Positions 1 through 64,000 of a stretch of DNA of 64,000 nt are shown here, in pieces. A program made the translations under genes and the position numbers. The DNA comes from an uncultured Verrucomicrobiota bacterium (GTDB lineage: Bacteria > Verrucomicrobiota > Kiritimatiellia > CAIQIC01 > Lenti-01): assembly GCA_964393515.1 (NCBI GenBank), contig CAYMTY010000006.1, positions 38,334 through 102,333 of the forward strand, read 5' to 3'. The notes beneath the pieces are model-generated. The model had not been told where the DNA came from. It made no database searches and worked only from the letters and a program-made list of their open reading frames with translations. How positions within the stretch are numbered: the first letter of the stretch is position 1; each line of letters opens with the position of its first letter.

Positions 1-302
1 GGCCGCATACAGGACATCGGCCAGCTGCACGGGCATGACGATGTCGGGCTTGATCTTCCGCAGCATGCGGGTGACGGCCAGAAAACGCTCTTCCTGCAGG
101 CCCAGCGGCGCGCGTAGGCGGTGGACGTCCGCATACGGATACCGCGCCAGATATCGCGCCGGCGCATGATGCCGCCGGCCTTCCGCCAGCGCCACCTGGA
201 TGGTCCAGCCGCGCCCGCCGAGCCCGCGGGCCAGGCTCCACAGCCACTCCTCGACGCCGCCGCCCGTGTAGGCGGATTGCGAGCAGAAAAGGAGACTAGG
301 CA
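1..302 (-). CDS. Glycosyltransferase, GT4-like N-terminus. 5' part only; the gene continues beyond the window start.
   Basis: The reverse-complement translation from the ATG at 302 reads MPSLLFCSQSAYTGGGVEEWLWSLARGLGGRGWTIQVALAEG..., a typical GT4 N-terminal Rossmann motif. It is not in the ORF track because it is truncated by the window edge. Confidence 0.45.
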
Positions 303-1552
303 TGGCCCCCCCTCGGACCGGCGGGTTGGTCCGTTTCCCAAGCCGGTCCGCCCGGCAGCCGCGGATCCAGGGCCGCAAGATCCACCGCGGGAAATCCGAT
401 GAAGCGCGGTTCCGGTTCGAGACGCACTCCGGTCCGCTCCCAAACCGTCCGGATCAGGTGGACCGCCAGGCGGAGGATGTCCGCAGCGCGGGCCGCACCC
501 GTGGCATTCACCAGAATCACCGGATTGGCGGGATGCAGGGCGGCGCCGCCGGCCCGCGCATCCTGGAGCCCAAATAGCTTGACCAGTTCACCGGCCGGAA
601 TCTTTACGCCGTTGTCCGCCGGAAAGCGCCGCCCGATGGATTCGATGCGCCGCGCGGCCTCCCCGCCGAATTCACCGGAAACCCGGGCCAGCAAGAGGCC
701 AAAGGCGGATTCGTCCAGGACGACATTCTGGAAGAACGAGCCCGCGTTACCCGTGGTCTGCGCATCCGGCAGCCGGCCGTCCGTGCGAAGGGCGAGAATG
801 CACGCCCGCATTTGCGTCAGCGTCGGCGGTTTCTGCAACCGGGCCAGCAGGGACCGGCAGACGGGCACGCGGCGGGCCAGCCCCCGGCGCAGGCGGCCCC
901 CCCCGCCGGTTGCCCGGCGTTCCAGAAGATGGGCCACGGCCGCATGGCTTGTGTTGGCACGGCCCTGGCGGAGCAGCCGGAAGACAACCCGGGACACTAC
1001 ATACCGGCCGGCGTGACCCGTGTTGAAGATACTGCGCCGGTACCCGAAGCCGCAAGCATCGGCCGGCAGGACGGTCCAGCCCCCGGCTTGGGAGTCCCAG
1101 GCCTCGACCCGCACGATGGTGTCGGCGACCTCCTGGCCGTAGGCGCCCACGTTCTGGACTGGAACCGCGCCCGCGGTGCCGGGGATCCCCGACAAATTTT
1201 CGACGCCCCACCAGCCCTGTTTGGCAGCATGCGCCACAAACCGGTCCCAGTTCTCCCCCGCCGCGACCCGAACCCCCACGTCCTCCGCATCCTCCGCCAA
1301 GGTCTCGATCCCCCGGGTGGCCATGCGCAGGACAACGCCGTTCACGCCGCCGTCGGCCACCACCACATTGCTGCCGCCACCCAGAACGAAAAAGGGCAGT
1401 TTGTTTTCCTGCGCGAATCGCCAAGCGGCGGGGATGTGCGCTTCCGTCTCCACCGGGATCAAATAACGTGCCGCCCCGCCCACCCGGAAGGTGGTCATGG
1501 GTGCCAAAGGCACGTTTTCCAGAATCTGCAGTTCAGGCCGGCCCATCGTCAA
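296..1552 (-). CDS. murB: UDP-N-acetylenolpyruvoylglucosamine reductase (MurB), long form with a C-terminal insertion.
   Basis: Motifs TTFRVGGAARYL, VLGGGSNVVV, GIPGTAGAVPVQNVGAYGQEV and GNAGSFFQNV match the MurB FAD-binding and substrate domains. Confidence 0.8.
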   Translation of the reverse strand: MTMGRPELQILENVPLAPMTTFRVGGAARYLIPVETEAHIPAAWRFAQENKLPFFVLGGGSNVVVADGGVNGVVLRMATRGIETLAEDAEDVGVRVAAGENWDRFVAHAAKQGWWGVENLSGIPGTAGAVPVQNVGAYGQEVADTIVRVEAWDSQAGGWTVLPADACGFGYRRSIFNTGHAGRYVVSRVVFRLLRQGRANTSHAAVAHLLERRATGGGGRLRRGLARRVPVCRSLLARLQKPPTLTQMRACILALRTDGRLPDAQTTGNAGSFFQNVVLDESAFGLLLARVSGEFGGEAARRIESIGRRFPADNGVKIPAGELVKLFGLQDARAGGAALHPANPVILVNATGAARAADILRLAVHLIRTVWERTGVRLEPEPRFIGFPAVDLAALDPRLPGGPAWETDQPAGPRGGHA

Positions 1553-2852
1553 AACTCACTTGGGTTGGCGGCGAACCAGCCAGTTTTGCCATCATGCCGG
1601 CGGCCGTTTCCTGGCAGCGCCGGCGGTTCCGCGCGGCCTGCGCGCCAATGGCCGCCCAGTCCCACGGGCGGTCCAGGGCGGCCTGCAGACAGCGCACAAT
1701 CGACTCTTGCGTAAACTCATTCCGCCGGCAGCGGCATACCGCGCCCAGGCCGAAAGGCTCCAGCATGTCCAGGCTCTTGCTGTGGGCGCTGCGGTGCCGC
1801 ATGGCCGTGATGTCCACGTTGCACAGGGGCGTGCCGTACATGAGCGCCGCGATGCTGGGATGCGTCCGGACCGTGAAGAGAAAGTCCAGGGAACGGATCA
1901 CGCTCCACCATTCGAAAGGCGTGAGCATTTCGGACGCCAAATCGATGTCGGTGCCGGGATTGGGGTCAATCACCGAAACCAGCCGGAACCCGCGCTCCCG
2001 AAGAGCCGGCAAGACCCAGCGTTGCAGCCTTTCCCCATAATATCCGCGCAGCGGGAAGAGCACGCCGGCATATCGGCGACCCGGCTCGATGCCTGAACGG
2101 CGGAGCCGCCCTTCGACGTCGGGCAGGGCCGACTCAGACAACCACGCCGGATCCGGCGTCACATGGGCCCGTTGCCCGAGCCCTTCGTCCAGCGCGGCCA
2201 GAAAGGACCGCGTGGGCCGATCGCGGACGGAGATGAAATCGAATGCTTCCAGGTAATGCCGCATGGTTTCCCGCAACGGGGCCGGCAGCCGCCGGTAATC
2301 GGAATAGCCGATGGAGACCGCAAAAGCGGCTTTGCGCAGAGGCAAATCAGGGGATAGCCAGTAGGCGTTTGGAAAGGGAATGCGGCGCGGATCGGGCCGG
2401 GTGGCGGCCCGCCAAATCCGCCGGCCCCAATTCTTCACGTCCCGGGCATAGGCATAGGCGGATCGGCGCGACGGATGCAACCCGCCCACGCCTTCGCGCG
2501 CGGCGAGCAGGCGCGCCCCAAAAGGGCGCGGACGGTCGAATTGCCAGACCACGTCGCTCCCCACAATCACGGCATCATAGCGGCTCTGGATCAGCTGGAA
2601 CAGTTCGCCGGTGCCGTCCGACTCCAGCCGCTCGCGCCCCTTGAGTTCGGCAATCACCGCCTCCCGCCGGTCCAGAGCCGCGGGATTGCCCATGGCCCGG
2701 ATCGACTGATGCTTGGCGGCGTGCCGGTAATCGATGATCTCGAACGCATGCTCGCGGAATTGAGCGCGGAGATAATGGCCCAGCGCATGGGCCTGCCAGA
2801 TTGCACCTTCGTTGCCGACAAAGTGATAGGTTAGAATCCCGCAGCGCATCAA
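1533..2852 (-). CDS. Polysaccharide pyruvyl transferase family protein (CsaB/WcaK-like).
   Basis: 439 aa. The N-terminus MMRCGILTYHFVGNEGAIWQAHAL and overall length fit PS_pyruv_trans. Its ATGA start overlaps the stop of the upstream GT2. Confidence 0.6.
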   Translation of the reverse strand: MMRCGILTYHFVGNEGAIWQAHALGHYLRAQFREHAFEIIDYRHAAKHQSIRAMGNPAALDRREAVIAELKGRERLESDGTGELFQLIQSRYDAVIVGSDVVWQFDRPRPFGARLLAAREGVGGLHPSRRSAYAYARDVKNWGRRIWRAATRPDPRRIPFPNAYWLSPDLPLRKAAFAVSIGYSDYRRLPAPLRETMRHYLEAFDFISVRDRPTRSFLAALDEGLGQRAHVTPDPAWLSESALPDVEGRLRRSGIEPGRRYAGVLFPLRGYYGERLQRWVLPALRERGFRLVSVIDPNPGTDIDLASEMLTPFEWWSVIRSLDFLFTVRTHPSIAALMYGTPLCNVDITAMRHRSAHSKSLDMLEPFGLGAVCRCRRNEFTQESIVRCLQAALDRPWDWAAIGAQAARNRRRCQETAAGMMAKLAGSPPTQVSFDDGPA

Positions 2853-3844
2853 TCGGCCTCCGGGACGGATGCCGGAAAGGCCGGGCGCCGCAGCCGCAGG
2901 CCTTCCAGAACGGTGCTGGCCGCGCAGCGGCGGATCGTGTCGCGGGCCAACAGAAACGGATGCCGGGCCAGCATGCCGGCCAGATGCCTCCCGGCTGGAG
3001 CGAATTGCCGGCTGGCCCGCAACTGCCGGTTGTCGCCCAGCACCCGGGCCACCAGCGCTTTTTCCAGCAGGCCGATCTTCGCGGGCGGGACGGGATGGCG
3101 CCGGGCCCAGGCCAGGGCTTCCGCGACCACCCGCGAATTGACGGGCCGGAAGCGGCCCGTGAAGAGGGAGGACGAGTGATTTGCGGCGTGGATCCGGTAG
3201 ACGCAGATCGGCTCCGGACCGGCCGAAACGATGCGCGCCACGCTGGCCAGCTTAAGCCACAGGACCGCATCCTGGGCGACCCGCAGGCGGCTGAATCCGC
3301 CCACGGCCTCGAAGATGCGCTTACGCATCAGGATCGCATTGGCCGACCAGGCCAGACCGCCAAACAGCCGTTTTTCCAGAACGGCTTCCGGATCTTCGCA
3401 ATCGAAAACTGTCTGTTCCCGCACCCGGGGCGCCCGCCATTCCCCCCCGGGTTCGACCACGCGTTGGGTGGTTCCACACACGGCATCCACTTCGGGCGAG
3501 CGGTCGAGGATTTCTGCCGCCCGGGCGAATCGATGGGGATAAACATAGTCGTCCGCGCCCAGGAACGCCAAATAGCTTCCGGTGGCGAGGCGCGCGCCGC
3601 AGTTCAGCGTCCGGCCGACGCCGCGATGGGCGTGGTGTCGGTGGGCCACCGGCCGCACGCCGGGATGCCGCCGCGCCAGATCCCGGGCGATTTCGCGCGA
3701 GCGGTCGCGCGAGCCGTCATCCACAATGACGACCTCCAGGTCGGGATAGCCGGTCGCATACAGGGATTCAACCGCCTGTTCCAGGTACCGGGCGGCATTC
3801 CGGCAGGGGATGATGACGGAGATTCTGTTCGGGGTCACCGGCAT
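2849..3844 (-). CDS. Family 2 glycosyltransferase.
   Basis: MPVTPNRISVIIPCRNAARYLEQAVESLYATGYPDLEVVIVDDGSRD carries the GT2 DxD region. The true start was taken as the internal ATG at 3844, because the track ORF runs on into wzt. Confidence 0.75.
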   Translation of the reverse strand: MPVTPNRISVIIPCRNAARYLEQAVESLYATGYPDLEVVIVDDGSRDRSREIARDLARRHPGVRPVAHRHHAHRGVGRTLNCGARLATGSYLAFLGADDYVYPHRFARAAEILDRSPEVDAVCGTTQRVVEPGGEWRAPRVREQTVFDCEDPEAVLEKRLFGGLAWSANAILMRKRIFEAVGGFSRLRVAQDAVLWLKLASVARIVSAGPEPICVYRIHAANHSSSLFTGRFRPVNSRVVAEALAWARRHPVPPAKIGLLEKALVARVLGDNRQLRASRQFAPAGRHLAGMLARHPFLLARDTIRRCAASTVLEGLRLRRPAFPASVPEAD

Positions 3845-3855
3845 GGTCCCGGCCC

Positions 3856-5172
3856 TCACAGTTGCCGCCAGCGCGCCGCCGGCGCCAACAGCGGCGGCAC
3901 CCGGCCGGTCGGCGCGACATGCGGCGACGCCGATTCGACCCGGAACCAGAGGTGCCGGGCCCCGACCCCTACCGGCTGGAATTTCTCCAGCAGCACCACG
4001 TTGCAGTAGTAGGCGCCCGTGGCCAGCGGCAGCGCCCCCAGGGAGCAGCGAAACCGGCTGGTTCCCGCCGGGAGTGCCAGGGCGGTTTCCGCATCGGACC
4101 GGCACAGGCACAGGAAGACGCCCAGATGGGAATACAGGCCGATGTGCACGGCGAAATGCGCGAACGGCCGGGCGGCGGCCACTTCGAGTTCGAACTCCAG
4201 TTCTTTCCCGTCCTGGTAGATTTCGGAAACCGCGCGGCCGGCATCGCACAGACAGAAGCGGCGCAGCGCCAGCGCGCCGCCGCTCAAATCCCGGTATTCG
4301 TCCCCCGCCCCTTCGACGTGGCCGTCGAGATAGGCTTCGATGCAGGCGGCGGGCGGGCCCTGCTGGACGATGCGGCCGGCTTCCAGCCGCAGGGCCCGGG
4401 TGCAGAGCCGTTCCACGGCCGCCATGTTGTGACTCACAAACAGCACGGTCCGGCCGTGGCTGACCACGTCCTGGATCTTGCCGATGCACTTCTGCTGGAA
4501 TTCGGCGTCGCCCACCGCCAGCACCTCGTCCACGATGAGGATGTCGGGCTCGAGGTGGGCGGCCACGGCGAAGCCCAGGCGCACGACCATGCCGCTGGAG
4601 TAGCGCTTGACGGGCGTGTCGAGAAAGCGGGCGCAGCCGGAGAATTCGACGATTTCGTCCAGCTTGCCCCGGATTTCGGTCCGGGTCATGCCCAGGATCG
4701 CGCCATTGAGGTAAATGTTCTCGCGTCCGGTCAGGTCGGGATGGAACCCGGTGCCGACCTCGAGCAGGCTGGCGATCCGGCCGTCGATGCGGACTTCGCC
4801 CGCGGTGGGCGCCGTCACGCGGCTGAGGATTTTCAGCAGGGTGCTCTTGCCGGCGCCGTTGCGGCCGATGATGCCCAGCACCTCCCCCTGCCGGACCTCG
4901 AACTGGATGTTCCGCAAGGCCCAGACGTAGTCGGAGGAGAGGGCGGAGGGCGGAGAGCTGAAACCTGAAGCGATCGATGTTTCAGCTTTCAGTCTTCCGC
5001 CTTCCGCCCTCTGGTCCCGGATGTTCGCCTGGGTGACCTTGAGATAGGGATCGGGCCGGCCGCGGACCCGGTGCCACCAGCGGTTCAGGTCGTGGGACAG
5101 CGTACCGGTGGAAACCTCCCCCAGCCGGTATTGTTTGGAGAGGTTTTCGACCTGGATGATGACAGAACTCAT
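3856..5172 (-). CDS. wzt: ABC transporter ATP-binding protein for polysaccharide/O-antigen export (Wzt/TagH-like), with a C-terminal carbohydrate-binding extension.
   Basis: Walker A GIIGRNGAGKSTLL, signature YSSGMVVRLGFAVA and Walker B ILIVDEVLAVGD are present. There is a roughly 190-aa C-terminal extension of the kind seen in Wzt. Confidence 0.85.
   Translation of the reverse strand: MSSVIIQVENLSKQYRLGEVSTGTLSHDLNRWWHRVRGRPDPYLKVTQANIRDQRAEGGRLKAETSIASGFSSPPSALSSDYVWALRNIQFEVRQGEVLGIIGRNGAGKSTLLKILSRVTAPTAGEVRIDGRIASLLEVGTGFHPDLTGRENIYLNGAILGMTRTEIRGKLDEIVEFSGCARFLDTPVKRYSSGMVVRLGFAVAAHLEPDILIVDEVLAVGDAEFQQKCIGKIQDVVSHGRTVLFVSHNMAAVERLCTRALRLEAGRIVQQGPPAACIEAYLDGHVEGAGDEYRDLSGGALALRRFCLCDAGRAVSEIYQDGKELEFELEVAAARPFAHFAVHIGLYSHLGVFLCLCRSDAETALALPAGTSRFRCSLGALPLATGAYYCNVVLLEKFQPVGVGARHLWFRVESASPHVAPTGRVPPLLAPAARWRQL
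4935..5012. repeat. 78-bp imperfect palindrome (hairpin) embedded in-frame within wzt.
   Basis: GAGAGGGCGGAGGGCGGAGAGCTGAAACCTGAAGCGATCG is mirrored by CGATGTTTCAGCTTTCAGTCTTCCGCCTTCCGCCCTCTGG at about 85% arm complementarity. It encodes the linker ...AETSIASGFSSPPSALSS.... It shares the CTGAAAGCTGAAAG core with the cassette-1 inverted repeats. Confidence 0.6.
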
Positions 5173-5205
5173 GAGGGATGAGGGCTGAAAGCTGAAAGGT
5201 GAAGT
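5173..5205. repeat. Left inverted repeat of IVS-like cassette 1. It abuts the wzt start codon.
   Basis: GAGGGATGAGGGCTGAAAGCTGAAAGGTGAAG is matched at about 85% by the reverse complement of 5598-5634. Confidence 0.55.
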
Positions 5206-5222
5206 TGACTGAGAAACAACAT

Positions 5223-5590
5223 CTATTTTGCCTTAACCTTCTTGGCCATGGTTACGAATATGGCGATCAATTCATTGGATTCGTGCAGGAGCAACTCCAG
5301 ATTCGGCAAGGTGATTCCGCATTCCTCGCGCAGCAGTTCCAGCCATAACATGGACTCATCCGCCTCTTGTGTGCATAGCTCGATCTTGGCGACAAACTCG
5401 GCATCACTTCGCGCACGGGATGCCTCGCGATAGTTGGCTGCGACGGATGTGCCGGAACGCAGTGTTGCTTGCCCAGTATTTGAACTTCCGGCCGATTCTT
5501 GGGCAAGGTGCAATAAAGCCAGATCACCTTGGCCGCATACTGCTTGGTCCGGAGGCGAAAAGCCTCTTTCTTAGCCTCATATTCCGACAT
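5223..5590 (-). pseudogene. Four-helix-bundle protein (23S rRNA intervening-sequence protein family, TIGR02436/PF05635-like). The gene is disrupted by a 1-nt frameshift.
   Basis: The N-terminal half MSEYEAKKEAFRLRTKQYAAKVIWLYCTLPKNRPEVQILGKQ is in one frame (ORF 5267..5590). The C-terminal half ...GQATLRSGTSVAANYREASRARSDAEFVAKIELCTQ... is in another (ORF 5223..5513). Together they reconstruct the family hallmark L.SQ.RRAA.S...NI.EG. Local GC is low. Confidence 0.6.
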
Positions 5591-5597
5591 CAGCAGT

Positions 5598-5634
5598 TTC
5601 CTCAGCTTTCACCTTTCAGCCCTCAGCCCTCTAT
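5598..5634. repeat. Right inverted repeat of IVS-like cassette 1. It overlaps the wzm stop codon.
   Basis: The reverse complement AGAGGGCTGAGGGCTGAAAGGTGAAAGCTGAGGAAA matches the 5173-5205 repeat. Confidence 0.55.
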
Positions 5635-6545
5635 ACGGTATCCATGAAGGTCCGTTCCACGCGATTGAAGATGGCCACACCGGCCAGGAGCGCGACCACA
5701 GCAAAGGCGGCGCTGTAGGCCAGCAGGCCCCAGGAGAAAGTTCCCTGCCCGAGGAAGCCCAGGCGGAAGGTCTCCACGACGGGGGTCATGGGATTGATCA
5801 GGAGAAACCAGCGCCATTTCGCCGGGATGGCGGCCAGCGGATAGACCACCGGGGCGGCATACATCAGCAGGCGTACGCCGAACTCGAGCAGGAAGCGCAG
5901 GTCGCGGTACTTGGTGGTCAGCGAGCTGAACAGGATGCCCAGGCCCAGGGCCTGGGCGGCCATCAGGAGCACCAGCCCGGGAAACAGCCAAACCGCCCAG
6001 GTCAGTTCGATGTGCGCCCCGCGCCAGGCATACCAGGCCCAGAAGCACAGGAAGAACAGGAACTGCAGGATGAATTTCAACAGATGGGAGAGCGCGAGGG
6101 ACAGCGGCACGGCCAGCCGGGGAAAATACACCTTGCCGAACAGGTGCGCGTTGCCGATGAAGGTGTTGGCCGTCGCGGTGAGCACATTGGCGAAGTACAT
6201 CCAGACCACGTTGCCGCTCAGGTAAAACAGCATGCGCGGCAGGCCGTCGGTGCTCAATTTGGCGATGCTGCTGAACACGACGATGAAAATCAGCGTGGTC
6301 AGGAGCGGCTGGATCACGAACCAGGCCGGCCCGAGGATGGTCTGCTTGAACTGGGCCACGAAATCCCGGCGGACGAACATCGCCACCAGGTCCCGGTACC
6401 GCCAGAGATCGGTCAGGTGCAGGTCGAACCAGCGCACGCGCGGCCGCAGGACCAGCTGCCAGCGATGGTCCGCCGGCATGGGCGTCAGCGGTATCCCGGC
6501 CGGTGAAACGTCCCCGGCGGTTCCGGCAGCGGGAGCGGGATTCAT
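5631..6545 (-). CDS. wzm: ABC-2 type polysaccharide export permease (Wzm-like).
   Basis: Six hydrophobic segments. The ABC-2 fold is indicated by FVRRDFVAQFKQTILGPAWFVIQPLL and LFGKVYFPRLAVPL. Start was chosen at MNPAPAAG, where the ATGA overlaps the upstream stop. Confidence 0.8.
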   Translation of the reverse strand: MNPAPAAGTAGDVSPAGIPLTPMPADHRWQLVLRPRVRWFDLHLTDLWRYRDLVAMFVRRDFVAQFKQTILGPAWFVIQPLLTTLIFIVVFSSIAKLSTDGLPRMLFYLSGNVVWMYFANVLTATANTFIGNAHLFGKVYFPRLAVPLSLALSHLLKFILQFLFFLCFWAWYAWRGAHIELTWAVWLFPGLVLLMAAQALGLGILFSSLTTKYRDLRFLLEFGVRLLMYAAPVVYPLAAIPAKWRWFLLINPMTPVVETFRLGFLGQGTFSWGLLAYSAAFAVVALLAGVAIFNRVERTFMDTV

Positions 6546-7849
6546 GCCGCCGCCCGCCCTTCCTCCGCGGCGGGGCGGGTACCGGCCCACAGGCCGGCCC
6601 AGGCCGCCGCCAGCACAGCGATCAGCGGCATGCGCAAGGGAAAATCAATCAGGCTGTGCAGGCCCAGGGCGGCCAGGCCGAAGCCCAGCGCGCGCCGTTC
6701 GAGGCCGGCAAAGGAAGGGATTTCCATTCTGGGCGGGCCGCCGGATTTCCGGGCGGACAGCGCCAGGCCTGCGGCCAGCAGAGTCCAGAGCCCGCCCAGC
6801 AAGCCGAATTCGGACAGGAACTGGACGGGTTCGCAATGCGCATGCAGGACCATGCGTCCGGCGTTGACCGGCGCCGCATAATAGGGATGCACGATGGAAA
6901 ACGTGCCCGGCCCCGTGCCCCACAGCGGCGCCTCCTGCCAGGCCTTCAGGGTTTCGGCCAGGATGCCGCCGCGGAAATGCCATTCGCGCAGGAAAGCGGC
7001 GGGTTGGCGCCAGCTCCGGGCCAGGGTGACCGCCGCCCAGCCGATCAGGCCGGCCGCGGCCAGCCAGGCCAGCGCCCGGGCCGGCCGCGATCTCGGCGCT
7101 CCGGCGAAGGGATGCTGGCGGACCACCTGGCGGCAGAGGAGCACGTGGGCCGGCACCAGCAGCGCCAGCACCGCCACGCCTGCACGCGACCGGGAGGCCA
7201 CCACGGACGCAGCCAGCACCACGGCCCCCAGCAGCAGCAAGCCCGCTGGACTGGAAGGCCGCCCCGCCTGCACGGCGCTGAACCGGGCGCGGGCCGCCAG
7301 GGCCAGCGCCACCGGCAGGACCAGGTTCGCAAACGCGGCGAAATGGTTTTCATTCACGAAAATGCCGGTGTATTCGTAGATGGGAAAGCGCCGGGGCTCG
7401 AGCCGCTGGGCCAGCACCAGCAAGGCCATGGCGACAGCGCCCAGAACCACCGCCAGCAGCGCACCGCGGATTTGCCGCCCGGAAAGCTGGAACGCCAGGG
7501 CATAGGCGCCCAGCATGGCGGTCGCCACGCCCAACGCCGCCCAGGTCTCCGACGGACAAGCCGAACCCGGCAGGAAGCGCACATGGCCAACCGGCAGCAG
7601 GCCGGCGGCAGCCGTCCATTGGTGGGTGGCATTCCCGGCATAGAGCGCCACCAGCCCCAGCCCGGCAGCCGCGGCCAGCCCAATGCGTCCCCGGCAAGTG
7701 CCGCAGGCCAGGCCTGCGGCCAGCGCCCCCCCCCCCAGCGCCGGCAGCAGCCAGGCGCCCCAGGCCGGCGCCGCAAACGGCACCACCGCGGACGCGCCCA
7801 GCAACAACAGGAGCAGCGCCCCGAACCATGGACAACGGTCGGCTTTCAT
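6542..7849 (-). CDS. O-antigen ligase / Wzy_C family polytopic membrane protein.
   Basis: Multiple TM helices and a periplasmic loop carrying the Wzy_C-like stretch NENHFAAFANLVLPVALALAA. The ATGA start overlaps the wzc stop. Confidence 0.6.
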   Translation of the reverse strand: MKADRCPWFGALLLLLLGASAVVPFAAPAWGAWLLPALGGGALAAGLACGTCRGRIGLAAAAGLGLVALYAGNATHQWTAAAGLLPVGHVRFLPGSACPSETWAALGVATAMLGAYALAFQLSGRQIRGALLAVVLGAVAMALLVLAQRLEPRRFPIYEYTGIFVNENHFAAFANLVLPVALALAARARFSAVQAGRPSSPAGLLLLGAVVLAASVVASRSRAGVAVLALLVPAHVLLCRQVVRQHPFAGAPRSRPARALAWLAAAGLIGWAAVTLARSWRQPAAFLREWHFRGGILAETLKAWQEAPLWGTGPGTFSIVHPYYAAPVNAGRMVLHAHCEPVQFLSEFGLLGGLWTLLAAGLALSARKSGGPPRMEIPSFAGLERRALGFGLAALGLHSLIDFPLRMPLIAVLAAAWAGLWAGTRPAAEEGRAAA

Positions 7850-9996
7850 CCGTCCGCACGGGATTCCGGGCCGGCGGGCGCGGAATGATAGTACCGGTAG
7901 GTGTAGCCGCCATAGCGGCGGTAATAATAATAGTTGGCCATCGACTTGAAATTGACCCCGTTCATGATGCAGCCCAGGCAGGGGGTGCCGCCCTCCTGGA
8001 GCTTGAGGATCGCATGGCGGGCGCCCAGGCTGTGGGTGACGCCGTAGCGAACGACAAACAGCACGCCGTCCACGTTGGGCAGCAGCACGAGGGAATCACT
8101 GACGCCCAGGATCGGCGGGGCATCGACGATGACATGCTGGTACTGTTCGCGCGCCTCCCGGAGGAAATCGACGAACGGCTGGCGGCCGAGCAGTTCGGCG
8201 GGGTGCAGGGGCAGGTGCCCCGAGGAAATCACGCCGAGGTTCGGCACATCCTGCTGAAGCAGGACCTCCCGCCAGCGGGTCTCGCCTTTGAGGACATCGG
8301 CCAGGCCGATCGCGTCCGGTTGCGTGTCGAAAATTCTTGTCAGCACCGGCCGGCGCAGGTCGGCGGCGACCAGCAGGGTGCGGCGGCCGTCCTGGGCCAG
8401 GCTGATGGCCAGGTTGGTCGAAACCAGGGACTTCCCCTCCCCGGGACCGGCACTGGTGATCATCAGGACGGGTGCGTTGCGGATCTCCTCCTTGAGCAGC
8501 AGGCTGGCGCGCAGCGTGCGGAAGGATTCGGCCACCTCGCTGGTCTGCCGCAGATGGGCGACCATGCCGCGCTCCCGCACGGTCTTGTCGCCGATCAAGG
8601 GCACCGTGGCCAGCACGGGCAGGCCCAGCAGGCGCTCGACCTCCTCATTGCGGCGGAACCGGTGGTCGGCATAGTAGAACAGGAAAATCGCGCCGATGCC
8701 GAGGATCAGGCCGAAGGCGGCCCCCCGCACCACGGCCTGGCCCAGCCGCGGCCGGAACGGGGCCTTCGCGGGCCGCGCCTCCTCCACGATGCGGATGATG
8801 TCGGCCGGCAGGGTCTCGGAAATGCTGGCCTCCTTCATGCGGGCGATCACGGCCTGGTGGATCTCGCGGTCGGCCTCGACGTTGAGCTTGAGCTCGTTGT
8901 AGCGCACCAGCTTGCGGTCCAGGTCGAACGCCTCCTTCTCCTGCTTCTTCAGGGCGGCCAGGAGATTCCGCTCCCGCTCGACCAGGACCTCGTAGCGGTT
9001 CTGGAAGGCGTACAGGGCATCGTCGCAGGCCTGTTCAAACTGCTTCTGGAGTTTCTTCTCCTGTTCAAGCGCCTGCTGCAGGTCGGGATACTGTTCGCGG
9101 TAGCGCTGCTGCAGGCGGTCGACCTCGCGCTGCTGCTCCTGGACCCGCTGGTGCGCCGCCTGCACGTTGGCGTCGCTCATCACGGCCGCGATCTTGCTGG
9201 CCGGAACGTTGGTTTCAATCTGCGCCTGGATGGACTTCCAGGCCGTCTCGGCCTGGATGCGCTCCGTCTGGGCTGCAGTCAGCGCCTGGTTCAACGCCTT
9301 GAGCTTGTCGATAACGATGTTCTGGTCCTCCTCCAGCGAAACCGAACCGGTCTCCTCGCGGTAGTGCTGCAGTTCGGCCAGGCCCTTTTCGAGCTTGTCG
9401 CGGTATTCCTCGGAGCGTTCGCGCAGCCACTCGACCGCCTCCAGGGAGGCGTTCATGCGCATGTCGAGGTACTGCTGGATGTAGGACTGGGCGAGGGCGT
9501 TGGCGAAAGCGCTGGCGGCCTGCGGATCGGCATGCTCGACCGTGATGTCGATCATGCGGGTCTTCTCCACCGCCTTGATCGCCACCAGCCTGCGGGCGGC
9601 CTCGGCCTTGTCCTCGGGGGTTTTGCCCCCGGGCAGGAACCCGGGCTGCTGATCCAGCCCGCTCCGTTCCAGGGCCGCCGCCATCATGTTGCGGCTATGG
9701 AGCGCATTCAGGTGCGTGTTGAAGAACTCGAGGCTGCGGGTGTTGTAGGACAGGACATCCTGGAAATTCAGGATCTTGGGGATCTGCGCCTCCACCAGCA
9801 GAGTGGCCGTGCTGCGGTACATCGGCGTCTGGCGGCGGGCGTTGAGGAAAAACAGCAAAAAGACGACGGCGGCCACCGACAGGCCCAGCCAGGCGCGTTC
9901 CATGAGGATGGCCACGGCCTCGCGCCAGTCGGGAAACTTGGAGAGGCTGTTTTCGCCGCTGTCGCCGCCGTTCGCAATGTAGGGGGTCTTGGTCAT
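7846..9996 (-). CDS. wzc: Polysaccharide co-polymerase with a C-terminal BY-kinase domain (Wzc/GumC/EpsG-like, PCP-2a).
   Basis: N-terminal Wzz-like domain with two TM segments, long coiled coils, a Walker A motif (MITSAGPGEGKSLVSTNLA) and a tyrosine-rich tail (YYYRRYGGYTYRYY). Confidence 0.85.
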   Translation of the reverse strand: MTKTPYIANGGDSGENSLSKFPDWREAVAILMERAWLGLSVAAVVFLLFFLNARRQTPMYRSTATLLVEAQIPKILNFQDVLSYNTRSLEFFNTHLNALHSRNMMAAALERSGLDQQPGFLPGGKTPEDKAEAARRLVAIKAVEKTRMIDITVEHADPQAASAFANALAQSYIQQYLDMRMNASLEAVEWLRERSEEYRDKLEKGLAELQHYREETGSVSLEEDQNIVIDKLKALNQALTAAQTERIQAETAWKSIQAQIETNVPASKIAAVMSDANVQAAHQRVQEQQREVDRLQQRYREQYPDLQQALEQEKKLQKQFEQACDDALYAFQNRYEVLVERERNLLAALKKQEKEAFDLDRKLVRYNELKLNVEADREIHQAVIARMKEASISETLPADIIRIVEEARPAKAPFRPRLGQAVVRGAAFGLILGIGAIFLFYYADHRFRRNEEVERLLGLPVLATVPLIGDKTVRERGMVAHLRQTSEVAESFRTLRASLLLKEEIRNAPVLMITSAGPGEGKSLVSTNLAISLAQDGRRTLLVAADLRRPVLTRIFDTQPDAIGLADVLKGETRWREVLLQQDVPNLGVISSGHLPLHPAELLGRQPFVDFLREAREQYQHVIVDAPPILGVSDSLVLLPNVDGVLFVVRYGVTHSLGARHAILKLQEGGTPCLGCIMNGVNFKSMANYYYYRRYGGYTYRYYHSAPAGPESRADG

Positions 9997-10071
9997 AGAC
10001 TATAGGCGGTAGGCGGCGGACTGTAGGGGAAAGAAGTCATAGGGATTAGGCTGCAGGGGGTGGGCTGTAGG
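9997..10071. repeat. Left inverted-repeat region of IVS-like cassette 2 (ATAGGCGGTAGGCGG / GGCTGTAGG motifs).
   Basis: CTATAGGCGGTAGGCGGCGGACTGTAGGGG ... GGGCTGTAGG pairs with the reverse complement of 10452-10489 (GACGATAGGCTGTAGGCTGTAGCCG). Confidence 0.5.
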
Positions 10072-10074
10072 TTT

Positions 10075-10432
10075 TCATTTGTTGCGCATGGAACGAATCA
10101 GCGCTCCAAGTACTTTTTCAGATTCCGGCATTTTCAAGTCGCCCTCACAAGCGATCTTTTCGCCAATATATCCCAACCGCAGGGACAACCCGAACTGGTA
10201 ATGCAGTTCTCGCAAGGAACCAAATGCCACTTTGAGAAAATGCCGGTATTCGGCTTGGCTCTCATATGCATATCCCTCCACAATGTTGGATACAACTGAA
10301 ACCGCCGCCCGCCTCATTTGCGAGGTCAAACCAAACAACTCTTCTTTGGGCAAACTCCCGCGTGATCCGGTAGACCAAAATCGCAATCCCGTCAGCCAGT
10401 TTAAAGGCCCTGAGCTTCGTATGATCCCGCAT
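10075..10432 (-). pseudogene. Four-helix-bundle protein (23S rRNA IVS protein family), second copy. Disrupted by a 1-nt insertion.
   Basis: N-terminus MRDHTKLRAFKLADGIAILVYRITREF in one frame. C-terminus ...PKEELFGLTSQMRRAAVSVVSNIVEGYAYESQAEYRHFLKVAFGSLRELHYQF... in the +1 frame (ORF 10075..10386). The extra base lies in GAGTTTGCCCAAAG. Confidence 0.6.
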
Positions 10433-10451
10433 TGCTTTCCTAACGTCTTCC

Positions 10452-10489
10452 CGGCTACAGCCTACAGCCTATCGTCTACAGCCTTCTTC
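10452..10489. repeat. Right inverted repeat of IVS-like cassette 2.
   Basis: CGGCTACAGCCTACAGCCTATCGTCTACAGCC is the reverse-complement partner of the 10003-10030 region. It ends at the wza stop codon. Confidence 0.5.
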
Positions 10490-11155
10490 CTAGAACAGCA
10501 CCTGATCCACCGTGATGACATCGTTGGGTTCAAGCGGGACATCCTTTTCCCCGTCCCTGCTGCGCAGCAGGTCCGACACCCGGATCCGCAGAGTGTCCTG
10601 GTGCCCGTCGGGCGTGCGCCGCACAATGCGGACGCGGTCCGGGCTGGCCAGTTCGGTGAAGCCACCCGCCCCGGCAATGGCCTGTAGCAAGGTCATGGAA
10701 CTGCCAAACGGTAGGGGGTAGACCCCGGGCTTCTTCACCTCGCCCAGCAGCACGATCTGGGAGCTCTGGGTGGACACCATCTTGAGGATGACTCGCGGGT
10801 TGACCAGATAGTCCTTGGCCAGACGCGCGGTCAGCGCCGCCTCGGCTTCCTTGACCGTCTGGCGGTCCAGCAGCACGGTCCCCAGCAGCGGATGGCGGAT
10901 TTCCCCCTCCGGGCTGATCTGGAACACGCCGGACAGCTCGGGCTCGCGGTAAACCTGGATATCGATCTCGTCGCCCGGCTGCAGGAGGTATTCAGGGGGG
11001 ATTCCGGCCGCGGCGGGCGGCGCCGCCGGCGCGGGTTGCGCCCGCGGCTGCGCGGCCGCCGGCGGGTGGGCGCAGCCGGCGGACATCCCCGCCAGCCCCA
11101 GGCTCAGGACGGCCGCGACTCCGCACCGCCGGATTGTGGTCATACGCGATTCCAT
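10490..11155 (-). CDS. wza: Polysaccharide export outer-membrane lipoprotein (Wza/OPX-like: Poly_export plus SLBB domains).
   Basis: Lipobox-like signal (...LAGMSAGC). Also IQVYREPELSGVFQISPEGEIRHPLLGTV and DVITVDQVLF, typical of the Poly_export/SLBB domain. Confidence 0.8.
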   Translation of the reverse strand: MESRMTTIRRCGVAAVLSLGLAGMSAGCAHPPAAAQPRAQPAPAAPPAAAGIPPEYLLQPGDEIDIQVYREPELSGVFQISPEGEIRHPLLGTVLLDRQTVKEAEAALTARLAKDYLVNPRVILKMVSTQSSQIVLLGEVKKPGVYPLPFGSSMTLLQAIAGAGGFTELASPDRVRIVRRTPDGHQDTLRIRVSDLLRSRDGEKDVPLEPNDVITVDQVLF

Positions 11156-11212
11156 GGGGTGATGGATAGCAAAACCGCGGGGGAAAGGGAATGCCGGAAT
11201 TGCCGCCGGGAG

Positions 11213-12508
11213 CTAGTAGTTCCAACTGGCGCGCAGGGTCCAGCGTCCGTATTCATAGGAAGTGGCCTCCTGCAGCTCGGCATCCGCGTCCTGGCTGCCA
11301 TCGCGCTGCATGTAGGAATAGGCTAGGCCTAGGGAGAAGTGCTGCTTGGTCCACCAGTCCACGCCCAGCGTGAACCCCCAGTAGTTGTCGCTCCGCCCGT
11401 CGAAGGCCAGGGGCGCCGCCCCGGCCGCCGGCTCCGCCTCTCCGCCGTGGTAGTCGATCCGGCCGAGCGTGACGGACGCGTTGCCGCGCAGGCGTTCAGA
11501 GAACAGCCGGCGGGCCGCGGAGACCACCACGCCCTGGTCCACCGTGTCCAGGCCCGCCTCGTCGGCGGCCGGGCGCACATCCGCATAGAGCTCGGCGCTG
11601 AAGGCGGTCAGCCCGAACGGGCTGCTGCGGGCTTCGAGCGCGGCGATCCAATGCTCGAACGAGCCGCGCGCTTGGTCGTCGTAGGTCCGCCACATGTAGC
11701 CCACCCGGCCGGACGAGGAGAACTTGGGCGACTGCTTGCCGCGCACGCCCAGCGCCAGATCATGGTAGTCGGCGCCGCTGGCGGCATCGGTTGCATCCCG
11801 GGGCTCGTCGCGGCCGAGGCCGGCCTGCACGAATCCCTCGCTTTTGGGGGTCAGGCGGTGGTACAGCCGGCCGCCGCCGTAATAGCGGTCGTAATCCACG
11901 TAGTCTTCCGCGTCGAAATCGTGCCGTTCGGCGCGCCCCAGGCCCCCCAGGCTGGACTTGCCTGAGATCCGGTGCTCCGCGCTGAGATCGGCGAAATAAT
12001 CCCGCTTGAGGACGCGCGCGCCGACCACGGCATCCAGTTCCTCCAGGTGGCGGTAGCCGAACTGGCCGTTGATCTGGCTTTTAGGCGTGCGGTAGACGGC
12101 CCCCAGGCGCAGCAGGTGGCTGGGCCGATCGCTGACCTCCTCCTCGCTGTTGTACAGCGGGATGCCCAGGCCGTAGTCGGCGTAGAGGTGGTTGTCCGCC
12201 GGCCGCCCCCAGATGGCCAGCAGGCCGGGGGCCAGGTTGACGGAAGTCGCCGCGGTCCCGTCCTCCGGATCGAGGAACACGTTGTCCTCGTGCGAGACCG
12301 ACAGCGTCACCCGCGGCAGGAGCGCCCCGGTCTTGACCGGCATGTAGAACGGATCGAAGACCGCGCCGCCCTGATCCAGGTAGAAGGCGGTCTCGACGCC
12401 GCGGGTATAGAAGCCCGAAGCATAGCTGTCGAGCGCGGCCCATACGGACAGGGGCGCCGCTCCGGCGGCGCCCGCCAGCAGGAACCAGATGAGGATCCGT
12501 TGCCTCAA
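11213..12508 (-). CDS. Putative outer-membrane beta-barrel protein. Family unassigned.
   Basis: Signal peptide (L)RQRILIWFLLAGAAGAAPLSVWA, alternating beta-strand pattern and a C-terminal aromatic ...RASWNY. The start was set at the TTG at 12508, just after the upstream stop. The track ORF to 13405 overlaps the hydrolase gene. Confidence 0.45.
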   Translation of the reverse strand: MRQRILIWFLLAGAAGAAPLSVWAALDSYASGFYTRGVETAFYLDQGGAVFDPFYMPVKTGALLPRVTLSVSHEDNVFLDPEDGTAATSVNLAPGLLAIWGRPADNHLYADYGLGIPLYNSEEEVSDRPSHLLRLGAVYRTPKSQINGQFGYRHLEELDAVVGARVLKRDYFADLSAEHRISGKSSLGGLGRAERHDFDAEDYVDYDRYYGGGRLYHRLTPKSEGFVQAGLGRDEPRDATDAASGADYHDLALGVRGKQSPKFSSSGRVGYMWRTYDDQARGSFEHWIAALEARSSPFGLTAFSAELYADVRPAADEAGLDTVDQGVVVSAARRLFSERLRGNASVTLGRIDYHGGEAEPAAGAAPLAFDGRSDNYWGFTLGVDWWTKQHFSLGLAYSYMQRDGSQDADAELQEATSYEYGRWTLRASWNY

Positions 12509-14406
12509 CGGTTCGCCTCCAGGTAGCGGAAGCCCTGGATCAGCTCGATTTCCCGCCGATTGTACGGGGTGCCGTCCGGCTCCAGCACGCCCTGCTGCCA
12601 GAGATCCGGATCCTTTTCCGACCGGAAGTGGGGCTGCTGAATTTCCAACTGGGTCTTGCCTTGCACGAGGCCGCGGTTGAACCAGCCCACCCGGTAGGCG
12701 GAGAACAGCGGCAGCACCTTCTCGAAGTCGTTGCCGGTCTGGCGCATCAGCCAGTCGGCGCAGATGATCGGGCGGTTGTAGCGCTGGAGCAGAAGCAAAC
12801 GCGCCTCGATGCTTTCGACATTGTCGAAGCTCTGGAAGGTGATCAGGTCGGAGCGTTCCAGCTTGCGGGTGGCCATCGCGCTGCCGAACTCGCGCCAGGC
12901 GGCGACCGCCAGCGGCTGGGAAGCCTCGACCGAGCGGGCCCAGTTGAAGGTCTGGTCCATCAGCGGCAGGGATTCCTCCCACAGCCCGCTGTTGCCGGCG
13001 GTGTTGTAGAGGTCCCAGTAGAGGATCCGGCCGTCGCGCTTGAACCGGCCCATCACGTCCTTGACGTATTTCTCCAAGGCGGACCATTGCGCGCGGTCGG
13101 TGACGGCGGCATGGGCCGGGCTGGGCACCCAGCGGCTGTTGTACTGGCCCGGCACCGGTTCGGGCTGGGGCCCGGGCTGCGGCGGCTGGCCGGCCAGGTC
13201 CAGGTCGTCGAACAGCACCGGCACGATGCGCAGCCCGTGCTTGCCGGCCAGGTCGAGCAGCTGGTCCACGCGCTTCAGGAAGCCGTCGGGATCGGCCTGC
13301 CACACCACGAACTGCAGCGGGACGCGGATGGCCGTGTAGCCGAGGCTGCGGGCCCAGCTGAGCTCTTCGTCGATCGTGTCGGGATCGAAGGTGTCCGCCA
13401 TCCACATTTCCACGGAGTTGACGGCGGTGCGGGGAATGTAGTTGACACCCTTGATCGTGCCGATGTTTTCAAACCAGTTCCAGATGCGCAGCTCCTCCCA
13501 GCGCCCGCCCGGCGCCCCCGCCCCCGGCCGGGGCAGCCTCGCGGGCACGGCCGAGGCTACGGACGGACGGATCGTCGGGCTGGCGTCGGTGACCAACGCG
13601 CCGGAATCCAGCGTGACGATGTCGGAGGACAGCCCCAGGTACTGCGCCAGCCCGTCCCGGTCGAAACCGCGCTCGCGGTAGATGAAGGGCTCCAGGTCGG
13701 CAAAGAACGTGTTGCACAGTTCGAAGTAATGGAGTTCGGGATCGGTCGCCACGCCCTCCTCTTGCAGGTCGCTGCGCTCGGTCTCCGGATCGAACGTCAT
13801 CCGGGCGGCTTCGCCGGCCTGCAGTTCGGTGCGATTGCCGCCGCGGGGCACGACCGCCAGTTCGTAGGCATCGCTGTAGACGTCCCAGCCCTCCCGGCCC
13901 TTCTGCGCCACGACGAACGAACCGCCCTGCGCCTCGACAGTGCCGGCCGGGGTCTCGATCCGGATGTCGAGCGTCGGAGACGGCGGTCCAGCCTGCACGC
14001 GCATCCGGCCCTTGTGGAGCTGGAGGTGGATGCGCCGGACCAGATCGTCCTCGGTCCGGGGCAGGCCATCGGCGGTATGCCGCAGCTGCATGATCGTAAA
14101 CTCGGTGTTGGGGGCCACGCACAGGATCGCTCCTGGCGAGCAAACCATGCACAGCCGGCCGTCCCTGCCGGTCATTACGCGGGTACTCTCGCCCACCGCC
14201 GCGCCTTCCAACAGCCCCCGCGTCTCCTGGCGCCCTTCGTGCACGGGTGCGGTATAGACCCGGGCGGTGGCCCGGCCAGCCTGGGCCGCCACGACGGCCT
14301 CCCCCGTCGGCGGCAGCGCGCGGGCCGGCAGCGCCAGCAGCCAGCCGAAGGCCAAGCCAGCCATGGCCAACCGGCCGGTCCGGAAAACGATGCTTGTCTT
14401 GTTCAT
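12505..14406 (-). CDS. Secreted protein with an N-terminal FecR-like beta-sandwich and a C-terminal TIM-barrel glycoside-hydrolase-like domain (GH5/cellulase-superfamily-like).
   Basis: Signal peptide MNKTSIVFRTGRLAMAGLAFGWLLALPARA. Glycosidase-like stretches IKGVNYIPRTAVNSVEMW and YTAIRVPLQFVVW. A canonical NEP catalytic motif was not found, so enzymatic activity is uncertain. Confidence 0.4.
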   Translation of the reverse strand: MNKTSIVFRTGRLAMAGLAFGWLLALPARALPPTGEAVVAAQAGRATARVYTAPVHEGRQETRGLLEGAAVGESTRVMTGRDGRLCMVCSPGAILCVAPNTEFTIMQLRHTADGLPRTEDDLVRRIHLQLHKGRMRVQAGPPSPTLDIRIETPAGTVEAQGGSFVVAQKGREGWDVYSDAYELAVVPRGGNRTELQAGEAARMTFDPETERSDLQEEGVATDPELHYFELCNTFFADLEPFIYRERGFDRDGLAQYLGLSSDIVTLDSGALVTDASPTIRPSVASAVPARLPRPGAGAPGGRWEELRIWNWFENIGTIKGVNYIPRTAVNSVEMWMADTFDPDTIDEELSWARSLGYTAIRVPLQFVVWQADPDGFLKRVDQLLDLAGKHGLRIVPVLFDDLDLAGQPPQPGPQPEPVPGQYNSRWVPSPAHAAVTDRAQWSALEKYVKDVMGRFKRDGRILYWDLYNTAGNSGLWEESLPLMDQTFNWARSVEASQPLAVAAWREFGSAMATRKLERSDLITFQSFDNVESIEARLLLLQRYNRPIICADWLMRQTGNDFEKVLPLFSAYRVGWFNRGLVQGKTQLEIQQPHFRSEKDPDLWQQGVLEPDGTPYNRREIELIQGFRYLEANR

Positions 14407-14444
14407 GGCTTGCTATACCTTTTTTCCAGAATCCGAACCCCGCC

Positions 14445-14882
14445 ATGTCCGATTCCCGGGAAATCGTCGAAAGCCTGCTCCAGCAGCACACGACCGTTAC
14501 CTTCCAGGCCCAGGGCCTTAGCATGACACCCGCCATCCGCGCCGGCGACCTGGTCCATGTCCGGCCGGCCGCAGGCCCGGATCTGCGCCGGGGCAGCGTC
14601 GTTCTGTACCGGAACCATGGCCGCCTGATCCTGCACCGGCTGGTGGCCTGCGACCGCCAGGCCGCCCGCGTGCGAACGGCCGCGGATGCCGCGCTGGCCG
14701 GCGGCGACTGGATCCCCGTCGCGGACATTCTGGGCGTGGCCGAATCGGTCCGCCATGGCGACCGGCTCCAGCGCCTGGACACGGCGCCGGCCCGACTGGC
14801 CGGCCTGCTGCGCTATGCCCTGCGGCCGCTGCGCCGCTTGGCAATCGCCCTGAATCGCCGTTTGAAACCACTGGTCCTGTAG
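14445..14882 (+). CDS. Small soluble S24/S26-family serine peptidase-like protein (signal-peptidase/LexA-like fold). It appears to be of the Ser/His type.
   Basis: GLSMTPAIRAGDLVHV carries the nucleophile motif. The position normally occupied by the KR(V/L) general base reads RLILHRLVA, as in S26B/SEC11-type enzymes. No N-terminal TM helix. Confidence 0.55.
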   Translation: MSDSREIVESLLQQHTTVTFQAQGLSMTPAIRAGDLVHVRPAAGPDLRRGSVVLYRNHGRLILHRLVACDRQAARVRTAADAALAGGDWIPVADILGVAESVRHGDRLQRLDTAPARLAGLLRYALRPLRRLAIALNRRLKPLVL

Positions 14883-14936
14883 GGGCTCAGCTTGCTGAGC
14901 CCGGGATCTAGGCTGAGCAAGCTCAGCCCCTACAAG
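14883..14936. terminator. Twin GC-rich hairpins between convergent genes. Candidate bidirectional terminator.
   Basis: GGGGCTCAGCttGCTGAGCCC and GGCTGAGCaaGCTCAGCCC lie immediately after the TAG of the S24-like gene, 50 bp before the HprK-like gene stop. There is no U-tract. Confidence 0.35.
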
Positions 14937-14986
14937 TCGTGAATCCAATCGGCCACCCCTTGGATATTGAATATTGAATCCCATTT

Positions 14987-15886
14987 TCACGCCAAAGCCC
15001 CTTCCCCGGCCAAGGCCTCCACCGCTGCCGCTGTCTTCGTGAAATGAAACTGCGCGGGTTTGATCTCGCGCACCAGCCGGTTCAAGCCGTCCAGGGTTCC
15101 CTGCGCCCAGGAGTCCTCGAACCAAGGCACCGCGGCCACGTCCAGCATGGCCAGCCGGGCCTGCACCGCCGGCAGCAGCTGCACGCGTTCCGTGGCCGCC
15201 TGCCGCAGCAGAAAGAGGCCGCCCAGCGGCGCCTCCTCCGCCTCGGCGAAGCAGCCGGAGCCGTGCCACGGCGTGCCGGCCACCCGCCATTCCCCGCCGC
15301 GGCGAAAGACCATGGCGCGGTCGTCGTTCAGGATCCGCCAGCCCTGCGCATGGCAAAGGCCGGCCAAGGTGGACTTGCCCGCGCCGCTGCGGCCGGCAAA
15401 TACCCAGCCTGTACCTTCGTGAACCGCGGCGGCTCCGTGCACCAGCGCGCCGCCCAGGCGCGACAGCATTCCCCAGGCGAGAAACTGGTCCAGCGGATAA
15501 TGCAGCGGCGCCTCCAAGCCATCGGAATGCCGGGACAGCCAGGCCGGATCCAGCGCCAGTTCCGCGCGGGAGAGATCGCGCGCCACCCGACAGCCGTAGC
15601 GGGCCCGGCCCGGCTCCTGGAATCCCGCGCAGCACAGCAGGTCCGCGCCCTGGTCCCAGACCGCCCAGCATTGGCCGCGCCGCCACAGGGGGGCGGCGGC
15701 GGGCAGCGGCGTCGCCCGCGGCACCAGATCCACATCCAGAATGGCTAGCGGCTCCGGAGCGCGGCGGGCGCCGCCCCGGGAAAAGAAGTTCCGATAGCCC
15801 GGTTCAGAATACCGGACCGGGCGCAGGCCTTCGCCCTGCAGTTTCAACCGCAGGGGGCCAATGTTGATTTGACCCAGATGGCTCAT
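14987..15886 (-). CDS. HPr kinase-related P-loop protein (HprK-related kinase A-like).
   Basis: Walker A FAGRSGAGKSTLAGL, embedded in an HprK C-terminal-domain-like context. The start was set at MSHLGQINIGP, where the ATGA overlaps the stop of the small upstream ORF. Confidence 0.65.
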   Translation of the reverse strand: MSHLGQINIGPLRLKLQGEGLRPVRYSEPGYRNFFSRGGARRAPEPLAILDVDLVPRATPLPAAAPLWRRGQCWAVWDQGADLLCCAGFQEPGRARYGCRVARDLSRAELALDPAWLSRHSDGLEAPLHYPLDQFLAWGMLSRLGGALVHGAAAVHEGTGWVFAGRSGAGKSTLAGLCHAQGWRILNDDRAMVFRRGGEWRVAGTPWHGSGCFAEAEEAPLGGLFLLRQAATERVQLLPAVQARLAMLDVAAVPWFEDSWAQGTLDGLNRLVREIKPAQFHFTKTAAAVEALAGEGALA

Positions 15887-16059
15887 GAACCCGGCTCGAA
15901 AAAACCCGGTTCCTCGATCGGGCACGGCTCGGTCATTTTGCAACCTTCGCCCAGCGTTTCGGCCAGCGCCAGATCCACGCGCTTGATCTCCGGCTTGGCA
16001 TAGGGCCGCCGCACCGTCAGTTCGTCGGGCGTCTGGATATTGTCAGGCTCGGGTTTCAT
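15883..16059 (-). CDS. 58-aa small ORF. Candidate RiPP precursor peptide or accessory peptide.
   Basis: MKPEPDNIQTPDELTVRRPYAKPEIKRVDLALAETLGEGCKMTEPCPIEEPGFFEPGS. Both ends are ATGA-coupled, to the radical SAM stop and to the kinase start. It has an amphipathic leader-like helix and a Cys-x4-Cys acidic core. Confidence 0.4.
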   Translation of the reverse strand: MKPEPDNIQTPDELTVRRPYAKPEIKRVDLALAETLGEGCKMTEPCPIEEPGFFEPGS

Positions 16060-17114
16060 CGGACATCTCCGGCTTCGGGGGTCAGGGCCATCTTGTAGCG
16101 CAATTTGGCGGTGGTTTGCATGTACTGGGAATCCCGCTCTTCGTCGCCGGTTTCCAGGGCGTTGAAGGCGGGGCAATGGGTGCAGGCTCCGCGCAGGGGG
16201 CCGCGGGCCGGCACCACGCGGCGGCGGCGGCGGATTTCGGCGAGTTCGCCGTTCCATAGTTCGCGGAACGGGCGGCCGGCGGATTCGCAGCGGTAGCGCG
16301 TGGCCAGCAGGCACGGGGAATAGCCGCCGAAGGGGTCGGCATGGAAGAAGGTCTGGCCGGCGGCGCAGGCATACAGGCGTTCGTCTGCCGGGAAGGCCGC
16401 GACGCGTGCGATCGTCTCGCGCCATTTCTGCTTCCGCCCGGGCCGGGCCAGGTCGCGCCGCACGGCTTCTGCCGGCGGCACCCGGAGCGCCAAGGGCGCC
16501 GGCGAACCGTCCGTGAGGCACGGAAAGACCGCCGCATCGTGGCGAAAATCCACGCCCAGTTCCCGCGCCTGCCGTTCCATGGCCTCCAGCTCGTGCCGGT
16601 TGACCGTCAGCAGCATGGTCTTGAGGACCACGCGGATGCCGGCCGCCTGCAGTCGGCGGATGCCCTCCCAGGCGCGCGCGTGCGAGCCCGGGACGCCGGT
16701 AACGGCTTCATGGACTGCCGCCGTGGCTCCGTACAGGCTGATCTCAACCTTGCGCGGCGGCAGTTCGCGGAACAAAGCCACGATTTCTTCCGTCACGAGC
16801 GTGCCATTGCAATAGACCGTCACGACCATCCCCAATTCCCGGGCGTGGCGGTAGATTTCCGGAAAATCGGGCCGCAGCATCGGTTCACCGCCGGAAATCA
16901 GCAGATAGAGGCAGCCGGCTTCAGCCCACTCGGCGAGCCGCGCCTGCACGGTGGCGGGGCCGAGTTCCCGGTCGCGCAGGCGGTGCTGGGCGGCCTGGTC
17001 GCCGAGGTAGCAGTGGGCGCAACGCAGATTGCAGCGGCGCGTCAGCTCCAGCATGGCGGAGACCGGCCGGCGCGCCCGGGAATTTCGCCCGCGAAACGCT
17101 TCCAGCCAATCCAT
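16056..17114 (-). CDS. Radical SAM protein with a C-terminal SPASM domain.
   Basis: CNLRCAHCY (CxxxCxxC) near the N-terminus. SPASM cysteines are in ...YACAAGQTFFHADPFGGYSPC... and ...GACTHCPAFNALETG. The start could be 17114 (MDWLEAF) or 17054. Confidence 0.8.
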   Translation of the reverse strand: MDWLEAFRGRNSRARRPVSAMLELTRRCNLRCAHCYLGDQAAQHRLRDRELGPATVQARLAEWAEAGCLYLLISGGEPMLRPDFPEIYRHARELGMVVTVYCNGTLVTEEIVALFRELPPRKVEISLYGATAAVHEAVTGVPGSHARAWEGIRRLQAAGIRVVLKTMLLTVNRHELEAMERQARELGVDFRHDAAVFPCLTDGSPAPLALRVPPAEAVRRDLARPGRKQKWRETIARVAAFPADERLYACAAGQTFFHADPFGGYSPCLLATRYRCESAGRPFRELWNGELAEIRRRRRVVPARGPLRGACTHCPAFNALETGDEERDSQYMQTTAKLRYKMALTPEAGDVR

Positions 17115-17137
17115 GGCGACGGCCTGGACGACGCCGT

Positions 17138-17458
17138 TCAACCAGACACCTCTTCGAGCAGCTGTTGGGCCACCAGCCGGCCCGCGTATTCTCGGCAATC
17201 GGCCAGGGCCTGGTCCGCTGAAACCGCAAACGCTTCGGCCACGGCCTGCGCCGTATCGGCCAGGGAAATCCCTGCGGACAGCCGTTCCCAGATGAATGCC
17301 CCGGTTTCGTTGAGCGGGAACACGCAGTTCTCGTGGGCAATGCCGCCCGATACCGGCACCAGCAGGCGGTCCTCCCCGATCCGGCGCAGAACAATCCGAC
17401 CCTTCATTGTGAAGGTTGGACTATGGTTCATCTCCATGGGGGCACTGGGTAACGCCAT
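17138..17458 (-). CDS. PqqD-family peptide-binding chaperone (RRE-like).
   Basis: RIVLRRIGEDRLLVPVSGGIAHENCVFPLNETGAFIWERLSAGISLADTAQAVAEAF matches the PqqD fold pattern. Confidence 0.7.
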   Translation of the reverse strand: MALPSAPMEMNHSPTFTMKGRIVLRRIGEDRLLVPVSGGIAHENCVFPLNETGAFIWERLSAGISLADTAQAVAEAFAVSADQALADCREYAGRLVAQQLLEEVSG

Positions 17459-17474
17459 GACTTCTAATTATCCC

Positions 17475-20400
17475 TTATAAAAGCCGTAGACAATACAAAA
17501 TCTGGGCCTGCGGAAGCGTGGGCGTGCCGATTCCCCCGTTCCGCTGGATGATGGCGCCGTTCGTGGACTTCAGGACCAGCCACTTGCCGGAGCCGGGGAA
17601 GAAAACCGCCAAATCGGCCTTGCCATCCCCGTCATAGTCCGCCGGCACTGGTACGGGATTCTTCTCCTGCGTGCCGAATCTCGCCGTGCGATTGCCGCCG
17701 GTGCTGTTTGCGATGGTCCACGTGGCGGTCTTGCGGGCGAATACGGCAAGATCCGCCTGGCCGTCGCCGTCGTAATCCGCCGGCACCGGCAGCGCGGCGC
17801 CGCCGCCCAGCGTTTTTTGCACCGGCTGGCCGTCGGACGAGCGCAGAATGTGCCATCGGCCGCCGGCGGTTGCATGCATCGCCAGGTCGGTCCGGCCGTC
17901 GCCGTCGTAATCCGCCGGCACCGGCACCATGCCCGGCAGGCCGAAGGCCACGTGCCATTCGGCCCCGCCGCCGCTGGGCCGAACCTGCCACCGGGAGTTC
18001 GCGCGGTGGTACACGGCGGGATCCCCGATGCCATCGCCGTCGTAATCGCCCGGAACCGGGCACGCCGCGGCCGCTGGCCCCAGCTTCACCACGCGGTCCT
18101 TGCCGCCCGCGGACGGCCGGATATGCCAGTTGCCCGACGACGGCTGGAAGACGGCCAGATCTGTCATCCCATCGCCATCGTAATCCGCGACCGCCGGCAG
18201 CGTCAGGGACGTGCCAAACCGGAGTGCCCGCAGGCCCAGCGAACTGCGCGACTGGAACCAGAACCGGAACTTGAGGCCGTAGCGGGAGAAGTCTGCCAAT
18301 CCGTCGCCGTCGAAATCGTGCAGCTGGCCGAACGGCCCCCGGGGCCACCAGAGCACCTGGTCCAACCAGCCCGCATCAGCGCCCTTGGCGCCACGGCGGT
18401 CCTTGGCGTACTCCCAGCGCAACGTCGCCGCCCCTGGAATCCTCCAGGATTTCCACTGCCAACCGCTTTCGCCGGAAATGGCCGCCTTGGGTGCGCCGTT
18501 GATCCACAGCCGCAGGACATCCTGGTTCGGCTGCGAAGAGGCCTTCCACCAGAAGCTGATCCAGCCCGGACCGGTCATCGTTGTCTCCAGCCAGCTCCGC
18601 TGGCCATGGCCGATGGCCCCGCTCTGCAGCGCTTCCACCCCGTCGTAGGTTGTGTGGGACTGGCTGAACCACGGCGCGCTGCCGCCCGTGGTCCACGTCA
18701 ATCCCGGCGCGTTCAAGGCCGCGTCCCGGTCCGCGCTGTAGGAATGGAACCGGGCCGAGTAGGCCGCACCATCGGCCGGCACCCTGATCGTGCGCGGATT
18801 CTCGAGGCTGCCGTCGCTCCAGCCGGTGAAGGCCCAGCCCGGGTTCGGGGCGGCGGAAATCCGCACCTGCGTTCCCTGATCATAGGTGCCGCCGCCCGCC
18901 ACAGTCCCGCCCGCGGCCGGATCGGCCGTCACTTCCACCACCGCGGTCAACCGCCGGAAGGTTGCCGTGTAGGTCCGGCCGCCGGCCGGCACCATGATCA
19001 TGCGCGGATTGGCCAGTTCGCCGTCGGTCCAGCCGGTGAATTCCCAGTTGGAGGCAGCCTCCGCGGTAAGTTTCACGAGCTCACCCACGCCGCAGGTGCC
19101 CCCGCCAGCGACGGTGCCGCCTTCAGGCGGGTCGGCCGCCACGGAAACCTGCGCCAGCTGCCGCTGGAACAGGGCGGTGTAGGCCATGCCGCCATGGGTG
19201 ACCGTGACCGTCCGCGGATTGCGTGTAACTCCATCGCTCCAGCCTGCGAAATCCCAATGGTTGCTCGTCGTGGCCGTCAAGGTGGCCCGCGCGCCGGAAG
19301 GATAGACGCCGCCGCCGCCGGCCGTGCCGCCTTCCGGCGGCTGGCTGTTCACCGTGAGCACCAGGGCCTGCCGGTCCGTGTTGCCCGCGATCTTCAGGGC
19401 CGGATCGCCGAGCAGGTTGTAGACCGCCAGCGTGTCCCGCGAGATGAATTCGGTTTGCACGGCGCGGCGCGCCTGCAGGATGGCCAGGCCCAGCCGGCCG
19501 CAGCCCTCCTGGAGCACGGCCCGGTAGAACGCCACGCCCAGGTCGCCGGCCGGCGCGTTGCGCGACAGGCCCGACGGACTCCATGCCGCCACCGCCCCGC
19601 CCGTCGCCCGCTGCAGCAGCACCTCGCCGAGGTTGTCCACGCCTGGCATCTCGAACCGCCCCGCCAGGCAGGTCAGGGCCACCGCCACCGGCTTGCGGGC
19701 GTTGGCCATGACATGGACATCCGTGTCCTTCAGCAGGTTCTTGGCGCTCCAGTTCTTGGCGCCGCCATGGCCCGTGAAGTGAACGAAGCCCACGCCGGCC
19801 TTGAACCAGTTGGACAACGACATGCGCGCCGCGGCGATCGCCGTGGTGTCCAGATTGATCCGCGCCGCCAGCGGATGCGCCGTGTCCTTCAGGGCCGCAA
19901 TGCGGTCATTGACCTTCATGAAACTGCCGGCGGCATCGTCCGCGGTGTCGGTGGCCAGCACCAGTTGGTTCTGCCAGTCCGCACCGAACTCGGTCTCGAA
20001 GGCTTTGATTTTCGCGATCATTGCCGCCAGGTCCGCGGCGTTCCGCGCCGGCAGACGCCCAAGGGCCACATCCGGCAGTGCGTCGCCGTCCGCGTCCGCG
20101 AACAGGCCGTCGGCGGCGAAGAGCCCCTCCATCGTCGCCAGCAGCAGCGGCGGCAGATGGTTCACTTCGTTGCTCTTCACCCCGAGGTAGTCGTAGTGGC
20201 CGTTGCCGGCCAGCACCACCATCCACGGAGCCTCGGTCCAGGTTGTTTGGGCATAGGCCAGCAGTTCGGGAATCGCTTCGGGTGTCCGCAGTCCACCCGT
20301 CAGCAGGTCGCAGACATCTTCGAACACCGCCACGCCCGAGCGCAGCCCCTGCCCGGCCCGGTAGTCCGAAAGTTCCTGCGCCGTCTCCGCCAGCGCCCGC

Positions 20401-23400
20401 GAGGCCACGACGAGATAATCAATCCGGTTGTCCGCCGCGAGGAACCACGCGTCCGCCGCCGCCGCCTCGGGCGCTAGCAACGGCAGTTCCGCGGTCTCCA
20501 CCAGCGCGAACCGCTCGCCGTTGGCCGCGGCCCACGTCTTGTCGGACAGCGCGCCGCTTTCGTCCGCAATCCACGCCGGCACGCCGTCATCATCCAAAGC
20601 CACCGCCAGCGGCGCGGCAAATGCCGCCGCCGAAACACCCGCGCCGTCCGTGCGGAAGTGGACCGTCCCCGCCCCGGGATCCAGCCGCCGGTTGTACGCC
20701 GCCGTGAACCCGTCCACCACGAAGTAGCTGTACAGGCCGGCCGCCGGCAGCGCGCCGCGCACCGTCAGCGTGTTGGCGCCGGCCATCGCCACGCCCTCTG
20801 GAATCGTCAGGGTCGCCGTTGCGGCTTTCTGATCGTCGAATTCGAGCGCGCCGAGGGCCACGCCATTCACGAAGAACTCCGCCCGGTGGTCCGGAGTCCG
20901 GTCCGTCCGCGTCCAGCCCAGCAGGTCCGCCGTGAGCGTCACCGGCCCGCCGGCATAACCGTTCAGGACGAACGGGAAATCCACCCGGTTCAAAGCCGGG
21001 TTCACCGAGGCGGTCACCATCTTCCAGTAGTACCAGTCCTCCGGCAGTTCGGTCATCGTCGCGTTGCCGATGCCCTGGTCCTCCTCGAACCGCACCTGCA
21101 CCGGGAACACCGTGCCGCCGGCCGCGGCCCCCGGTTCGCGCCGGGCCATCGGCAGGCCTTCGCCCGCTTCGATTAGAACCGCGTTGTCGCGCGCATACCA
21201 GTTGTCGGTCGGCTTCCCATGGAACACCATCCGGCCGTTCGCCGTGTCATAAATCACCGGCACGGGCGCGCCCTGTTCGGTGAAGGCCAGGCCGTTCTCT
21301 TCCGCCAGCGCCTGCACGTCTTCCCGCGCCAGCCCCATGCCGTCGGCGATGGCCTGCAGCGAAACGCCGTAGAGCCCTTCCTGCTTGAACAGTACTTTCA
21401 GCACCGGCGATGGTCCCGCGAGTTTCTTGGGCGCGACGTCCCGCGGCGCGGCCTTGGCCGCCCGCGCGGTCCGCGGGGCGGGCGGCGGAGGGACAAACTG
21501 GATTTCGTGCGTGCCGTGGTCCACCGTGCCGCCCGTCAGCTCCGCCTCTTCCAGCCGGTACAGGCCGCGCCCGCCTGCGACCGCGGCCGGATCCGCCAGC
21601 GTGTACTCCGCCCCGTCCTCCTGCAGCGCCGACGGCACCAGTTCCGCGTTCAGCCGGGTTTCCTCGCCCGTGTCGGGATCCACCCGGTACACGCAGAAGC
21701 CCGCCGTGTCGAACTCAGACGACGTCCGCCAGGCGACCTGGCCGGCCTCCCCGCGCCATTCGCCCCACACTTCCGCCAATTCCGCCCGGGTGGAACCCAG
21801 CGGCCCCAGTCCCAGGTCCAGCGTCAGATTCGTCTGCGCGCCGGCCAGGACGAAGTTCGTGGTCCAGGCATAGCCTCCGACTCCGCCGTTCACCGCATCG
21901 CTGTCCAGCGCGGTGTCGCCGCCCTGCAGGGCGGGCGACAGGGCCGTATAATTGGTGTCGAGGCCGCTCAGGTCGAACCGGATGTAGTACGTCCCCGGCA
22001 CGATGTTGGCGAACAGGTAGGCCCCCTCCGCGGTGGTCACCATCGAGGTCACCACCATCCCGTTTGTGTTCATCAGCGCCACCGGCACGTCCGGGATGCC
22101 GTTGGTCTCCCCCGAATCCTGGATGCCGTCGCCATTGACATCGAACCAGACCCGGTCGCCGACCGTGGCCCCGCCCTTGGGCACGATCACCACCGCGCTG
22201 ACGTCGTTCGACGGCACCGGATCGTAGAGGTCGCGCGCCGTGACGGCCGCCGAATTCGTGATGCGCTTCCCGCCCGTGCCTTCGTAGACCGTCACGTTGA
22301 AATACAGCGTCGTGGAAGCGCCCACCGCCAGCGAGCCGACGCTCCAGATGCCCGAAACCGGGTTGTAGGTTCCGTTCGAATGGCTGTTGTACTGCACATC
22401 GGCAGGCAGCACGTCCGTAAGTTCCAGGCCTGTTGCCGTGTCCGGACCGTTGTTCGTCGCCACCACCCAGTAGTCGATGATCGCGGTCTGGTCCGGTTCG
22501 GTCTCCGTCACGAACTTCGTCACGCCCACGTCGGCGTACTGCACGCAGTTGGTGACCGACGACTGAGTCGCCGGCTGCACGGAGCTGTAGGCGCTGGCGG
22601 TGTTCAGAATCTGGGTTACCGCAGAAGGCGAATCGACGGTGGCCTGGAAGGTGATGGTGACGGTCGCCCCGGTGTCCAGAACGCCGCCGGTCCAAAGGTT
22701 CGGCGGCGCGCCGAGCGCGCCCGAGGTGGCCTGGGAGGTGTCGTAGGACAGAACGATGCGCCCGGCCGCGCCCGCCCCGCCGGTGCGGGTGCCCGAGCCG
22801 GTACGGAGACCGCCGCCACCGCCGCCGCCCGGCGCGTTGCCGGCGGTGCCGTTGCCTTGGGTGCCGCTGCGGCCATTGCCGCCGGCGCCGCCGCCGGCGG
22901 GCGCCGCCGCGCCCGTCTGGTTGGCCGCGTTGTTGCCGGCCGCACCGGTGCCGGCGGAAGAGCCGCCGCCGCCGCCGTAGGAGGTGCCTGACCCGTTCGC
23001 GCCGTTGCCGCCGGCGTAAAGCGTATCGCCGATGCCCGTGGCCGCCGAACCGCCCGCCGCTCCCGTCGCGCTGTTGTTGACGCCGCCGCTGCCGCCGCGC
23101 GCCAGCACGCCCGTCGTCGAACCCAGGCTGAACCACGAATCGCCGCCGGCCGTGTTCGCCGCGCCGCTTGCGCCGACGTTCACGACGTAGTTGCTGCCGG
23201 GCAACACGGCCACGGCCGCGCGGCTGTAGGCGCCGCCGCCCCCGCCGCCGCCGCCGCCGTTGGAGGTGCGCGTCGCGCCGCCGCCGCCCCCGCCCCACGC
23301 CTGGACCGTGGCCGACGTGATGCCCGCGGGCACCGTGAACGTGGTCGAGGCGTTGTTGGTCAGCGTCACCACGCCGCCCGTCGGGTTGTAGAACGTGGCG

Positions 23401-26400
23401 CGGACGCTGTCGGCAACGTAGGTGACGCCCGGCGGCAGGACGTCCTCCAGCGCGATGCCGGTCTGCGCCACGGTGCCGGTGTTCTGGACCACGATGGTAT
23501 ACGTGTTCGTGGCGCCCGGCGCGAGACACGCTCCGGCGGACGACGTCTTCGTCGCCGTCAGGCCGTACACCGCGGCGACGTAGCCCGCGTCGCGGGAGTC
23601 GTCCGCGGTTCCGGGCGGCAGGTAGAACGGCGCCGTGCGGCCCGTGACCGGGGAGGCATCGCTGTCGAACGCGTCGTTGCCGCCCTGATCCTGCGGGGCG
23701 AACGTGAAGCCCGTCGGCAACGAATAGCCGACGAAATACGTGCTCGCCATCAAATTGGTGAAGGCATACGCCCCGGCCGACGACGACGTCGTCACGCCCA
23801 CCACGTTCGACGATGCGTCGTAGAGCGTCACCACGACGTCCGGCATGCCGGTTTCCCCGCCGTCCTGCACGCCGTCGCCGTCCGCGTCGTTCCAGACGAA
23901 ATCGCCGATGGAAGACGGCGGCTGGTAATAGCCCGCGTCGCGGGTCGTGTCGTTCGTGCCGCCGCTCAAGGCGAAGACCGCCGTCCGGCCCGTGTTCGTC
24001 GAGATGTCGCTGTCCAGCGCGTCGTCGCCGCCCTGGTCCTGCGCCGTGGGCAGGAAATTCGTCGGCGTGACGAATTCGAGGAAGTACGAGCCCGACGGCA
24101 GGTTGGTGAAGGCATAGGCGCCGGCCACGCCCGAGGTCGTCGCCGCCAGCAGGTTCGAGGCCGCATCGTAGACCCGCACCACAACGCCCGTCAACCCGGC
24201 CTCGCCGCCGTCTTGCACGCCGTCGCCGTCGACGTCGAACCAGACGAAATCGCCGACCGCGTTGGCCACCGACACGTTGGTGACGGACGCGGACTGCGGC
24301 GGGGTCTGGTTGTTGGTGGTGGTGGCCGTATTGACGAATTGCGTCGCGGCCAACGGGAAATCGAGCGTGGCTTGGAACGTGATGGTGATCCAGGCGCCGG
24401 TGGACAGACTGCCGTTGGTCCACAAATTGGGCGGTGCGCCGAGCGTGCCGGAAATCGCGCCGCTCGTGTCGTAGGCCACGACCACGCGGCCCGCGGCGCC
24501 GTCGCCGCCCACGGCCGATCCTTCGCCTTCCCCGCCGCCGCCGCCGCCCGGGGCATTGCCGTTTAGACCAGGCTGGCCGTTGTTGCCGCCGTTGCCGCCG
24601 GCTCCGGTTCCGGTGCCGCCCGTGCCGCCCAGCGCGGCTCCGCCCGCGCCGCCGGCGTTGCCGTTGGCGTTCGTGAAGGCGGATCCGCCGCCGCCGCCGC
24701 CGCCGGCCGTGCCGCGAAGTCCGCCGGCGCCGCCCGAATACCTCGTGGTGCCGATGCTGGCGGCCGCGGAACCGGCCGCGCCCGCCGTGTTGTCGGCCGG
24801 CGCTCCGCCGCCGCCGGCGGCCAGCACGTTGGTGGTCGCGCCCAGCGAGAAATAGGAACTGCCGCCGTTCTGTCCCGGATCGGCCGCCGCGCCGCCCGTG
24901 CCCACGACCACGTTGTACGTCGATCCGGGAACGACCGTGACGGTCGACTCGGCGAAAGCCCCGCCGCCGCCGCCCGAGCGGCGCGTGGTGTTGCCGGTCT
25001 CGCGGGCACCGCCGCCGCCCCCCCACGCGCGCACCGTCAGGGACGTGATGCCCGCCGGCACGGTGAAGGTCGTCGTCGAATCGTTGGTCGCAGACACGAG
25101 TCCGCCCGCCGGATTGGAGGACGTGGCGGTGACGCTTCCCGGCACGTAGGTCGTCCCCGCGGGCAACGGGTCGCTCAACCGGATGCCCGTCAGCGCCACC
25201 GTGCCCGTGTTCTGGAGGGTGATGGTGTAGGTGTTCGTCTCGCCGTAGTTCCAGTTGCCGGCCAGGCTGCTCGTCTTGGTGAACAGCAGGCCGGGCGTGC
25301 CAACGGCTTCGTTGGTGACGCTCGACGCCAGCGGAATCTGCTGGTCGCTCCACAGCGTCGCCACGTTGACGAACTCGATGGCCTCCAGCGGATCGTTGAC
25401 CTGCACCTCCACTTTCACGGTCATGTTGGTGCCGGGCGGCAGGGCGTAGCCGTCGAGCAGCAGCGGCGGCGGCGGCAGCGCGTTGGTGGCGCTTGTCGCC
25501 GAGGCCGCGATGCGGACGTTGTCCAGCCAGACGTAGTCGGTCGCGGTGCGATTGGCCGAGCCCGCGAACCGGATCACCGTGCCCGTCGAGGCATAGGCGG
25601 AGACGTTGAAGGAGGCGGAGAAATACGAGCCGTCGTTGGTCGCCCCGCCCACCTGCCCCACCTGCGTGAAGGTGCTCCCGCCGTTGGAGGAAACGGAAAC
25701 GTTGACGTAATCGTCGGCTTCCAGACCAACGCGGCGGTAGTCGAACCACAGCGTGGCGTTCGTGTAGCCCGCCAGGTTCGCTTCGCGCTGGATGCCGTCG
25801 GTCGTGGCCGTCCGCAAGGCATAAGTCTGGCCCGGGATCGAATCGCCGTCCACCGCGATTTGGACGTTGCCCGCCGTCGGGCTGTCGTCGTCGGCGATTT
25901 CCGTCCAGGGGCCGGTCCAGGCCACGTTGCCGTCGCTGTTCGTGTACGCCTGCAAATCGAACCGGTCCAGGAATTCGTTGGTGTGCGGGAAGGGCCGGAT
26001 CAGTTGGGCGGAAACGAACGTCATGCCGAGCGGCAGCGCGTCCTCCAGGTGTATTCCCGTCTGCGCCAGCGTGCCTCTGTTGGAAACCACGATCGTATAG
26101 ACCAGGTTCGTGCCCGCCGCCAGGTAGTTGGTCGTGCCCGAGGTTTTCTGGAACACGAGATCGGCAATGGCATTGATCTGGTTCGTCACCGAACCCGCAT
26201 CTCGGTTCTGATCGGACCGCAGGCTGGCGACGTTGACCACCTGCGTCGCCACGGGCGGCTGGTCCACGGTGACGTCGTAGGTCATCGTAATCGTCCCCCC
26301 CGGCGGCAGGGTCAGGTTCTGCGCGATCAACGGCGGCGACTCGCCCAGGAACGTGGCGTTGCTGCCGGCCAGCGTGAAGGCCACGTTGTCGAACCACACG

Positions 26401-29015
26401 AAGTCCGCCGCCCCCATCGTTCCCGAACTCAGGAACCGAATTCCCGTGTTCGTCGAGATCCAGGCGCTGACGTTGAAATTCGTCGGCGTGCGGTTGGTCT
26501 CGGTGGCGGCCCCCGCCAGCTGGACCAGCCGGTTGGAGGTCGCCCAGTTGTTGCTGGAAATCCACACGTCCACGTAGTCCGTGCCCCCGTCCAGCCCCGA
26601 CCGGCGGTAGTTGAACGACAACACCGCGTTCGTGTGTCCCGACAGGTCCGCCTGGCGGCCGTAGCCGCGGCCGGCGTTGCCGACCATCATTGCATAGGCC
26701 TCCAGCGGGATGCCGTTGGTGACGTCGGCCTTGATCTGCGCGCCGCCGGCCGCCACGCCGTCCGATTCACCGAACTCCTGCCAGCCGGACAGCCACGGGA
26801 TGTTCCCGTTGCTGTTGGTGACCGTCCGTTCGTCGAACCGGTCCGCCACCACGTTGGTTTGGCTGCCGGAAAGCTGGATCTGCGCGGATCCCGGCACGTA
26901 CGTCACCCCCAGCGGCACCGGGTCGTCGATCTGGATGCCCGTGAAGACCACCGTCCCGGTGTTGACCACCGTGATCGTGTAGGTCAAATTGGTCCCCGGC
27001 TCCAGCAGGTTCGTCGAGCTGGACGTCTTGGCGATCGACAGTCCCGGCACCCGCACCGGAACCGTCCAGCCGCCCGACCAGTTGCCGTTGGTGCCGCCCA
27101 CCGTCGCGTTGTTGTGGATGTAGCCGTCGAACCCCGACGGCAGGTTGGTCAGCACCTGCGTCACGTAGCGGATCGTCGTCGTCGCCCCCATCGCCAGCGC
27201 GCCGACGTTGTAGCCGCCCTCGTCGAACGGGAACGGCGTCAGCTTGGGCGGCACGCTGTCGTAGATCCCGTTGGTGATTCCCCCGGAGGCCATGGCCGAC
27301 GTGTTGGTCACGTACGACGTCAGGTTGGTCGGCAGGTCGTCCTCGAAGATCACGTTGTTGGCCGCCGCGAAGCCCACGTTCACCACGTCCACGAAGTACT
27401 CGATCGTGTCGCCGGAGTCGGCGTAGCCGTTGGTGTTGAGGTCGGTCAGCAGCGACGCGAACTTCTTCGAGATGATCGTCGGGAAGGACGGGATGGCATA
27501 GCCCATGTCGAGGTAGGGATTGCCCGTCTGCGCCCACTCCGGATCCTCCCCCCACGCGCCCAGCAGCACCGTGCCGTCCACCGTGTAGAACCGCATGCCG
27601 GTCTGGTCCTCGTCGGTCATGTCGGCCAGCCGCACCGACTGCAGCGCGGTCACGTTGGTCGAATAGTCGTAGTAGTTGCCCAGCGGGTCCACCAGCGACC
27701 CCGTTTCCGGATCGCTGTCGTAGTCCACGTAGATCGTCGTGTTCGTCTCCGCCGCCACCCAGACCGGACTGCCGTTCGTGCCGGCCGCGGTCGTGCCGTA
27801 GCCCGGCCCCCAGCCCACGACGCCCATCGTGGACATCATGCTCACCGGCATCAGCCCGATGCCCCAGTCGTAGGTCTGGCAGTGCTGCACGTACCCGTAC
27901 AGCGTGCCCCCCCCCACCGACGTGTCGAACGGATTCACCCCGATGAACGGCAGGCCGTTGGTCGTGTAGAACCGCGCCGCCCCGCCCACCGGCATCGTAA
28001 ACACGTCGTAGACGTCGTTGGGCGGGATGTCGAACGTCCCCGTGTTCGTCGCCGTCACGTAGGTGACCGTGATTGTCTCCGCGTTCGGATTGAACAGGTA
28101 CACCAGCGCCAGATAGGTGTTGCCGCCGGCCGTCCGCGAGCCCACCGGCGTGAAGTAGTCGGTGCCCCACTGGTGCTCCGGCCACAGTTCGAACCAGCGC
28201 ATTTCGTAGGTCGAGCCGACGTCGCCCGTCACCAGTTGGCACTGGAACGGCTGGCTGCCCTTCACCGTCGCCCCCTGCATCACGTTGCCGTTCACGAAGT
28301 ACGGCTCGCCCTCGTCGAGATATACCGTCTGCTCGTACGTCCCGTCGTTGTCCGCATCGACGTCGATGCGCGTGTAGTCGTGTTCCGCCAGGACGTAGAA
28401 CGCCGTGTAGCTGAACATGCTGTTCGTGCCGAAGCCCGTGCCCGTGTCCACCCCCACCGGCGCCCGGTACAACGTGCCGTGCGTGCCGGCATCGAAAACC
28501 CCGGTCGCCTCCGCCAGCACCTCGCCCGGCTCCACCGCGTACATCGCGCGCGACATCGCGATGGGATAGTTCACCAGCACCTTGTCGCGACCGTCGTATT
28601 CGATCGTCACGCTGTTGCGCGTCACGTCGATCGTGCTCTCCAGCCGCACCACGTCGCCCGCCTCCAGCACGTCGTCCGGAAACCCCGGCGGATACCCGTT
28701 GCCGGGGTTGGCATCGCCCCAGACCCGGCTCGTGGTCTGCGTCGGATTCGTCGCGTCGTCCTCGTAGCCGTCCTCCCAGTGGTCGTAGTACATCATCGTG
28801 CCGTCCGACCCCACCACCATCGAAATCGCCGACTGCATCACGTCGCCGATCAGCCCGCGGTACGCGTCGATCGAGTTCAGCGAGATCTGCATGTCGTCTT
28901 CCGGCAACGGCACGTAGAACGTTTGCAGCACGTTCGCGGCCGGCGCGTTCGCGGACCAAGCCACGGCCGCCCAAGCGACCGCCCCCCTCCACCATTTTCC
29001 CGTCCGGATGTTCAT
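17475..29015 (-). CDS. Giant secreted multi-domain surface protein 1 (about 3846 aa). It has DUF11-like and SdrD-B-like repeats, two glycine-rich modules, a shared clan-CD (C25/gingipain-like) peptidase-like module and C-terminal FG-GAP/VCBS repeats.
   Basis: Signal peptide MNIRTGKWWRGAVAWAAVAWSANAPA. Other evidence: WGGGGGARETG...GRVVVAYD glycine-rich blocks (twice), VGDRVWFDVNGDGIQDSGE, the His/Cys pair in FTGHGGAKNWSA ... VALTCLAGRFE, and FG-GAP-like DYDGDGxxD repeats (seven copies). Confidence 0.8.
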   Translation of the reverse strand: MNIRTGKWWRGAVAWAAVAWSANAPAANVLQTFYVPLPEDDMQISLNSIDAYRGLIGDVMQSAISMVVGSDGTMMYYDHWEDGYEDDATNPTQTTSRVWGDANPGNGYPPGFPDDVLEAGDVVRLESTIDVTRNSVTIEYDGRDKVLVNYPIAMSRAMYAVEPGEVLAEATGVFDAGTHGTLYRAPVGVDTGTGFGTNSMFSYTAFYVLAEHDYTRIDVDADNDGTYEQTVYLDEGEPYFVNGNVMQGATVKGSQPFQCQLVTGDVGSTYEMRWFELWPEHQWGTDYFTPVGSRTAGGNTYLALVYLFNPNAETITVTYVTATNTGTFDIPPNDVYDVFTMPVGGAARFYTTNGLPFIGVNPFDTSVGGGTLYGYVQHCQTYDWGIGLMPVSMMSTMGVVGWGPGYGTTAAGTNGSPVWVAAETNTTIYVDYDSDPETGSLVDPLGNYYDYSTNVTALQSVRLADMTDEDQTGMRFYTVDGTVLLGAWGEDPEWAQTGNPYLDMGYAIPSFPTIISKKFASLLTDLNTNGYADSGDTIEYFVDVVNVGFAAANNVIFEDDLPTNLTSYVTNTSAMASGGITNGIYDSVPPKLTPFPFDEGGYNVGALAMGATTTIRYVTQVLTNLPSGFDGYIHNNATVGGTNGNWSGGWTVPVRVPGLSIAKTSSSTNLLEPGTNLTYTITVVNTGTVVFTGIQIDDPVPLGVTYVPGSAQIQLSGSQTNVVADRFDERTVTNSNGNIPWLSGWQEFGESDGVAAGGAQIKADVTNGIPLEAYAMMVGNAGRGYGRQADLSGHTNAVLSFNYRRSGLDGGTDYVDVWISSNNWATSNRLVQLAGAATETNRTPTNFNVSAWISTNTGIRFLSSGTMGAADFVWFDNVAFTLAGSNATFLGESPPLIAQNLTLPPGGTITMTYDVTVDQPPVATQVVNVASLRSDQNRDAGSVTNQINAIADLVFQKTSGTTNYLAAGTNLVYTIVVSNRGTLAQTGIHLEDALPLGMTFVSAQLIRPFPHTNEFLDRFDLQAYTNSDGNVAWTGPWTEIADDDSPTAGNVQIAVDGDSIPGQTYALRTATTDGIQREANLAGYTNATLWFDYRRVGLEADDYVNVSVSSNGGSTFTQVGQVGGATNDGSYFSASFNVSAYASTGTVIRFAGSANRTATDYVWLDNVRIAASATSATNALPPPPLLLDGYALPPGTNMTVKVEVQVNDPLEAIEFVNVATLWSDQQIPLASSVTNEAVGTPGLLFTKTSSLAGNWNYGETNTYTITLQNTGTVALTGIRLSDPLPAGTTYVPGSVTATSSNPAGGLVSATNDSTTTFTVPAGITSLTVRAWGGGGGARETGNTTRRSGGGGGAFAESTVTVVPGSTYNVVVGTGGAAADPGQNGGSSYFSLGATTNVLAAGGGGAPADNTAGAAGSAAASIGTTRYSGGAGGLRGTAGGGGGGGSAFTNANGNAGGAGGAALGGTGGTGTGAGGNGGNNGQPGLNGNAPGGGGGGEGEGSAVGGDGAAGRVVVAYDTSGAISGTLGAPPNLWTNGSLSTGAWITITFQATLDFPLAATQFVNTATTTNNQTPPQSASVTNVSVANAVGDFVWFDVDGDGVQDGGEAGLTGVVVRVYDAASNLLAATTSGVAGAYAFTNLPSGSYFLEFVTPTNFLPTAQDQGGDDALDSDISTNTGRTAVFALSGGTNDTTRDAGYYQPPSSIGDFVWNDADGDGVQDGGETGMPDVVVTLYDASSNVVGVTTSSSAGAYAFTNLMASTYFVGYSLPTGFTFAPQDQGGNDAFDSDASPVTGRTAPFYLPPGTADDSRDAGYVAAVYGLTATKTSSAGACLAPGATNTYTIVVQNTGTVAQTGIALEDVLPPGVTYVADSVRATFYNPTGGVVTLTNNASTTFTVPAGITSATVQAWGGGGGGATRTSNGGGGGGGGGAYSRAAVAVLPGSNYVVNVGASGAANTAGGDSWFSLGSTTGVLARGGSGGVNNSATGAAGGSAATGIGDTLYAGGNGANGSGTSYGGGGGSSAGTGAAGNNAANQTGAAAPAGGGAGGNGRSGTQGNGTAGNAPGGGGGGGLRTGSGTRTGGAGAAGRIVLSYDTSQATSGALGAPPNLWTGGVLDTGATVTITFQATVDSPSAVTQILNTASAYSSVQPATQSSVTNCVQYADVGVTKFVTETEPDQTAIIDYWVVATNNGPDTATGLELTDVLPADVQYNSHSNGTYNPVSGIWSVGSLAVGASTTLYFNVTVYEGTGGKRITNSAAVTARDLYDPVPSNDVSAVVIVPKGGATVGDRVWFDVNGDGIQDSGETNGIPDVPVALMNTNGMVVTSMVTTAEGAYLFANIVPGTYYIRFDLSGLDTNYTALSPALQGGDTALDSDAVNGGVGGYAWTTNFVLAGAQTNLTLDLGLGPLGSTRAELAEVWGEWRGEAGQVAWRTSSEFDTAGFCVYRVDPDTGEETRLNAELVPSALQEDGAEYTLADPAAVAGGRGLYRLEEAELTGGTVDHGTHEIQFVPPPPAPRTARAAKAAPRDVAPKKLAGPSPVLKVLFKQEGLYGVSLQAIADGMGLAREDVQALAEENGLAFTEQGAPVPVIYDTANGRMVFHGKPTDNWYARDNAVLIEAGEGLPMARREPGAAAGGTVFPVQVRFEEDQGIGNATMTELPEDWYYWKMVTASVNPALNRVDFPFVLNGYAGGPVTLTADLLGWTRTDRTPDHRAEFFVNGVALGALEFDDQKAATATLTIPEGVAMAGANTLTVRGALPAAGLYSYFVVDGFTAAYNRRLDPGAGTVHFRTDGAGVSAAAFAAPLAVALDDDGVPAWIADESGALSDKTWAAANGERFALVETAELPLLAPEAAAADAWFLAADNRIDYLVVASRALAETAQELSDYRAGQGLRSGVAVFEDVCDLLTGGLRTPEAIPELLAYAQTTWTEAPWMVVLAGNGHYDYLGVKSNEVNHLPPLLLATMEGLFAADGLFADADGDALPDVALGRLPARNAADLAAMIAKIKAFETEFGADWQNQLVLATDTADDAAGSFMKVNDRIAALKDTAHPLAARINLDTTAIAAARMSLSNWFKAGVGFVHFTGHGGAKNWSAKNLLKDTDVHVMANARKPVAVALTCLAGRFEMPGVDNLGEVLLQRATGGAVAAWSPSGLSRNAPAGDLGVAFYRAVLQEGCGRLGLAILQARRAVQTEFISRDTLAVYNLLGDPALKIAGNTDRQALVLTVNSQPPEGGTAGGGGVYPSGARATLTATTSNHWDFAGWSDGVTRNPRTVTVTHGGMAYTALFQRQLAQVSVAADPPEGGTVAGGGTCGVGELVKLTAEAASNWEFTGWTDGELANPRMIMVPAGGRTYTATFRRLTAVVEVTADPAAGGTVAGGGTYDQGTQVRISAAPNPGWAFTGWSDGSLENPRTIRVPADGAAYSARFHSYSADRDAALNAPGLTWTTGGSAPWFSQSHTTYDGVEALQSGAIGHGQRSWLETTMTGPGWISFWWKASSQPNQDVLRLWINGAPKAAISGESGWQWKSWRIPGAATLRWEYAKDRRGAKGADAGWLDQVLWWPRGPFGQLHDFDGDGLADFSRYGLKFRFWFQSRSSLGLRALRFGTSLTLPAVADYDGDGMTDLAVFQPSSGNWHIRPSAGGKDRVVKLGPAAAACPVPGDYDGDGIGDPAVYHRANSRWQVRPSGGGAEWHVAFGLPGMVPVPADYDGDGRTDLAMHATAGGRWHILRSSDGQPVQKTLGGGAALPVPADYDGDGQADLAVFARKTATWTIANSTGGNRTARFGTQEKNPVPVPADYDGDGKADLAVFFPGSGKWLVLKSTNGAIIQRNGGIGTPTLPQAQILYCLRLL

Positions 29016-29034
29016 GGTCGTGGACTCTCTCAAT

Positions 29035-29110
29035 TAAAGAGATAAAAACCTTTTACCTCTCGCATGCCCCCCACCGTACGCGCCGATTATTTGAGAATTA
29101 TTAAGGACCC
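29035..29110. promoter_or_regulatory. AT-rich island immediately upstream of giant gene 1. Candidate promoter/regulatory region.
   Basis: CTCTCAATTAAAGAGATAAAAACCTTTTACC... sits within a genome that is about 70% GC. Confidence 0.3.
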
Positions 29111-29231
29111 CCCAAACCCGTTAGATATCTTCCGAAACGGTCTTTTCCGCTTCCGAAAAGACGCAGATGAAGTCGCTGGTCATACGACATCGGCGGACTC
29201 GACAGGCGCGGCGCCGAGCCGCCACGCCCCG

Positions 29232-29954
29232 TTATTTCGGCATCGCGTCGCGCAAGGTTTTCATCGCGACTTCGCCCAGGCAGACTTTGTGCGAACTGCC
29301 CCGGAACACGATTTGCTGTCCGGAACAATCGCCCCCGTCGCGCAAGGTCTGGATTTCCGCCAGATTCACGATGGTCGAGCGGTCCAGCGCTTTGAAGGTT
29401 TTTTCCGGCAGGATTTCGCGCCACTCGCGCAGGGGGCGGCTGTGCAGGAATTCCCGGCCGTCGCGGACCAGCACCCGCGTGTAGATGCGCTCGCCCACGA
29501 TCGCCTGGATCTGGCCGACGGGCACCAGATGCCGTTCGTCGCCCAGCTTGAACGACTGCATGTCGTCCGGAGAGAGCCGGCCAGCCTCGGATTTCGCCGC
29601 CGTCGCCAGCCGCGCCCGCAGCCGCGCCACGGCGCGCGCCAGCGTGTCTTGCATCACCGGCTTGAGCAGGTAGTCCGCCGCGTCGATCTCGAACCCTTTG
29701 ACCGCGTAGTGCGGATGGGACGTCGTGATGACCACCTGCGGCCGCCATTTCGCCGCCTCGAGCGCCTTGAAACCCTTCTGGCGGCCCAAATGGATGTCCA
29801 GAAACACCGCGTCCGGCCGTTCCCGGTCGATCAGCGCCGTCGCGGACTCCAGCGAGTCCGCCTCGCCCGCGATTTCCACGTCCGGATGGTCTTCCAGCAG
29901 CGTCTTCAGGTTCAGCCGGTCGATTTCCTCGTCGTCAACGATGATCGCTCTCAT
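29232..29954 (-). CDS. LytTR-family response regulator.
   Basis: Receiver domain MRAIIVDDEEIDRLNLKTLLED...VFLDIHL plus a C-terminal LytTR DNA-binding domain. Confidence 0.85.
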   Translation of the reverse strand: MRAIIVDDEEIDRLNLKTLLEDHPDVEIAGEADSLESATALIDRERPDAVFLDIHLGRQKGFKALEAAKWRPQVVITTSHPHYAVKGFEIDAADYLLKPVMQDTLARAVARLRARLATAAKSEAGRLSPDDMQSFKLGDERHLVPVGQIQAIVGERIYTRVLVRDGREFLHSRPLREWREILPEKTFKALDRSTIVNLAEIQTLRDGGDCSGQQIVFRGSSHKVCLGEVAMKTLRDAMPK

Positions 29955-32778
29955 CCCGCTCTCCCGTTTCGTCCACTTCGTCCCATTCCACCCGGAAGCG
30001 CGCGCCGCCCTCCGGACGGTTCTCCGCGCGCACCCGGCCGCCGAGCAACTGCGCGTTGGTCTGCACCACGTACAGGCCCAGGCCCACGCCGTGATCGAAA
30101 TCCGCCACGGCGGGCACGCCGCGGCTAAAGGCCTCGAAGGTGACCGCCACGTCGTCCGGCAAGCCCGGCCCCTCGTCCGCCACCTCGAACGCGAACCGCC
30201 CCGGTTCCCGCTCGAAGCGCACGTCCACGGCCTTGCCCGCCGGCGTGAACTTGACCGCGTTGTGCACGAGATTGATCAGGATTTGCGCCAGCCGCAGCGG
30301 ATCGCTGCGGAGAGTCCGGCCCGCCAGCGGTTCCGCCGGCCAGCGCAGCGCGACCTGGCGCGCATCCGCGATGGGCTGCAGGATGTCGCGCACGCTCTGC
30401 GCCCAGTCGGCCAGCGCCACCGTGCGCCAATGCACGCGCGGCTGGCCGCCTTCCGTCGCCGACAGGTCCAGCAGATTGGTCAGCATCAGGTTCAGGTGCC
30501 GTCCGCCGGACCGGATCTGCTCCAGCATCCGGAGGAAATCCTCCGGCAACCCGCGCCGCTCGCCCAGGCGGACCATCGCCTGCGACAACCCCACCAGCGC
30601 GCTCAGCGGCGTACGGATTTCGTGGCTCATGTTCGCCAGGAACAGGCCCTTGGCGCGGTTGGCCTGTTCGGCCGCCTCCTTGGCTTGTTCCAGCTCGTCC
30701 TGGCGCGCCCGCAGCGCCTCTTCGATCCGCCGCAGCTCGGTCACGTCCGCGAACGTGCCCCGCAACCGCACCGGCTTGCCCGGCATCCGTTCGCCGCGCG
30801 CGATCGCATGGTGCCACTCTCCGTCAGCCCGGCGGAAATCGACCGGCACGGCGTAGGGTTCGCCGGTGGCCCGGCAGTGGTCCATGGCCGCCTCTAGGTG
30901 CTCGGCGGATTCCGGCGCGCAGAACCGCCTCTGCGCCGCGAACGGCGGCGCCCGACCCGCCGGTTCCAGTCCGAAAATCCGGAAAATTTCCGCCGACCAT
31001 TCGACGACGTCCGCGGCCGGCTCCCATTGCCAGCTGCCTACGTGCGCGATGCGCTGGGCTTCGGCCAAGTCGGCCTCGCGCGCGCGGACGGCCTCTTCCG
31101 CGCGCTTGCGCTCCGTCAGGTCCACGAAGGTCGTCAGCAGCAGGTCGTTCACGGCGGCGACGCTGGCGAGGACGTCGCGCGGCGTGCCGTCCTTGCAGAC
31201 AATCCGGAATTCGCCGCCGGCCATATTGCGCCGGCCCGGATCGGCCGCGACCGTATTCCACCACGCCCGCGCCTGCGCGCGATAGGCCGCGTCCGGATAG
31301 GCCCGCTCGAACCAGTCGTCCAGCGTCCGGATTTCGGCCGGACTATAGCCGAACAGCTGCGTGAACCGGTCGTTGATGAAGACCTCCCCCGCGCCGGAAC
31401 GCGGGGAAAACACGCGCACGGCCGTCGGCATCTTGTCCAGGATACGGCGCAAATCGCGTTCGGCCGAACGGCGGACTTCCGCTTCGCGCGCGTCGCGCGC
31501 GGCCTGCGCCTGCGCCGACTCCTTGTCCGCGCGCAGTTGCCGCACGCGGTCGGCCATCGCCGCCTGGAACAGCGCGAACGCGAAGGCCAAGCCGCCCATC
31601 GTCAGGACGTTCGGCGGCGCGAGGGCCGGCAGCCAGCGCCACATCTGCAAGATCTCGACCGTCACCAAAACCCAGAACGCGGCCCACGCCGACAGATAGA
31701 ACCGCGCCGTGCGGTTGCCCCGGCGCCAGGCCGCCGCCGCGATGCCCATCACGACCGCGCCGGCCAGCAGATCCACGGCCTGCACCGCGACCAGGCGCGG
31801 CCGATACGCCCCGAATGCCGCCCAGACGGCCAGCGCCGCGCAAGCCGCCGCCCCCCCCCGCAGGAGTTTGTCCGTTCGCGGAAAGGTCGTGCGCAGCTCG
31901 AAAAACCAGCGCGCATAACCCAGCAGCCCCAGCACGCCCAGCGCGTTGAAGACCAGCGTGCCGTTCGTGGTGCCGAACCGCCACCCCGGCCAGCCCAGAT
32001 GCCGCCAATAGCCCGTCAGCCCCAGGAAATAGAGGCCCATCGCCGCGATGGTCGCCGCATAGATCAGATAGCCCCGGTCGCGCGCGGACAGCGCGAAGAT
32101 GAACCCCGTCGCGGCCAAGGTGGCGAACGCACCGAAGCAAAACAGGAAAAACAACCCGTCGTGGTCCACCTGCGCGGCAAAGGACTCGGGAGAAAAGACC
32201 GCCAGCGGAATCCGCACCTGCATCGGCGTCCGCACGCGCAGGAAAACCTCCGCGGTTTCGTCCGGCGCCAAATCGATGGCCAGGGCCGGATACAGCCCGA
32301 AGACCGTGCCCCGCCCGCGCTGAAAGCGGTTGCCGCCGGCCGCATGTTCCGCCGGTCCGTTCATCCGCACCACGTGCCAGTCGATTTCCTCGAAGCGCAC
32401 GTGCCGCAGCCCCACGAACCACTTCGCCGTCGCGGGCCGCGCCGACCGCAGCGCGAACCGCACCCAGACCGCGTCGTCGGTGAAGCCCAGGCGGACCGGG
32501 TCCTCCCGGGCCGGCGCGAAACGCCCTTCCGCCGCCGCCGCTTGCGCCTCGGCCAGCGTCAGTTGCCCGCTTGGATCGCGCAAAATCCCCAGGTGCGGCG
32601 CCAGCCGCACCTGTTCCGTCTCCGGCGCCAGCACCGCCGGCGCCTGCGCGGGCGCGGACCATCCCCTCGCCAGCAACCCCGCCAAGAACACCGTCTGGAG
32701 AACCCGCCTCACCCCCGGAATGGTGCCCCATCCCCGGGCCCATGGCAAGCCCATCTCAGCCCCAACGGTTTCCAGCAT
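29935..32778 (-). CDS. Sensor histidine kinase with an N-terminal 7TMR-DISM (extracellular DISMED2 plus 7TM) module, PAS, HisKA and HATPase domains.
   Basis: Signal peptide, a roughly 200-aa extracellular domain, seven TM helices, PAS (TAVRVFSPRSGAGEVFINDRF), H-box MSHEIRTPLSAL and G-box GVGLGLYVV. Confidence 0.8.
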   Translation of the reverse strand: MLETVGAEMGLPWARGWGTIPGVRRVLQTVFLAGLLARGWSAPAQAPAVLAPETEQVRLAPHLGILRDPSGQLTLAEAQAAAAEGRFAPAREDPVRLGFTDDAVWVRFALRSARPATAKWFVGLRHVRFEEIDWHVVRMNGPAEHAAGGNRFQRGRGTVFGLYPALAIDLAPDETAEVFLRVRTPMQVRIPLAVFSPESFAAQVDHDGLFFLFCFGAFATLAATGFIFALSARDRGYLIYAATIAAMGLYFLGLTGYWRHLGWPGWRFGTTNGTLVFNALGVLGLLGYARWFFELRTTFPRTDKLLRGGAAACAALAVWAAFGAYRPRLVAVQAVDLLAGAVVMGIAAAAWRRGNRTARFYLSAWAAFWVLVTVEILQMWRWLPALAPPNVLTMGGLAFAFALFQAAMADRVRQLRADKESAQAQAARDAREAEVRRSAERDLRRILDKMPTAVRVFSPRSGAGEVFINDRFTQLFGYSPAEIRTLDDWFERAYPDAAYRAQARAWWNTVAADPGRRNMAGGEFRIVCKDGTPRDVLASVAAVNDLLLTTFVDLTERKRAEEAVRAREADLAEAQRIAHVGSWQWEPAADVVEWSAEIFRIFGLEPAGRAPPFAAQRRFCAPESAEHLEAAMDHCRATGEPYAVPVDFRRADGEWHHAIARGERMPGKPVRLRGTFADVTELRRIEEALRARQDELEQAKEAAEQANRAKGLFLANMSHEIRTPLSALVGLSQAMVRLGERRGLPEDFLRMLEQIRSGGRHLNLMLTNLLDLSATEGGQPRVHWRTVALADWAQSVRDILQPIADARQVALRWPAEPLAGRTLRSDPLRLAQILINLVHNAVKFTPAGKAVDVRFEREPGRFAFEVADEGPGLPDDVAVTFEAFSRGVPAVADFDHGVGLGLYVVQTNAQLLGGRVRAENRPEGGARFRVEWDEVDETGERDESDHR

Positions 32779-32841
32779 GCGGACAGCCGACGGCCCCCGC
32801 CCCTCCGCAAGCCTGCGACGAAAGGCCCTGGGCCGGCTGTT

Positions 32842-35800
32842 TTACAACTCCGGCCGGATTTCGATCACGCGCGGCGCCGGGGCTTCCGCCCCTTCGTCCG
32901 CAAACAACAGCCAGACGTAGCGGACGGCCACCGGTTCCGCCCCCTCCGGCCAGGCATCCCAGACAACGCCTTCCCGGCTGACCAGGATCTGGAGATTGGT
33001 CGCCGAGCCTTCCGCCAATTCGACCACGAGATTGGTCATGTGCAGCAGGGCATCATAGCCCACGGCGATATATCCGCCGCCCGCACCGGCCGGGCCTTCC
33101 CAGGCGGTGTCCGCATCCTGGTCCACGGCGGTCCAGCCGTTGGTGTGTTCCGGGCTGTCGGTGCTCGTCACCACCGTCAGCGGGAACGGTTCCGGAACCG
33201 CGCCGGCCCCGGAGGCGGCGGCGCGCGGCCGGACCGCCCGCCGCGCCGGCGGAGGGGCCGGCCGTTCGCCATACACTTCCAGTTCGCAGATCAACACGCT
33301 CTCGTTGGCCGAGTTCGACAAGCCCGTGAACTTCACGTAGCGCAGCGCCGGGTTGGACACCGCCCAGTCGTCCCAGCCCTGGTGGTCCTCCCCGCTGGCA
33401 TCCGCCAGCAGCGTCCAGTCCGTGCCGTTCGCTGAGGACTCGAGCCGGTAGCGGTGGACGCGGTACGTCCAGTCCCAGTTCCGCAGCCGCACCCGGGACA
33501 CGCTGGCGGTGCATTGCAGATCCAGCAGCATGTAGCCCGGCGGCTCGTTCGTCCACGACGTGTGCCCGTAGTTGGCACTCGTGCCATGCACCCCGTCGAT
33601 CACCAGGTCCGGCCGGCTGGCCTTGAAGCCCGTGATGGTGGCTCCGCCCGCGGCCAGCGCCAGATTTTCGGACAGGTCGTCGTCCAGCGTCCGGACGGTC
33701 AGGTACTGATCGTCCCGTCCCGCCGCCGAGACCCGGATCGTCGCCGTCTCGCTGGCCGCGTTTTCGTCGGCCGGCGCCGTCAGCACCACCGCTTGCCACG
33801 TGTCCCAGTTCGCCGCGTTGAAAATCCGGGTGCCTCCGGCGGAGACCGCGATGTTGGTGTCGCCGTCGCTCCAGGCCACGGTGAACACCACCGGCTCCGC
33901 CGGCGCCATGTCCAATCGCAGGTAGACCCGGTCCGTGCCGTCTTCCCGCACGAGGACCTCCGCCTTCGAAAACAAGACCTGCGGCACGGGCGGCGTTTCG
34001 TACACTTCCAGTTCGCAGATCACCACGCTCTCGTTCGCCGAGTTCGACAAGCCCGTGAATTTCACGTAGCGCAGCGCCGGGTTGGACACCGCCCAGTCGT
34101 CCCAGCCCTGGTGGTCCTCCCCGCTGGCATCCGCCAGCAGCGTCCAGTCCGTGCCGTTCGCTGAGGACTCGAGCCGGTAGCGGTGGACGCGGTACGTCCA
34201 GTCCCAGTTCCGCAGCCGCACCCGGGACACGCTGGCGGTGCATTGCAGATCCAGCAGCATGTAGCCCGGCGGCTCGTTCGTCCACGACGTGTGCCCGTAG
34301 TTGGCACTCGTGCCATGCACCCCGTCGATCACCAGGTCCGGCCGGCTGGCCTTGAAGCCCGTGATGGTGGCTCCGCCCGCGGCCAGCGCCAGATTTTCGG
34401 ACAGGTCGTCGTCCAGCGTCCGGACGGTCAGGTACTGATCGTCCCGTCCCGCCGCCGAGACCCGGATCGTCGCCGTCTCGCTGGCCGCGTTTTCGTCGGC
34501 CGGCGCCGTCAGCACCACCGCTTGCCACGTGTCCCAGTTCGTCGGGTTGAACACCCGGGTGCCCCCGGCGGAGACCGCGATGTTAGTGTCGCCGCCGCTC
34601 CAGGCCACGGTGAACACCACCGGCCCCAGCGGCGCCATGTCCAAACGCAGGTAGACCCGGTCTGAGCCGTCTTCCCGCACATGGATGTTCGTCTTCGAGA
34701 AGACCGCCTGCGGCAACGGCACCAGAGTCCGCTCTCCGTAGACCTCCAGTTCGCAGAGCAGTACGCTTTCGTTCGCCGAGTTCGACAGACCCGTGAACTT
34801 CAGGTACCGCATCGGCTGGTTGGACACCGCCCAGTCGTCCCAGCCCTGGCGGTCCTCGCCGCTGGCATCCGCCAGCAGCGTCCAGTCCGCCCCGTTCAAC
34901 GAGGATTCGAGCCGGTAGCGGTGGACCCGGTACGTCCAGTCCCAGTTCCGCAGCCGCACCTGGGATACGGTGGCCAGTCCGTTGAAATTCAGCGTCATGG
35001 TTCCCGGCGGTTCGTTCGTCCACGACGTGTGCCCGTAGTTGGCACTCGTCCCATGGATCCCGTCGATCACCTGCTCCGGCCGGCTGGCCTTGTAACCTGT
35101 GATGGTGGTTCCCCCCATCGCCAGGGCCAGGTTTTCGGCCAGGTCATCGTCCAGCGTCCGGGCCGTCAGGTACTGATCGGCCCAGCCCGGCGCCGAGACC
35201 CGGATCGTCGCCGTCTCGCTGGCCGCGTTTTCGTCGGCCGGCGCCGTCAGCACCACCGCTTGCCACGTGTCCCAGTTCGCCGCGTTGAAAATCCGGGTGC
35301 CTCCGGCGGAGACCGCGATGTTGGTGTCGCCGCCGCTCCAGGCCACGGTGAACACCACCGGCTCCGCCGGCGCCATGTCTAAACGCAGGTAGACCCGGTC
35401 CGTACCGTCTTCCCGCACGAGGACCTCCGCCTTCGAAAACAAGATCTGGGGCGGGGCAGGCGCTGGGGAAAGCACTTCGAACGTGCGGACAATCGGTTCC
35501 GCAGGCTCCCAGTTGCCGGTACCCGCTTGTGAAGCCGTAACGCTCACCGTGCCTGTTCCGGTGAATGAAAGCAGTGCGTCTGCGAGCACGGCCGGACCCG
35601 CAGCCACCGCATAGGTCACCGGCAACCCGCTGGACGCCGTCGCCGCCAGCACGACCTGTGCGGTGGAGATCTGCGTCCCCGGATTCGGGAAATCAATGGT
35701 CTGGCTCGCCTGCGCCACCACCAGCAGGCCTGTTGCGGACCCTTCGTAGTTCGCGTCGTCCACCGCGGCGACAACGGCATAGCTGCCCGCCGCCACCGGC

Positions 35801-38800
35801 GGCTCGGCCAGGCCGCCATACGTGATATTCACAGTCAGGCCCGTCGGCGTGGTGGTGGCCGTCGCGCTCTTCGGCACGCCATCATAGGTCTGCTCCAGGT
35901 CGCTCAACTGCACCGTTGCCGCCGCCTTGGACCACGGGGTTCCATACACCTCCCATTCCGCCAGCCGCACCACGGATTCCGCGGAGTTGGACAAACCGGC
36001 AAACCGCAGGTAGCGGGCAACTCCACCGCCCAGCCACTCGTCCCAGCCAAGGTGGTCCTCTTGGCTGGCATCCGCCACCAGCAACCAGTTTTGGCCATCG
36101 CGCGAACCGTCAATGCGGTACCGTTGCGGGCGGTTTGTCCAGGCGGGATTCAACACCCAGATGCGCGCCAAGGTCACGGTCGTCTGCAAGTCCAGCGTCA
36201 ATGTCCCGGGCGGCGCGGCGGTCCAAATGGTCGCGGCCCCGTTGACGCCTGAGGTATGCACACCATCAATGGCCTGCAGCGCGTTGGACGCCTGGACGCC
36301 GGTGATCGTGGCGCCCCCCGCGGCCAGCGCCAGGTTTGAACCGGCATCGTCATCCAAAGTGGTTGTGGCAAAATACACATCCGAGAGATTGGAGCCCGAA
36401 ACCCGGAAGATCGCGGCTTCGTTGACCCCGTTGGTGTCGGCGGTGGCCTCCAGCGTCACCACCTGGTATACGTTCCAGTTCCAAGGCCGGAAGGTCAGGG
36501 TCGCCCCGCTCTTGACGGTCAGGTTCGTACTGCCCGCGACACGGGTCACGCTGATCGTCAGGTTTCCGGAGCTGCGCAGCCGGACATGGAGCCGGCCCTC
36601 GCCGGCCTCCCGCACCAGCAAGGCCTGCGCGCTCAATTCGGGAGTGGGCTTGTTATAGGCCACCTGGCAGGAGCGGACGACGGGGTCCGCCGCCTCCCAG
36701 TATGCGGATCCGGCCTGCGTGGCCACGATGGAAACCGTCCCGGTTCCGAGAAACCACAGGTTGGTCTCCTCCACAATGACGCCCGGGCCCGATTCCACTG
36801 CAAAGGACACCGGCAGGCCGCTGGAGGCTGTCGCCGCCAGCCGCACCACGTTGGTCGCCCATTGGTCGGCCAGCGGCGGAAAATCGATCGTCTGAGATCC
36901 TTTCACGACCACCAGCGTGCCGGCCGCCACGCCCTCCCAGTTGACATCGTTCACCGTGCCCGTCACGGCGTACGTGCCGGGAACCACCGGCGCCTGTCCG
37001 CTGCCGTCGTAGGTGAAATTCACGGCCAAGCCACCCGGGTCGGTCGTGGCCGTAGCCATCCGGGGGGTGCCGTCATAGGCCTGGAACAGATTTTGGAGCG
37101 TCACTGTTGCGGCGGCCTTCGCCACCACCAGCGTCCCCGTCGCCCCACCTTCGTAATTGACCTCATCCACCGCGGCCGTCACGGCGTAGTTGCCCGCGTT
37201 GACCGGCGCGGTCGGCGATCCATTGTAGGTCACCGTGATCGTCAATCCGGTTGGCGCGGTCGTGGCATTCGCGCTCCGCGGCGTGCCGTCATAGATCTGC
37301 GCCAGGCCGTCCAGGACTACGCCGGCCGCGGCCTTGGCCACCACCAGCGTGCCCGTCGCGGCCCCATACCAGTTGGGATCCACGAGGGTGGCCACCACTT
37401 CGTAGGCACCGGCCGCCACCGGCGCACCGGGCAGCCCGTTGTAGGTGAGCGCCACGGCCAAGCCGGCGGGGACCGTCGTGGCCCAGGCGGATTTCGGCAT
37501 GCCGTCGTAGGTCTGCGCCAATCCGTCCAGGTTCACCGTGGCCGGTCCCGGGGCCACCACCAGCGTGCCCGTGGCCGTACCCTGGTGAAAGGCCGTCGCC
37601 ACCGTGGCGGTCACGGCATAGGTGCCGGCCTGGATCGGCGCGGCCACCTGGCCGTCGTAGGTGAACCGGACGGTCAGGCCGGCCGGCAGGGTCGTGGCGG
37701 TCACGGTGCGGCACGCGCCGTCGCACACCTGCTCGAGGTCCTGCAGGAACACCTGGGCCGGCACGGGCTCCGCATTGGTCGGATCGTTTCCCGCCAGCCG
37801 CAGCGCCGGGTCGCCCAGGAGATTGTAGGTGGCGAATGTCGGCCAGGTGAACATGTTGCCCGGCAGCGCCCGCCGCGCCAGCAAGGTGGCCCGGCCCAGC
37901 GGGCCGGCCTGCTCCTGCAGCATCGTCTGGTAGATTTTCGCGCCCAAATCCGTGGCCGGGGAATTGAGCGGCATCGCGGAGGAAGCGAACACCGTCACCG
38001 CGCCGCCTTGCGGGCGCTGCAGGAGCGCTTCGGCCACGCAATTCACCGCCGGGGCATCGAAATAGCCCGCCAGGCAGCAGAGTGCCACCACGACCGGCGT
38101 GCGGCTGTTGGTCAGTGTTCCGATGTCCGTTGTGGTCAGCAGCCCCTGCGTGGCCAGCTTGGTGCTGGTGCCATGCCCGCTGTAACTGACCATGCCCGCC
38201 CCCGCATCGAAGGCGGAAAAGAGTGCGGCGCGCGCGGGGGTGATGGCCGTCGTATCCAGGTCGATGCGGGTGGACACGACCCAGGGCTCCTGGACCAGAT
38301 TCGTAAACACCGCGACCGATGCGGCAAAATTGCCGGCGGCATCCGCCTTGTCGTTCGCAAAACCCAGCTGGTTCTGCCAGGCGGCGCCGTTGTCCGCTTC
38401 GTAGGCCTGGATCTTCGCGATCATCGCGGCCAGGTCCGCCGCATCGCGTGCGGGCAGCCGGCCCACCGCCACGTCCGGCAGGTCATCGCCGCCGGCGTCC
38501 GCCAGCAGTTCGTCGGAGGAAAACAGCCCGTCGTAGGTCTGGCGCAGAATGGGTGGCAGGTGGTTGGCCTCGAACCCCATGCTGTCGAGGATGTCGTAAT
38601 GGCCGTCGCCCGCCAGCACCATCATTTGCGGGGATTCCGCCCAGGTCGTCGCCGCCCGGCGCACCAGGGCGGGGATCGCTTCCGGCGTGCGCAGCCCGCC
38701 CGCCAACAGGTCGCAGAGGTCCTCGAACACGGCCACGCCCGTACGCAGGCCCTGCCCTGCGCGGTAGTCCGCCAGCGCCTGCGCGGTCGGCTCCAGGGCG

Positions 38801-40305
38801 CGCGACGTGACGACCAGATAATCCACGCGGTTGGTCTCCGCGAGGAACCAGGCATCGGCCGCCGCCGGCACCGGCGCCAGCAGCGGAATCTCATCCGCCT
38901 CGGCCACGGCATAGCGCGCGTCGCCCGCCGCCACCGTCCACGCCTTCCCCGTCAGCGATCCGTCGGCCTCCGCGATCCAGGTCGGCTGGCCGGCCGCATC
39001 CAGCGCCAGCGCCACTGGCGCGGTGAACGCCGCGGCCGAAACCGCGGCGGCGCCGTCCGGCTCGACCAGGACCGTGCCGGCGCCCGGCGCCAACTCCCGA
39101 TTGTATTCCGCGGTGACTCCGTCCACCACGAAGTAGCTGTACTGGCTGGCATTGGTCAGCACGCCGCGGACGGTCAGAGTGTTGGCTCCATTGGAGGCCA
39201 CGCCCGCCGGAATGGCCAGAACCGCCGTGGCCGCATACTGATCATCGAATGAATTGGTGCCCACCAGGGTGCCGTTCAAACTGTATTCGGCGCGGTGATC
39301 CGGATTGCGGGTGGTTCTCGTCCAGCCCTGGACATCCACCCGCAGGGTCAGGGCGCCGTCGTTGTACCCCGGCAGCCCCAGGGCGAAATCCACGCGGTTC
39401 GACGCTGGATTGGTGGTGCTGATGACCGCATTCCAATAATAATAGTCCGCGGGGCGCTGCTCGGCGGCATTGAAGGGAAAAACATCCTGTTCGCAGCGCA
39501 CCTGCGCGGGCAGGCGGGTTTCACCGGCGGTTGCACCTGGCGCGCGCCGCGGCAGCGGGCAGCCGGCGCCGGCCCGGATCAGATAGGCCCCCGCAGGCGC
39601 ATACCAGTTGGTGGCCGGCCGGCCGAAAAACACCAGTCGGCCGCGGACCGCGTCATAGCGGAGGGGCACGGGCGCGCCCTGGCAGGTGATGGCCAGGCCG
39701 TCCGCCGCTGCCAGCCCCTGCACCGCGGCAAGTTCCAGGCCCATGCCGGTGGCGAGATCGGCCAGACTCACGCCGTAAAGCCCCTCCGCGCCCACCAGGA
39801 CTTTCAGCACGGACGAAGTTCCGGCTCCCGCGGCTTTGGCCCCGCTTGTGCGCGCCGCCGGTTTCACCGGCCGCACGCTTTCCTCCGGCGGCGGAGCGAA
39901 GACAACGGCATGCACGCCCAGGTCGCGCACACCGCCGGCCACTTCCACTTCCTCCAACCGGTAGGAGCCGCTGCCCCCGGCCACCGCGGCGGGGTCTGCC
40001 AGCTCATAGGTGGCTGCGGGCGCGTGGAACGCCACGGGCACCACGGATTCGCACAGACAAATTTCCGCGCCCGATTCCGGATCCAGACGAAAAACCCGAA
40101 AACCCGCGGTGCCCCAGGCCGAAGCCGTTTTCCAGGCCACTGAACCAACCCCGTCCCGCCATACACCCCACACCTCCGCCACATCCGCCCGGCCGGGCGG
40201 CCCGCCCCGCGCCTCCAGCCCGCCCGCCCCCCAGGCCCAAACAACGACGCCCAGCAAACGCCAGAAAAGAAGCGCTCCCGCCCGCCTCTGTGCCGCTGTA
40301 ATCAT
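32842..40305 (-). CDS. Giant secreted multi-domain protein 2 (about 2487 aa). N-terminal shared clan-CD peptidase-like module, then MBG-type repeats and four Ig-like plus F5/8 discoidin units.
   Basis: Start probably MITAAQRRAGALLFWRLLGVVVWAWG at 40305 (the track begins at an upstream TTG). The His/Cys pair is YSGHGTSTKL ... VALCCLAGYFD. MBG-like TYDGxxxxxTATTxPxGLxVxxTYNG repeats. Discoidin region TSWTNEPPGYMLLDLQ...RYVKFTGLSNSANESVLICELEVYG. Confidence 0.8.
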   Translation of the reverse strand: MITAAQRRAGALLFWRLLGVVVWAWGAGGLEARGGPPGRADVAEVWGVWRDGVGSVAWKTASAWGTAGFRVFRLDPESGAEICLCESVVPVAFHAPAATYELADPAAVAGGSGSYRLEEVEVAGGVRDLGVHAVVFAPPPEESVRPVKPAARTSGAKAAGAGTSSVLKVLVGAEGLYGVSLADLATGMGLELAAVQGLAAADGLAITCQGAPVPLRYDAVRGRLVFFGRPATNWYAPAGAYLIRAGAGCPLPRRAPGATAGETRLPAQVRCEQDVFPFNAAEQRPADYYYWNAVISTTNPASNRVDFALGLPGYNDGALTLRVDVQGWTRTTRNPDHRAEYSLNGTLVGTNSFDDQYAATAVLAIPAGVASNGANTLTVRGVLTNASQYSYFVVDGVTAEYNRELAPGAGTVLVEPDGAAAVSAAAFTAPVALALDAAGQPTWIAEADGSLTGKAWTVAAGDARYAVAEADEIPLLAPVPAAADAWFLAETNRVDYLVVTSRALEPTAQALADYRAGQGLRTGVAVFEDLCDLLAGGLRTPEAIPALVRRAATTWAESPQMMVLAGDGHYDILDSMGFEANHLPPILRQTYDGLFSSDELLADAGGDDLPDVAVGRLPARDAADLAAMIAKIQAYEADNGAAWQNQLGFANDKADAAGNFAASVAVFTNLVQEPWVVSTRIDLDTTAITPARAALFSAFDAGAGMVSYSGHGTSTKLATQGLLTTTDIGTLTNSRTPVVVALCCLAGYFDAPAVNCVAEALLQRPQGGAVTVFASSAMPLNSPATDLGAKIYQTMLQEQAGPLGRATLLARRALPGNMFTWPTFATYNLLGDPALRLAGNDPTNAEPVPAQVFLQDLEQVCDGACRTVTATTLPAGLTVRFTYDGQVAAPIQAGTYAVTATVATAFHQGTATGTLVVAPGPATVNLDGLAQTYDGMPKSAWATTVPAGLAVALTYNGLPGAPVAAGAYEVVATLVDPNWYGAATGTLVVAKAAAGVVLDGLAQIYDGTPRSANATTAPTGLTITVTYNGSPTAPVNAGNYAVTAAVDEVNYEGGATGTLVVAKAAATVTLQNLFQAYDGTPRMATATTDPGGLAVNFTYDGSGQAPVVPGTYAVTGTVNDVNWEGVAAGTLVVVKGSQTIDFPPLADQWATNVVRLAATASSGLPVSFAVESGPGVIVEETNLWFLGTGTVSIVATQAGSAYWEAADPVVRSCQVAYNKPTPELSAQALLVREAGEGRLHVRLRSSGNLTISVTRVAGSTNLTVKSGATLTFRPWNWNVYQVVTLEATADTNGVNEAAIFRVSGSNLSDVYFATTTLDDDAGSNLALAAGGATITGVQASNALQAIDGVHTSGVNGAATIWTAAPPGTLTLDLQTTVTLARIWVLNPAWTNRPQRYRIDGSRDGQNWLLVADASQEDHLGWDEWLGGGVARYLRFAGLSNSAESVVRLAEWEVYGTPWSKAAATVQLSDLEQTYDGVPKSATATTTPTGLTVNITYGGLAEPPVAAGSYAVVAAVDDANYEGSATGLLVVAQASQTIDFPNPGTQISTAQVVLAATASSGLPVTYAVAAGPAVLADALLSFTGTGTVSVTASQAGTGNWEPAEPIVRTFEVLSPAPAPPQILFSKAEVLVREDGTDRVYLRLDMAPAEPVVFTVAWSGGDTNIAVSAGGTRIFNAANWDTWQAVVLTAPADENAASETATIRVSAPGWADQYLTARTLDDDLAENLALAMGGTTITGYKASRPEQVIDGIHGTSANYGHTSWTNEPPGTMTLNFNGLATVSQVRLRNWDWTYRVHRYRLESSLNGADWTLLADASGEDRQGWDDWAVSNQPMRYLKFTGLSNSANESVLLCELEVYGERTLVPLPQAVFSKTNIHVREDGSDRVYLRLDMAPLGPVVFTVAWSGGDTNIAVSAGGTRVFNPTNWDTWQAVVLTAPADENAASETATIRVSAAGRDDQYLTVRTLDDDLSENLALAAGGATITGFKASRPDLVIDGVHGTSANYGHTSWTNEPPGYMLLDLQCTASVSRVRLRNWDWTYRVHRYRLESSANGTDWTLLADASGEDHQGWDDWAVSNPALRYVKFTGLSNSANESVVICELEVYETPPVPQVLFSKAEVLVREDGTDRVYLRLDMAPAEPVVFTVAWSDGDTNIAVSAGGTRIFNAANWDTWQAVVLTAPADENAASETATIRVSAAGRDDQYLTVRTLDDDLSENLALAAGGATITGFKASRPDLVIDGVHGTSANYGHTSWTNEPPGYMLLDLQCTASVSRVRLRNWDWTYRVHRYRLESSANGTDWTLLADASGEDHQGWDDWAVSNPALRYVKFTGLSNSANESVLICELEVYGERPAPPPARRAVRPRAAASGAGAVPEPFPLTVVTSTDSPEHTNGWTAVDQDADTAWEGPAGAGGGYIAVGYDALLHMTNLVVELAEGSATNLQILVSREGVVWDAWPEGAEPVAVRYVWLLFADEGAEAPAPRVIEIRPEL
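33250..35445. repeat. Three tandem 729-bp (243-codon) near-identical coding repeats inside giant gene 2. A fourth diverged copy lies at about 36.1-36.85 kb.
   Basis: Identical 84-aa antisense ORFs recur at a 729-bp offset (33333..33587 and 34062..34316). The forward-frame ORFs 33454..34164 and 34183..34665 share more than 120 identical residues. Each unit encodes an Ig-like plus discoidin pair. Confidence 0.75.
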
Positions 40306-40339
40306 GACTTCATCTCTCACGCCCCGCCGGCGCAAGCCT

Positions 40340-40480
40340 GACCTCTTTTCTGTAAGGAAAAATATGCCATGAATTCATAGAATGTCAATATTATATTATT
40401 GCATTATTAGCTTTATGTTAGTTTTATATTAATACCTTTTAACACTTGTTTTTTATCATTCTAACTGCATTTCTCTCAAC
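40340..40480. promoter_or_regulatory. Strongly AT-rich (about 20-25% GC) 140-bp island immediately upstream of giant gene 2.
   Basis: GAAAAATATGCCATGAATTCATAGAATGTCAATATTATATTATTGCATTATTAGCTTTATGTTAGTTTTATATTAATACC.... This is a large drop from the flanking 70% GC. Confidence 0.35.
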
Positions 40481-40940
40481 ATGTTAAAGAATGACACGCA
40501 AAGCCAAAATCGGCCCGGAAACCCGCGGGATTCCGAAGACAGATCGGAAACATCCGAAAATCGCTGTGCCCCCGGCAGCCACACAACATCGGACGGTGCG
40601 GTGTCGCCGCACATTAACAGTCACCCACCCCGCCGCTATTTGTCCCTTTCCACATGCCGGGAATAATCGCACCGCGGCCGGTGGGCGCACCGCCGCCGCG
40701 GAACTCCCGTCCCAACGGAGTGCATTCGTCCGGATCACCACCGGACAACGCTTCGGGCCGGCTTTACCCGCCCGCGACTTTCCGGCGGGGATTGGTTGAA
40801 TGCCACCCGGCCGGCCATTGCACAGCCGTCTCCGCCCCGATGGTCTTCCGCCGCCGATGTTCCCCGCCCCGCCGCTGGTCCCGTTCCGGACGCATTTCCG
40901 TGCCGCGGGCCAGACCGCCCGGCATGCCCCCGCCCGGAAA

Positions 40941-40984
40941 CAGGCCGCGCTTGCCTTGGCGACTGGCGGCCGCTAAGTTCAACT
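40941..40984 (+). promoter_or_regulatory. Sigma70-like promoter (leaderless-type) for SBP-HK1. It is part of a 44-bp motif duplicated upstream of SBP-HK2.
   Basis: CAGGCCGCGCTTGCCTtggcgactggcggccgcTAAGTTcaactATG has a -35 TTGCCT, a 17-nt spacer, a -10 TAAGTT and the ATG 5 nt downstream. Confidence 0.35.
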
Positions 40985-43194
<2,210 letters not shown>

Positions 43195-43198
<4 letters not shown>

Positions 43199-43575
43199 AA
43201 CTCCGCATCCTGATGATCGAAGACAACGAGCAGAACCGCTATCTGGAAATGTATTTGCTCAAAAGCCGCGGCCACGAGGTGCAGGCCGCCGATGACGGGC
43301 CCGCCGGCCTGGAACGGGCCGCCGCCGAACGGCCCGACATCATCCTGCTCGACATCCAGCTGCCCGGCATGGACGGCTACGCGGTTGCCCGCGCCCTCCG
43401 CCAAATGCCCGGCCTGGCCGGCGTGCCCATCGTGGCCGTTACCTCCTATGCCATGCCCGGCGACCGCGAAAAGGCGCTGGCGGCCGGCTGCTCCGGCTAT
43501 CTCGAAAAACCCATCGATCCGGACACCTTTGTCGCCGACATCGAACGCCACCTGCCCCGGGGAACCAACGCATGA
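43195..43575 (+). CDS. Single-domain CheY-like response regulator.
   Basis: MKLRILMIEDNEQNRYLEMYLL...DIILLDIQLPGMDGY...GYLEKP. The ATGA start overlaps the kinase stop. Confidence 0.85.
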
Positions 43576-45008
43576 ATCCACCCCTGATCCTCGTTGTGGA
43601 CGACAAGCCCGAAAACCGCTACCTCCTCCGCGCGCTGCTGGAAGGCCATGGCTTCCAAGTTGCCGAGGCCGCCCACGGCGACGAAGCGCTCACCCGCGCC
43701 CGCAAGCACCGGCCCGACCTCGCCGTCTCCGACATCCTCATGCCCGTCATGGACGGCTTCGCCCTCTGCCGCGAGTGGCGCCTCGACGACGACCTCAAGT
43801 CCGTGCCCTTCGTCTTCTACACCGCCACCTACACCGACCGGCGCGACCGCGATTTCGCCCTCGCCCTCGGCGCGGACGAGTTCATCGCCAAGCCCAAGGA
43901 TCCCGCCGAACTCATCGAGGAAATCCGCGCCCTCCTCGCCCGCGGCACAACCCCCGCCGCGCCCGGGCCCGCGGCCAAGGTCGAAACCGTCTACCTGCGG
44001 CAGTACAACGAAGCGCTCGTCCGCAAGCTCGAAACCAAAATGGAGGAGCTCCGGCGCGACGTCGACGCGCGCCGCAAAGCCGAAGAACGCCTCCGCGCCA
44101 GCGTGGAACACCTCCAGGACGTCGCCGCCAATCTCCCCGGCGCCATCTACCAGCTCCAGACCGGCCGCCACGGCCGCCTGGAAGTGCCCTACATGAGTTC
44201 CGGCTGCGAGGCTCTCTTCGAACAGCCTCTCTCCGGCCTTGATTTTACCGGCCTCTTCTTCGACCACATGCACGCGGGCGACCGGGGACTCTTCGAATAT
44301 TCCCTCGCCGCCGCCATACGCCGCTTCGAGCATTGAGCGCTCGAATTCCGCATTCTCCTCCCCGGCGGCCGCGTCAAATGGCTGCGCGCGTCGGCCAACC
44401 CGCGGCGCCAGCCCGACGGGCGCGTCGTTTGGAACGGCGTCCTGCTCGACATCTCCGCCCAAAAGGAGGCCGAGGAAGAACGCCGCAAAAGCGATGAACG
44501 CCTGCATTTACTCATCAAGAATTCATCCGACGCCATTTCCGTCGTCGATGCCGCCGGGGCCCTCACGTACGTCAGCCCCGCCGAAAAAACCCTCAGCGGC
44601 TTCACCCCCGAAGAAATGGCCGGCAAAACCATCGCCGACGTCATCCATCCCGACGATCTGGCCCGGGCCGAAGCGGCGCTGCGCACCACCGTTGCGCATC
44701 CTGAAAAGACCCACCGCCTGCAATGCCGGCACTGCCACAAGACGCGCGGCTGGATGCCCGTGGAAATCGTCGGCCAGAGCTTCCTCGACGAACCCGCCGT
44801 GCAGGGCATCATCGTCAGCGTTCGCGACATCACCGAGCGCATGGCGGCCGAGGAGGAAATGGCCCGGCAGCTCGACGAACTGCGCCGCTGGCATTCGGCC
44901 ACCCTCGGCCGCGAAGACCGGGTTGCCGAACTCAAGCGCGAAGTCAACGAACTCGCCGCGCAGCTCGGCCGGCCGCCGCCCTATCCTTCCGCGGAGGCCG
45001 CCTCGTGA
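43572..45008 (+). pseudogene. Receiver plus two-PAS-domain protein, interrupted by an in-frame TGA at 44336-44338.
   Basis: Receiver LILVVDDKPENRYLL...SDILMPVMDGF. The PAS motif continues uninterrupted across the stop (...AIRRFEH*ALEFRILLPGGRVKWLRASANP...) to the ORF end at 45008. Confidence 0.5.
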
Positions 45009-47278
45009 TTTCCGCCTGGCCGCGTTCCGGTTCCCAGCGCTGGCTTCTGTCCGGGCTGGCCGCCGGGCTGGTCTTCGGCGCCTGCTGCGCCGTCGGTTAC
45101 CGCACCAACCGCCATCTGCGCACCGACCTCCTCCGCGAAGCCCGCATCGCTGCCCGCGCGCTCAATCCCGACCGCATCCGCGCGCTGGGCGGCCGCCCTG
45201 CCGATATCGCCCACCCCGACTACCGCCGGCTCAAGGACCAGCTCGCCTCCATTTGCGCGGCCAGCCCCAACTACCGGTTCGTCTATCTCCTGGCCATCGA
45301 CTCCAACCGCACCGTCCGGATCCTCGTGGACAGCGAGCCCGCAACCTCCGCGGCCTATTCGCCCCCCGGCGAGGTTTTCACCAACGCCCTTCCGGCGGAA
45401 ATCGCGAAGTTCCGCGCCCGCCGGGAATTCGTCGGCGGACCGGGTTCGGACCGTTGGGGCACGTGGGTCACCGCCTTCGTCCCGCTGCCCGGCGCGAACG
45501 CCGCGGGCGACGTCGTGCTCGGCCTCGATGTCGATGCACGCGACTGGACCCGCACCATCCTGTTCCGGGCCGCCCTGCCCGCCGCGCTGGCCGGAGCGGC
45601 CATCCTGCTCGCATTCGCCGTCTATCTCCTCCAGCGCAACCGGCGGGCCCTCTACGTTCGGCAGGCCAAGCTGACCGAAACCTCGGCGCGCTTCGCCCAA
45701 ATCGCCGCCCAAAGCCGCACCTTCGTTTGGGAAACCGATGCGGACGGCCGGTTCACCCACGCCAGCGCCGTCGCACAACCCCTCTTCGGTTACGGTCCGG
45801 CCGACCTCGTCGGCCGCCGCCAGCTGACCGATCTGCGCGCCGTTTCCGGGCGGGCCGCCTTTGCGGACGCCCTCGCCCGGGCCGCGGCCGGCCAGCCCCT
45901 CATCGATTTTGAAAACGAAGCCCGCACTGCCGACGACCGAACCCTCTGGCTCGCCACCAACGCCGTCGCCCTGATCGGCTCCAGCGGCGACGTCCGTGGC
46001 TATCGCGGCAGCGACCTCGACGTCACCGCCCGGAAACTTGCGGAAGATGCCTTGCGCACCAGCGAACAAAAATGGCGGACCGTCTTCGATTCGCTCGGCG
46101 AGGCCGCCGTCCTCGCCGAATGGATCCGCGACGACCACGGCCGGCGCGCCGACTATCGCCTGACCGACGGCAACGAAACCCTCGACCGCCTCCTCGGCAA
46201 GCCCAAGTCCGCCTGGCTCGGCCTCCCGGCCACCCAACTGTTCGGACTGCCCGACCCGCCCTTCTTCGCCGAATTCACCAATATGGCCGAAACCGGCCGG
46301 CCCAGCCACTTCGAGTCGCACTTCGAACCCCTCGACCGGCATTTTTGGGTGTCCGCCGTGCCCCTCGACGCCAACCGGTTCATTGTCGTCGCCATGGACA
46401 TTTCCGACCGCATCCGGTCCGAAGACCGCATCCGCGCCCTGCTGGCCGAAAGCGACCGCGCCCGGCGGACCCTCCTCAGTCTCCTGGAGGACGAACAGCG
46501 CATCCGCGAACGCCTCCAGCAGCATGTCGCCGACCTCAACCGCGCCCAGGCCGCTCTCATGCGTTCCGAAAAACTCGCCGCGCTCGGCCAGCTCGTCTCC
46601 GAAGTCGCCCACGAAATCAGCAATCCCCTGATGATTATTTCCTGCAATGCCCAGATCGCCCGGTTGCCCCAGATCGGCCCAGAAGAAACCGCGGCCAAGC
46701 TCCGCATCGTCGCCGAGGAATGCCAGCGCGCCAAAACCATCCTTCGGCGCCTGTTGCGCTTCAGCAGCCCCGGCCGCGGCCGCCCCCAGCGCCTTGACCC
46801 GGCCGCCTGTCTCGAAGCCGTTGCCGCCATGCTAGAACCCCAGCTCAAATGGGCCCGCATCGACATCCTCCGCAACTACGCCCCCGGCCTGCCCCCCGTC
46901 GATGCCGACGAATCGCAGTTGCAGGAGGTCTTCATGAACCTGATCAACAACGCCAAGGACGCCATGCCCGACGGCGGCACCCTCACCCTCGCCGCCGCCC
47001 TTGCCGGGGACCGCGTCCGCCTCGGCTTCCGCGACACCGGCCTCGGCATCGCTCCCGAAGCCCAGGCCTCCCTCTTCAAGCCTTTCTTCACCACCAAGGA
47101 CGACGGCACCGGCCTCGGCATGACCATCTGCCAGAGCATCGTGAAAGCCCACGGCGGCGAAATTTCCTTCGAAAGCCGGCTTGGCGCCGGCACCGAGTTC
47201 GCCGTATATTTGCCCTGCGCGGCCTCCCCGGCCGCCGCCCACCCCGGAGAACCAGCGCCATGCCCATCCAAATCCTGA
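45005..47278 (+). CDS. Membrane sensor histidine kinase: periplasmic domain, PAS domains, HisKA and HATPase.
   Basis: GTG start overlapping the upstream stop. Two TM segments flank a roughly 250-aa extracytoplasmic region. H-box VAHEISNPLMII and G-box GTGLGMTICQSIV. Confidence 0.75.
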   Translation: MISAWPRSGSQRWLLSGLAAGLVFGACCAVGYRTNRHLRTDLLREARIAARALNPDRIRALGGRPADIAHPDYRRLKDQLASICAASPNYRFVYLLAIDSNRTVRILVDSEPATSAAYSPPGEVFTNALPAEIAKFRARREFVGGPGSDRWGTWVTAFVPLPGANAAGDVVLGLDVDARDWTRTILFRAALPAALAGAAILLAFAVYLLQRNRRALYVRQAKLTETSARFAQIAAQSRTFVWETDADGRFTHASAVAQPLFGYGPADLVGRRQLTDLRAVSGRAAFADALARAAAGQPLIDFENEARTADDRTLWLATNAVALIGSSGDVRGYRGSDLDVTARKLAEDALRTSEQKWRTVFDSLGEAAVLAEWIRDDHGRRADYRLTDGNETLDRLLGKPKSAWLGLPATQLFGLPDPPFFAEFTNMAETGRPSHFESHFEPLDRHFWVSAVPLDANRFIVVAMDISDRIRSEDRIRALLAESDRARRTLLSLLEDEQRIRERLQQHVADLNRAQAALMRSEKLAALGQLVSEVAHEISNPLMIISCNAQIARLPQIGPEETAAKLRIVAEECQRAKTILRRLLRFSSPGRGRPQRLDPAACLEAVAAMLEPQLKWARIDILRNYAPGLPPVDADESQLQEVFMNLINNAKDAMPDGGTLTLAAALAGDRVRLGFRDTGLGIAPEAQASLFKPFFTTKDDGTGLGMTICQSIVKAHGGEISFESRLGAGTEFAVYLPCAASPAAAHPGEPAPCPSKS

Positions 47279-47658
47279 TGATCGACGACGAACCGCGGCT
47301 GTGTGCGGCCGTCAAGCAGGGCCTCGAAATGAGCGGCGATTTCGCCGTGGAATACGCGACTTCCGGCAAGGAGGGCCTGCTGCTGGCCCGGCACAATCCG
47401 CCCGATCTCATTCTGCTGGACATCCGCATGCCCAAGATGGACGGCATCGACGTGCTGCGCGCACTTAAGGGAAAATATCCGCAATCGGAAATCCCCGTCA
47501 TCGTGCTGTCCGCCCTGATGGACGAACAAACCAAGCGGATCTGCGACTACGAATACGGCGAGGACTACATCGAAAAGCCGGTCGAGATCGAAGAACTCAA
47601 GGCCCGCATCGAAACCACCCTGATCCGCAACGGCAAACGCCGCCCGCCCCCGGCCTGA
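47262..47658 (+). CDS. Single-domain CheY-like response regulator.
   Basis: MPIQILMIDDEPRLCAAVKQGLE...LILLDIRMPKMDGIDVL...IEKP. Confidence 0.85.
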
Positions 47659-47674
47659 TCCGGCGCCCGGAGGC

Positions 47675-47717
47675 AGGCCGCGCTTGCCTTGCCGCCAGGC
47701 GGCCGCTAGGCTTGTCC
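47675..47717 (+). promoter_or_regulatory. Second copy of the leaderless-type promoter motif, upstream of SBP-HK2.
   Basis: CAGGCCGCGCTTGCCTtgccgccaggcggccgcTAGGCTtgtccATG has the same -35 hexamer, the same 17-nt spacer and the same 5-nt gap to the ATG as the copy at 40941. Confidence 0.3.
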
Positions 47718-50513
47718 ATGGTGCAGCCCGTGTCCACTTTGCCCCAGATCCGGCTCGGCCTGATGTGCCTGCTGGCGGCGGCCACCGCCGCCGCCGATCC
47801 CGGCCCGCGGGTCCGTGTGGGCATCTACCAGAACACGCCGAAAATCGGGCTGTCCCCGGAAGGCCGCCCCGCGGGCATCTTCGTCGATCTCATCGAGGCG
47901 ATCGCCCGGGCAGAGCATTGGACACTGGAATACGTGCCGGGCACCTGGAGCGAAGGCCTGGACCGGCTGGCGGCGGGCGAGATCGACCTCATGCCCGACG
48001 TGGCCCACTCCCCCGAGCGCGCGGAACGCTTCGTCTTCCACCACGAACCGGTGCTGTCGGACTGGTTCCAGATCTACGCGCGGCGCGGCAACGGCATCCG
48101 CTCCCTCCTGGACCTCCAGCAGCACCGGGTGGCCGTGCTCGACCAATCCATTCAGCAGGCCGCCTTCGAAAAGTTGGCCGCGGACCTGGAACTGCACGCG
48201 ACCCTCGTGCCCTTGCCGGACTTTTCCCGCGCATTCTCCGCCGTGGCCCGGGGAGAAGCCGACGCCGTAATCGCCAACCGCTTCTGGGGCGCCGCCCACC
48301 TCCGCCGTCGCTCGCCGATCGAAGACACCGGCATCATCTTCAACTCCACCCGCCTCTTCTTCGCCGCCCCCCGCGGCGGCGATCCGGCCCGCCTCCAGGC
48401 CATCGACCGCCATTTGGTGCAGATGAAGCAGGATCCCCAGTCCGTCTACTACCGCACCCTCCGCCGGTGGACGATCGAGGAACCGCTTTTCCGGCCGGCC
48501 GTCTGGCTCCAGTGGCTCGCGCTGGCCGCCGCCGTTTTGTTAACGCTTTCCCTGGCCTGGAACTTCGCCTTGCGGCGCCGGGTGGCCGCCCGCACCCGGG
48601 AACTTCAGTGCCGCAACGAGGAGAACACCCGCCTTCTGGACCAGGTGCGCGCCAGCGAAATCCGCTTCCGCTCCTACGTTGAAAACGCCAGCGATTTGGT
48701 CTTTACACTCTCCCCGGAAGGCATCTTCACCTATGTCTCTCCCAATTGGCGGGATTTCCTCGGCCATGAACCGCGGGAAGTCGTTGGCCGCCGGTACAGT
48801 GATTTCATCCACCCGGACGATCTGCCGGCCTGTCAGACCGCCCTGGCCGGCGCGCAGCAGGGCCTGAAGCAAAACAACGTCGAGTACCGGGCCCGGCATC
48901 AGGACGGCTCCTGGCGCTGGCATGCCAGTAGCGGAGCTTTCATCCGCGGGGCGGACGGGCGGCAGTTCTTCCTGGGCATCGCCCGCGACAACACCCACCG
49001 GAAACAAGCGGAAGAAAACCTGCGGTTCCATGCCCAACTGCTCGACAGCGTGCAGGAGGCGGTCGTCGCCTCGGACCTCGAGGGCCGCATCCTGTATTGG
49101 AGCCGGGGCGCGGAAAAAATGTACGGCTACGCCGCCACCGAGGTTTTGGGCAAGCCCTACCGGGACTTTGCCGGTCCCGTCGAGCCCCCGGACGAAACCG
49201 CGTTCCGGCAGGAAATCCTCGCGCGGGGCGCCTGGCGCGGCGAACATCTCCAGCAGGACCGGCACGGACACCGCTTCTGGACCTCCTCCTGCGTTTCGCT
49301 GGTTCTGGACAGCCAGGGCCGGCCCGCCGGTTTCATCGGCATCGACCGGGACATCAGTGAACGCAAGCAAGTCGATGCCGCGCTGCAGGAAAGCCAGCAG
49401 CGTTTCCTCCAGGTGGCGCAAACCGCGAAAGAATGGATTTGGGAAATGGATGCCGCGGGCGTGTATACCTACTCGAGCCCCGGGGTTGAAACCATTCTGG
49501 GTTACCGGCCGGAGGAACTGGTCGGCACAATGAATTTCCTCGATGTGATCGCCCCGGAAGCGCGGGAGCAAATCCGCCAATCCGCGGCCGCCCGGGCGGC
49601 GCGCAAGGAAGGCTTCCTCAAAAAGATCAATCCCGTCCTCCGCAAGGATGGCCGGAAGGCGCTCCTGGAAACCACCGGAATGCCCCTCCTGGATCCGGCG
49701 GGACGCTTGCTCGGCTACCGCGGCGTCGATACGGACGTGACCGAGCGTCATCATGCGGAGGCGGAGCGGGAACGGCTCCAAACCCAGTTGTTCCATGCCC
49801 AGAAGCTGGAATCGGTGGGCCGCCTGGCCGGCGGCCTGGCCCACGATTTCAACAATATCCTGGGCGCCATCCTGGGCTATTCCGAACTGCTGATCGCCGA
49901 TACCCCCGCCGATCATCCCCATCATGCCGACCTGCTGGAGATCCAGAAGATCGCCGAACGCGCCGCCAATCTCACCCGCCAGCTGCTGGCTTTCGCCAGC
50001 AAACAGACCATCCGGCCCCGGGCCCTCGATTTGAACGAGGCCGTAGCCAACCTGCTCAACATGCTGCGGCGCCTGGTCCGGATGGACATCGAACTGGAGT
50101 GGCGTCCGGCCCAAAACCTCCCGCTGGTGCGCATGGACCCCTCCCAACTGGATCAAATTCTCACCAACCTGTGCGTCAATGCCGACGATGCCATCGCCGG
50201 CCGCGGCCGGATCATCCTGGAAACCAGCCTGGCAACCTTGACCGCGGCCGATTGCGCCGGCTTGCCGAACCGGCACCCCGGCGAGTATGCCGTGCTTTCC
50301 GTGACGGATACCGGCCATGGCATGGATTCTGAAACCCTTGCCCGGATCTTCGAGCCCTTCTACACCACGAAGGAGCCCGGCAAGGGCACCGGCCTTGGCC
50401 TGCCGACCGTCTACGGCATCGTCCAGCAGAACCAGGGGTTCATCGAAGTGCAAAGTGCGGCCGGCCAGGGCACCGCGTTCCGCCTCTACTTCCCCCGGCA
50501 CGACAAGGCTTGA
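47718..50513 (+). CDS. Sensor histidine kinase paralogous to 40985..43198: SBP-like periplasmic domain, TM segment, multiple PAS domains, HisKA and HATPase.
   Basis: The N-terminal region is nearly identical to HK1 (CLLAAATAAADPGPRVRVGIYQNTPKIGLSPEGRP). H-box LAHDFNNILGAI and G-box GTGLGLPTVYGIV. Confidence 0.8.
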   Translation: MVQPVSTLPQIRLGLMCLLAAATAAADPGPRVRVGIYQNTPKIGLSPEGRPAGIFVDLIEAIARAEHWTLEYVPGTWSEGLDRLAAGEIDLMPDVAHSPERAERFVFHHEPVLSDWFQIYARRGNGIRSLLDLQQHRVAVLDQSIQQAAFEKLAADLELHATLVPLPDFSRAFSAVARGEADAVIANRFWGAAHLRRRSPIEDTGIIFNSTRLFFAAPRGGDPARLQAIDRHLVQMKQDPQSVYYRTLRRWTIEEPLFRPAVWLQWLALAAAVLLTLSLAWNFALRRRVAARTRELQCRNEENTRLLDQVRASEIRFRSYVENASDLVFTLSPEGIFTYVSPNWRDFLGHEPREVVGRRYSDFIHPDDLPACQTALAGAQQGLKQNNVEYRARHQDGSWRWHASSGAFIRGADGRQFFLGIARDNTHRKQAEENLRFHAQLLDSVQEAVVASDLEGRILYWSRGAEKMYGYAATEVLGKPYRDFAGPVEPPDETAFRQEILARGAWRGEHLQQDRHGHRFWTSSCVSLVLDSQGRPAGFIGIDRDISERKQVDAALQESQQRFLQVAQTAKEWIWEMDAAGVYTYSSPGVETILGYRPEELVGTMNFLDVIAPEAREQIRQSAAARAARKEGFLKKINPVLRKDGRKALLETTGMPLLDPAGRLLGYRGVDTDVTERHHAEAERERLQTQLFHAQKLESVGRLAGGLAHDFNNILGAILGYSELLIADTPADHPHHADLLEIQKIAERAANLTRQLLAFASKQTIRPRALDLNEAVANLLNMLRRLVRMDIELEWRPAQNLPLVRMDPSQLDQILTNLCVNADDAIAGRGRIILETSLATLTAADCAGLPNRHPGEYAVLSVTDTGHGMDSETLARIFEPFYTTKEPGKGTGLGLPTVYGIVQQNQGFIEVQSAAGQGTAFRLYFPRHDKA

Positions 50514-50606
50514 AGATTGCGTCCGTTTGCAGGCCCGCCCTCCGCGGCTGGCGTGTCTTCGCCCTCTTTATAGGCCAGCCCTTTGTGGCTGCGGGTTTTC
50601 TATTCC

Positions 50607-50647
50607 GCCCGGCGCTGAGGCCGGGCCTACATCCGATCCGGATTTTC
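50607..50647 (+). terminator. Candidate rho-independent terminator for the plus-strand kinase gene.
   Basis: GCCCGGCgctgagGCCGGGC is followed by ATCCGatcCGGATTTT. The second hairpin is followed by a T4 run. Confidence 0.35.
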
Positions 50648-50713
50648 CCTTCTGTCGGCCACCCCCTCTGCGGCTGGCATGTTCCCGATCCCGCCCCAGA
50701 GGCCCGCCTATAT

Positions 50714-53700
50714 TTATCTCCGCACCGCCAAGATTCCAACGAAGAGGCGCCGGGCATCCGGCCGGAAGATTCGAGTGTGCACGGTCTCCATCACCCCATC
50801 CGGATCCGGCGTCGCCCCGAGTTCCTGCAGGTCCGTGGAGCCGGGCTCCCAGGTCCGCAGATCTTCCGAAACGTAGAGGCGGTATTCGACATCGCTGCGC
50901 TGGATGCGGCGCCGCCAGCGCACCACAAACCCGGAATCCTCCCCATCCGCCTCGCCGGCGGCCGGTTCGACCGCGAGGACACCGTCGCCGGCCAGGGCGT
51001 AGGCAAAGAAGTTGCCGGCCGTCGGCCCGCTGATCTGCGGGTCGGCCAGTTCGGCCGGGGTGAACCGCTGCCAGCGCCACGTGGCGAAACCGGCATCCGC
51101 CGGCTGTCCGGACTGGTTGCCGGCGAGGCGCAGGGCGGGATCGCCAAGCAGGTTGTAGACGGCGAGCGTGTCTTGCGAGAAGACACTGTTTTGCACGGCG
51201 CGTTGCGCCTGCCGGATGGCCAGGCCCAGCGTGCCACAGCCCTCCTGGAACACGGCCCGGTAGAAAGCGGCCGCCAGGTCAACGGCGGGCGCATTGCGCG
51301 AGGCCCCGGACGGGCTCCAGACCGCCACCGCCCCGCCCTGCGCCCGCAGCAGCAGCGCTTCCCCGAGGTTCTGCACGGCCGGCATCTCGTAGCGTCCGGC
51401 AAAGCAGGTCAACGCAATCACCACCGGCTGCTGGCTGTTCACCATGGTCTGGACATCCGTGTCCTTCAACAGGTTCTTGGCGCTCCAGTTCTTGGCGCCG
51501 CCATGCCCCGTGTAGTGGATGAAGCCCGCGCCGTTCTTGAACCAGTTCAACAGCGTTGCCCGGCCTGCGGCGATGGCCATCTTGTTCAAATTGATCCGTT
51601 CCGGAACGGCCCGCGGCGGACGGGTCAGATCGGCCAGCCGTTCGCTGTCCGCGGCAAACGATCCGGCCGCCGGATCATCCGTGTCGTTGGCCAGCACAAA
51701 GTTGTCCTGCCACGCCGCGCCAAACTCGACCTCGAAAGCCCGGATCTTCTCGATCATTGCCGCCAGGTCGGCGGCGTTCCGCGCCGGCAGGCGCCCGACC
51801 GCGGCATCCGGGAGCCCGTCGCCATCCGTGTCCGCCAGCAGGCCGTCGGCCGCAAAGAGGCCGTCCTTTGTCGGCAGCAGCAGCGGCGGCAGGTGATTGA
51901 CCTCGTTGCTCTTCACCCCGAGATAGTCGTAGTGCCCGTTGCCCGCCAGCACCACCAGCCACGGCGCTTCGGCCCAGGTCGCTTGCGCATAGGCCAGCAG
52001 TTCGGGAATTGCCTCCGGCGTCCGCAGCCCGCCGGTCAGCAGGTCGCAGGCGTCTTCGAACACCGCCACGCCGGCCCGCAGCCCCTGGCCGGCCCGATAG
52101 TCCGCCAGCGCCTGTGCCGTCTCCGCCAGCGCCCGCGAGGAAACAATCAGGTAATCGATCCGGTTGTCCGCCGCGAGGAACCACGCGTCCGCCGCCGCCG
52201 GCTCGGGCACCAGCAGCGGCAGTTCTGCGGATTCCACCACGGCGAACCGTTCGTTTTCCCCGGCCGCCGCCCAGGCCTTTCCGGGCAGGGTACCGGTTTC
52301 GTCCGCGATCCAGGCCGGCCCACCGGAGTCCTCCAGCGCCACGGCCAGCGGCGCGGCATACGGCGCCGCCGAAACGCCGGCCGCCCCGCCCGCCCGGAAA
52401 TGGAGCGTCCCCGCCCCGGGCTCCAGCCGCCGGGCGTACGCCGCGGTGAATCCGTCCACCACGAAATTGCCGTACAGCCCGGTCGTCGGCAATGCCCCCC
52501 GCACCGTCAGCGTGTTGGCACCTTCCACCGCCACACCTTCCGGAAGCTCCAGCACCGCCTGCGCCGCCCGCTGGTCGTCGAACTCGAGCGAACCCGCAGC
52601 GACGCCGTTCACAAAGAACTCCGCCCGGTGATCCGGGATCCGATCCGTCCGCGTCCAGCCCAGCAGATCCACCGTCAGCGTCACGGGTCCGCCCGCAAAG
52701 CCTGTCAGGTCGAACGCAAAGTCCACCCGGTTTGCAGCCGGGTTCACCGACGCCGTCACCATCTTCCAGTAATACCAATCCGCTGGCCGTTCGAGCATCG
52801 TCGCGTTGCCGGTCGCCAGATCCTCCTCGAAGCGCACCTGCGCCGGGAAGACGGTTTCGGCCCCGGCCGCGCCCGGCTCCCGCCGCGCCATGGCCAAACC
52901 TTCGCCGCCTTCAATCAGGATCGCATTGTCCCGCGCGTACCAGTTGTCCGTGGGCCGCCCGTGAAACACCATGCGGCTGTTGACTGCATCGTAAACCACC
53001 GGCACCGCCGCGCCCTGCTCTGTGAAGGCCAGTTGGTTGGCCTCCGCTAGCGCCTGCACATCTTCAAGCGCCAGTCCCAGGCCGGCGGCAATGGCCTGCA
53101 GCGCCACGCCATAGAGGCCTTCCCGTTGGAAGAGGACCTTCAGCACCGGCGACGGCCCGGCCCGTTTCAAGGGGCGGACATCCACCGGAACCGCTTTCGC
53201 CGCCGGCGCGGCCTTCGGGGCGGGCGGAGGAACGACAAACCGGATTTCGTGCGTCCCGTGGTCCACTGTTCCGCCCGTCAGTTCCGCCTCTTCCAGCCGA
53301 TAGAAGCCGGTTGTGCCCGTTTCCGCCCCCGGGACGGCCAAGGCGTATTCTGCACTGTCCTCGCACATCGCCGCCAGCACCCAGTCTTCGTTCAGCCGGG
53401 TCTCCGCCCCCGTCTCCGGATCCACGCGGTACACTCGGAAGCCCGCCGTGTCCCATTCCGATGCCGTCCGCCAGGCCACAAAGCCGGCGTCTCCGCGCCA
53501 TTCGCCCCACACGTCGACCAGTTCGGCCCGGGTGGCTCCCAGGGGGGCCAGCCCCAGATCCAGCGTCAGGTTTGTTTGGCTGCCGGACAGGACGAAGTTG
53601 GTTGTCCAGGCATAGCCGCCGATGCCGCCGGCCGTCGCATCGCTGTCCAGAGCGGGATCCCCGCTTGCCAAGGCGGGCGCCAGGACCACATAGTTGGTAT

Positions 53701-56700
53701 CCAGGTTGCTCAGGTCGAACCGGAGGTAGTAGGTCCCCGGCACGAGGTTCTCAAAAAAGTACAACCCTGCCGCGGAAGTCATCTGCGCGGCCACGACCAT
53801 TCCGTTCGTGTCCATCAGCGCGACCGGAATGTCCGCCACGCCGTTGGTCTCGGTGGAGTTCTGGACGCCGTTGCCGTTGACATCGAGCCAGACCCGGTCA
53901 CCGACCGCGGCCCAGTCGGGATCCACCGGATTCTCGGCGGTATCGGTGCGGGGATTCGTCATTTGGTCGCTGGTGACCGAGGCGGAATTGACCAGCTGCG
54001 TCACCACGGCGGGCGCATTCACCGTCGCGGCGAACGTCAGGGTCGCGGATTCGCCGGGCATCAGCATCAGGCCGGAAACCAAATTCGGCGGCGCGCCGCC
54101 GGGCACCGCGGCCTGCACCCGGCGCTCGGTCTCGATCTGCACGTCGTCGATCCACAGGACGTCGGTTGCGTCCATCCCGGCGGGGCTCACGAAGCGGACG
54201 ACGGTCGCGGTGGAAATCCAAGCGCCGATGTCGTAGGAGAACTCCGAATAGGCCACATCCGTCGCCGCCCCGTTGAAGCGGCCGATTTCCGTGAACGTGC
54301 CGGCGGTGCCGTTGGAGGACATCTGCACCGCCACGTATTCGCCGGCTTCCAGACCATCGCGGCGATAATCGAAGCTGAGGGTGGCGCCGGACTTCCCGGA
54401 CAAATCGGCCTGCCGGGCCAGCGTCTGGCCGGCGCCGGCAAAGCGCAGGGTGAAGGTGGCGCCGCGCACGGTGTCGAACAGGACCTGGACGTTGCCGGCG
54501 GCGGGGCCGTCGCCTTCGCTCTCCACCCAGTTGGCGGACCAATTGGTCGTGCCGTTGTTGTTGCCGTAGTTGCGGGCGTTGAAGGAATCGAGGATCGTGG
54601 CATTGGTGGCGACCGGAGCCGTCGCGGCGATGCTGCCGGGCACGTAGGCGAGGCCGGCCGGCAAGACGTCCGTCACGTCCACGCCCGTTTGCGTCTGGGC
54701 GCTGTGGTTGGTCACGACGATGGTATAGGTCAGGGAATCTCCGGAACCGACGGTTCCGGAAGGATCGACCGACTTGAAGATATCCAGCGGCGCCTGGGTG
54801 GGATCCACCACCACCTCGGCCGAATCGTTTGCCGCATTCGTATCGATTTGGTCCGTCGCGGTGCGGGCGGCGACGTTGGTGAGGGCCGTCCCGGCCGTAT
54901 TGGTGTTCACGAGCGCCGTGATGGCCAGCGTCTCCACCTGCGACGCCGCCAGCGTGCCGACGTCCCAAAGGCCGGTGGCATCGTTGTAGGAACCCTGCGA
55001 AGGCACGGCCGACACGTAGGTCAGGCCGACGGGCAGTAGATCGGTCACCTCCACGCCCGTGGCTGCGTCCGGCCCGAAGTTCGTGACCGACACCGTGTAG
55101 ACCAACTGTTCCTTCTCGACCGGCACGATCGGATCCACCGACTTGCCCACGCCCACGTCCACGCCTTCCACCGCAACGACCGCCACGTCCTGGTTGTCGC
55201 CCGGCGTCGGATCGGCCTGGTCCAGCGCCGAAATCCGGGAGAGATTGGTGATCGCCGTGCCGGCGGTTCCGGCCTCCACGTCCGCCGAGAGCGTCAGGAT
55301 GGCCACGGCCCCCACCGCCAGCGTGCCGACGTCCCACAGGCCGGTGCCGTCATCGTAGGTGCCTTGCGAAGGCACGGCCGACACATAGATCAGCCCGTTG
55401 GTCAGCGGCTCGGCGACCTGCAGCCCGGTCGCCGCGATGGGGCCCTTGTTCGTGACCGTGATCGCATAGGTGACGCGATCGCCTTCCGCCGGATGGGTTT
55501 CATCCGCGGTCTTCACGAGCGCCAGATCGGTATAGGCCACCGGGTCCGCAACCGTGGCGGTCACGTTCGTGGAGGTCTGGTCGCTGGTGACGGAGACCGT
55601 GTTGACGATCTGGGTCGCGCCGCACGGATTGTCCACGGCGACCTCGAACGTCAGCGTCAGCACTTCGCCGGGGCGCAAGCTCCGATTCGTGGCCAGAACC
55701 GGCGGCCCGCCGCCGGAAACGGTGTTGGTCGTGAACGCCATGGCCTCCAGCTCGACGTTGTCGAAATAGCCGTAATCGCCGTTGTCCCAGTTGACGCTTT
55801 GGTTTTCGAACCGAACCGTCGTGTTGGTCGACATGAACGCGGTGACGTCGATCTCCGCGCTGCCGCTGGCGGATCCGCTGTAGGTGCCCACTTCGACGAA
55901 CGGGGCCGCCCCATTGGTCGAAACCAGCACCGAGACCGTCTGGCCGCCGGCGAGATTGACGGTCTGCCAGTCGTAGCGCAGGACCGCGCTGTCATAGCCC
56001 GACAGATCCGCCCCGCGCGAGGCCCACTCGTCGCCGACGTAGGCCCAGTGCAGGAACAATTGGCCGCCGGCGGTGACGCCGACGTAGTCCCCGACCGGGC
56101 CGGCGGTCCCCGCCGGGTCCCCTTCCTGCCAGTCCGCGTTCCAATCCAGCGAACCGTCGTTGTTGGTGTAGGCCTGGGCGTTGAACTCGTCCCGGACGTT
56201 GATGGTTGTCCAGTTGGGCCCGGTGACCTCGAGGCTGTCCGCGACGTAGGTGGTGCCGGAAGGCGCCAGATCCGTCACCACCAGGTTGGAGTGCGTCGAG
56301 GCGCCGGAATTGCTGACGATCATCGTGTAGACGACGTTGCTGCCCGGAACGGCATAGCCCGCCACGTCCGACGTCTTGGTCACGATCAGGGCGCTGACGT
56401 AGACGACCGCCGAGTCCTGGTCGTTGGCCGCGACCGGATCGGGCATGTCCGTGGCCGTGATGCGGCTCCAGTTGGTGATGGACGCGCCCTTGGTGCCCGC
56501 ATCCACGGTCGCGGCGATCCACAACGTCGCGGAGTCCCCCGCATCCAGATCGCCGACCGTCCAGAGGCCCGAGCCGCCGTCGTAGCTGCCCTGGCTGACG
56601 GCGTTCGAGACGTAGGTCACGCCGTTGGTCAGCGGCTCGCTCACCGCGACGCCCGTCGTGTCCGAAGGCCCGCGGTTGGAGACGACAATCGAATACAGCA

Positions 56701-59700
56701 ACGCGGCGCCTTCGTTCGGCGTGGCGTTGTCCACGGTCTTGAGGATGGCCAGGTCCGAGCCATACACGCCGACCACCGCCTCCGCGACGTCGTTCGCGGA
56801 ATTCAGATCGGTCTGGTCCAGCGCGGCGACGGCCGCGGCATTCGTCCACACCAGCCCGCCGGATCCGACCGCGGCGGCGGAGTAGATCTCCAGGGTGGCG
56901 GTGGCCAGCGGACCGAGGCTGCCGACCGTCCACAGACCCGTGCCGCTGGCATACGAGCCCTGGCTGGCGGTGTTCGAAACGTAGTTGAATCCGGCCGGAA
57001 GCAAATCCGCCAGTTCCACGCCCGTGGCTTCCACGCCGGACGACAGATTGGTCACCGTAACGGTGAACTTCACGGCCTCGGTCTCGCCGACCCAGGCGGC
57101 ATCCGCCACCTTGCCCACGCCGAGGTCCACGGGAATGAACGGATCGACGACGGTATCCGTCAGCGGGATCGTCTGGATCTCGCTCGTCGCGGAAGCCACG
57201 TTGGTGATGGCCATCAGGGCCAGCGGATCATCGACCACCACCTGGAAAGTCACTTCCAGCGCCTGTCCGGGATCCAGCCACCAGCCCTCGGCCAAGTTGG
57301 GCGGATCGTCTTCCGTTCCGACCGGCTTGGCGGTGGGCAGATCGTAGGCCACCGTCACCCGGCCGCCGGCCCCGTCGCCCCCGTCGTGGTCGTCGTTGTT
57401 GCTGGCGTTGCCGCCCGAACCGCCGCCGCCGAACGCCGATCCCGCCGCCCCGTCGGAGCCGTCGCCGACCCCATCGGCGCCATCGCCGCCGTACAAACTG
57501 GTTCCGGTGCCGCCGGTCCCGACCGAGGCATCGCCTCCCGCCCCCGTGCTGCCCGCCCCCCCGCCGCCCGCGCCGGAAGCCCCCGTGTTCCCCTGCGCCC
57601 CGTTGCCGCCGCGATAGACGACATCGCCGATGGACGCGGCTGCAGATCCGGTCCCCCCTGCGCCGTTGGCGTTCTGGACAGCCGTCCCCACGCCGCCCGC
57701 ACCGCCTTCCGCGTAGACCACGTCCACCGCACCGAACCAGCTCGCGCCGCCCGGCAAACCATTGATGCCGCCGGCCGCGCTGCCGCCCGCGCCGCCCGCC
57801 CCCACCGTGACGGCATAGTTGGATCCCGGCACCACGACCAGATTGCTGACCATGGCAAACGCGCCGCCCGCGCCGCCGCCGCCGGTCGACCGCCGTCCGG
57901 TCTCGCGGCCGCCGCCGCCGCCGCCGCCCCAGGCCGAAACGGTGACGCTGGTCACGCCCGCCGGCGCGGTGAAGGTCGTGGAGGCATCGTAGACCGTCGT
58001 CGTGGGAACCGGCGGGCTTTCCGGAAAGCGGGTCACGGCGACGCTGTCCGGCACGTAGGTCGTGCCGTCCGGCACGACGTCGGCCAGCGACACGTTCGTG
58101 TGCGCGGTCGCGCCGTAGTTGGTGACGATCATCGTATAGGTGATCGTGCCGCCGGGCTGCACCGACCCCGAAACGTCCGACGTCTTGTCCAGCCGCAGGG
58201 TACTGACCGCCACCGTCGCGGAATCGACGTCGTTGGCGGAATCCGGATCCGGCAGGCTGCTGGCGGTGATCGTGGCCGTGTTGGTCAGCACGGTGCCGGC
58301 GGTCGCCGCATCGACGGTCGCGTAGATCGCCAGCGTGGCCACCGCATCGGCTGCCAGCGCCCCGACGGTCCACGCGCCCGTGCCGCCGTCGTAGCTGCCC
58401 TGGCTGACGGCGTTCGAGACGTACGTCGCCCCGGCCATCGGCGGGTCCGAGACCGCGACGCCCGTCACGGCCGCCGGGCCGAAGTTGGTGATCGCGATCG
58501 TGAAGACGATGGCCTGCCCTTCGGAAGCCGCTGCGGGATCCGCCCGCTTGCCGAGGCCGAGGTCCGCGCCGAGCACCGGCAGTTCCGCCGAAGCGGCGTT
58601 GTTGGTCACCACTGGATCGTCGTGGCTCGAAGCCGTAATGGCGGCCGTGTTGGTCAGCGTCGTGCCGCCGGTTCCGGCCAGCGGCGTGGCGGTGATCGCC
58701 AGCGAAGCGGAACCGCCGTTGGTCACGGCGCCCACCGTCCAGATGCCCGTGCCGCTGGCATAGGATCCCTGGCTCGCGACCGCGCCGCCATAGCTGAAGC
58801 CGGCCGGCAGCAGATCGGTCACCGCGATGCCCGCGGCATCGTGGGGCCCGTTGTTGGCGAGCGCGATCGTGAACTCGACGGAGACCCCTTCTTCCGAGTT
58901 CGTCGGATCCACGGTCTTGAGCACCGCCAGGTCCGTCTGCTGGATCGCGAAGGTCGCGGAAGCCGAGTTGTCGGTCTCGTTGGTGTCCGGCCGGTTCATC
59001 CGGGTGATAGCGGCATCGTTGGTGATGGTCAGCCCGCCGTAGCCGGCGTTGACCGTGCCGGTGATGGTCAGCGTGCCGACCGCCCCCACCGCCAGGTTGC
59101 CGATGTCCCAGATGCCCGTCGCCTCGCTGTAGGTGCCGGTCGTGGCCCCGTAGCCGACGAACGCCACCGCCGGCGGCAGCACGTCCGTCACCTGCACCAG
59201 CGACACGTTCACCGCGCCCGCGTTGGTGAGGTTCAGCGTATAGACCACCGGATCGCCTTTTTTCGCGTCGGTCGGCAGCACGCTCTTGCCGAGGCGCAGG
59301 TCGCCCGGCGCCAGATGCATCCCCGCATCAATCGTCAGATTGGTCTCGCCGCTGGCCAGGGCAATCAGGTCCGTGAGCCCCGTGGCCGGATCCGGATCGC
59401 TGTCGATGGCCGCGTCCGCGCCCACCTGCCGCAGGGTGAACTGGTATCCACCCGCTGGCAGCGTGAAATCGACGAAAAACGTTCCCGGGCCGATGCCCTC
59501 GGCCAGCCACTGGCCGTTGCCGTCCGTCCGGGTCACCGTCGCCAGGTTCGTGTCGCTGTCGTACACCTCCACCAGCACGTTCGCCAAGCCCGGCTCCTCC
59601 GAGTCCTGGAGGCCATCGCCGTCGCGGTCGTCCCACACGAAATTGCCCAGCGTCACGTCCAGCGATTCTTCGAAAAACATCATGCCGCCGCTGATCAGGT

Positions 59701-60670
59701 CGAGCCCGCCGTACGCGCTGCCGGTCGACGTGTTGGTCGGGAACGCGGCGCTGTTGGCCACGTTCGTCCAGTCCGCGCCGCTGGTGCTCACGTCGTTCCC
59801 CGCCAGGGAGTAGCCGTAGATGTAGTCGTTGGTCTGCAGGCCCAGATCCTGCCAGGTCACGTACACGCCCGACAACGCCTGCGGCGTGATGACCGCGGAG
59901 GGATGCAGGTCGTCGCCGCCTTCGGTGTAGCCCCGCATCACCGTCGTGTCGATCGAAATCCCCGAATTGCCCCACTGCGTTTCGAGCACGCTGACCGGAT
60001 CCCCGAACGCCGTCGGCCGGTTGCTGGCGTCCACCGCCAGGATCGCCGCGATCTTGAACCGGTCGTTGCCCCCGCGGTCCATGACCAGAAACCCGCGCTG
60101 GTCGATGTTGTTGAACACCGGAAACCCATCCGGGAAAATATAATCGATGCGCTCGATGTTGTTGTTGTTGCCGTTGCCGTCGCCCGAGTTGGCGAAGACG
60201 TTGTCCGCGCCGCGGTTCACGATGGACCCTCGCAAGGATTCCATCATCGTTTCCGCAAAATCCGGCCGCAGCGCGACGTTCGTCCCCGTCACCGCATAGT
60301 CTTCGTAGAGCACGATGTGGAGGCGGCCCGTCGCATTCACGTTGTCCACGCGCTCGAGGTTGATGATGTCCGCCAGCAGCACGAAGTTGAAGCTCTCCCC
60401 CCCGATCTCGAAGCCGGTCAGGCGCAGGTTGTTCTGGCTGCCCTCGCCGAACGTGACGCGGTAGGTTGTTCCCACCGGGAAATCCGCGCTGCCACCGCCC
60501 GTCGTCGCATAGTTGTCGTTCGTCTGCGTCGAATCGTCGTACGCCGCCAGCAGGCCCGAAATCGCCTCCAGCCCGTAGGCCGCCGGGCCGCCCGCCCACG
60601 CCAGCAGTAACAGGCCGCTCAGAACCGCGCACCGTTTCCCGAACCGGGATTGGAACGTCCGGCTCTTCAT
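50714..60670 (-). CDS. Giant secreted multi-domain surface protein 3 (about 3318 aa). About ten or more DUF11-type repeats, SdrD-B-like domains, a glycine-rich module and the shared C-terminal clan-CD peptidase-like module.
   Basis: Start taken at MKSRTFQSRFGKRCAVLSGLLLLAWAGGPAAYG (60670). DUF11-like units of the form DLAVLKTVDPT...NNGP...TN.A. Glycine-rich block WGGGGGGGRETG...GRVTVAYD. The His/Cys pair is YTGHGGAKNWSA ... IALTCFAGRYE. Confidence 0.8.
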   Translation of the reverse strand: MKSRTFQSRFGKRCAVLSGLLLLAWAGGPAAYGLEAISGLLAAYDDSTQTNDNYATTGGGSADFPVGTTYRVTFGEGSQNNLRLTGFEIGGESFNFVLLADIINLERVDNVNATGRLHIVLYEDYAVTGTNVALRPDFAETMMESLRGSIVNRGADNVFANSGDGNGNNNNIERIDYIFPDGFPVFNNIDQRGFLVMDRGGNDRFKIAAILAVDASNRPTAFGDPVSVLETQWGNSGISIDTTVMRGYTEGGDDLHPSAVITPQALSGVYVTWQDLGLQTNDYIYGYSLAGNDVSTSGADWTNVANSAAFPTNTSTGSAYGGLDLISGGMMFFEESLDVTLGNFVWDDRDGDGLQDSEEPGLANVLVEVYDSDTNLATVTRTDGNGQWLAEGIGPGTFFVDFTLPAGGYQFTLRQVGADAAIDSDPDPATGLTDLIALASGETNLTIDAGMHLAPGDLRLGKSVLPTDAKKGDPVVYTLNLTNAGAVNVSLVQVTDVLPPAVAFVGYGATTGTYSEATGIWDIGNLAVGAVGTLTITGTVNAGYGGLTITNDAAITRMNRPDTNETDNSASATFAIQQTDLAVLKTVDPTNSEEGVSVEFTIALANNGPHDAAGIAVTDLLPAGFSYGGAVASQGSYASGTGIWTVGAVTNGGSASLAITATPLAGTGGTTLTNTAAITASSHDDPVVTNNAASAELPVLGADLGLGKRADPAAASEGQAIVFTIAITNFGPAAVTGVAVSDPPMAGATYVSNAVSQGSYDGGTGAWTVGALAADAVATLAIYATVDAATAGTVLTNTATITASSLPDPDSANDVDSATVAVSTLRLDKTSDVSGSVQPGGTITYTMIVTNYGATAHTNVSLADVVPDGTTYVPDSVAVTRFPESPPVPTTTVYDASTTFTAPAGVTSVTVSAWGGGGGGGRETGRRSTGGGGAGGAFAMVSNLVVVPGSNYAVTVGAGGAGGSAAGGINGLPGGASWFGAVDVVYAEGGAGGVGTAVQNANGAGGTGSAAASIGDVVYRGGNGAQGNTGASGAGGGGAGSTGAGGDASVGTGGTGTSLYGGDGADGVGDGSDGAAGSAFGGGGSGGNASNNDDHDGGDGAGGRVTVAYDLPTAKPVGTEDDPPNLAEGWWLDPGQALEVTFQVVVDDPLALMAITNVASATSEIQTIPLTDTVVDPFIPVDLGVGKVADAAWVGETEAVKFTVTVTNLSSGVEATGVELADLLPAGFNYVSNTASQGSYASGTGLWTVGSLGPLATATLEIYSAAAVGSGGLVWTNAAAVAALDQTDLNSANDVAEAVVGVYGSDLAILKTVDNATPNEGAALLYSIVVSNRGPSDTTGVAVSEPLTNGVTYVSNAVSQGSYDGGSGLWTVGDLDAGDSATLWIAATVDAGTKGASITNWSRITATDMPDPVAANDQDSAVVYVSALIVTKTSDVAGYAVPGSNVVYTMIVSNSGASTHSNLVVTDLAPSGTTYVADSLEVTGPNWTTINVRDEFNAQAYTNNDGSLDWNADWQEGDPAGTAGPVGDYVGVTAGGQLFLHWAYVGDEWASRGADLSGYDSAVLRYDWQTVNLAGGQTVSVLVSTNGAAPFVEVGTYSGSASGSAEIDVTAFMSTNTTVRFENQSVNWDNGDYGYFDNVELEAMAFTTNTVSGGGPPVLATNRSLRPGEVLTLTFEVAVDNPCGATQIVNTVSVTSDQTSTNVTATVADPVAYTDLALVKTADETHPAEGDRVTYAITVTNKGPIAATGLQVAEPLTNGLIYVSAVPSQGTYDDGTGLWDVGTLAVGAVAILTLSADVEAGTAGTAITNLSRISALDQADPTPGDNQDVAVVAVEGVDVGVGKSVDPIVPVEKEQLVYTVSVTNFGPDAATGVEVTDLLPVGLTYVSAVPSQGSYNDATGLWDVGTLAASQVETLAITALVNTNTAGTALTNVAARTATDQIDTNAANDSAEVVVDPTQAPLDIFKSVDPSGTVGSGDSLTYTIVVTNHSAQTQTGVDVTDVLPAGLAYVPGSIAATAPVATNATILDSFNARNYGNNNGTTNWSANWVESEGDGPAAGNVQVLFDTVRGATFTLRFAGAGQTLARQADLSGKSGATLSFDYRRDGLEAGEYVAVQMSSNGTAGTFTEIGRFNGAATDVAYSEFSYDIGAWISTATVVRFVSPAGMDATDVLWIDDVQIETERRVQAAVPGGAPPNLVSGLMLMPGESATLTFAATVNAPAVVTQLVNSASVTSDQMTNPRTDTAENPVDPDWAAVGDRVWLDVNGNGVQNSTETNGVADIPVALMDTNGMVVAAQMTSAAGLYFFENLVPGTYYLRFDLSNLDTNYVVLAPALASGDPALDSDATAGGIGGYAWTTNFVLSGSQTNLTLDLGLAPLGATRAELVDVWGEWRGDAGFVAWRTASEWDTAGFRVYRVDPETGAETRLNEDWVLAAMCEDSAEYALAVPGAETGTTGFYRLEEAELTGGTVDHGTHEIRFVVPPPAPKAAPAAKAVPVDVRPLKRAGPSPVLKVLFQREGLYGVALQAIAAGLGLALEDVQALAEANQLAFTEQGAAVPVVYDAVNSRMVFHGRPTDNWYARDNAILIEGGEGLAMARREPGAAGAETVFPAQVRFEEDLATGNATMLERPADWYYWKMVTASVNPAANRVDFAFDLTGFAGGPVTLTVDLLGWTRTDRIPDHRAEFFVNGVAAGSLEFDDQRAAQAVLELPEGVAVEGANTLTVRGALPTTGLYGNFVVDGFTAAYARRLEPGAGTLHFRAGGAAGVSAAPYAAPLAVALEDSGGPAWIADETGTLPGKAWAAAGENERFAVVESAELPLLVPEPAAADAWFLAADNRIDYLIVSSRALAETAQALADYRAGQGLRAGVAVFEDACDLLTGGLRTPEAIPELLAYAQATWAEAPWLVVLAGNGHYDYLGVKSNEVNHLPPLLLPTKDGLFAADGLLADTDGDGLPDAAVGRLPARNAADLAAMIEKIRAFEVEFGAAWQDNFVLANDTDDPAAGSFAADSERLADLTRPPRAVPERINLNKMAIAAGRATLLNWFKNGAGFIHYTGHGGAKNWSAKNLLKDTDVQTMVNSQQPVVIALTCFAGRYEMPAVQNLGEALLLRAQGGAVAVWSPSGASRNAPAVDLAAAFYRAVFQEGCGTLGLAIRQAQRAVQNSVFSQDTLAVYNLLGDPALRLAGNQSGQPADAGFATWRWQRFTPAELADPQISGPTAGNFFAYALAGDGVLAVEPAAGEADGEDSGFVVRWRRRIQRSDVEYRLYVSEDLRTWEPGSTDLQELGATPDPDGVMETVHTRIFRPDARRLFVGILAVRR

Positions 60671-60959
60671 CCGCCCCCCGCCGCTTCCAACGGCCGGACG
60701 ATCCCCGGTGTGCCCCGGCATCGTCTCCGCCCGCCCCCCCACCGGTGTCCGTGCCGATCACCCGCGCGGGGGCCGGACGCGTCCCGGCGCCAGCCAGCCC
60801 ACACCCGCAATCGCGGGCGTTCCGCGGCCCCGGCAGCTGGCTTTCTTCCGGCGGCGGCGCGCAGAACGCCTGCGGCATACGGACGGCGGCCGCTGCCGCC
60901 GCCAATCCACCCCCAACATGACAACCGAACAATCCGGAGCCGCCGCCTTGCTGGCATGG

Positions 60960-61090
60960 CCGGCAGGGTGCGCGGGCAGGATATATTGTTTAAAAACCAT
61001 TTCATCCGGACGGTATAAGCGTATAAAAGGCGGCGCCCGCTTACAAAATCCGTATCATTATTATATGGTTAGGATTGTGTTATTGTGCGG
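60960..61090. promoter_or_regulatory. AT-rich island about 300 nt upstream of giant gene 3. Candidate promoter with a long GC-rich leader.
   Basis: GGATATATTGTTTAAAAACCATTTCATCC...TATAAGCGTATAAAAGG...ATCATTATTATATGGTTAGGATTGTGTTATTGTG. Confidence 0.3.
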
Positions 61091-61240
61091 TTAGGCCAAG
61101 GTGCCGGATCCTCTTCTGGCGCGGAGTGCTCCTTCCGTGTGCATGAAGCCGGATTCCGAGGAGCAGGAGATCCGCATAGTATTCTACGCGCCAGATCGAT
61201 TGTCCGGCGGGGGGGGGACGCCTTCGAAGCGCAGACCGGC

Positions 61241-64000
61241 TTATCTGGCCAGGCCGGGCAGGTTGGGCAGGGCGCCGCCCTGCCAGGGCGGCGGGGCGGC
61301 AGGGCGCTGGCCCGTCTGGCGCGGAAACAGGGCGCGGAACTGCGGATTGGTGGCCAGGGGCTGGAAACGCCCGTCGCGCAGGATGGCTTCGCGGGCCTGG
61401 TCGCCGCCCAGCTCGATCGCCTTGCGGGCGGTAGTCACGGCTTCGGCGTCGCGCCGGACAAAGGCGTAGGCGGCCGCCAGGTCGAGCCAGACATCCAAGT
61501 TGTTGGCTTCCTTCTTCGTGTACTGCTCGAGGGCGAAGATCAATGCATCCACGCGCTGGTCCTGCGCAAACAGCCCGGCCAGCGCCAGGATGTGCTGGGG
61601 CGGCAGCCCCGGATCGCCCACCAGGCGCATGGCCAGCTGCTGGTAGGCCCCCTGCATGCCCGAGGCGCGGTAGATCGACACCAGTTCCAGCGCCTCGTCG
61701 GGCGACAGCACGCCGGTTTCATGCTGCTTCTTCTCGATCGCCTGCCGCCGGTCGATCATCCGCCGGGTGCTCTCGATCTGCGCCAGGAACCCCTTGGCGC
61801 TGTCGTTCTTGGGATCCGCGGCGTAGAAGTCCCGCACGATCTTATCGGCGTCGTCGAAACGCTGCATGTTCATGTACATCTGCGCGAGGCGGAAATTCGC
61901 CTCCGGCGACAGCGGATACAGGTCGATCGACTGCCGGAAGGCGTACTCCGCCTCGTCGTACATCCGCCGGTAGTCGTAGATGCCGGCGATGGCGCTGCGC
62001 AGCTTCGAAAACGACTTGCGCGCGCAGATGTCGCGGCGGAACTTGGCCTGGTCCAGCAGCCATTTCGTGTACCAGCCCCAGAACCGGTGGTCGTTCTCCA
62101 CCAGTTTCGGATCCAGCCCCGGCAGCGGCTCCGCGTTGAGCTTCAGCATCAGGCCGTTCGGCGTCAGGTACGGATACATCCAGCCGATCACGTAGCTTTC
62201 CTCGACGTAGAAGTCGTGCTTGGCCTTGTTCTCCTTGAAGATCAGCTCGGCCAGGATGCCGTTGATCGTCATCACCCCGCCCACCCCCTGCACGCTGACC
62301 TTGCCATTCTCGATCTTGATGTCCGCCCCGGCCTGGATGCGGCCCGCGTTGACGTCGTCCACGTACTTGCGGAAGGCCTCGTTGCTGTCCTCCAGCGACG
62401 GGATGTAGATCGTGTCGCCGTAGAGGTCGCGGGTGATGTTCATGAACGTGTTGTCCGCCAGCGCGTTCTGCGTGATCAGGTACACGTCGGAGCGGACGTC
62501 GGCCGAATAGATCATGTAGGTCGGCACGAACCGTCCCGGATCGGTGCCACCGTAGAAGATTGCGTTCGGCGTCATCGCCGGCGGGTAGTCCGGCTCGGCC
62601 GCGCCGAGCGCGTTCGTCAGCGCCCCCCATTCCCGGGCGAAGTCCGCCTCGTCCGGGAACCAGTGCCGGAAGTCATCCTCGATCCCCTTGATGCCTTCCA
62701 GCCCCCAGTTGCCGAACTGCCAGCCGTAGGAATGGCCGTTCTGTTCGGCCCCGCCCACGATCCGCAGCTGGTCCTCGTCGTAGGCGTTCTGCCACAGCAG
62801 GATCCCCGGCAGCAGCAGGCCCGCGAGCATGGCCGGCGCCAGCGCCCGCGGCCCCAGCAGCCGCTCCAGCCACGCCGCCGACAGCAGGATCCCGTAGCCC
62901 AGCCACAGCGAATAGAGCGCATGGCTCTGGATGAACTGCACCCGCCCGATGAACAGGTTCTGGATGTCCAGCGACGGGTTCTGGAAGATCAGGAACACCA
63001 CACTCACCGAGAAGAACCCGACCACCGAGGTGATCAGCCAGCGCTGCTGCGACACGCCGAGGTCGGAATCCAGCGCGAGGGCCGAGCGGTTCAGGGCCCA
63101 CGCCAGCCCGATCGCCACCGGCGGCCCCGCGACCAGGCCCAGGTAAAACAGTTTTCCCGCGCCGGACAGATAGCCCGGCTGGCCCGCCTCCACCCCGAAG
63201 GACCGGAACACCGCCTTCAGGCTCATCACGTCCACCCACAGCGCCCCGCCCGCCACCACCGCCAGGAGGCCCCAGAGCATGAGCTTCGTCCCGAGTGCAT
63301 GGCTCCGGAGCTCCGCCGCCTGCTGCTTGAGGTACAGCGCCAGCAGGGTGAAGAACCCCCAGCCCGCCAGCAGCAGGACCGGCCCGATCAGCAGGCGGTA
63401 GAGCTTTTCGAGGCCGGCCCAGCCCGTCGCCGTCTCCAGCACGATCAGCAGCGACGACGCCAGCACCAGCCCGAGCGCCACCGGAAATGCCGAGCGGCGC
63501 TTGCCGCCCGCCACCAGGCCCCACGAGCAGAACGGCAGGAAGCCCAGCACCGCCACCGGCAGCGAAAACTGGTTGCGCAAATCCGTCAGGTAGGCCCCGA
63601 GCTGCTGGATGAACTTCTCGCTGAAAATGTCCGTCGGTACGATGGCCTCGTACTGCCCGCGGGTCACCGCGTGCATGAAGCCCTCCCACGTGCGCGGATA
63701 GCCCCAGTTCATCGGCGGATTCTGCTCCGAGGCGAACGGCAGGTAGAGGTAGAACGCCACGCCCAGTTCGGCCAGCAGGATCGTGACCGCTACGGTTTTG
63801 CCGTGCGGCAGGCGTACCAGCGCCAGCCCCACCGGCAGCAGCAGGGAGATCTGGAACAGCAATGCCATCCGCTGGCCCGCCCCCTGCCACAGCCACGCCG
63901 CAAACGGGTTCAGGGCGCGTTCCGCCGGCGGCGGCACCAGCGCGTTGACCAGCCACGGGCTGAAGTTCTGGGCCTTCTGCACCACATCCGCCGGCACCTG
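61241..64000 (-). CDS. DUF2723-family polytopic membrane protein (glycosyltransferase-like) with a C-terminal TPR-repeat domain. The N-terminus lies beyond the window.
   Basis: More than ten TM helices, then a soluble region with TPR-like repeats (AEYAFRQSIDLYPLSPEANFRLAQMYMNMQRFDDADKIVRDFYAADP). The reading frame is open to position 64000. Confidence 0.65.
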   Translation of the reverse strand, partial: QVPADVVQKAQNFSPWLVNALVPPPAERALNPFAAWLWQGAGQRMALLFQISLLLPVGLALVRLPHGKTVAVTILLAELGVAFYLYLPFASEQNPPMNWGYPRTWEGFMHAVTRGQYEAIVPTDIFSEKFIQQLGAYLTDLRNQFSLPVAVLGFLPFCSWGLVAGGKRRSAFPVALGLVLASSLLIVLETATGWAGLEKLYRLLIGPVLLLAGWGFFTLLALYLKQQAAELRSHALGTKLMLWGLLAVVAGGALWVDVMSLKAVFRSFGVEAGQPGYLSGAGKLFYLGLVAGPPVAIGLAWALNRSALALDSDLGVSQQRWLITSVVGFFSVSVVFLIFQNPSLDIQNLFIGRVQFIQSHALYSLWLGYGILLSAAWLERLLGPRALAPAMLAGLLLPGILLWQNAYDEDQLRIVGGAEQNGHSYGWQFGNWGLEGIKGIEDDFRHWFPDEADFAREWGALTNALGAAEPDYPPAMTPNAIFYGGTDPGRFVPTYMIYSADVRSDVYLITQNALADNTFMNITRDLYGDTIYIPSLEDSNEAFRKYVDDVNAGRIQAGADIKIENGKVSVQGVGGVMTINGILAELIFKENKAKHDFYVEESYVIGWMYPYLTPNGLMLKLNAEPLPGLDPKLVENDHRFWGWYTKWLLDQAKFRRDICARKSFSKLRSAIAGIYDYRRMYDEAEYAFRQSIDLYPLSPEANFRLAQMYMNMQRFDDADKIVRDFYAADPKNDSAKGFLAQIESTRRMIDRRQAIEKKQHETGVLSPDEALELVSIYRASGMQGAYQQLAMRLVGDPGLPPQHILALAGLFAQDQRVDALIFALEQYTKKEANNLDVWLDLAAAYAFVRRDAEAVTTARKAIELGGDQAREAILRDGRFQPLATNPQFRALFPRQTGQRPAAPPPWQGGALPNLPGLAR

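What the first reader, a model, noticed from the sequence alone, without database searches (positions are those of the whole stretch)
4935..5012. 78-bp palindromic element inserted in-frame inside the wzt coding sequence
The palindrome is near-perfect, with arms of about 36 bp (about 85% complementary) centred on CGATCG. It is exactly 26 codons long and sits in the linker between the Wzt N-terminal extension and the ABC domain. It shares the CTGAAAGCTGAAAG core with the inverted repeats flanking IVS-like cassette 1, which lies 170 bp away. This looks like a REP/MITE-like hairpin family that has colonised both intergenic and coding DNA.
Basis: seen in the sequence. Interest (0 to 1): 0.55.

Follow-up and report, generated by a model that had tools for sequence, protein, structure and literature searches.

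The report
Gene-less IVS-type hairpin inside wzt
An 85-bp DNA hairpin is translated as about 20 extra residues in a floppy loop of a sugar-polymer export ATPase; it has the same kind of stem that brackets the small "intervening sequence" gene cassettes first described in ribosomal RNA, and unrelated bacteria carry such hairpins at this same spot of the protein.

Summary
The palindrome is real. Its arms are 4933-4969 and 4981-5017 (37 nt, 81% complementary), its RNA fold has z = -7.75, and it is identical in four independent assemblies. It lies in frame in wzt (3856-5172, minus strand).

- **What it is made of.** Each arm is a run of tandem heptamers (GAGGGCG/GAAAGCT). The arms match, at 79-84%, the inverted repeats of the adjacent 460-bp cassette (5173-5632). 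That cassette carries a frameshifted PF05635 "23S rRNA intervening-sequence protein" gene. The published Coxiella 23S rRNA IVS has comparable parts: an inverted-repeat stem cut by RNase III, tandem heptamers beginning at the cleavage site, and an S23p ORF. I read the palindrome as a gene-less IVS-type hairpin.
- **It is an insertion.** The closest insert-less ortholog is 60 nt shorter at this site.
- **Where it sits in the protein.** It occupies the predicted disordered stretch between the gate helix and strand β2 of the Wzt ATPase domain.
- **Reading frame.** Only the frame in use is free of TGA.
- **Recurrence.** Hairpins of several repeat types occupy this one site in many Wzt lineages. They usually co-occur with an IVP or GxxExxY cassette between wzm and wzt.
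- **Open points.** The mobility mechanism, RNase III cleavage and the copy number in this genome are untested.

Verdict: a new variant of known kinds (rRNA IVS elements; Rickettsia-like in-frame palindromes).

The parts
4933..5017 (-). Palindromic hairpin element: arms 4933-4969 and 4981-5017, loop 4970-4980. Each arm is 4-5 tandem heptamers (mRNA sense GAGGGCG GAAGGCG GAAGACU GAAAGCU GAAAC). It is translated as about 20 extra residues of Wzt (...RAEGGRLKAETSIASGFSSPPSALSS...).
   Evidence: period-7 arrays at 4939-4955 and 4994-5008. TGA occurs only in frames 1 and 2; 60 nt more than the insert-less ortholog L126.
3856..5172 (-). wzt: ATP-binding subunit of a Wzm-Wzt type polysaccharide ABC exporter, 438 aa. 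This is the host gene of the hairpin.
   Evidence: ABC_tran 1e-21; Wzt_C weak. (Aquifex Wzt 6amx, E = 2.9e-65). (AF2 mean pLDDT 84.9, but below 50 for residues 44-77). (operon context).
5173..5632 (-). IVS-type cassette 1. It exactly fills the wzm-wzt spacer. Heptamer-repeat inverted arms lie at 5173-5204 and 5602-5632 (30 nt, 90% complementary).
   Evidence: I2.. (in the 751-nt fold the arms pair with each other). (79.5% identical to the orthologous cassette of L127).
5223..5590 (-). Frameshifted PF05635/TIGR02436 'four helix bundle / 23S rRNA intervening-sequence protein' gene, the cargo of cassette 1. It is split into ORFs 5267-5590 and 5223-5513.
   Evidence: PF05635, 3.3e-09, on the C-terminal ORF. 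(1-nt deletion relative to the intact 122-aa gene of L127).
5631..6590 (-). wzm: ABC-2 membrane subunit, immediately upstream in the operon. The start codon is uncertain; gene callers give 304 aa.
9996..10492 (-). IVS-type cassette 2 in the same operon. It has a different heptamer family (GGCTGTA / CTACAGC arms) and a TIGR02436 four-helix-bundle ORF at 10075-10386.
   Evidence: period-7 array at 10455-10484. (TIGR02436, 9e-24).

Best explanation
The 85-bp palindrome is a gene-less (solo) member of a family of hairpin elements. In this family each arm is an array of tandem 7-8-nt repeats.

The full-length members are small cassettes. One such hairpin brackets a single co-oriented gene, either a PF05635 four-helix-bundle 'IVS protein' or a PF13366 GxxExxY nuclease-fold protein. 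The S23p-type intervening sequences of 23S rRNA have comparable parts.

**At the DNA level (shown).** The hairpin is an addition of about 60 nt to wzt. Its arms resemble the arms of the cassette about 160 bp upstream more than they resemble the hairpin at the orthologous position of the closest relative.

**Origin (inferred).** It was seeded from, or homogenised with, the local cassette family. This could be by a still unknown insertion mechanism or by gene conversion.

**Why it survives (shown).**
- It sits in the disordered stretch between the gate helix and strand β2 of the Wzt nucleotide-binding domain.
- The one reading frame in use is the only frame without TGA.

**At the RNA level (inferred).** It forms a stem of about 33 bp, imperfect, of the kind RNase III cuts in rRNA IVSs. 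In the mRNA it is therefore either melted by ribosomes or acts as a processing or decay site.

**At the protein level (inferred).** It adds about 20 low-complexity residues with no required function.

Overall it is a selfish or near-neutral passenger, not a domain.
For: **Anatomy.** The arms are tandem heptamers and match the cassette arms at 81-84%.

**Arms cluster by genome, not by position.**

| Comparison | Matches out of 24 |
|---|---|
| Window hairpin vs window cassette | 19-20 |
| L005 hairpin vs L005 cassette | 20-22 |
| Window vs L005 | 13-17 |

The flanking wzt DNA of the window and L005 is 83-88% identical, but the insert only 62%.

**It is an insertion.**
- It is absent from P0003-P0006.
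- 106 of 124 representative homologs have only 5-11 residues at this site.

**Link to rRNA IVSs.** The Coxiella IVS has a 28-bp terminal inverted-repeat stem and tandem heptamers (GACAGAT x3) upstream of the S23p ORF. RNase III cuts at the first repeat (PMC4990558).

**Cassette cargo.** IVP: L127, L148, L153, L164, L167, L005, L211. GxxExxY: L128, L006, L209, L212.

**Turnover at the wzm-wzt junction in syntenic operons.**
- L126 has no cassette.
- The window and L127 share a cassette (79.5% identical).
- L005 carries a different IVP cassette (60% identical).
- L128 carries a GxxExxY cassette.

**The family beyond this window.**
- At least 119 exact hits to a 25-nt arm pattern in many phyla. 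58 have a partner arm within 200 nt; only 2 have IVP cargo.
- In-frame copies in MutS2, PS_pyruv_trans and an FAD monooxygenase.

**Tolerance and selection on the frame.**
- pLDDT is below 50 for residues 44-77.
- TGA occurs in frames 1 and 2 only, whereas the cassette arm has TGA in all three frames.
- In L005 and L006 the repeat that would put TGA in frame is mutated.

**No strong selection on the stem.** In seven other loci the z-score ranges from -1.0 to -4.7.
Against: - No mobility has been seen. There is no target-site duplication, no recombinase or transposase, and no presence/absence polymorphism; all four assemblies are identical.
- Copy number in this genome outside the window is unknown.
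- A purely neutral passenger does not explain why every insertion of 12 residues or more in 120 homologs sits at this one site.
- It also does not explain why 7 of 8 insert-bearing loci have a cassette upstream, against 6 of 56 insert-less loci. Shared ancestry confounds that test.
- In L006 and L209 the wzt hairpin (GCTGAAA type) differs from the arms of the adjacent GxxExxY cassette (CAGAA type). Derivation from the neighbouring cassette is therefore not general.
- RNase III cleavage is extrapolated from rRNA IVSs, not tested.
Confidence: 0.65

Rival explanations
1. The hairpin is a selected cis-regulatory mRNA structure. A stem about 160 nt into wzt, possibly acting together with the cassette stem that abuts the wzt start codon, would set Wzt dosage relative to Wzm. 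It could do this through RNase III cleavage, ribosome pausing or control of translation initiation.
For: - The same site carries hairpins in many lineages.
- They co-occur with a cassette at the wzm-wzt junction (p = 2e-5).
- In the 751-nt fold both stems form, and the wzt AUG lies directly at the base of the cassette stem with no separate Shine-Dalgarno sequence.
- RNase III cuts such stems in rRNA.
- The window's stem is well kept (z about -6 to -7.8).
Against: - The distribution on the Wzt tree is patchy. The nearest relatives at 81% and 78% identity lack the hairpin.
- About 85% of representative homologs have the compact loop.
- Stems in other lineages are decayed, with z down to -1.0.
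- Repeat type, period (7 or 8 nt) and length vary freely, and some loops hold nested half-arms. This looks like turnover, not conservation.
- The cassette cargo in the window is a pseudogene.
Confidence: 0.17
2. The segment is kept for the protein. A flexible charged-then-serine-rich spacer after the gate helix would tune substrate recruitment or Wzm contact, and the DNA symmetry is only a relic of how the spacer arose.
For: - The site follows the gate helix, which is proposed to form the substrate-binding site (PMC6379404).
- The reading frame is kept open, and in L005 and L006 the repeat that would put TGA in frame is mutated.
- Inserts persist in many lineages.
Against: - Peptides differ completely between hairpin types (KAEKLK...SAFQHFS, GTTENTEG...SLQSTV, ETGNRK..., TNNK...). 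Lengths run from 25 to 125 aa.
- The region is predicted disordered.
- The DNA-level symmetry in the window is far stronger than any peptide constraint would require.
- Most homologs work with a 9-residue loop.
Confidence: 0.08
3. The hairpin arose in place rather than by arrival of a ready-made element. Slippage would have expanded a purine-rich native sequence (K-G-E-S = AAAGGNGAAAGYGA), and fold-back template switching or conversion from the nearby cassette arm would then have created the inverted copy.
For: - Some insert-less orthologs read AAAGGTGAAAGCGA at the site, which resembles the cassette arm CTGAAAGGTGAAAGC.
- Arms cluster by genome.
- The number of heptamer copies varies by slippage among Coxiella strains.
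Against: - The test for arm-like sequence at the native site was negative. The site score was no higher than elsewhere in the gene (median p = 0.48; 3 of 27 loci at p <= 0.05).
- L006 and L209 carry a hairpin type different from the neighbouring cassette.
- Near-identical 25-nt arm patterns occur in many phyla, which argues for spread of ready-made elements.
Confidence: 0.1

Closest known systems
S23p-type intervening sequences (IVS) of 23S rRNA (Coxiella burnetii, Leptospira, Brucella, Xanthomonas); PMC4990558
   Same: - Terminal inverted repeats form a stem of about 28-30 bp, and tandem heptamers lie on the 5' side of the S23p ORF, starting at the RNase III cleavage site in the stem.
- In the full-length form, a co-oriented PF05635 (S23p) ORF sits in the loop.
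- The ORF is often decaying, as it is in the window.
- Window cassettes 1 and 2 have all of these features. The wzt palindrome has the stem.
   Different: - It is not in rRNA. The cassettes lie between protein genes of an operon, and the palindrome lies inside a coding sequence and is translated.
- The palindrome has no ORF.
- RNase III excision is untested here.
- The heptamer sequences are unrelated to Coxiella's GACAGAT.
- A second kind of cargo (GxxExxY, PF13366) occupies the same position in related loci.
Rickettsia palindromic elements (RPE); reviewed in PMC10969869
   Same: Short palindromic repeats, multi-copy, repeatedly inserted in frame into unrelated protein-coding genes at positions compatible with the fold. 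They add a peptide segment to the product.
   Different: - There is no sequence relationship.
- RPEs are about 100-150 bp with a conserved encoded peptide, are confined to Rickettsia, and have no gene-carrying full-length form.
- Here the arms are tandem heptamers. The elements are found in many phyla, are tied to IVP and GxxExxY cassettes, and recur at one site of one protein family.
MITEs and REP/BIME-type extragenic palindromes
   Same: Small, non-autonomous-looking inverted-repeat elements, far more numerous than the gene-carrying forms. Among 119 scanned loci, 58 short hairpins had a partner arm and 2 were IVP cassettes.
   Different: No target-site duplication, and no transposase or RAYT partner identified. 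The whole element is the inverted repeat. The arms have an internal 7-8-nt periodicity.
Tandem heptanucleotide repeats of cyanobacteria (STRR; recalled from my own knowledge, not checked here) and the TAACTGA repeats of Beggiatoaceae (PMC4679880)
   Same: Arrays of tandem 7-nt units in non-coding DNA, with stop codons in some frames that limit where they can sit in genes. The same unit is shared across distant lineages.
   Different: Those are direct arrays upstream of genes. Here two inverted arrays form a hairpin, and one copy is translated.

Membership tests
S23p-type rRNA intervening sequence (IVS) | Terminal inverted repeats forming a long stem | tested here: met
   Palindrome: 37-nt arms, 81% complementary, -53.7 kcal/mol, z = -7.75. 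Cassette 1: 30-nt arms, 90%; the arms pair with each other in the 751-nt fold.
S23p-type rRNA intervening sequence (IVS) | Tandem heptamer repeats at or within the stem arm | tested here: met
   TRF finds period-7 arrays at 4939-4955, 4994-5008, 5184-5203 and 5616-5631. For Coxiella, see PMC4990558.
S23p-type rRNA intervening sequence (IVS) | PF05635 (S23p) ORF in the loop, co-oriented with the host transcript | tested here: not met
   The palindrome has an 11-nt loop and no ORF. The feature is met by the adjacent cassette 1 (frameshifted PF05635) and by cassette 2. The palindrome is therefore at most a gene-less derivative.
S23p-type rRNA intervening sequence (IVS) | Located in helix 25 or 45 of 23S rRNA | tested here: not met
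   It lies inside the wzt coding sequence. Rfam finds no rRNA or other family in 3800-6700.
S23p-type rRNA intervening sequence (IVS) | Excised from the transcript by RNase III | not testable with these tools
   Only the predicted stem is available.
Rickettsia palindromic elements (RPE-like in-frame palindromes) | Palindromic repeat inserted in frame in a protein-coding gene, at a site compatible with the fold | tested here: met
   The ORF is intact. The segment is an insertion relative to orthologs. It lies in a loop with pLDDT below 50.
Rickettsia palindromic elements (RPE-like in-frame palindromes) | Multi-copy in the same genome, including several different genes | tested here: inconclusive
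   The window holds only this copy plus the cassette arms. Other genomes hold several copies and in-frame copies in other genes. The rest of this genome could not be searched.
Rickettsia palindromic elements (RPE-like in-frame palindromes) | Sequence homology to the RPE-1 to RPE-10 families | not tested
   No RPE sequences were compared. The tandem-heptamer composition and the non-rickettsial hosts make homology unlikely (inference).
MITE | Target-site duplication flanking the terminal inverted repeats | tested here: not met
   Filled and empty sites were compared in alignment A3. No direct repeat is seen at the junctions (...CGGGACCAG|AGGGCGG...CCGCCCTCT|CCTCCGAC). The boundaries are blurred by divergence.
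MITE | Related autonomous element encoding a transposase | tested here: not met
   The gene-carrying relatives encode PF05635 or PF13366 proteins, not a known transposase. Whether either protein mediates mobility is unknown.
REP / REPIN-RAYT | Extragenic palindromes associated with a RAYT (IS200/IS605-like) gene | not tested
   The element is intragenic. No RAYT gene was searched for in the window.

The most novel reading that the evidence does not exclude
The S23p/four-helix-bundle and GxxExxY small-gene cassettes, the classical 23S rRNA IVSs and the gene-less heptamer hairpins may be one widespread, uncharacterised class of structure-targeting mobile elements.
- They would have no conventional transposase.
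- They would home to existing hairpins or to particular junctions, such as the wzm-wzt boundary and the Wzt gate-helix loop.
- They would swap cargo at a fixed site and leave translated solo stems behind.
- The cargo proteins (a pentameric nucleic-acid binder; a PD-(D/E)XK nuclease fold) would act on their own heptamer arms.
Probability: 0.3. Interest if true: 0.8.

Novelty: new variant of a known kind. Interest (0 to 1): 0.6.

Why it matters
- **Origin of rRNA intervening sequences.** This has been an open question since 1990 (transposon relic or mobile element; PMC4990558). Here the same architecture sits in an mRNA operon, with an empty site, alternative cargo genes and gene-less stems at orthologous positions. 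That makes gain, loss and replacement directly comparable.
- **In-frame colonisation beyond Rickettsia.** Colonisation of proteins by palindromic repeats is not confined to Rickettsia. One loop of a well-studied transporter family, next to its proposed substrate-binding helix, is a recurrent landing site.
- **Annotation.** The low-complexity peptides KAEKLK...SAFQHFSISAF in Wzt and other proteins are translated repeat DNA, not domains.

Tried and rejected
1. **Arm-like native target.** I tested whether the native wzt site attracts the element because it resembles an arm. The best 14-mer match to an arm library at the site was compared with the rest of the gene in 27 insert-less loci. There was no enrichment (median p = 0.48). 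Rejected.
2. **Known RNA family.** The Rfam scan of 3800-6700 gave only sub-threshold generic microRNA-precursor hits on the hairpin.
3. **Copy number in this genome.** The question stays open.
4. **Metagenome scan for Wzt loci.** The 80 loci kept were almost all insert-less (1 clear insert, L137), because ranking favours uninterrupted alignments. I used them only as background. Conversely, the roughly 50% insert frequency among the top 120 hits is inflated by closeness to the query. The less biased figure is 8 of 124.
5. **Target-site duplication.** None was recognisable.
6. **More PF05635 genes in the window.** tblastn with the cassette-1 protein found none. The second cassette was too divergent for this search and was found through its heptamer arrays.
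7. **Derivation from the neighbouring cassette as a general rule.** Contradicted by L006 and L209.
8. **Literature.** Searches for non-rRNA IVP or GxxExxY cassettes with heptamer arms found nothing in the held library.
Full report
**1. The observation**

The sequence at 4933-5017 is a near-perfect palindrome.
- The repeat finder reports arms 4933-4969 and 4981-5017, 37 nt each and 81% complementary. They are separated by 11 nt that contain CGATCG.
- As RNA, the 101 nt around it fold at -53.7 kcal/mol. Dinucleotide shuffles give -29.5 +/- 3.1 (z = -7.75; none of 200 folds as well).
- An 801-nt stretch holding the palindrome and the neighbouring cassette is identical in contigs assembled independently from four sequencing runs. 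It is not an assembly artefact.
- The palindrome lies inside the minus-strand ORF 3856-5172 (438 aa). That ORF has an ABC_tran domain (residues 86-217) and a weak Wzt_C match. Its best solved relative is Aquifex aeolicus Wzt (E = 2.9e-65).
- The operon around it encodes Wzm, a Wzy_C protein, a tyrosine-kinase-like protein, a Poly_export protein and glycosyltransferases.

**2. Anatomy**

Each arm is a short array of tandem heptamers.
- TRF finds period-7 arrays at 4939-4955 (GAGGGCG) and 4994-5008 (CTTCCGC). It also finds them in the arms of the adjacent cassette at 5184-5203 (GCTGAAA) and 5616-5631 (TCAGCCC).
- The cassette (5173-5632) exactly fills the space between the wzm stop and the wzt start. 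Its 30-nt arms are 90% complementary.
- The cassette carries a PF05635 '23S rRNA intervening-sequence protein' gene. The gene is broken by a 1-nt deletion relative to the intact 122-aa ortholog in locus L127.
- The palindrome's arms match the cassette's arms at 81-84% over 31 nt, in the same heptamer register (D1, D2, I3).
The window holds four matches where 0.2 are expected.

**3. It is an insertion, in a permissive loop**

Orthologs 81%, 78%, 71% and 66% identical lack the segment. The 85% identical one (P0002) has a segment at the same place with a quite different sequence.

At the DNA level the window has 60 nt more than the insert-less locus L126. So '26 codons' describes the extent of the palindrome, not the size of the gain, and the ends of the palindrome are not on codon boundaries.

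Where it sits in the protein:
- In an AlphaFold2 model (mean pLDDT 84.9), residues 44-77 fall below pLDDT 50.
- They lie between a helix at 25-36 and a strand at 82-94.
- In solved Wzt the 'gate helix' is formed by an extended connection of β-strands 1 and 2 of the nucleotide-binding domain (PMC6379404).
- The insert therefore lies in that connection, after the gate helix. It is not between a separate N-terminal extension and the ABC domain.

The reading frame:
- The hairpin's 5' arm has TGA only in frames 1 and 2. The frame in use is the only open one.
- The cassette's 5' arm has TGA in all three frames.
- In L005 and L006, the one repeat unit that would place TGA in frame is mutated (GCTGAAAA to ACGGAAAA or GCGAAAAA).

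**4. What the family is**

The published Coxiella burnetii 23S rRNA IVS has a 28-bp stem made of terminal inverted repeats. It has three tandem heptamers (GACAGAT) upstream of an S23p (PF05635) ORF. RNase III cuts in the stem at the first repeat. The heptamer copy number differs among strains, and the ORF is decaying (PMC4990558).

Window cassette 1 has all of these features except the rRNA location. So does a second cassette in the same operon, at about 9996-10492. That one has a different heptamer (GGCTGTA/CTACAGC) and a TIGR02436 four-helix-bundle ORF.

The palindrome has the stem but no ORF. I therefore read it as a gene-less derivative of this kind of element. Rfam holds nothing that matches it.

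**5. Dynamics at the wzm-wzt junction**

| Locus | Wzt identity to window | Between wzm and wzt | Segment at the wzt site |
|---|---|---|---|
| L126 | 81% | nothing; the genes overlap by 4 nt | none |
| L127 | 78% | the window's cassette, intact (79.5% DNA identity) | 15 aa |
| L005 | 85% | a different IVP cassette (60% identity; 8-nt repeats GCTGAAAA) | its own hairpin |
| L128 | 71% | a PF13366 GxxExxY cassette with CAGAA-type arms | 14 aa |

The cargo at one site has therefore been replaced faster than the host genes diverge.

Arms cluster by genome rather than by position:
- Window hairpin vs window cassette: 19-20 of 24.
- L005 hairpin vs L005 cassette: 20-22 of 24.
- Window vs L005: 13-17 of 24.

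The wzt flanks of these two loci are 83-88% identical, but the inserts only 62%.

**6. The same loop is hit again and again**

- Among the 120 best homologs, about 60 have 25-125 residues at this site instead of 8-11.
- The peptides are translated hairpins of at least four repeat types: KAEKLK...SAFQHFSISAF, GTTENTEG...SLQSTVCSLKS, ETGNRK... and TNNK....
- All 51 insertions of 12 residues or more lie at this one position.
- That sample is enriched by closeness to the query. With an insert-less query against representatives clustered at 50% identity, 8 of 124 carry 25 residues or more, and 106 have 5-11.
- On a neighbour-joining tree the inserts are scattered and the types are interleaved.

I obtained DNA for eight insert-bearing loci.
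- It folds better than shuffles in most of them, but z ranges from -1.0 to -6.0. Stems decay after they arrive.
- L212 and L210 hold half-arms of a second repeat type nested in the hairpin loop.
- L211 has a 1071-nt wzm-wzt spacer packed with GCTGAAA arms.

An IVP or GxxExxY cassette lies upstream in 7 of 8 insert-bearing loci, against 6 of 56 insert-less ones (Fisher p = 2e-5). Shared ancestry inflates that contrast.

**7. Beyond Wzt**

They come from Acidobacteriota, Chloroflexota, Abditibacteriota, Gammaproteobacteria, PVC phyla, cyanobacteria and others, with several hits per genome in some MAGs.
- In 58 cases a partner arm lies within 200 nt downstream. Only two loci have IVP cargo next to the motif.
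- About one in ten of the short hairpins lies inside a long ORF.
- Pfam confirms that three of these ORFs are real genes with domains on both sides of the insert: a polysaccharide pyruvyl transferase, MutS2 (in the linker before the Smr domain) and an FAD monooxygenase.

**8. How it most likely works**

*Shown:*
- The element is an added, translated, stop-free hairpin of IVS type in a disordered loop.
- It belongs with the local cassette arms.
- Such elements are gained, lost and replaced.

*Inferred:*
- It arrived by an unknown insertion mechanism or by conversion from the cassette family.
- Its RNA stem (about 33 bp, imperfect) is either melted by ribosomes or cut by RNase III, as in rRNA IVSs.
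- The 20 residues have no required role.

In the 751-nt fold the cassette arms pair with each other, and the wzt AUG sits at the base of that stem. So processing could matter for wzt expression. This keeps a regulatory rival alive at about 0.17.

I tested one explanation for the site preference, resemblance of the native sequence to an arm, and it failed. The single-site recurrence remains unexplained.

**9. Comparison and novelty**

The closest known systems are:
- the S23p-type rRNA IVSs, which have the same architecture but a different host molecule;
- the Rickettsia palindromic elements, which behave the same way in coding DNA but are unrelated in sequence and have no cargo form (PMC10969869).

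MITE and REP membership is not supported: there is no target-site duplication and no transposase. Literature searches found no description of IVS-type cassettes in mRNA operons, of their GxxExxY counterpart, or of translated solo stems.

I rate it a new variant of known kinds, with interest 0.6. The palindrome by itself is a modest curiosity. The recurrent landing site and the cargo turnover make an old question about IVS origin approachable.

Noticed in passing
window 9996-10492: A second IVS-type cassette lies in the same operon, between the 716-aa kinase-like gene (7846-9996) and the Poly_export gene (10490-11155). It has GGCTGTA/CTACAGC heptamer arms and a TIGR02436 four-helix-bundle ORF at 10075-10386. 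The arm family is unrelated to that of cassette 1.
   Followed up: partly
window 14878-14934 and 14960-14979: A 24-nt-arm, 92% palindrome (TGTAGGGGCTCAGCTTGCTGAGCC / GGCTGAGCAAGCTCAGCCCCTACA) starts at the stop codon of ORF 14247-14882. It is followed by TTGAATA x2.9. This is a different hairpin type, possibly a terminator or another repeat family.
   Followed up: no
window 5172-5204 (mRNA sense ...CCCUCAUCCCUC AUG): The wzt start codon directly abuts the 3' arm of the cassette stem, with no separate Shine-Dalgarno sequence. The purine-rich 5' arms (GAGGG...) are Shine-Dalgarno-like and the 3' arms (CCCUC) are anti-Shine-Dalgarno-like.
   Followed up: partly
L126, L127, L128, L005, L006, L209, L211, L212 (wzm-wzt spacers): The same intergenic site is empty or holds an IVP cassette or a GxxExxY (PF13366) cassette in syntenic operons. 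Within this clade, IVP cargo goes with GCTGAAA-type arms and GxxExxY cargo with CRCAGAA-type arms. All cargo genes are co-oriented with the operon.
   Followed up: partly
L211 1929-3001: A 1071-nt wzm-wzt spacer contains an IVP gene and more than ten arrays of GCTGAAA/TTTCAGC repeats in both orientations. The wzt insert of the same locus has a duplicated 3' arm (73-aa segment).
   Followed up: no
L212 wzt insert (877 + about 160 nt) and L210 wzt insert: The hairpin loops contain an unpaired half-arm of a second repeat family (GGAACCACAGAAGGCGCAGAAAACACAGAAGG in L212, matching the left arm of that locus's GxxExxY cassette). This suggests nested insertion into existing hairpins.
   Followed up: no
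L097 2197-2267, L080 5054-5129, L099 3444-3504: In-frame heptamer hairpins (peptides such as GMRDEGGGMK...LSPQPSALIP) lie inside three genes: MutS2, before the Smr domain, in a Thermoanaerobaculia MAG; a polysaccharide pyruvyl transferase in an Abditibacteriaceae MAG; and an FAD monooxygenase in a Rhodanobacteraceae MAG.
   Followed up: partly
L007-L125 (genome-contig hits): Near-identical 25-nt arm patterns (GAGGGAT/GAGGGCG/GAGGGCT units ending in TGAAA) are shared by many phyla. This points to horizontal spread or a common constraint on the heptamer sequence. AT-rich genomes use quite different heptamers (ATGTTTA, GAATAGT, GGTTAGA in L153, L164, L167).
   Followed up: no
L127 6120-6198, L128 6123-6198, L126 1124-1190: Insert-less close relatives have 11-15 residues at the site instead of the usual 9. 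L127 keeps a small GGCAC...GTGCC palindrome there. These may be remnants of deleted hairpins.
   Followed up: no

Follow-up and report, generated by a model that had tools for sequence, protein, structure and literature searches.

The segment that separates wzm from wzt in this uncultured Verrucomicrobiota bacterium is probably a decaying, horizontally spread palindromic cassette of the intervening-sequence (IVS) type, i.e. a non-ribosomal copy of an element like those found in 23S rRNA, with a stem that is a probable substrate of RNase III. We hold this reading with somewhat better than even confidence. The cassette has inserted precisely where wzm stops and wzt starts, in an operon for ABC export of polysaccharide. 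Its family is large, foreign in composition and spread across phyla, and a cargo-less derivative of its arms sits in frame in wzt. An adaptive uncoupling of wzm from wzt by the cassette is not supported.

Layout of the cassette

The cassette and both flanking genes are all on the minus strand of the window, by which we mean the whole stretch of 64,000 nucleotides that was analyzed (coordinates are given in Table 1). The gap between wzm and wzt is 458 nt and the cassette has a length of about 460 bp (462): the stop codon TAG of wzm occupies 5633-5631, the ATG of wzt 5172-5170, and the cassette arms abut both. Read along the sense strand, wzm ends with GUA UAG, which is directly followed by AGGGCU GAGGGCU GAAAGGU GAAAGCU GAGGAAACUGCUG and the AUG of a four-helix-bundle (4HB) ORF. 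At the other end the order is the UAG of this ORF, an 18-nt spacer and CUUCACCUUUCAGCUUUCAGCCCUCAUCCCUC, which runs straight into the AUG of wzt; the last heptamer of the 3' arm, CCCUCAU, together with the next G provides this AUG.

Table 1. Cassette, flanking genes and in-gene hairpin, in window coordinates
Feature	Position	Strand	Description
wzm	5631-6545	minus	ABC-2 permease, PF01061; upstream flank; final codons ...TFMDTV, then stop
5' arm (sense)	5599..5633	minus	UAG-AGGGCU GAGGGCU GAAAGGU GAAAGCU GAGGA; includes wzm stop codon
Four-helix-bundle gene, here a pseudogene	5223..5590	minus	PF05635 / TIGR02436
Spacer, ORF stop to 3' arm	5205..5222	minus	18 nt; fast-evolving
3' arm (sense)	5173..5204	minus	CUUCACCUUUCAGCUUUCAGCCCUCAUCCCUC; pyrimidine-rich, without stop codons
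wzt	3856-5172	minus	ABC ATPase, PF00005 + Wzt_C; downstream flank; harbours in-frame hairpin
Cargo-less hairpin	4933..5017	minus	in wzt; 37-nt arms, 11-nt loop, dG -53.7, z -7.8

The initial annotation of this DNA described a low-GC segment of roughly 460 bp lying exactly between the wzm stop and the wzt start and flanked by imperfect inverted repeats. Both statements hold. GC content is 0.52 for 5205-5601 compared to 0.676 for the whole window, and the arms are flush with the two genes. The plus-strand sequence GAGGGATGAGGGCTGAAAGCTGAAAGGTGAAG is located at 5173-5204, and the inverted partner of 5173-5202 is found at 5602-5631 (30 nt, 90% complementary, 399 nt apart); the stem that the arms can form has 33 pairs. 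When the 24-nt core of the arm was searched for in the 64 kb, three overlapping positions were matched, all within the two arms, while shuffles expect 0.00. The arms are arrays of 7-nt units (GAGGGNN twice and GAAAGNN twice) and not unique sequence. As read from the sequence, 25 nt of the 5' arm suffice to place a TGA stop in each of the three frames, and GAGGA at 5603-5599, located 10-13 nt before the cargo ATG, resembles a Shine-Dalgarno (SD) motif for the 4HB ORF. A search of 4500-6200 against Rfam (E up to 1) returned no family, only sub-threshold matches to miRNA-like hairpins, and a scan of the cassette for sigma-70 promoters and terminators returned no sites.

A four-helix-bundle gene in decay

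The cassette had been said to carry a gene of the TIGR02436/PF05635 type. The family assignment was correct: the reading frame inside the cassette matches PF05635 (E 3.3e-9, 37.3 bits, cut-off 33.8), and the repaired frame matches TIGR02436 with 63.1 bits (cut-off 24). An intact frame, though, is not there, and what remains is a pseudogene. The ORF has 368 nt compared to 369 in its orthologue, owing to a 1-nt deletion in codon 43, at about 5463/5464. The first 42 codons and the last 80 codons are in different frames, and gene callers give only a 42-aa fragment. If one T is restored, alignment with the orthologue yields KQLLRSGTSV, the family consensus. The deletion is real for this population: it is shared by six independently assembled metagenome contigs, from separate sequencing runs, which show 100% identity with the window along stretches of as much as 15 kb. 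The dN/dS ratio of the cargo gene against the intact orthologue (locus L126) is 0.096, that of wzm 0.18 and that of wzt 0.22. The low cargo value means that the protein was functional until recently. The cassette is decaying here, its gene carrying a recent 1-nt deletion.

The AF2 model of the intact orthologue (P0001) has a pLDDT of 96.8 and four confident helices. Its Foldseek neighbours are 2rld (BT_0352), with a TM of 0.8, 2gsc (Xcc0516), and the Avd structures 4dwl and 8ub7, with a TM of about 0.7 at a sequence identity of about 11%. In a profile search of the PDB, 2rld was matched at 4.5e-22. The repaired cargo protein has 7,731 homologues, the best 120 of which are 66-79% identical to it; few of these 120 carry a source name, and the sources that are named include Desulfonatronum, Deltaproteobacteria, Lentisphaerae, Binatia, Bacteroidia and Verrucomicrobiae. 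Neither PADLOC (anti-phage defence) nor PHROG models matched the cargo. A scan of IMG/VR gave no relative, and among INPHARED phages there was one weak match.

Stem and arm conservation

Prediction of RNA folding had been proposed as a check on the segment, the suggestion being that its interpretation should be given up if no long-range stem is favoured. Such a stem is strongly favoured, so the interpretation survives on this point. The stem is present in both the MFE and the centroid folds (z -3.8) and has 33 pairs with a mean pair probability of 0.96. The arm duplex amounts to -51.3 kcal/mol, keeping the 5' arm unpaired costs 40.8 kcal/mol, and the pairing is retained when a 731-nt context is folded. 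There are three internal mismatches and the longest perfect run is 13 bp, which makes the stem less regular than that of Coxiella. We consider the stem a probable RNase III substrate. An alternative pairing of the cassette arms with the hairpin in wzt, to which they are 77-84% complementary, is not favoured in the 731-nt fold.

In comparison with the orthologous copy in L126, 4-5 of 67 arm positions differ (~6-7%), while 6 of 15 differ in the spacer (40%) and pS of the ORF is 0.58. Therefore, the arm sequence is constrained. Among orthologous cassettes we found no compensatory changes: the copies are too similar, the outer part of the 3' arm drifts and the internal mismatches are kept. Conservation of the arms could thus have its cause at the level of DNA or in protein binding, and not in the RNA stem. 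Over 46 cassette arm pairs, mismatches of the G.U type number 79 and those of the A.C type 84, i.e. there is no sense-strand bias, and we see in these alignments no evidence that an RNA helix of the sense strand would be specifically selected.

One junction, several occupants

A comparison of genomes that have or lack the insertion had also been recommended. In it the junction is found empty, with the same cassette or with unrelated cassettes. Seven related junctions, the window included, were picked by Wzt similarity alone. Two of them hold this cassette, one an unrelated 4HB cassette, two hold GxxExxY cassettes and two are empty. The second holder of the window's cassette is L126 (variants L223 and L224; Wzm and Wzt 80% and 80% identical to those of the window), where it is nucleotide-alignable and has an intact gene of 122 aa. 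In L217 (Wzm/Wzt 89/86%) the cassette is unrelated, with a 4HB protein 57% identical to ours and arms of 8-nt GAAAAGCT units. L219 (79/74%) has a TIGR04256 GxxExxY / PF13366 gene within 29-nt arms of CAGAA units, and in L227 (Wzt 53%) another TIGR04256 GxxExxY cassette, whose arms are similar, follows a leftover half-arm made up of GCTGAAA units. The GxxExxY proteins of these two cassettes are of the PD-(D/E)XK type. The empty junctions are those of L218 (82/85%), which reads GTG TGA cgag ATG with a gap of 4 nt, and L220 (72/70%), with an ATGA overlap. Two more wzm-4HB-wzt arrangements, JGI 3300072015 and L222, come from distant hosts and surfaced because the contig that encodes the cargo also encodes Wzt. 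The first TGAGGGA unit of L222 provides the stop codon of wzm. At every occupied junction the cassette begins where the sense codons of wzm end. When occupied and empty junctions are compared by eye, which covers only three independent events, no duplication of the target site can be seen.

Presence and absence, together with replacement of the cargo at one and the same site, is the mark of an insertion, not of a feature that the operon has had since its ancestor. The history of the cargo does not follow that of its hosts. For the 4HB protein of the window, identity is 80% with the L126 protein and 74% with the L222 protein (host Wzt 53%), but only 57% with the protein of L217 (host Wzt 86%), which is the nearest relative by host. 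In all four genomes GC3 of the cargo is 0.55-0.69 compared to 0.81-0.88 for the flanking wzm and wzt, so that by composition the cargo genes are foreign. A transposase is not recognisable, and copies that are nearly identical were not found at different loci; it is from presence/absence and phylogenetic incongruence, and only from these, that we infer mobility of the cassette.

A second hairpin inside wzt

The heptamer family of the cassette recurs within wzt, where a hairpin without cargo (Table 1) has arms 81% identical to those of the cassette. It sits in the Wzt linker, in frame, and is translated as RAEGGRLKAETSIASGFSSPPSALSS. Two of its units have CGGA in place of CTGA and the two remaining TGAs are in unused frames; wzt stays open. 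Six related wzt genes were retrieved as DNA on the basis of Wzt similarity, and four of them (L126, L218, L219 and L220) lack the hairpin. Thus it has what is expected of a palindromic element, as the frame is kept and these orthologues lack it. In 70 kb of this genome there are only two hairpin copies. Judging from those Wzt homologues that are named, the organism may be Kiritimatiellia-like.

Lengthened linkers are common in this protein. Among 114 Wzt homologues the linker is short in 55 and at least 35 residues long in 50. In the long ones the first half is typically rich in K/E/A/G and the second half in S/F/P/L (examples are KAEKLKAE...SAFQHFSVSAFSS and GTTENTEG...). In all four cases where DNA is at hand (the window, L217, L222 and L227), the extra residues correspond to a heptamer or octamer palindrome, whose units resemble the junction arms, or a leftover arm, of the same contig. 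The hairpin in wzt was not part of the initial annotation, and neither were the minus-strand orientation, the frameshift and the heptamer arrays.

A family across phyla

Among the metagenome loci that encode this protein subfamily, 61 are non-redundant and have enough flank; in 44 of them, flanking inverted repeats scored above every shuffle. An earlier pass over 68 loci still included near-duplicates. The repeats are mostly TGARRNN heptamers with the purine arm upstream. In the 68-locus pass, a purine-rich heptamer arm (GAAACCT, GAGACCT, GAAAGCT or GAGGGAT) was upstream in 39 of the 49 repeat-flanked loci. The stop codon of the upstream co-directional ORF is between -40 and +12 nt from the arm in 17 of 32 loci, and in 8 of these 17 it is inside the arm. 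Cassettes of this architecture are found between T2SS genes in Desulfonatronum, after an HMGL-like gene in a Lentisphaerae MAG and, with 106-nt arms, in a Paceibacterota MAG. On a Chlorohelix plasmid the order is helicase, TGAAGGA TGAAGGA TGAGCGA TGAATTA, 4HB, inverted arm, N6-methylase. Carriers that can be cultured are Chlorohelix allophototropha (plasmid NZ_CP128401.1, 213.2-213.7 kb), Pseudanabaena galeata (pPg_04) and Desulfonatronum thioautotrophicum (KN882169.1). A 23S_rRNA_IVP gene was also found between csx2 and cas1. Conserved 16S/23S motifs are absent from all fetched loci, i.e. no rRNA-resident copy was found among them.

A degenerate pattern of the arm, which was derived from the window element so that the type of unit is fixed by construction and it is the number of hits that is informative, occurs at no fewer than 119 genomic places in many phyla, where ~0.5 would be expected (by arithmetic, assuming uniform composition). 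Most of these places are arrays without cargo, and about 30 have an inverted partner 30-270 nt off. A local iterative 4HB HMM run on the 119 loci gave one cassette only (L067). Other MAGs have several matches to the pattern each. An all-against-all BLAST of the solo arrays found no unique core shared beyond the repeats, so some of the arrays could arise in place by slippage.

Resemblance to known elements

The initial annotation called the segment rRNA-IVS-like. This label is supported, and better than could be told from the sequence alone: the sequence features of the Coxiella IVS (size, stem, S23p ORF and heptamers) are each matched in the window. The IVS in helix 45 of the 23S rRNA of Coxiella burnetii is 428-444 nt long, has a 28-bp terminal inverted-repeat stem and contains a decaying S23p ORF of the PF05635 family (PMC4990558). 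An AG-rich SD-like motif is followed by tandem GACAGAT heptamers, whose number varies between strains, and the stem is cut in its middle in vitro by RNase III of Coxiella or E. coli (PMC4990558). IVSs with S23p ORFs are also present in the 23S rRNA of Leptospira, Xanthomonas and Brucella (PMC4990558), and 23S_rRNA_IVP ORFs occur within rRNA insertions of CPR bacteria. The likeness covers size (428-444 vs 462 nt), a stem of ~28-33 bp, a looped-out PF05635 ORF, 5' tandem heptamers with an AG-rich SD-like motif, the tendency of the ORF to decay and the lack of a known mobility gene. In the window the heptamers GAGGGCT GAGGGCT GAAAGGT GAAAGCT stand directly before the cargo ATG, and GACAGAT is their Coxiella counterpart. 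The differences lie in the host, which is a polycistronic mRNA here and not a 23S rRNA helix (25 or 45), in the unit (GAGGGNN/GAAAGNN vs GACAGAT) and in the flanks, which here are a stop and a start codon. Excision by RNase III has been demonstrated for the Coxiella IVS, while for the window cassette we only infer it. Our literature search found no account of non-ribosomal (mRNA) cassettes of this type.

Several other small elements share parts of this design. MITEs of the Correia/ERIC type in Neisseria and Yersinia have inverted repeats that are co-transcribed with genes, and their stem is an RNase III substrate that alters the fate of the mRNA. They are not known to carry an ORF, their sequence is unique and conserved, they have a TA target duplication, and each is, as far as is known, confined to one genus. 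In contrast, the arms in the window are simple heptamer arrays, no duplication is visible and the family spans phyla. In REPIN/RAYT systems the RAYT is an IS200-like Y1 transposase that is usually single-copy. The likeness is that of a small gene amid its own palindromic repeats, with cargo-less hairpins of genome-specific sequence scattered about; the difference is that the cargo here is multi-copy and is either a four-helix bundle (TIGR02436) or a small PD-(D/E)XK protein (TIGR04256 in L219). The palindromic elements of Rickettsia are 100-150 bp long, have unique sequence, are known only from Rickettsia and lie in frame in protein genes. The palindrome in wzt likewise keeps the frame, is translated and lies in a protein loop that tolerates it, but it is a pure heptamer palindrome, and it is in 50 of 114 homologues that the Wzt linker is lengthened. 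Finally, Avd, BT_0352 and Xcc0516 share with the cargo a common four-helix-bundle fold and the Pfam family (PF05635 includes Avd, PMC10053308). Relatives with solved structures are pentamers and Avd binds structured RNA; unlike Avd, the window cassette has no reverse transcriptase partner beside it.

Alternative explanations

The initial annotation raised two possibilities: that the stem uncouples permease and ATPase expression, and that the segment is simply a mobile hairpin element. It is the latter that is better supported, given the empty sites, the unrelated cassettes and the foreign cargo. In its fullest form the former would make the cassette a host-adapted regulatory module which the operon needs. 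Selection would then have acted on the stem either as a site of processing or decay through RNase III, or as a gate on translation by which the Wzm:Wzt ratio is set. There is something to be said for it. The junction is strikingly often occupied (five of the seven chosen by Wzt similarity alone, and two distant cases), the stop codon and the start codon always adjoin the base of the stem, the arm sequence is conserved between the window and L126, and the start region of wzt is within the 3' arm. Yet the relatives L218 and L220 have compact empty junctions; the one site is taken by three types of cassette that are unrelated and differ in arms and cargo; the cargo is foreign in composition and is broken here; like cassettes are present in unrelated operons (T2SS, HMGL, helicase/methylase, csx2/cas1); and G.U mismatches are not in excess over A.C. 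Taken together, this makes a regulatory module unlikely. Less likely still is the presence of another kind of structural signal in the segment, such as an intrinsic terminator, a REP-like stabiliser of mRNA or a G-quadruplex formed by the GGG heptamers. Hairpins of REP elements in operons can stabilise the upstream mRNA, and GGG-containing heptamer repeats (GGGNATC) in Xanthomonas and Nostoc have been interpreted as G-quadruplexes. Against such signals, the cassette has no terminator-like site, neither hairpin is followed by a U-tract, the 5' arm has just two GGG runs and the arms are 399 nt apart. We consider this group of explanations very improbable.

It might also be that nothing transposes at all. 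Slippage-prone heptamer microsatellites could grow and become palindromic locally, the 4HB gene being an ordinary resident that attracts them. Heptamer repeats are over-represented in bacteria (PMC4692102), their number is variable between Coxiella strains (PMC4990558), the solo arrays have no unique core, and the in-ORF hairpins of four genomes each look like the arms of the cassette close by. In-situ growth would not account for whole cassettes, arms and cargo together, that are present or absent, or swapped for unrelated ones, at an otherwise conserved junction, nor for the foreign GC3 of the cargo or for cargo proteins that are 70-79% identical across phyla. We judge it improbable as an explanation of the whole, at odds clearly poorer than those of the regulatory module. 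Finally, the Avd-like fold (4dwl and 8ub7, TM about 0.7) and the membership of Avd in PF05635 (PMC10053308) bring to mind a remnant of a diversity-generating retroelement, with the 4HB protein as its Avd accessory factor. Such a remnant is most improbable: no RT is encoded among 19 Pfam-annotated neighbour genes over 21 kb, the element is only 460 bp long, its protein has about 11% sequence identity to Avd and stand-alone cassettes number in hundreds. A horizontally spread IVS-type cassette remains the reading that we prefer.

How the cassette might work

If the segment is an IVS-type cassette, the following sequence of events can be suggested. The transcript of the operon would read through the cassette. 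In vivo its arms would pair into a stem of ~33 bp, looping out the cargo and leaving the UAG of wzm and the AUG of wzt at the base of the helix. RNase III probably cuts the stem, as it does in the Coxiella IVS; this would separate the wzm and wzt messages, and the cargo RNA would be discarded. The 5' arm, with its TGAs and SD-like motif, may halt incoming ribosomes in every frame, and insertions might be tolerated at gene ends because of this. The insertion could then be described as transparent: three-frame stops and an SD motif are part of the 5' arm, the base of the helix brings the stop codon and the start codon together, and the arms would provide stop codons for genes entering from either side. 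As for the cargo, a protein of the pentamer type probably binds the repeat arms, in which case it would serve the element and not the host.

A broader reading

The data suggest that rRNA IVSs are one subset of a much wider and apparently mobile family. In a more ambitious form, which we put forward tentatively and would give somewhat less than an even chance as a whole, rRNA IVSs are the ribosomal subset of a very large, cross-phylum group of mobile "hairpin cassettes". These would consist of inverted arrays of 7-8-nt units around a small gene (an S23p 4HB or a GxxExxY PD-(D/E)XK), together with cargo-less derivatives. They would settle where an RNA helix loops them out harmlessly, namely in rRNA helices, at stop/start junctions and in protein linkers, and the wzm-wzt junction and the Wzt linker would be among their preferred targets. 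The 5' arm would act as a built-in array of three-frame stops and SD motif; since the stem juxtaposes the flanks, the insertion would be nearly invisible to translation. The arms would be recognised by the cargo proteins, which would drive the element or maintain it in a way not yet described.

Significance

The origin and purpose of rRNA IVSs, and of the S23p four-helix-bundle and GxxExxY proteins, have been open questions since the 1990s. In the papers that we found, the S23p-type protein is still termed functionally uncharacterised. This locus offers a comparative handle, as a single junction can be seen empty, with the same cassette carrying a gene under purifying selection, or with unrelated cassettes, and the architecture recurs in other phyla and in organisms that have been cultured. 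There are consequences for annotation as well. Small genes that appear to be associated with an operon, e.g. 23S_rRNA_IVP between csx2 and cas1, may be inserted cassettes, and translated hairpins may account for unusual linkers of low complexity in proteins like Wzt.

Palindromic inserts in the Wzt linker

The linker of Wzt is a hot spot for palindromic inserts. When it was measured as the stretch between DPYLKVT..R and DYVWAL in the Wzt homologues P0121-P0240, the linker of 50 of 114 was 35 residues or longer and resembled a translated palindrome, with a purine-coded half followed by a pyrimidine-coded half. The palindrome was confirmed on DNA for the window and for three relative loci, two with four-helix-bundle (4HB) cassettes (L217 and L222) and one with a GxxExxY cassette (L227). 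At the position of the window's hairpin, the orthologue in L126, where the same cassette carries an intact gene, reads RAGAEAGARA.

In L217, L222 and L227 alike, the in-ORF hairpin shares its unit type with the cassette arms, or with the leftover arm, at that locus's own wzm/wzt junction. These matching units suggest local copying or concerted evolution. Within the window, hairpin halves and cassette arms are 77-84% complementary (4938-4968 with 5602-5632; 4981-5011 with 5173-5203), and direct repeats between them are 81% identical. Alternative RNA pairing between arms and hairpin, or recombination between them, is possible; an alternative fold with such pairing was checked and is not favoured.

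Features in the window and in relative loci
Feature	Location	Strand	Context
Cargo-less heptamer hairpin, in-frame translation RAEGGRLKAETSIASGFSSPPSALSS	window 4933-5017	minus	inside wzt
Region with in-ORF hairpin	L217 3120-3300		
Region with in-ORF hairpin	L222 1930-2200		
Region with in-ORF hairpin	L227 780-990		
Orphan half-arm (GGAAAATGCTGAAACGCTGAAATGCTGAAACGG), then complete GxxExxY cassette	L227 109-180		3' of wzm stop
DUF433 / PIN-like (Mut7-C) toxin-antitoxin pair	L222 1038-1643	opposite	between 4HB cassette and wzt
4HB gene with repeat arrays	L225 (Pseudanabaena galeata pPg_04) 85265-85633		between csx2 and cas1
Unrelated perfect-looking palindrome, TGTAGGGGCTCAGCTTGCTGAGCC...GGCTGAGCAAGCTCAGCCCCTACA	window 14878-14934		
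Giant open reading frame, 3852 aa	window 17475-29033	minus	
Giant open reading frame, 2497 aa	window 32842-40335	minus	
Giant open reading frame, 3342 aa	window 50714-60742	minus	

Other insertions and neighbouring sequence

In L227, a single site seems to have taken insertions serially or to have had its cargo replaced. Because of its toxin-antitoxin pair, L222 has a second selfish module at the junction. Insertion of 4HB/repeat cassettes such as the one at the Pseudanabaena locus could explain the reported 'CRISPR-linked 23S rRNA IVP' (PMC10910872).

Between the window and L217, Wzm is 89% identical and Wzy 59% (window 6542-7849 compared); Wzy of L217 and L126 is 78% identical. Immediately upstream of wzm, the polysaccharide locus has a putative recombination breakpoint.

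Logan contigs extend 6 kb past the window start (window 1 is position 15172 of contig L001); these 6 kb contain additional glycosyltransferases and no further heptamer hairpins. The unrelated palindrome occurs once in the window, has 24-nt arms that are 92% complementary (dG about -54), is without a U-tract and is flanked by convergent S24-peptidase and ScmC-like genes.

Follow-up and report, generated by a model that had tools for sequence, protein, structure and literature searches.

The 493 bases between wza and wzc (9997-10489) probably contain a small and widespread selfish, mobile cassette in a state of decay, located in the spacer of a protein-coding operon. It would be of the intervening-sequence (IVS) type, like the insertions by which 23S rRNA is fragmented in some bacteria. 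Positions refer to the whole stretch of DNA analyzed, 64 kb in length and herein called the window. The cassette is a unit of ~450-500 bp that consists of (TAGGCTG)n, a Shine-Dalgarno (SD) site, a 118-aa Avd-like four-helix-bundle (4HB) gene, and inverted (CAGCCTA)n. The copy between wza and wzc is termed cassette 2, and a copy of a different subfamily in the same operon is termed cassette 1. The features are as follows:

10490-11155, minus strand: wza (polysaccharide export outer-membrane protein), the upstream host gene; Pfam Poly_export and SLBB, with orthologues in 12/12 related loci
10452-10492, minus strand: upstream (5') repeat arm of TAGGCTG-type heptads, gene strand TAGGAAGAAGGCTGTAGACGATAGGCTGTAGGCTGTAGCCG; TRF, inverted-repeat pairs I1-I6, and autocorrelation with period 7
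10433-10451, minus strand: spacer from arm to start codon with a weak SD-like AGGAAAG, read from the sequence
10352-10432, minus strand: 5' segment of the 4HB pseudogene, codons 1-27, MRDHTKLRAFKLADGIAILVYRITREF; three-frame translation, and tblastn with two pieces in two frames
10351, minus strand: extra base that shifts the frame (GAG TTT G CCC AAA), outside any homopolymer run; two frames compared with the conserved ...REFPKEELFGLTSQ... of homologues
10075-10350, minus strand: 3' segment of the 4HB pseudogene (PKEELFGLTSQMRRAAVSVVSNIVEGY...MRNK, then stop); PF05635, TIGR02436, and PDB 2GSC
10040-10074, minus strand: proximal downstream (3') repeat arm, gene strand AAACCTACAGCCCACCCCCTGCAGCCTAATCCCTA; inverted repeat I1
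9997-10039, minus strand: distal, duplicated copy of the downstream arm, gene strand ...CCCCTACAGTCCGCCGCCTACCGCCTATAGTCT, abutting the wzc ATG; inverted repeats I2-I4
7846-9996, minus strand: wzc (chain-length regulator/tyrosine kinase), the downstream host gene; Pfam GNVR and AAA_31
5173-5633, minus strand: cassette 1, between an ABC-2 permease gene and an ABC ATPase gene
4933-5017, minus strand: cargo-less hairpin of inverted heptads, in frame inside the ABC ATPase gene; TRF heptads, and the longest inverted repeat in the window

On the minus strand, wza ends with its stop codon at 10490-10492 and wzc opens with an ATG at 9994-9996; the interval 9997-10489 is thus precisely what separates the two genes, as the initial annotation had placed it. 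The upstream repeat arm begins with the TAG of wza. In 12/12 related Kiritimatiellia-like loci, the wza-wzc spacer measures just 6-35 nt and contains no insert; hence, cassette 2 is a lineage-specific DNA insertion into this spacer. The spacers of these relatives contain GGAG or AGGA, and no SD-like motif lies directly upstream of the wzc ATG in the window. The GC content of cassette 2 is ~50% as opposed to 64-69% in the neighboring genes. Sporadic presence and atypical composition, both marks of an IVS, are thus found for cassette 2, which is absent from the wza/wzc site in all 12 related loci. Within cassette 2, neither a promoter-like site nor a same-strand terminator was found.

The gene of cassette 2 belongs to the PF05635/TIGR02436 four-helix-bundle family (Avd-like; 23S rRNA IVS protein). 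The ORF at 10075-10386 on the minus strand, which contains the peptide LTSQMRRAAVSVVSNIVEGY, matches the PF05635 profile HMM with 84.3 bits (cutoff 33.8), and the frameshift-repaired protein of 118 aa matches TIGR02436 with 96.3 bits (cutoff 24). Full-length homologues of 118 aa cover 99-100% of the repaired protein, and the solved structures matched by sequence are PDB 2GSC (E = 2e-19) and 2RLD (E = 0.004), with five chains each. The gene is strongly conserved across phyla, with ~75% identity and 74 columns conserved to at least 90%. The initial description of the gap as holding a four-helix-bundle gene is thus borne out as to content and family by both HMM scores, but not as to intactness: instead of the intact ORF of ~115-125 aa typical of the family, one extra base at ~10351 leaves the gene in two frames. 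In addition, the protein deviates at 5 of the 74 columns conserved to at least 90%, compared with a mean of 1.7 for intact homologues. Because of the frameshift and these lost residues, the gene is called decaying; on its sequence, it is a pseudogene, a dead or decaying copy, unless the frameshift is a sequencing error. The frameshifts of both cassettes could be such errors.

The upstream arm is a tandem array, recorded by TRF as CTACAGC x4.3 with a period of 7 at 10455-10484. Its partner in inverted repeat I1 is a stretch of 32 nt in the proximal downstream arm that is 75% complementary to 10461-10492, and among I2-I4, which involve the distal arm, the 19-nt pair is 89% complementary. It is the distal arm (9997-10039) that is paired in the MFE fold. 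This arm is bracketed by a 7-nt direct repeat, GTCATAG, at 9992-9998 and 10036-10042, and a mini-ORF of 15 codons (10040-9993, minus strand) lies within it, whose TGA overlaps the wzc ATG (ATGA). GGCTGTAG occurs five times in the 64 kb window (expected 0.67), four of these in the two flanks, where they are oppositely oriented, and the 14-mer TAGGCKGTAGGCKG, allowing for at most two mismatches, has eight matches in the window (expected 1.1), six of them in the flanks. The inverted repeats that had been noted around the gene are therefore real and nonrandom, with TRF and the motif counts in agreement.

In the MFE fold as well as in the centroid fold, the two flanks of cassette 2 are base-paired to one another. 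Their duplex energy is -50.4 kcal/mol as opposed to -34.4 ± 4.2 kcal/mol in dinucleotide shuffles (z = -3.8, 1/1000); only this composition-matched shuffle is significant, and 30% of random flank pairs in the 68% GC window equal the energy. The fold of the whole region reaches a z-score of only -1.85. Cassette 2 hence combines the complementary borders that form a stem around an IVS insert with the 4HB ORF, albeit disrupted, and it also has the terminal inverted repeats of a MITE/TIR element. Neither a clear target duplication nor an outer terminal inverted repeat was found at cassette 2, apart from the internal GTCATAG pair. A search of Rfam over 4800-11300 gave no rRNA and no known RNA family. 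Sub-threshold miRNA-like Rfam matches fall on the hairpin inside the ATPase gene.

Homologues of the cassette 2 protein were compared in 80 metagenome loci from other organisms (59-74% identity; flank counts over 78 loci). TAGGCTG is 112-fold enriched upstream of the homologues (74 upstream and 10 downstream in the 80 loci) and for CAGCCTA the enrichment is 144-fold on the downstream side (94 copies there and 6 upstream). Counted by locus, the TAGGCTG-type motif stands upstream with the polarity of cassette 2 in 62/78 and CAGCCTA-type units stand downstream in 59/78; polarized repeats likewise surround the homologues in L013, L021, and L027. From this polarized enrichment it follows that gene and repeats are one unit, and they travel together as such across phyla. 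The initial annotation had named two grounds against its reading, namely 4HB genes elsewhere lacking flanking inverted repeats and repeats of cassette 2 that fail to pair when folded; 4HB genes elsewhere do carry such repeats, and those of cassette 2 do pair. In canonical homologues, the last upstream heptad merges into the SD site, TAGGAGGAAATT-ATG. An outer terminal inverted repeat, GTAACTNCTCAGGTAGATAG...CTAAACAACCTGAGTAGTTAC, is present in 15 loci, and the direct repeats flanking canonical relatives range from 6 to 14 nt without a fixed length. They reach at least 8 nt in 5/14 canonical elements, and 1.6% of mismatched flank pairs reach 7 nt. In 56/78 loci, the upstream arm has stop codons in each of its three frames, with 5% in a control that is mostly coding sequence; this is taken as an observation only.

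The inverted-array architecture recurs in 6/6 examined plasmid 4HB copies from Cyanobacteria and Gemmatimonadota. In Azospirillum (L130), a 4HB ORF lies inside the 23S rRNA gene with the same inverted heptad arms and a flank duplex of -72.7 kcal/mol. Further homologous cassettes are located at cheA/cheB, bipA/ABC-F, SCP2/aminotransferase, T2SS E/F, cas6/cas4, and nrdB/nrdA; given such sites and the 23S rRNA gene, the earlier proposal that these elements are selected for in export operons is not supported. Co-orientation with both neighbors is seen in 44/58 cases and is not obligatory, an exception being the nrd site of Nostoc. Identical 4HB proteins always occur in a single genomic context; hence, movement is rare. 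Single database searches with 4HB proteins returned ~5,900 and ~8,000 distinct proteins. A search for specificity-determining residues was abandoned, since the heptad type (CTGTAGG versus CTGAAGG) tracks the protein clades and is confounded by descent.

Cassette 1 shows the same architecture with other components. Its gene is also frameshifted, at ~5465-5474, and its arms consist of GGGCTGA/AAGCTGA and TTTCAGC heptads that form an inverted repeat of 30 nt with 90% complementarity (duplex -53.4 kcal/mol, z = -5.8). The subfamily carries its own heptad, GGGCTGA/AAGCTGA, in Kiritimatiellia-like, Lentisphaerae, and Desulfonatronum loci. The repeats of the two cassettes had been called unrelated; their units indeed differ (GGCTGTA in cassette 2 and GGCTGAG/AGCTGAA in cassette 1), but the 7-nt period and a GCTG core are common to both. 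The view of cassette 2 as a second, independent insertion of an IVS-like cassette with pairing inverted repeats is upheld by its fold and duplex energy, by less than 30% identity between the two 4HB proteins, by the cognate repeats in the relatives of each, and by the empty site in 12/12 loci.

An intact orthologue of the cassette 1 protein (80% identical) is present at the same site in L108, so that the ABC-permease/ABC-ATPase junction contains an hb1-type cassette in both the window and L108. At the same junction, L001 has a 4HB protein that is 53% identical and nearer to proteins elsewhere, and L012 has a GxxExxY cassette of a different protein family. Recurrent use of this one junction by three different cassettes is thus supported, and with it, in part, the suggested site preference; the wza/wzc site is occupied in the window only. 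Beyond the two window copies and those of L001 and L012, neither the window nor any of the 12 related loci yielded a cassette. Low-GC islands at 17.3, 28.9, 40.2, 47.4, and 60.9 kb were considered as 4HB cassettes and rejected by phmmer; the one at 40.2 kb is an AT-rich divergent intergenic region. PADLOC gave no defence-system match, and viral contigs searched for hb1 and GxxExxY matched neither. The hairpin at 4933-5017 is composed of the heptads GGCGGAA, GACTGAA, and AGCTGAA, opposed by TTCAGGT, TTCAGCT, and CTCCGCC. The closest orthologue of this ATPase, in L012, lacks 17 aa at the position of the hairpin.

Among known systems, ORF-bearing 23S rRNA IVSs, described for Leptospira, Coxiella burnetii (S23p), and Brucella (PMC4990558), are the nearest in architecture. 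They share with cassette 2 a PF05635/TIGR02436 ORF, a size of ~430-490 nt, complementary borders that form a long stem enclosing the ORF, a GC content below that of the host, and a sporadic distribution that implies horizontal acquisition, and the rRNA IVS of Azospirillum has the same inverted heptad arms. Unlike these IVSs, cassette 2 is located in an mRNA spacer rather than in helix 9, 25, or 45, and its ORF is frameshifted. Neither heptad arms nor flanking direct repeats were found described for IVSs in searchable papers, which also gave no account of target duplications or heptad arrays near 4HB genes; that no earlier description exists is uncertain. Avd (bAvd, PDB 4DWL) has the homologous four-helix-bundle fold, and the related structures 2GSC and 2RLD are pentameric, but no RT, template, or variable repeat lies near cassette 2, whose gene is flanked by host genes alone.

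MITEs and REP/RAYT elements resemble the cassettes in being small and intergenic, in their terminal inverted repeats or hairpins, in the direct repeats flanking relatives, and in cargo-less derivatives; they differ in that the cassettes have a conserved non-transposase ORF, arms of 7-nt tandem arrays, and direct repeats of variable length. The definition of short tandemly repeated repetitive (STRR) sequences comes from heterocystous cyanobacteria, where the units have other sequences. They are likewise intergenic tandem heptanucleotide arrays, and arrays of this kind bracket cyanobacterial plasmid 4HB genes; the link to 4HB genes is, however, an observation made herein on five plasmid loci and not part of an established definition. 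GxxExxY (TIGR04256) cassettes are comparable in that the L012 gene lies at the permease/ATPase junction between inverted short tandem arrays, but the protein belongs to another fold family and the repeat unit measures 9 nt, in one example only.

As the preferred reading has it, cassette 2 would be transcribed within the wza-wzc mRNA, and its arms would form a stem of ~30-40 bp around the ORF, so that the wza stop codon comes to lie beside the wzc start. On the model of rRNA IVSs, this stem may be a substrate of RNase III, and the element could then occupy an operon or an rRNA gene while costing the host little. The stems of ORF-bearing IVSs are excised by RNase III in Coxiella, Leptospira, and Salmonella (PMC4990558). 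The intact 4HB protein would act on its own repeat arrays, as suggested by each protein subfamily having its own heptad.

A bolder extension takes TIGR02436 4HB genes generally to be the sole gene of minimal, autonomous mobile elements, in which an Avd-like pentamer recognizes subfamily-specific heptads and drives insertion without a classical transposase. This generalization is tentative and we rate it as rather improbable. Herein, the arrays would be recognized as DNA or RNA, and insertion could proceed via host factors or a reverse transcriptase, either of which would fit duplications of variable length. If it is true, a single element class comprises the IVSs of 23S rRNA, many of the STRR-like heptamer arrays of cyanobacteria, and some of the IVS proteins reported as "CRISPR-associated".

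Alternatively, the cassette could be a DNA-only MITE-like transposon, in which the arrays and outer repeats are sites for a transposase acting in trans, the 4HB gene is a passenger, and any RNA stem is incidental and plays no part in processing. Terminal inverted repeats and flanking direct repeats in relatives agree with this, as do the cargo-less hairpins (at 4933-5017 in the window and within the cassette flanks in L013, L038, and L052) and the presence of other cargo, GxxExxY, in the same architecture. Pairing without strand bias points in the same direction: the preference was for the sense strand in 39 and the antisense strand in 39 of 78 loci (Wilcoxon p = 0.45), and TAGACTG was counted 32 times upstream and CAGTCTA 20 times downstream. 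Selection on a sense-strand RNA was rejected, as neither G-U versus A-C asymmetry nor the sense/antisense duplex energies gave a signal; without a sense-strand preference, the complementarity of the flanks could therefore serve DNA rather than RNA. However, direct repeats of 6 to 14 nt are odd for one transposase, no transposase adjoins any examined copy, and the strong purifying selection on the ORF across phyla is not explained for a mere passenger. Moreover, classical IVS stems are processed as RNA (PMC4990558). On balance, a transposon of this type is possible and we consider it unlikely.

It is considerably less probable still that the arms are retained as a host-beneficial regulatory hairpin, which sets the wza:wzc ratio by mRNA processing, stability, or termination-reinitiation and for which the 4HB gene is now dispensable. 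The arms do still pair in both cassettes of the operon, though both ORFs are frameshifted, and they extend from the upstream stop codon to the downstream ATG. Both wzc and the ATPase gene are without an SD site of their own here, which relatives have, and the mini-ORF ends in the ATGA overlap with the wzc start. Yet 12/12 relatives express the same operon without a cassette, and arms that are only 73-89% complementary in cassette 2, next to a decaying protein, fit neutral erosion.

An orphan avd gene, left over from a diversity-generating retroelement, is highly improbable. PF05635 proteins are homologous to Avd (PMC10053308), and NF033474 (DivGenRetAVD) gives a weak match of 23.5 bits, but this falls far short of the cutoff (80), the neighbors of cassette 2 are wza and wzc with no RT and no template/variable repeat pair adjoining, and homologues in 100 loci stand alone among unrelated housekeeping genes. 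That an ordinary small gene merely has fortuitous repeats nearby has next to no probability: comparable duplex energies are common among random flank pairs in a window of 68% GC, but the motif counts against shuffles and the polarized, 112- to 144-fold enriched motif around homologues in 80 unrelated loci refute it.

The 4HB "IVS protein" family is among the most abundant uncharacterized small-gene families in bacteria, and since ~1990, to our knowledge, it has been debated where ORF-bearing rRNA IVSs come from and what they are for. Taken together, the polarized, subfamily-specific inverted heptad arrays, which accompany the gene in operon spacers as well as in a true 23S IVS, and the direct repeats that flank part of the canonical relatives turn a "hypothetical protein" into a defined mobile unit. 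Such cassettes split operons, break metagenome assemblies, and may be mistaken for genuine operon members, the one at cas6/cas4 being an example, and their hairpins can become translated inside genes. For the window itself, the consequence is modest, as the copy is dead; at most, its hairpin could still affect the expression of wza and wzc. When strain-level polymorphism of cassette 2 was sought, no record of the Wza of the window was found. In the closest relative found, L123 (Wzc with 81% aa identity), a scaffold gap of 100 N is located exactly at the wza/wzc junction.

The four-helix-bundle (4HB, Avd-like; PF05635/TIGR02436) gene of cassette 2 is situated in an export operon on the minus strand, which runs in the order wza, gap, wzc, Wzy_C-like gene, ABC-2 permease, cassette 1, and ABC ATPase.

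11155 to 10490, minus strand: wza (Poly_export/SLBB, by Pfam)
10489 to 9997, minus strand: wza–wzc gap of 493 nt, holding cassette 2
9996 to 7846, minus strand: wzc (GNVR and P-loop, by Pfam)
Between wzc and the ABC-2 permease gene, minus strand: Wzy_C-like gene
6590 to 5631, minus strand: ABC-2 permease
5173 to 5633, permease–ATPase junction: cassette 1, a frameshifted 4HB gene with heptad arms
5172 to 3856, minus strand: ABC ATPase

Cassette 2 is an insertion into the wza–wzc spacer. In all 12 related loci compared (MAGs labelled Kiritimatiellia, Verrucomicrobiota, Lentisphaerae, etc; Wzc identity of 56–75%), the gene order is the same and the wza stop is separated from the wzc start by 6 to 35 nt. 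The cassette exhibits a GC content of ~50%, compared with 64–69% in its surroundings, and contains neither a promoter-like site nor a same-strand terminator. An SD-like motif is missing in front of wzc in the window, unlike in its relatives.

In gene-strand orientation, TAG-GAAGAAGGCTGTAGACGATAGGCTGTAGGCTGTAGCCG forms the upstream flank, with TAG being the wza stop codon, and AAACCTACAGCCCACCCCCTGCAGCCTAATCCCTATGACTTCTTTCCCCTACAGTCCGCCGCCTACCGCCTATAGTCT forms the downstream flank, directly followed by the ATG of wzc. The arms have a repeat period of 7. GGCTGTAG occurs five times in the 64-kb window (0.67 expected), four of these within the two flanks and in opposite orientation, and the 14-mer of the initial annotation has eight matches (1.1 expected), six of them in the flanks. 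The repeats do pair when folded: the arms join each other in both the MFE and the centroid fold, and the flank duplex amounts to −50.4 kcal/mol, compared with −34.4 ± 4.2 for shuffles (z = −3.8). The downstream arm is doubled (10040–10074 and 9997–10039), and both copies finish in the same 7-mer GTCATAG (10036–10042 and 9992–9998). This direct repeat flanks the duplicated arm, and its inner copy provides the ATG of a 15-codon mini-ORF (10040 to 9993), the TGA of which overlaps the wzc ATG (ATGA).

The cassette 2 ORF matches PF05635 with 84.3 bits. The gene lies in two frames, codons 1–27 (MRDHTKLRAFKLADGIAILVYRITREF, 10432–10352) and a second frame (PKEELFGLTSQMRR...MRNK, 10350–10075), separated by one extra G (GAG TTT G CCC AAA). 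The base-repaired protein of 118 aa scores 96.3 bits against TIGR02436 and shows ~75% identity over 99–100% of its length to thousands of 118-aa proteins; a search with it yielded 5,882 matches at E ≤ 1e-10. Its closest solved structure is 2GSC, a pentameric four-helix bundle (E = 2e-19). The frameshift may be a sequencing error, but the extra base lies outside any homopolymer. In addition, among the 74 columns conserved to at least 90% in 120 homologues, the protein differs at five (C54Y, R56Y, R64H, E67K, and I68V), compared with a mean of 1.7 and a 95th percentile of 4 in intact homologues. The gene is therefore decaying and, judged from its sequence, appears to be a dead copy. With cassette 2 itself dead, the interest lies in the class of elements it reveals.

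The main result is that the 4HB gene and its polarised repeats form one mobile unit. On unrelated contigs, homologues are found between cheA and cheB, bipA and ABC-F, or SCP2 and aminotransferase genes, with the same motif and polarity in their flanks. In a survey of 80 metagenome loci, with homologues 59–74% identical to the cassette 2 protein, TAGGCTG is enriched 112-fold within 100 nt upstream (74 occurrences versus 10 downstream) and CAGCCTA 144-fold downstream (94 versus 6 upstream), with at least two repeat units upstream in 62 of 78 loci and downstream in 59 of 78. Many loci share a canonical layout of ~440–520 bp, namely GTAACTNCTCAGGTAGATAG - heptads - TAGGAGGAAATT - ATG...stop - heptads - CTAAACAACCTGAGTAGTTAC, and both outer termini are present in 15 loci. 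Among the 14 canonical copies that could be tested, five are flanked by direct repeats of 8 nt or more (14, 11, 9, 8, and 8 nt), whereas mismatched flank pairs, serving as control, reach 7 nt in only 1.6%. Therefore, the copies are DNA insertions. The length of their duplications varies, which argues against a single classical transposase, without proving anything. Movement is infrequent since identical 4HB proteins were never found in more than one context.

The heptad arrays can grow to 350–480 nt, and complete self-contained hairpins occur in the flanks of some copies. In L013, a locus with the 4HB gene between cheA and cheB, giant arrays of AGGCTGTAG-containing units (1980–2460, ~480 nt; 2866–3215, ~350 nt) bracket the gene, each flank holding both orientations and, thus, forming a hairpin by itself. 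N runs, being scaffold or masked gaps, coincide exactly with the wza/wzc junction in L123 (3791–3890), the closest relative, and are also seen within the downstream array of the Desulfonatronum cassette (L116, ~2960–3070), and many 4HB contigs end close to the gene. Assemblies apparently break at the arrays, a possible source of bias in any census of cassettes.

The proteins of cassettes 1 and 2 share less than 30% identity. The cassette 1 gene lacks one base near 5465–5474 (GGC AAG CAA CA CTG), with 0 of 61 conserved subfamily columns changed; both 4HB genes of the operon are, thus, broken, and both hairpins are kept. Its arms (GGGCTGA/AAGCTGA...TTTCAGC) span 30 nt and are 90% complementary (duplex z = −5.8). 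An intact orthologue of 122 aa (P0121, 80% identity) stands at the corresponding junction in L108/L123, a closer relative, with nearly identical arms. Homologues of ~71% identity with the same heptad family come from Lentisphaerae and from an isolate, Desulfonatronum thioautotrophicum, there between T2SS E and F. Independent insertion of the two cassettes, as initially suggested, is supported. Their repeats had been termed unrelated; the heptad differs between the subfamilies, but the pattern [GA]GCTG[TA][AG] is common to both, and the term is therefore right only in part.

No inverted repeat in the window is longer than a palindromic, cargo-less hairpin at 4933–5017 (minus strand) inside the ABC ATPase gene (5172..3856). 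It consists of GGCGGAA (twice), GACTGAA, and AGCTGAA, opposed by TTCAGGT, TTCAGCT, and CTCCGCC (twice), and is translated in frame (...QRAEGGRLKAETSIASGFSSPPSALSS...); in the closest ATPase orthologue (L012, 73% identity), 17 aa are absent at this position. The hairpin has the appearance of a MITE-like solo element, derived from cassette arms and inserted at a variable protein loop.

Selection for cassettes in export operons, also suggested initially, finds no support because the contexts are diverse (cheA/cheB, bipA/ABC-F, nrdB/nrdA, cas6/cas4, and 23S rRNA). The suggested site preference fares better at the permease–ATPase junction, where three different cassettes occur at one of ~20 junctions per locus. 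This junction holds a cassette of the type of hb1 (the cassette 1 protein) in the window and in L108, and in L001 a 4HB gene whose product is 53% identical to hb1 and 63% to proteins found elsewhere. In L012 (14500–15050), it holds a GxxExxY gene (TIGR04256, 148 bits) between 9-nt inverted arrays (GCGAATTAG and AATTCGCCA, three times each), which is the same architecture with another cargo family and another period. Alternatively, homologous recombination acting through the conserved genes on either side may have exchanged the cassettes, instead of true targeting.

A tblastn search of plasmids gave 19 records with 4HB, 16 of them cyanobacterial, and inverted short-period arrays accompany all seven copies inspected.

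Nostoc edaphicum: between nrdB and nrdA, opposite strand; GTAGGGA x8 / TCCCTAC x5
Calothrix: adjoining an integrase gene; GGGTGTA
Pseudanabaena galeata (L127; plasmid pPg_01, NZ_CP112875.1 46268–46627): between cas6 and cas4; AAAGCTA
Geminocystis: between AAA ATPase and ParB/RepB genes; GGGAAAA/TTTTCCC
Stanieria: between a hypothetical-protein gene and a putative transposase gene; CTGCCNT
Gemmatirosa: record without annotation; octamer CTCCTGCC
Azospirillum lipoferum (L130): inside the 23S rRNA gene; CAGAGGA... / ...TCTTCTG

The Azospirillum ORF (strain 4B, plasmid AZO_p2, NC_016586.1 ~14347–14748) lies within a 23S rRNA gene (Rfam LSU, 2,144 bits) and has no CDS in the PLSDB gene table, which omits RNA genes. 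It is bounded by CCGAAGCTGCGG and GGTAGCGGAGCGTTCCGTAAGCC, which we take to be the helix-45 region, and its inverted heptad arms form a duplex of −72.7 kcal/mol. This is a genuine ORF-bearing intervening sequence (IVS); therefore, a classical ORF-bearing IVS shares the architecture of the operon-spacer cassettes. In Coxiella, Leptospira, and Salmonella, RNase III cuts the IVS stems, which consist of inverted repeats; no function is known for the S23p ORF, and a mobile-element origin of IVSs was proposed and never resolved (PMC4990558). A figure legend in PMC10910872 lists '23S rRNA IVP' as associated with CRISPR adaptation modules; hitch-hiking of the cas6/cas4 type could underlie this association. 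The 4HB family, its occurrence outside rRNA, and IVS stems are already known. In the literature searched, coverage of which is incomplete, no description was found of conserved polarised heptad arrays around 4HB genes, of their subfamily specificity, of the outer terminal repeat and flanking duplications, or of the architecture shared by operon cassettes and a true IVS.

Cassette 2 would be co-transcribed with wza–wzc, and a stem of ~30–40 bp would close around the 4HB ORF, bringing the wza stop beside the wzc start. By analogy with rRNA IVSs, RNase III may process this stem, and an intact 4HB protein might act on its own arrays. Across 78 loci, flank pairing favours the sense strand as often as the antisense strand (39 versus 39, p = 0.45), which counts against an RNA-specific role of the arms. 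Most copies run in the direction of their neighbours: a crude ORF method finds 44 of 58 loci aligned with both, and the Nostoc nrd copy is an exception, lying in the opposite orientation.

Elsewhere in the window, a 33% GC island (40350–40470; window 68%) between a gene for a 2,497-aa surface protein (minus) and a sensor kinase (plus) was rejected as a cassette; this AT-rich region between divergent genes is probably a divergent promoter region. A near-perfect hairpin with 24-nt arms (TGTAGGGGCTCAGCTTGCTGAGCC / GGCTGAGCAAGCTCAGCCCCTACA, 14878–14934), followed by TTGAATA x2.9 (14960–14979), lies between convergent ORFs; it includes CTGTAGG and GCTGAGC motifs and is possibly a bidirectional terminator.
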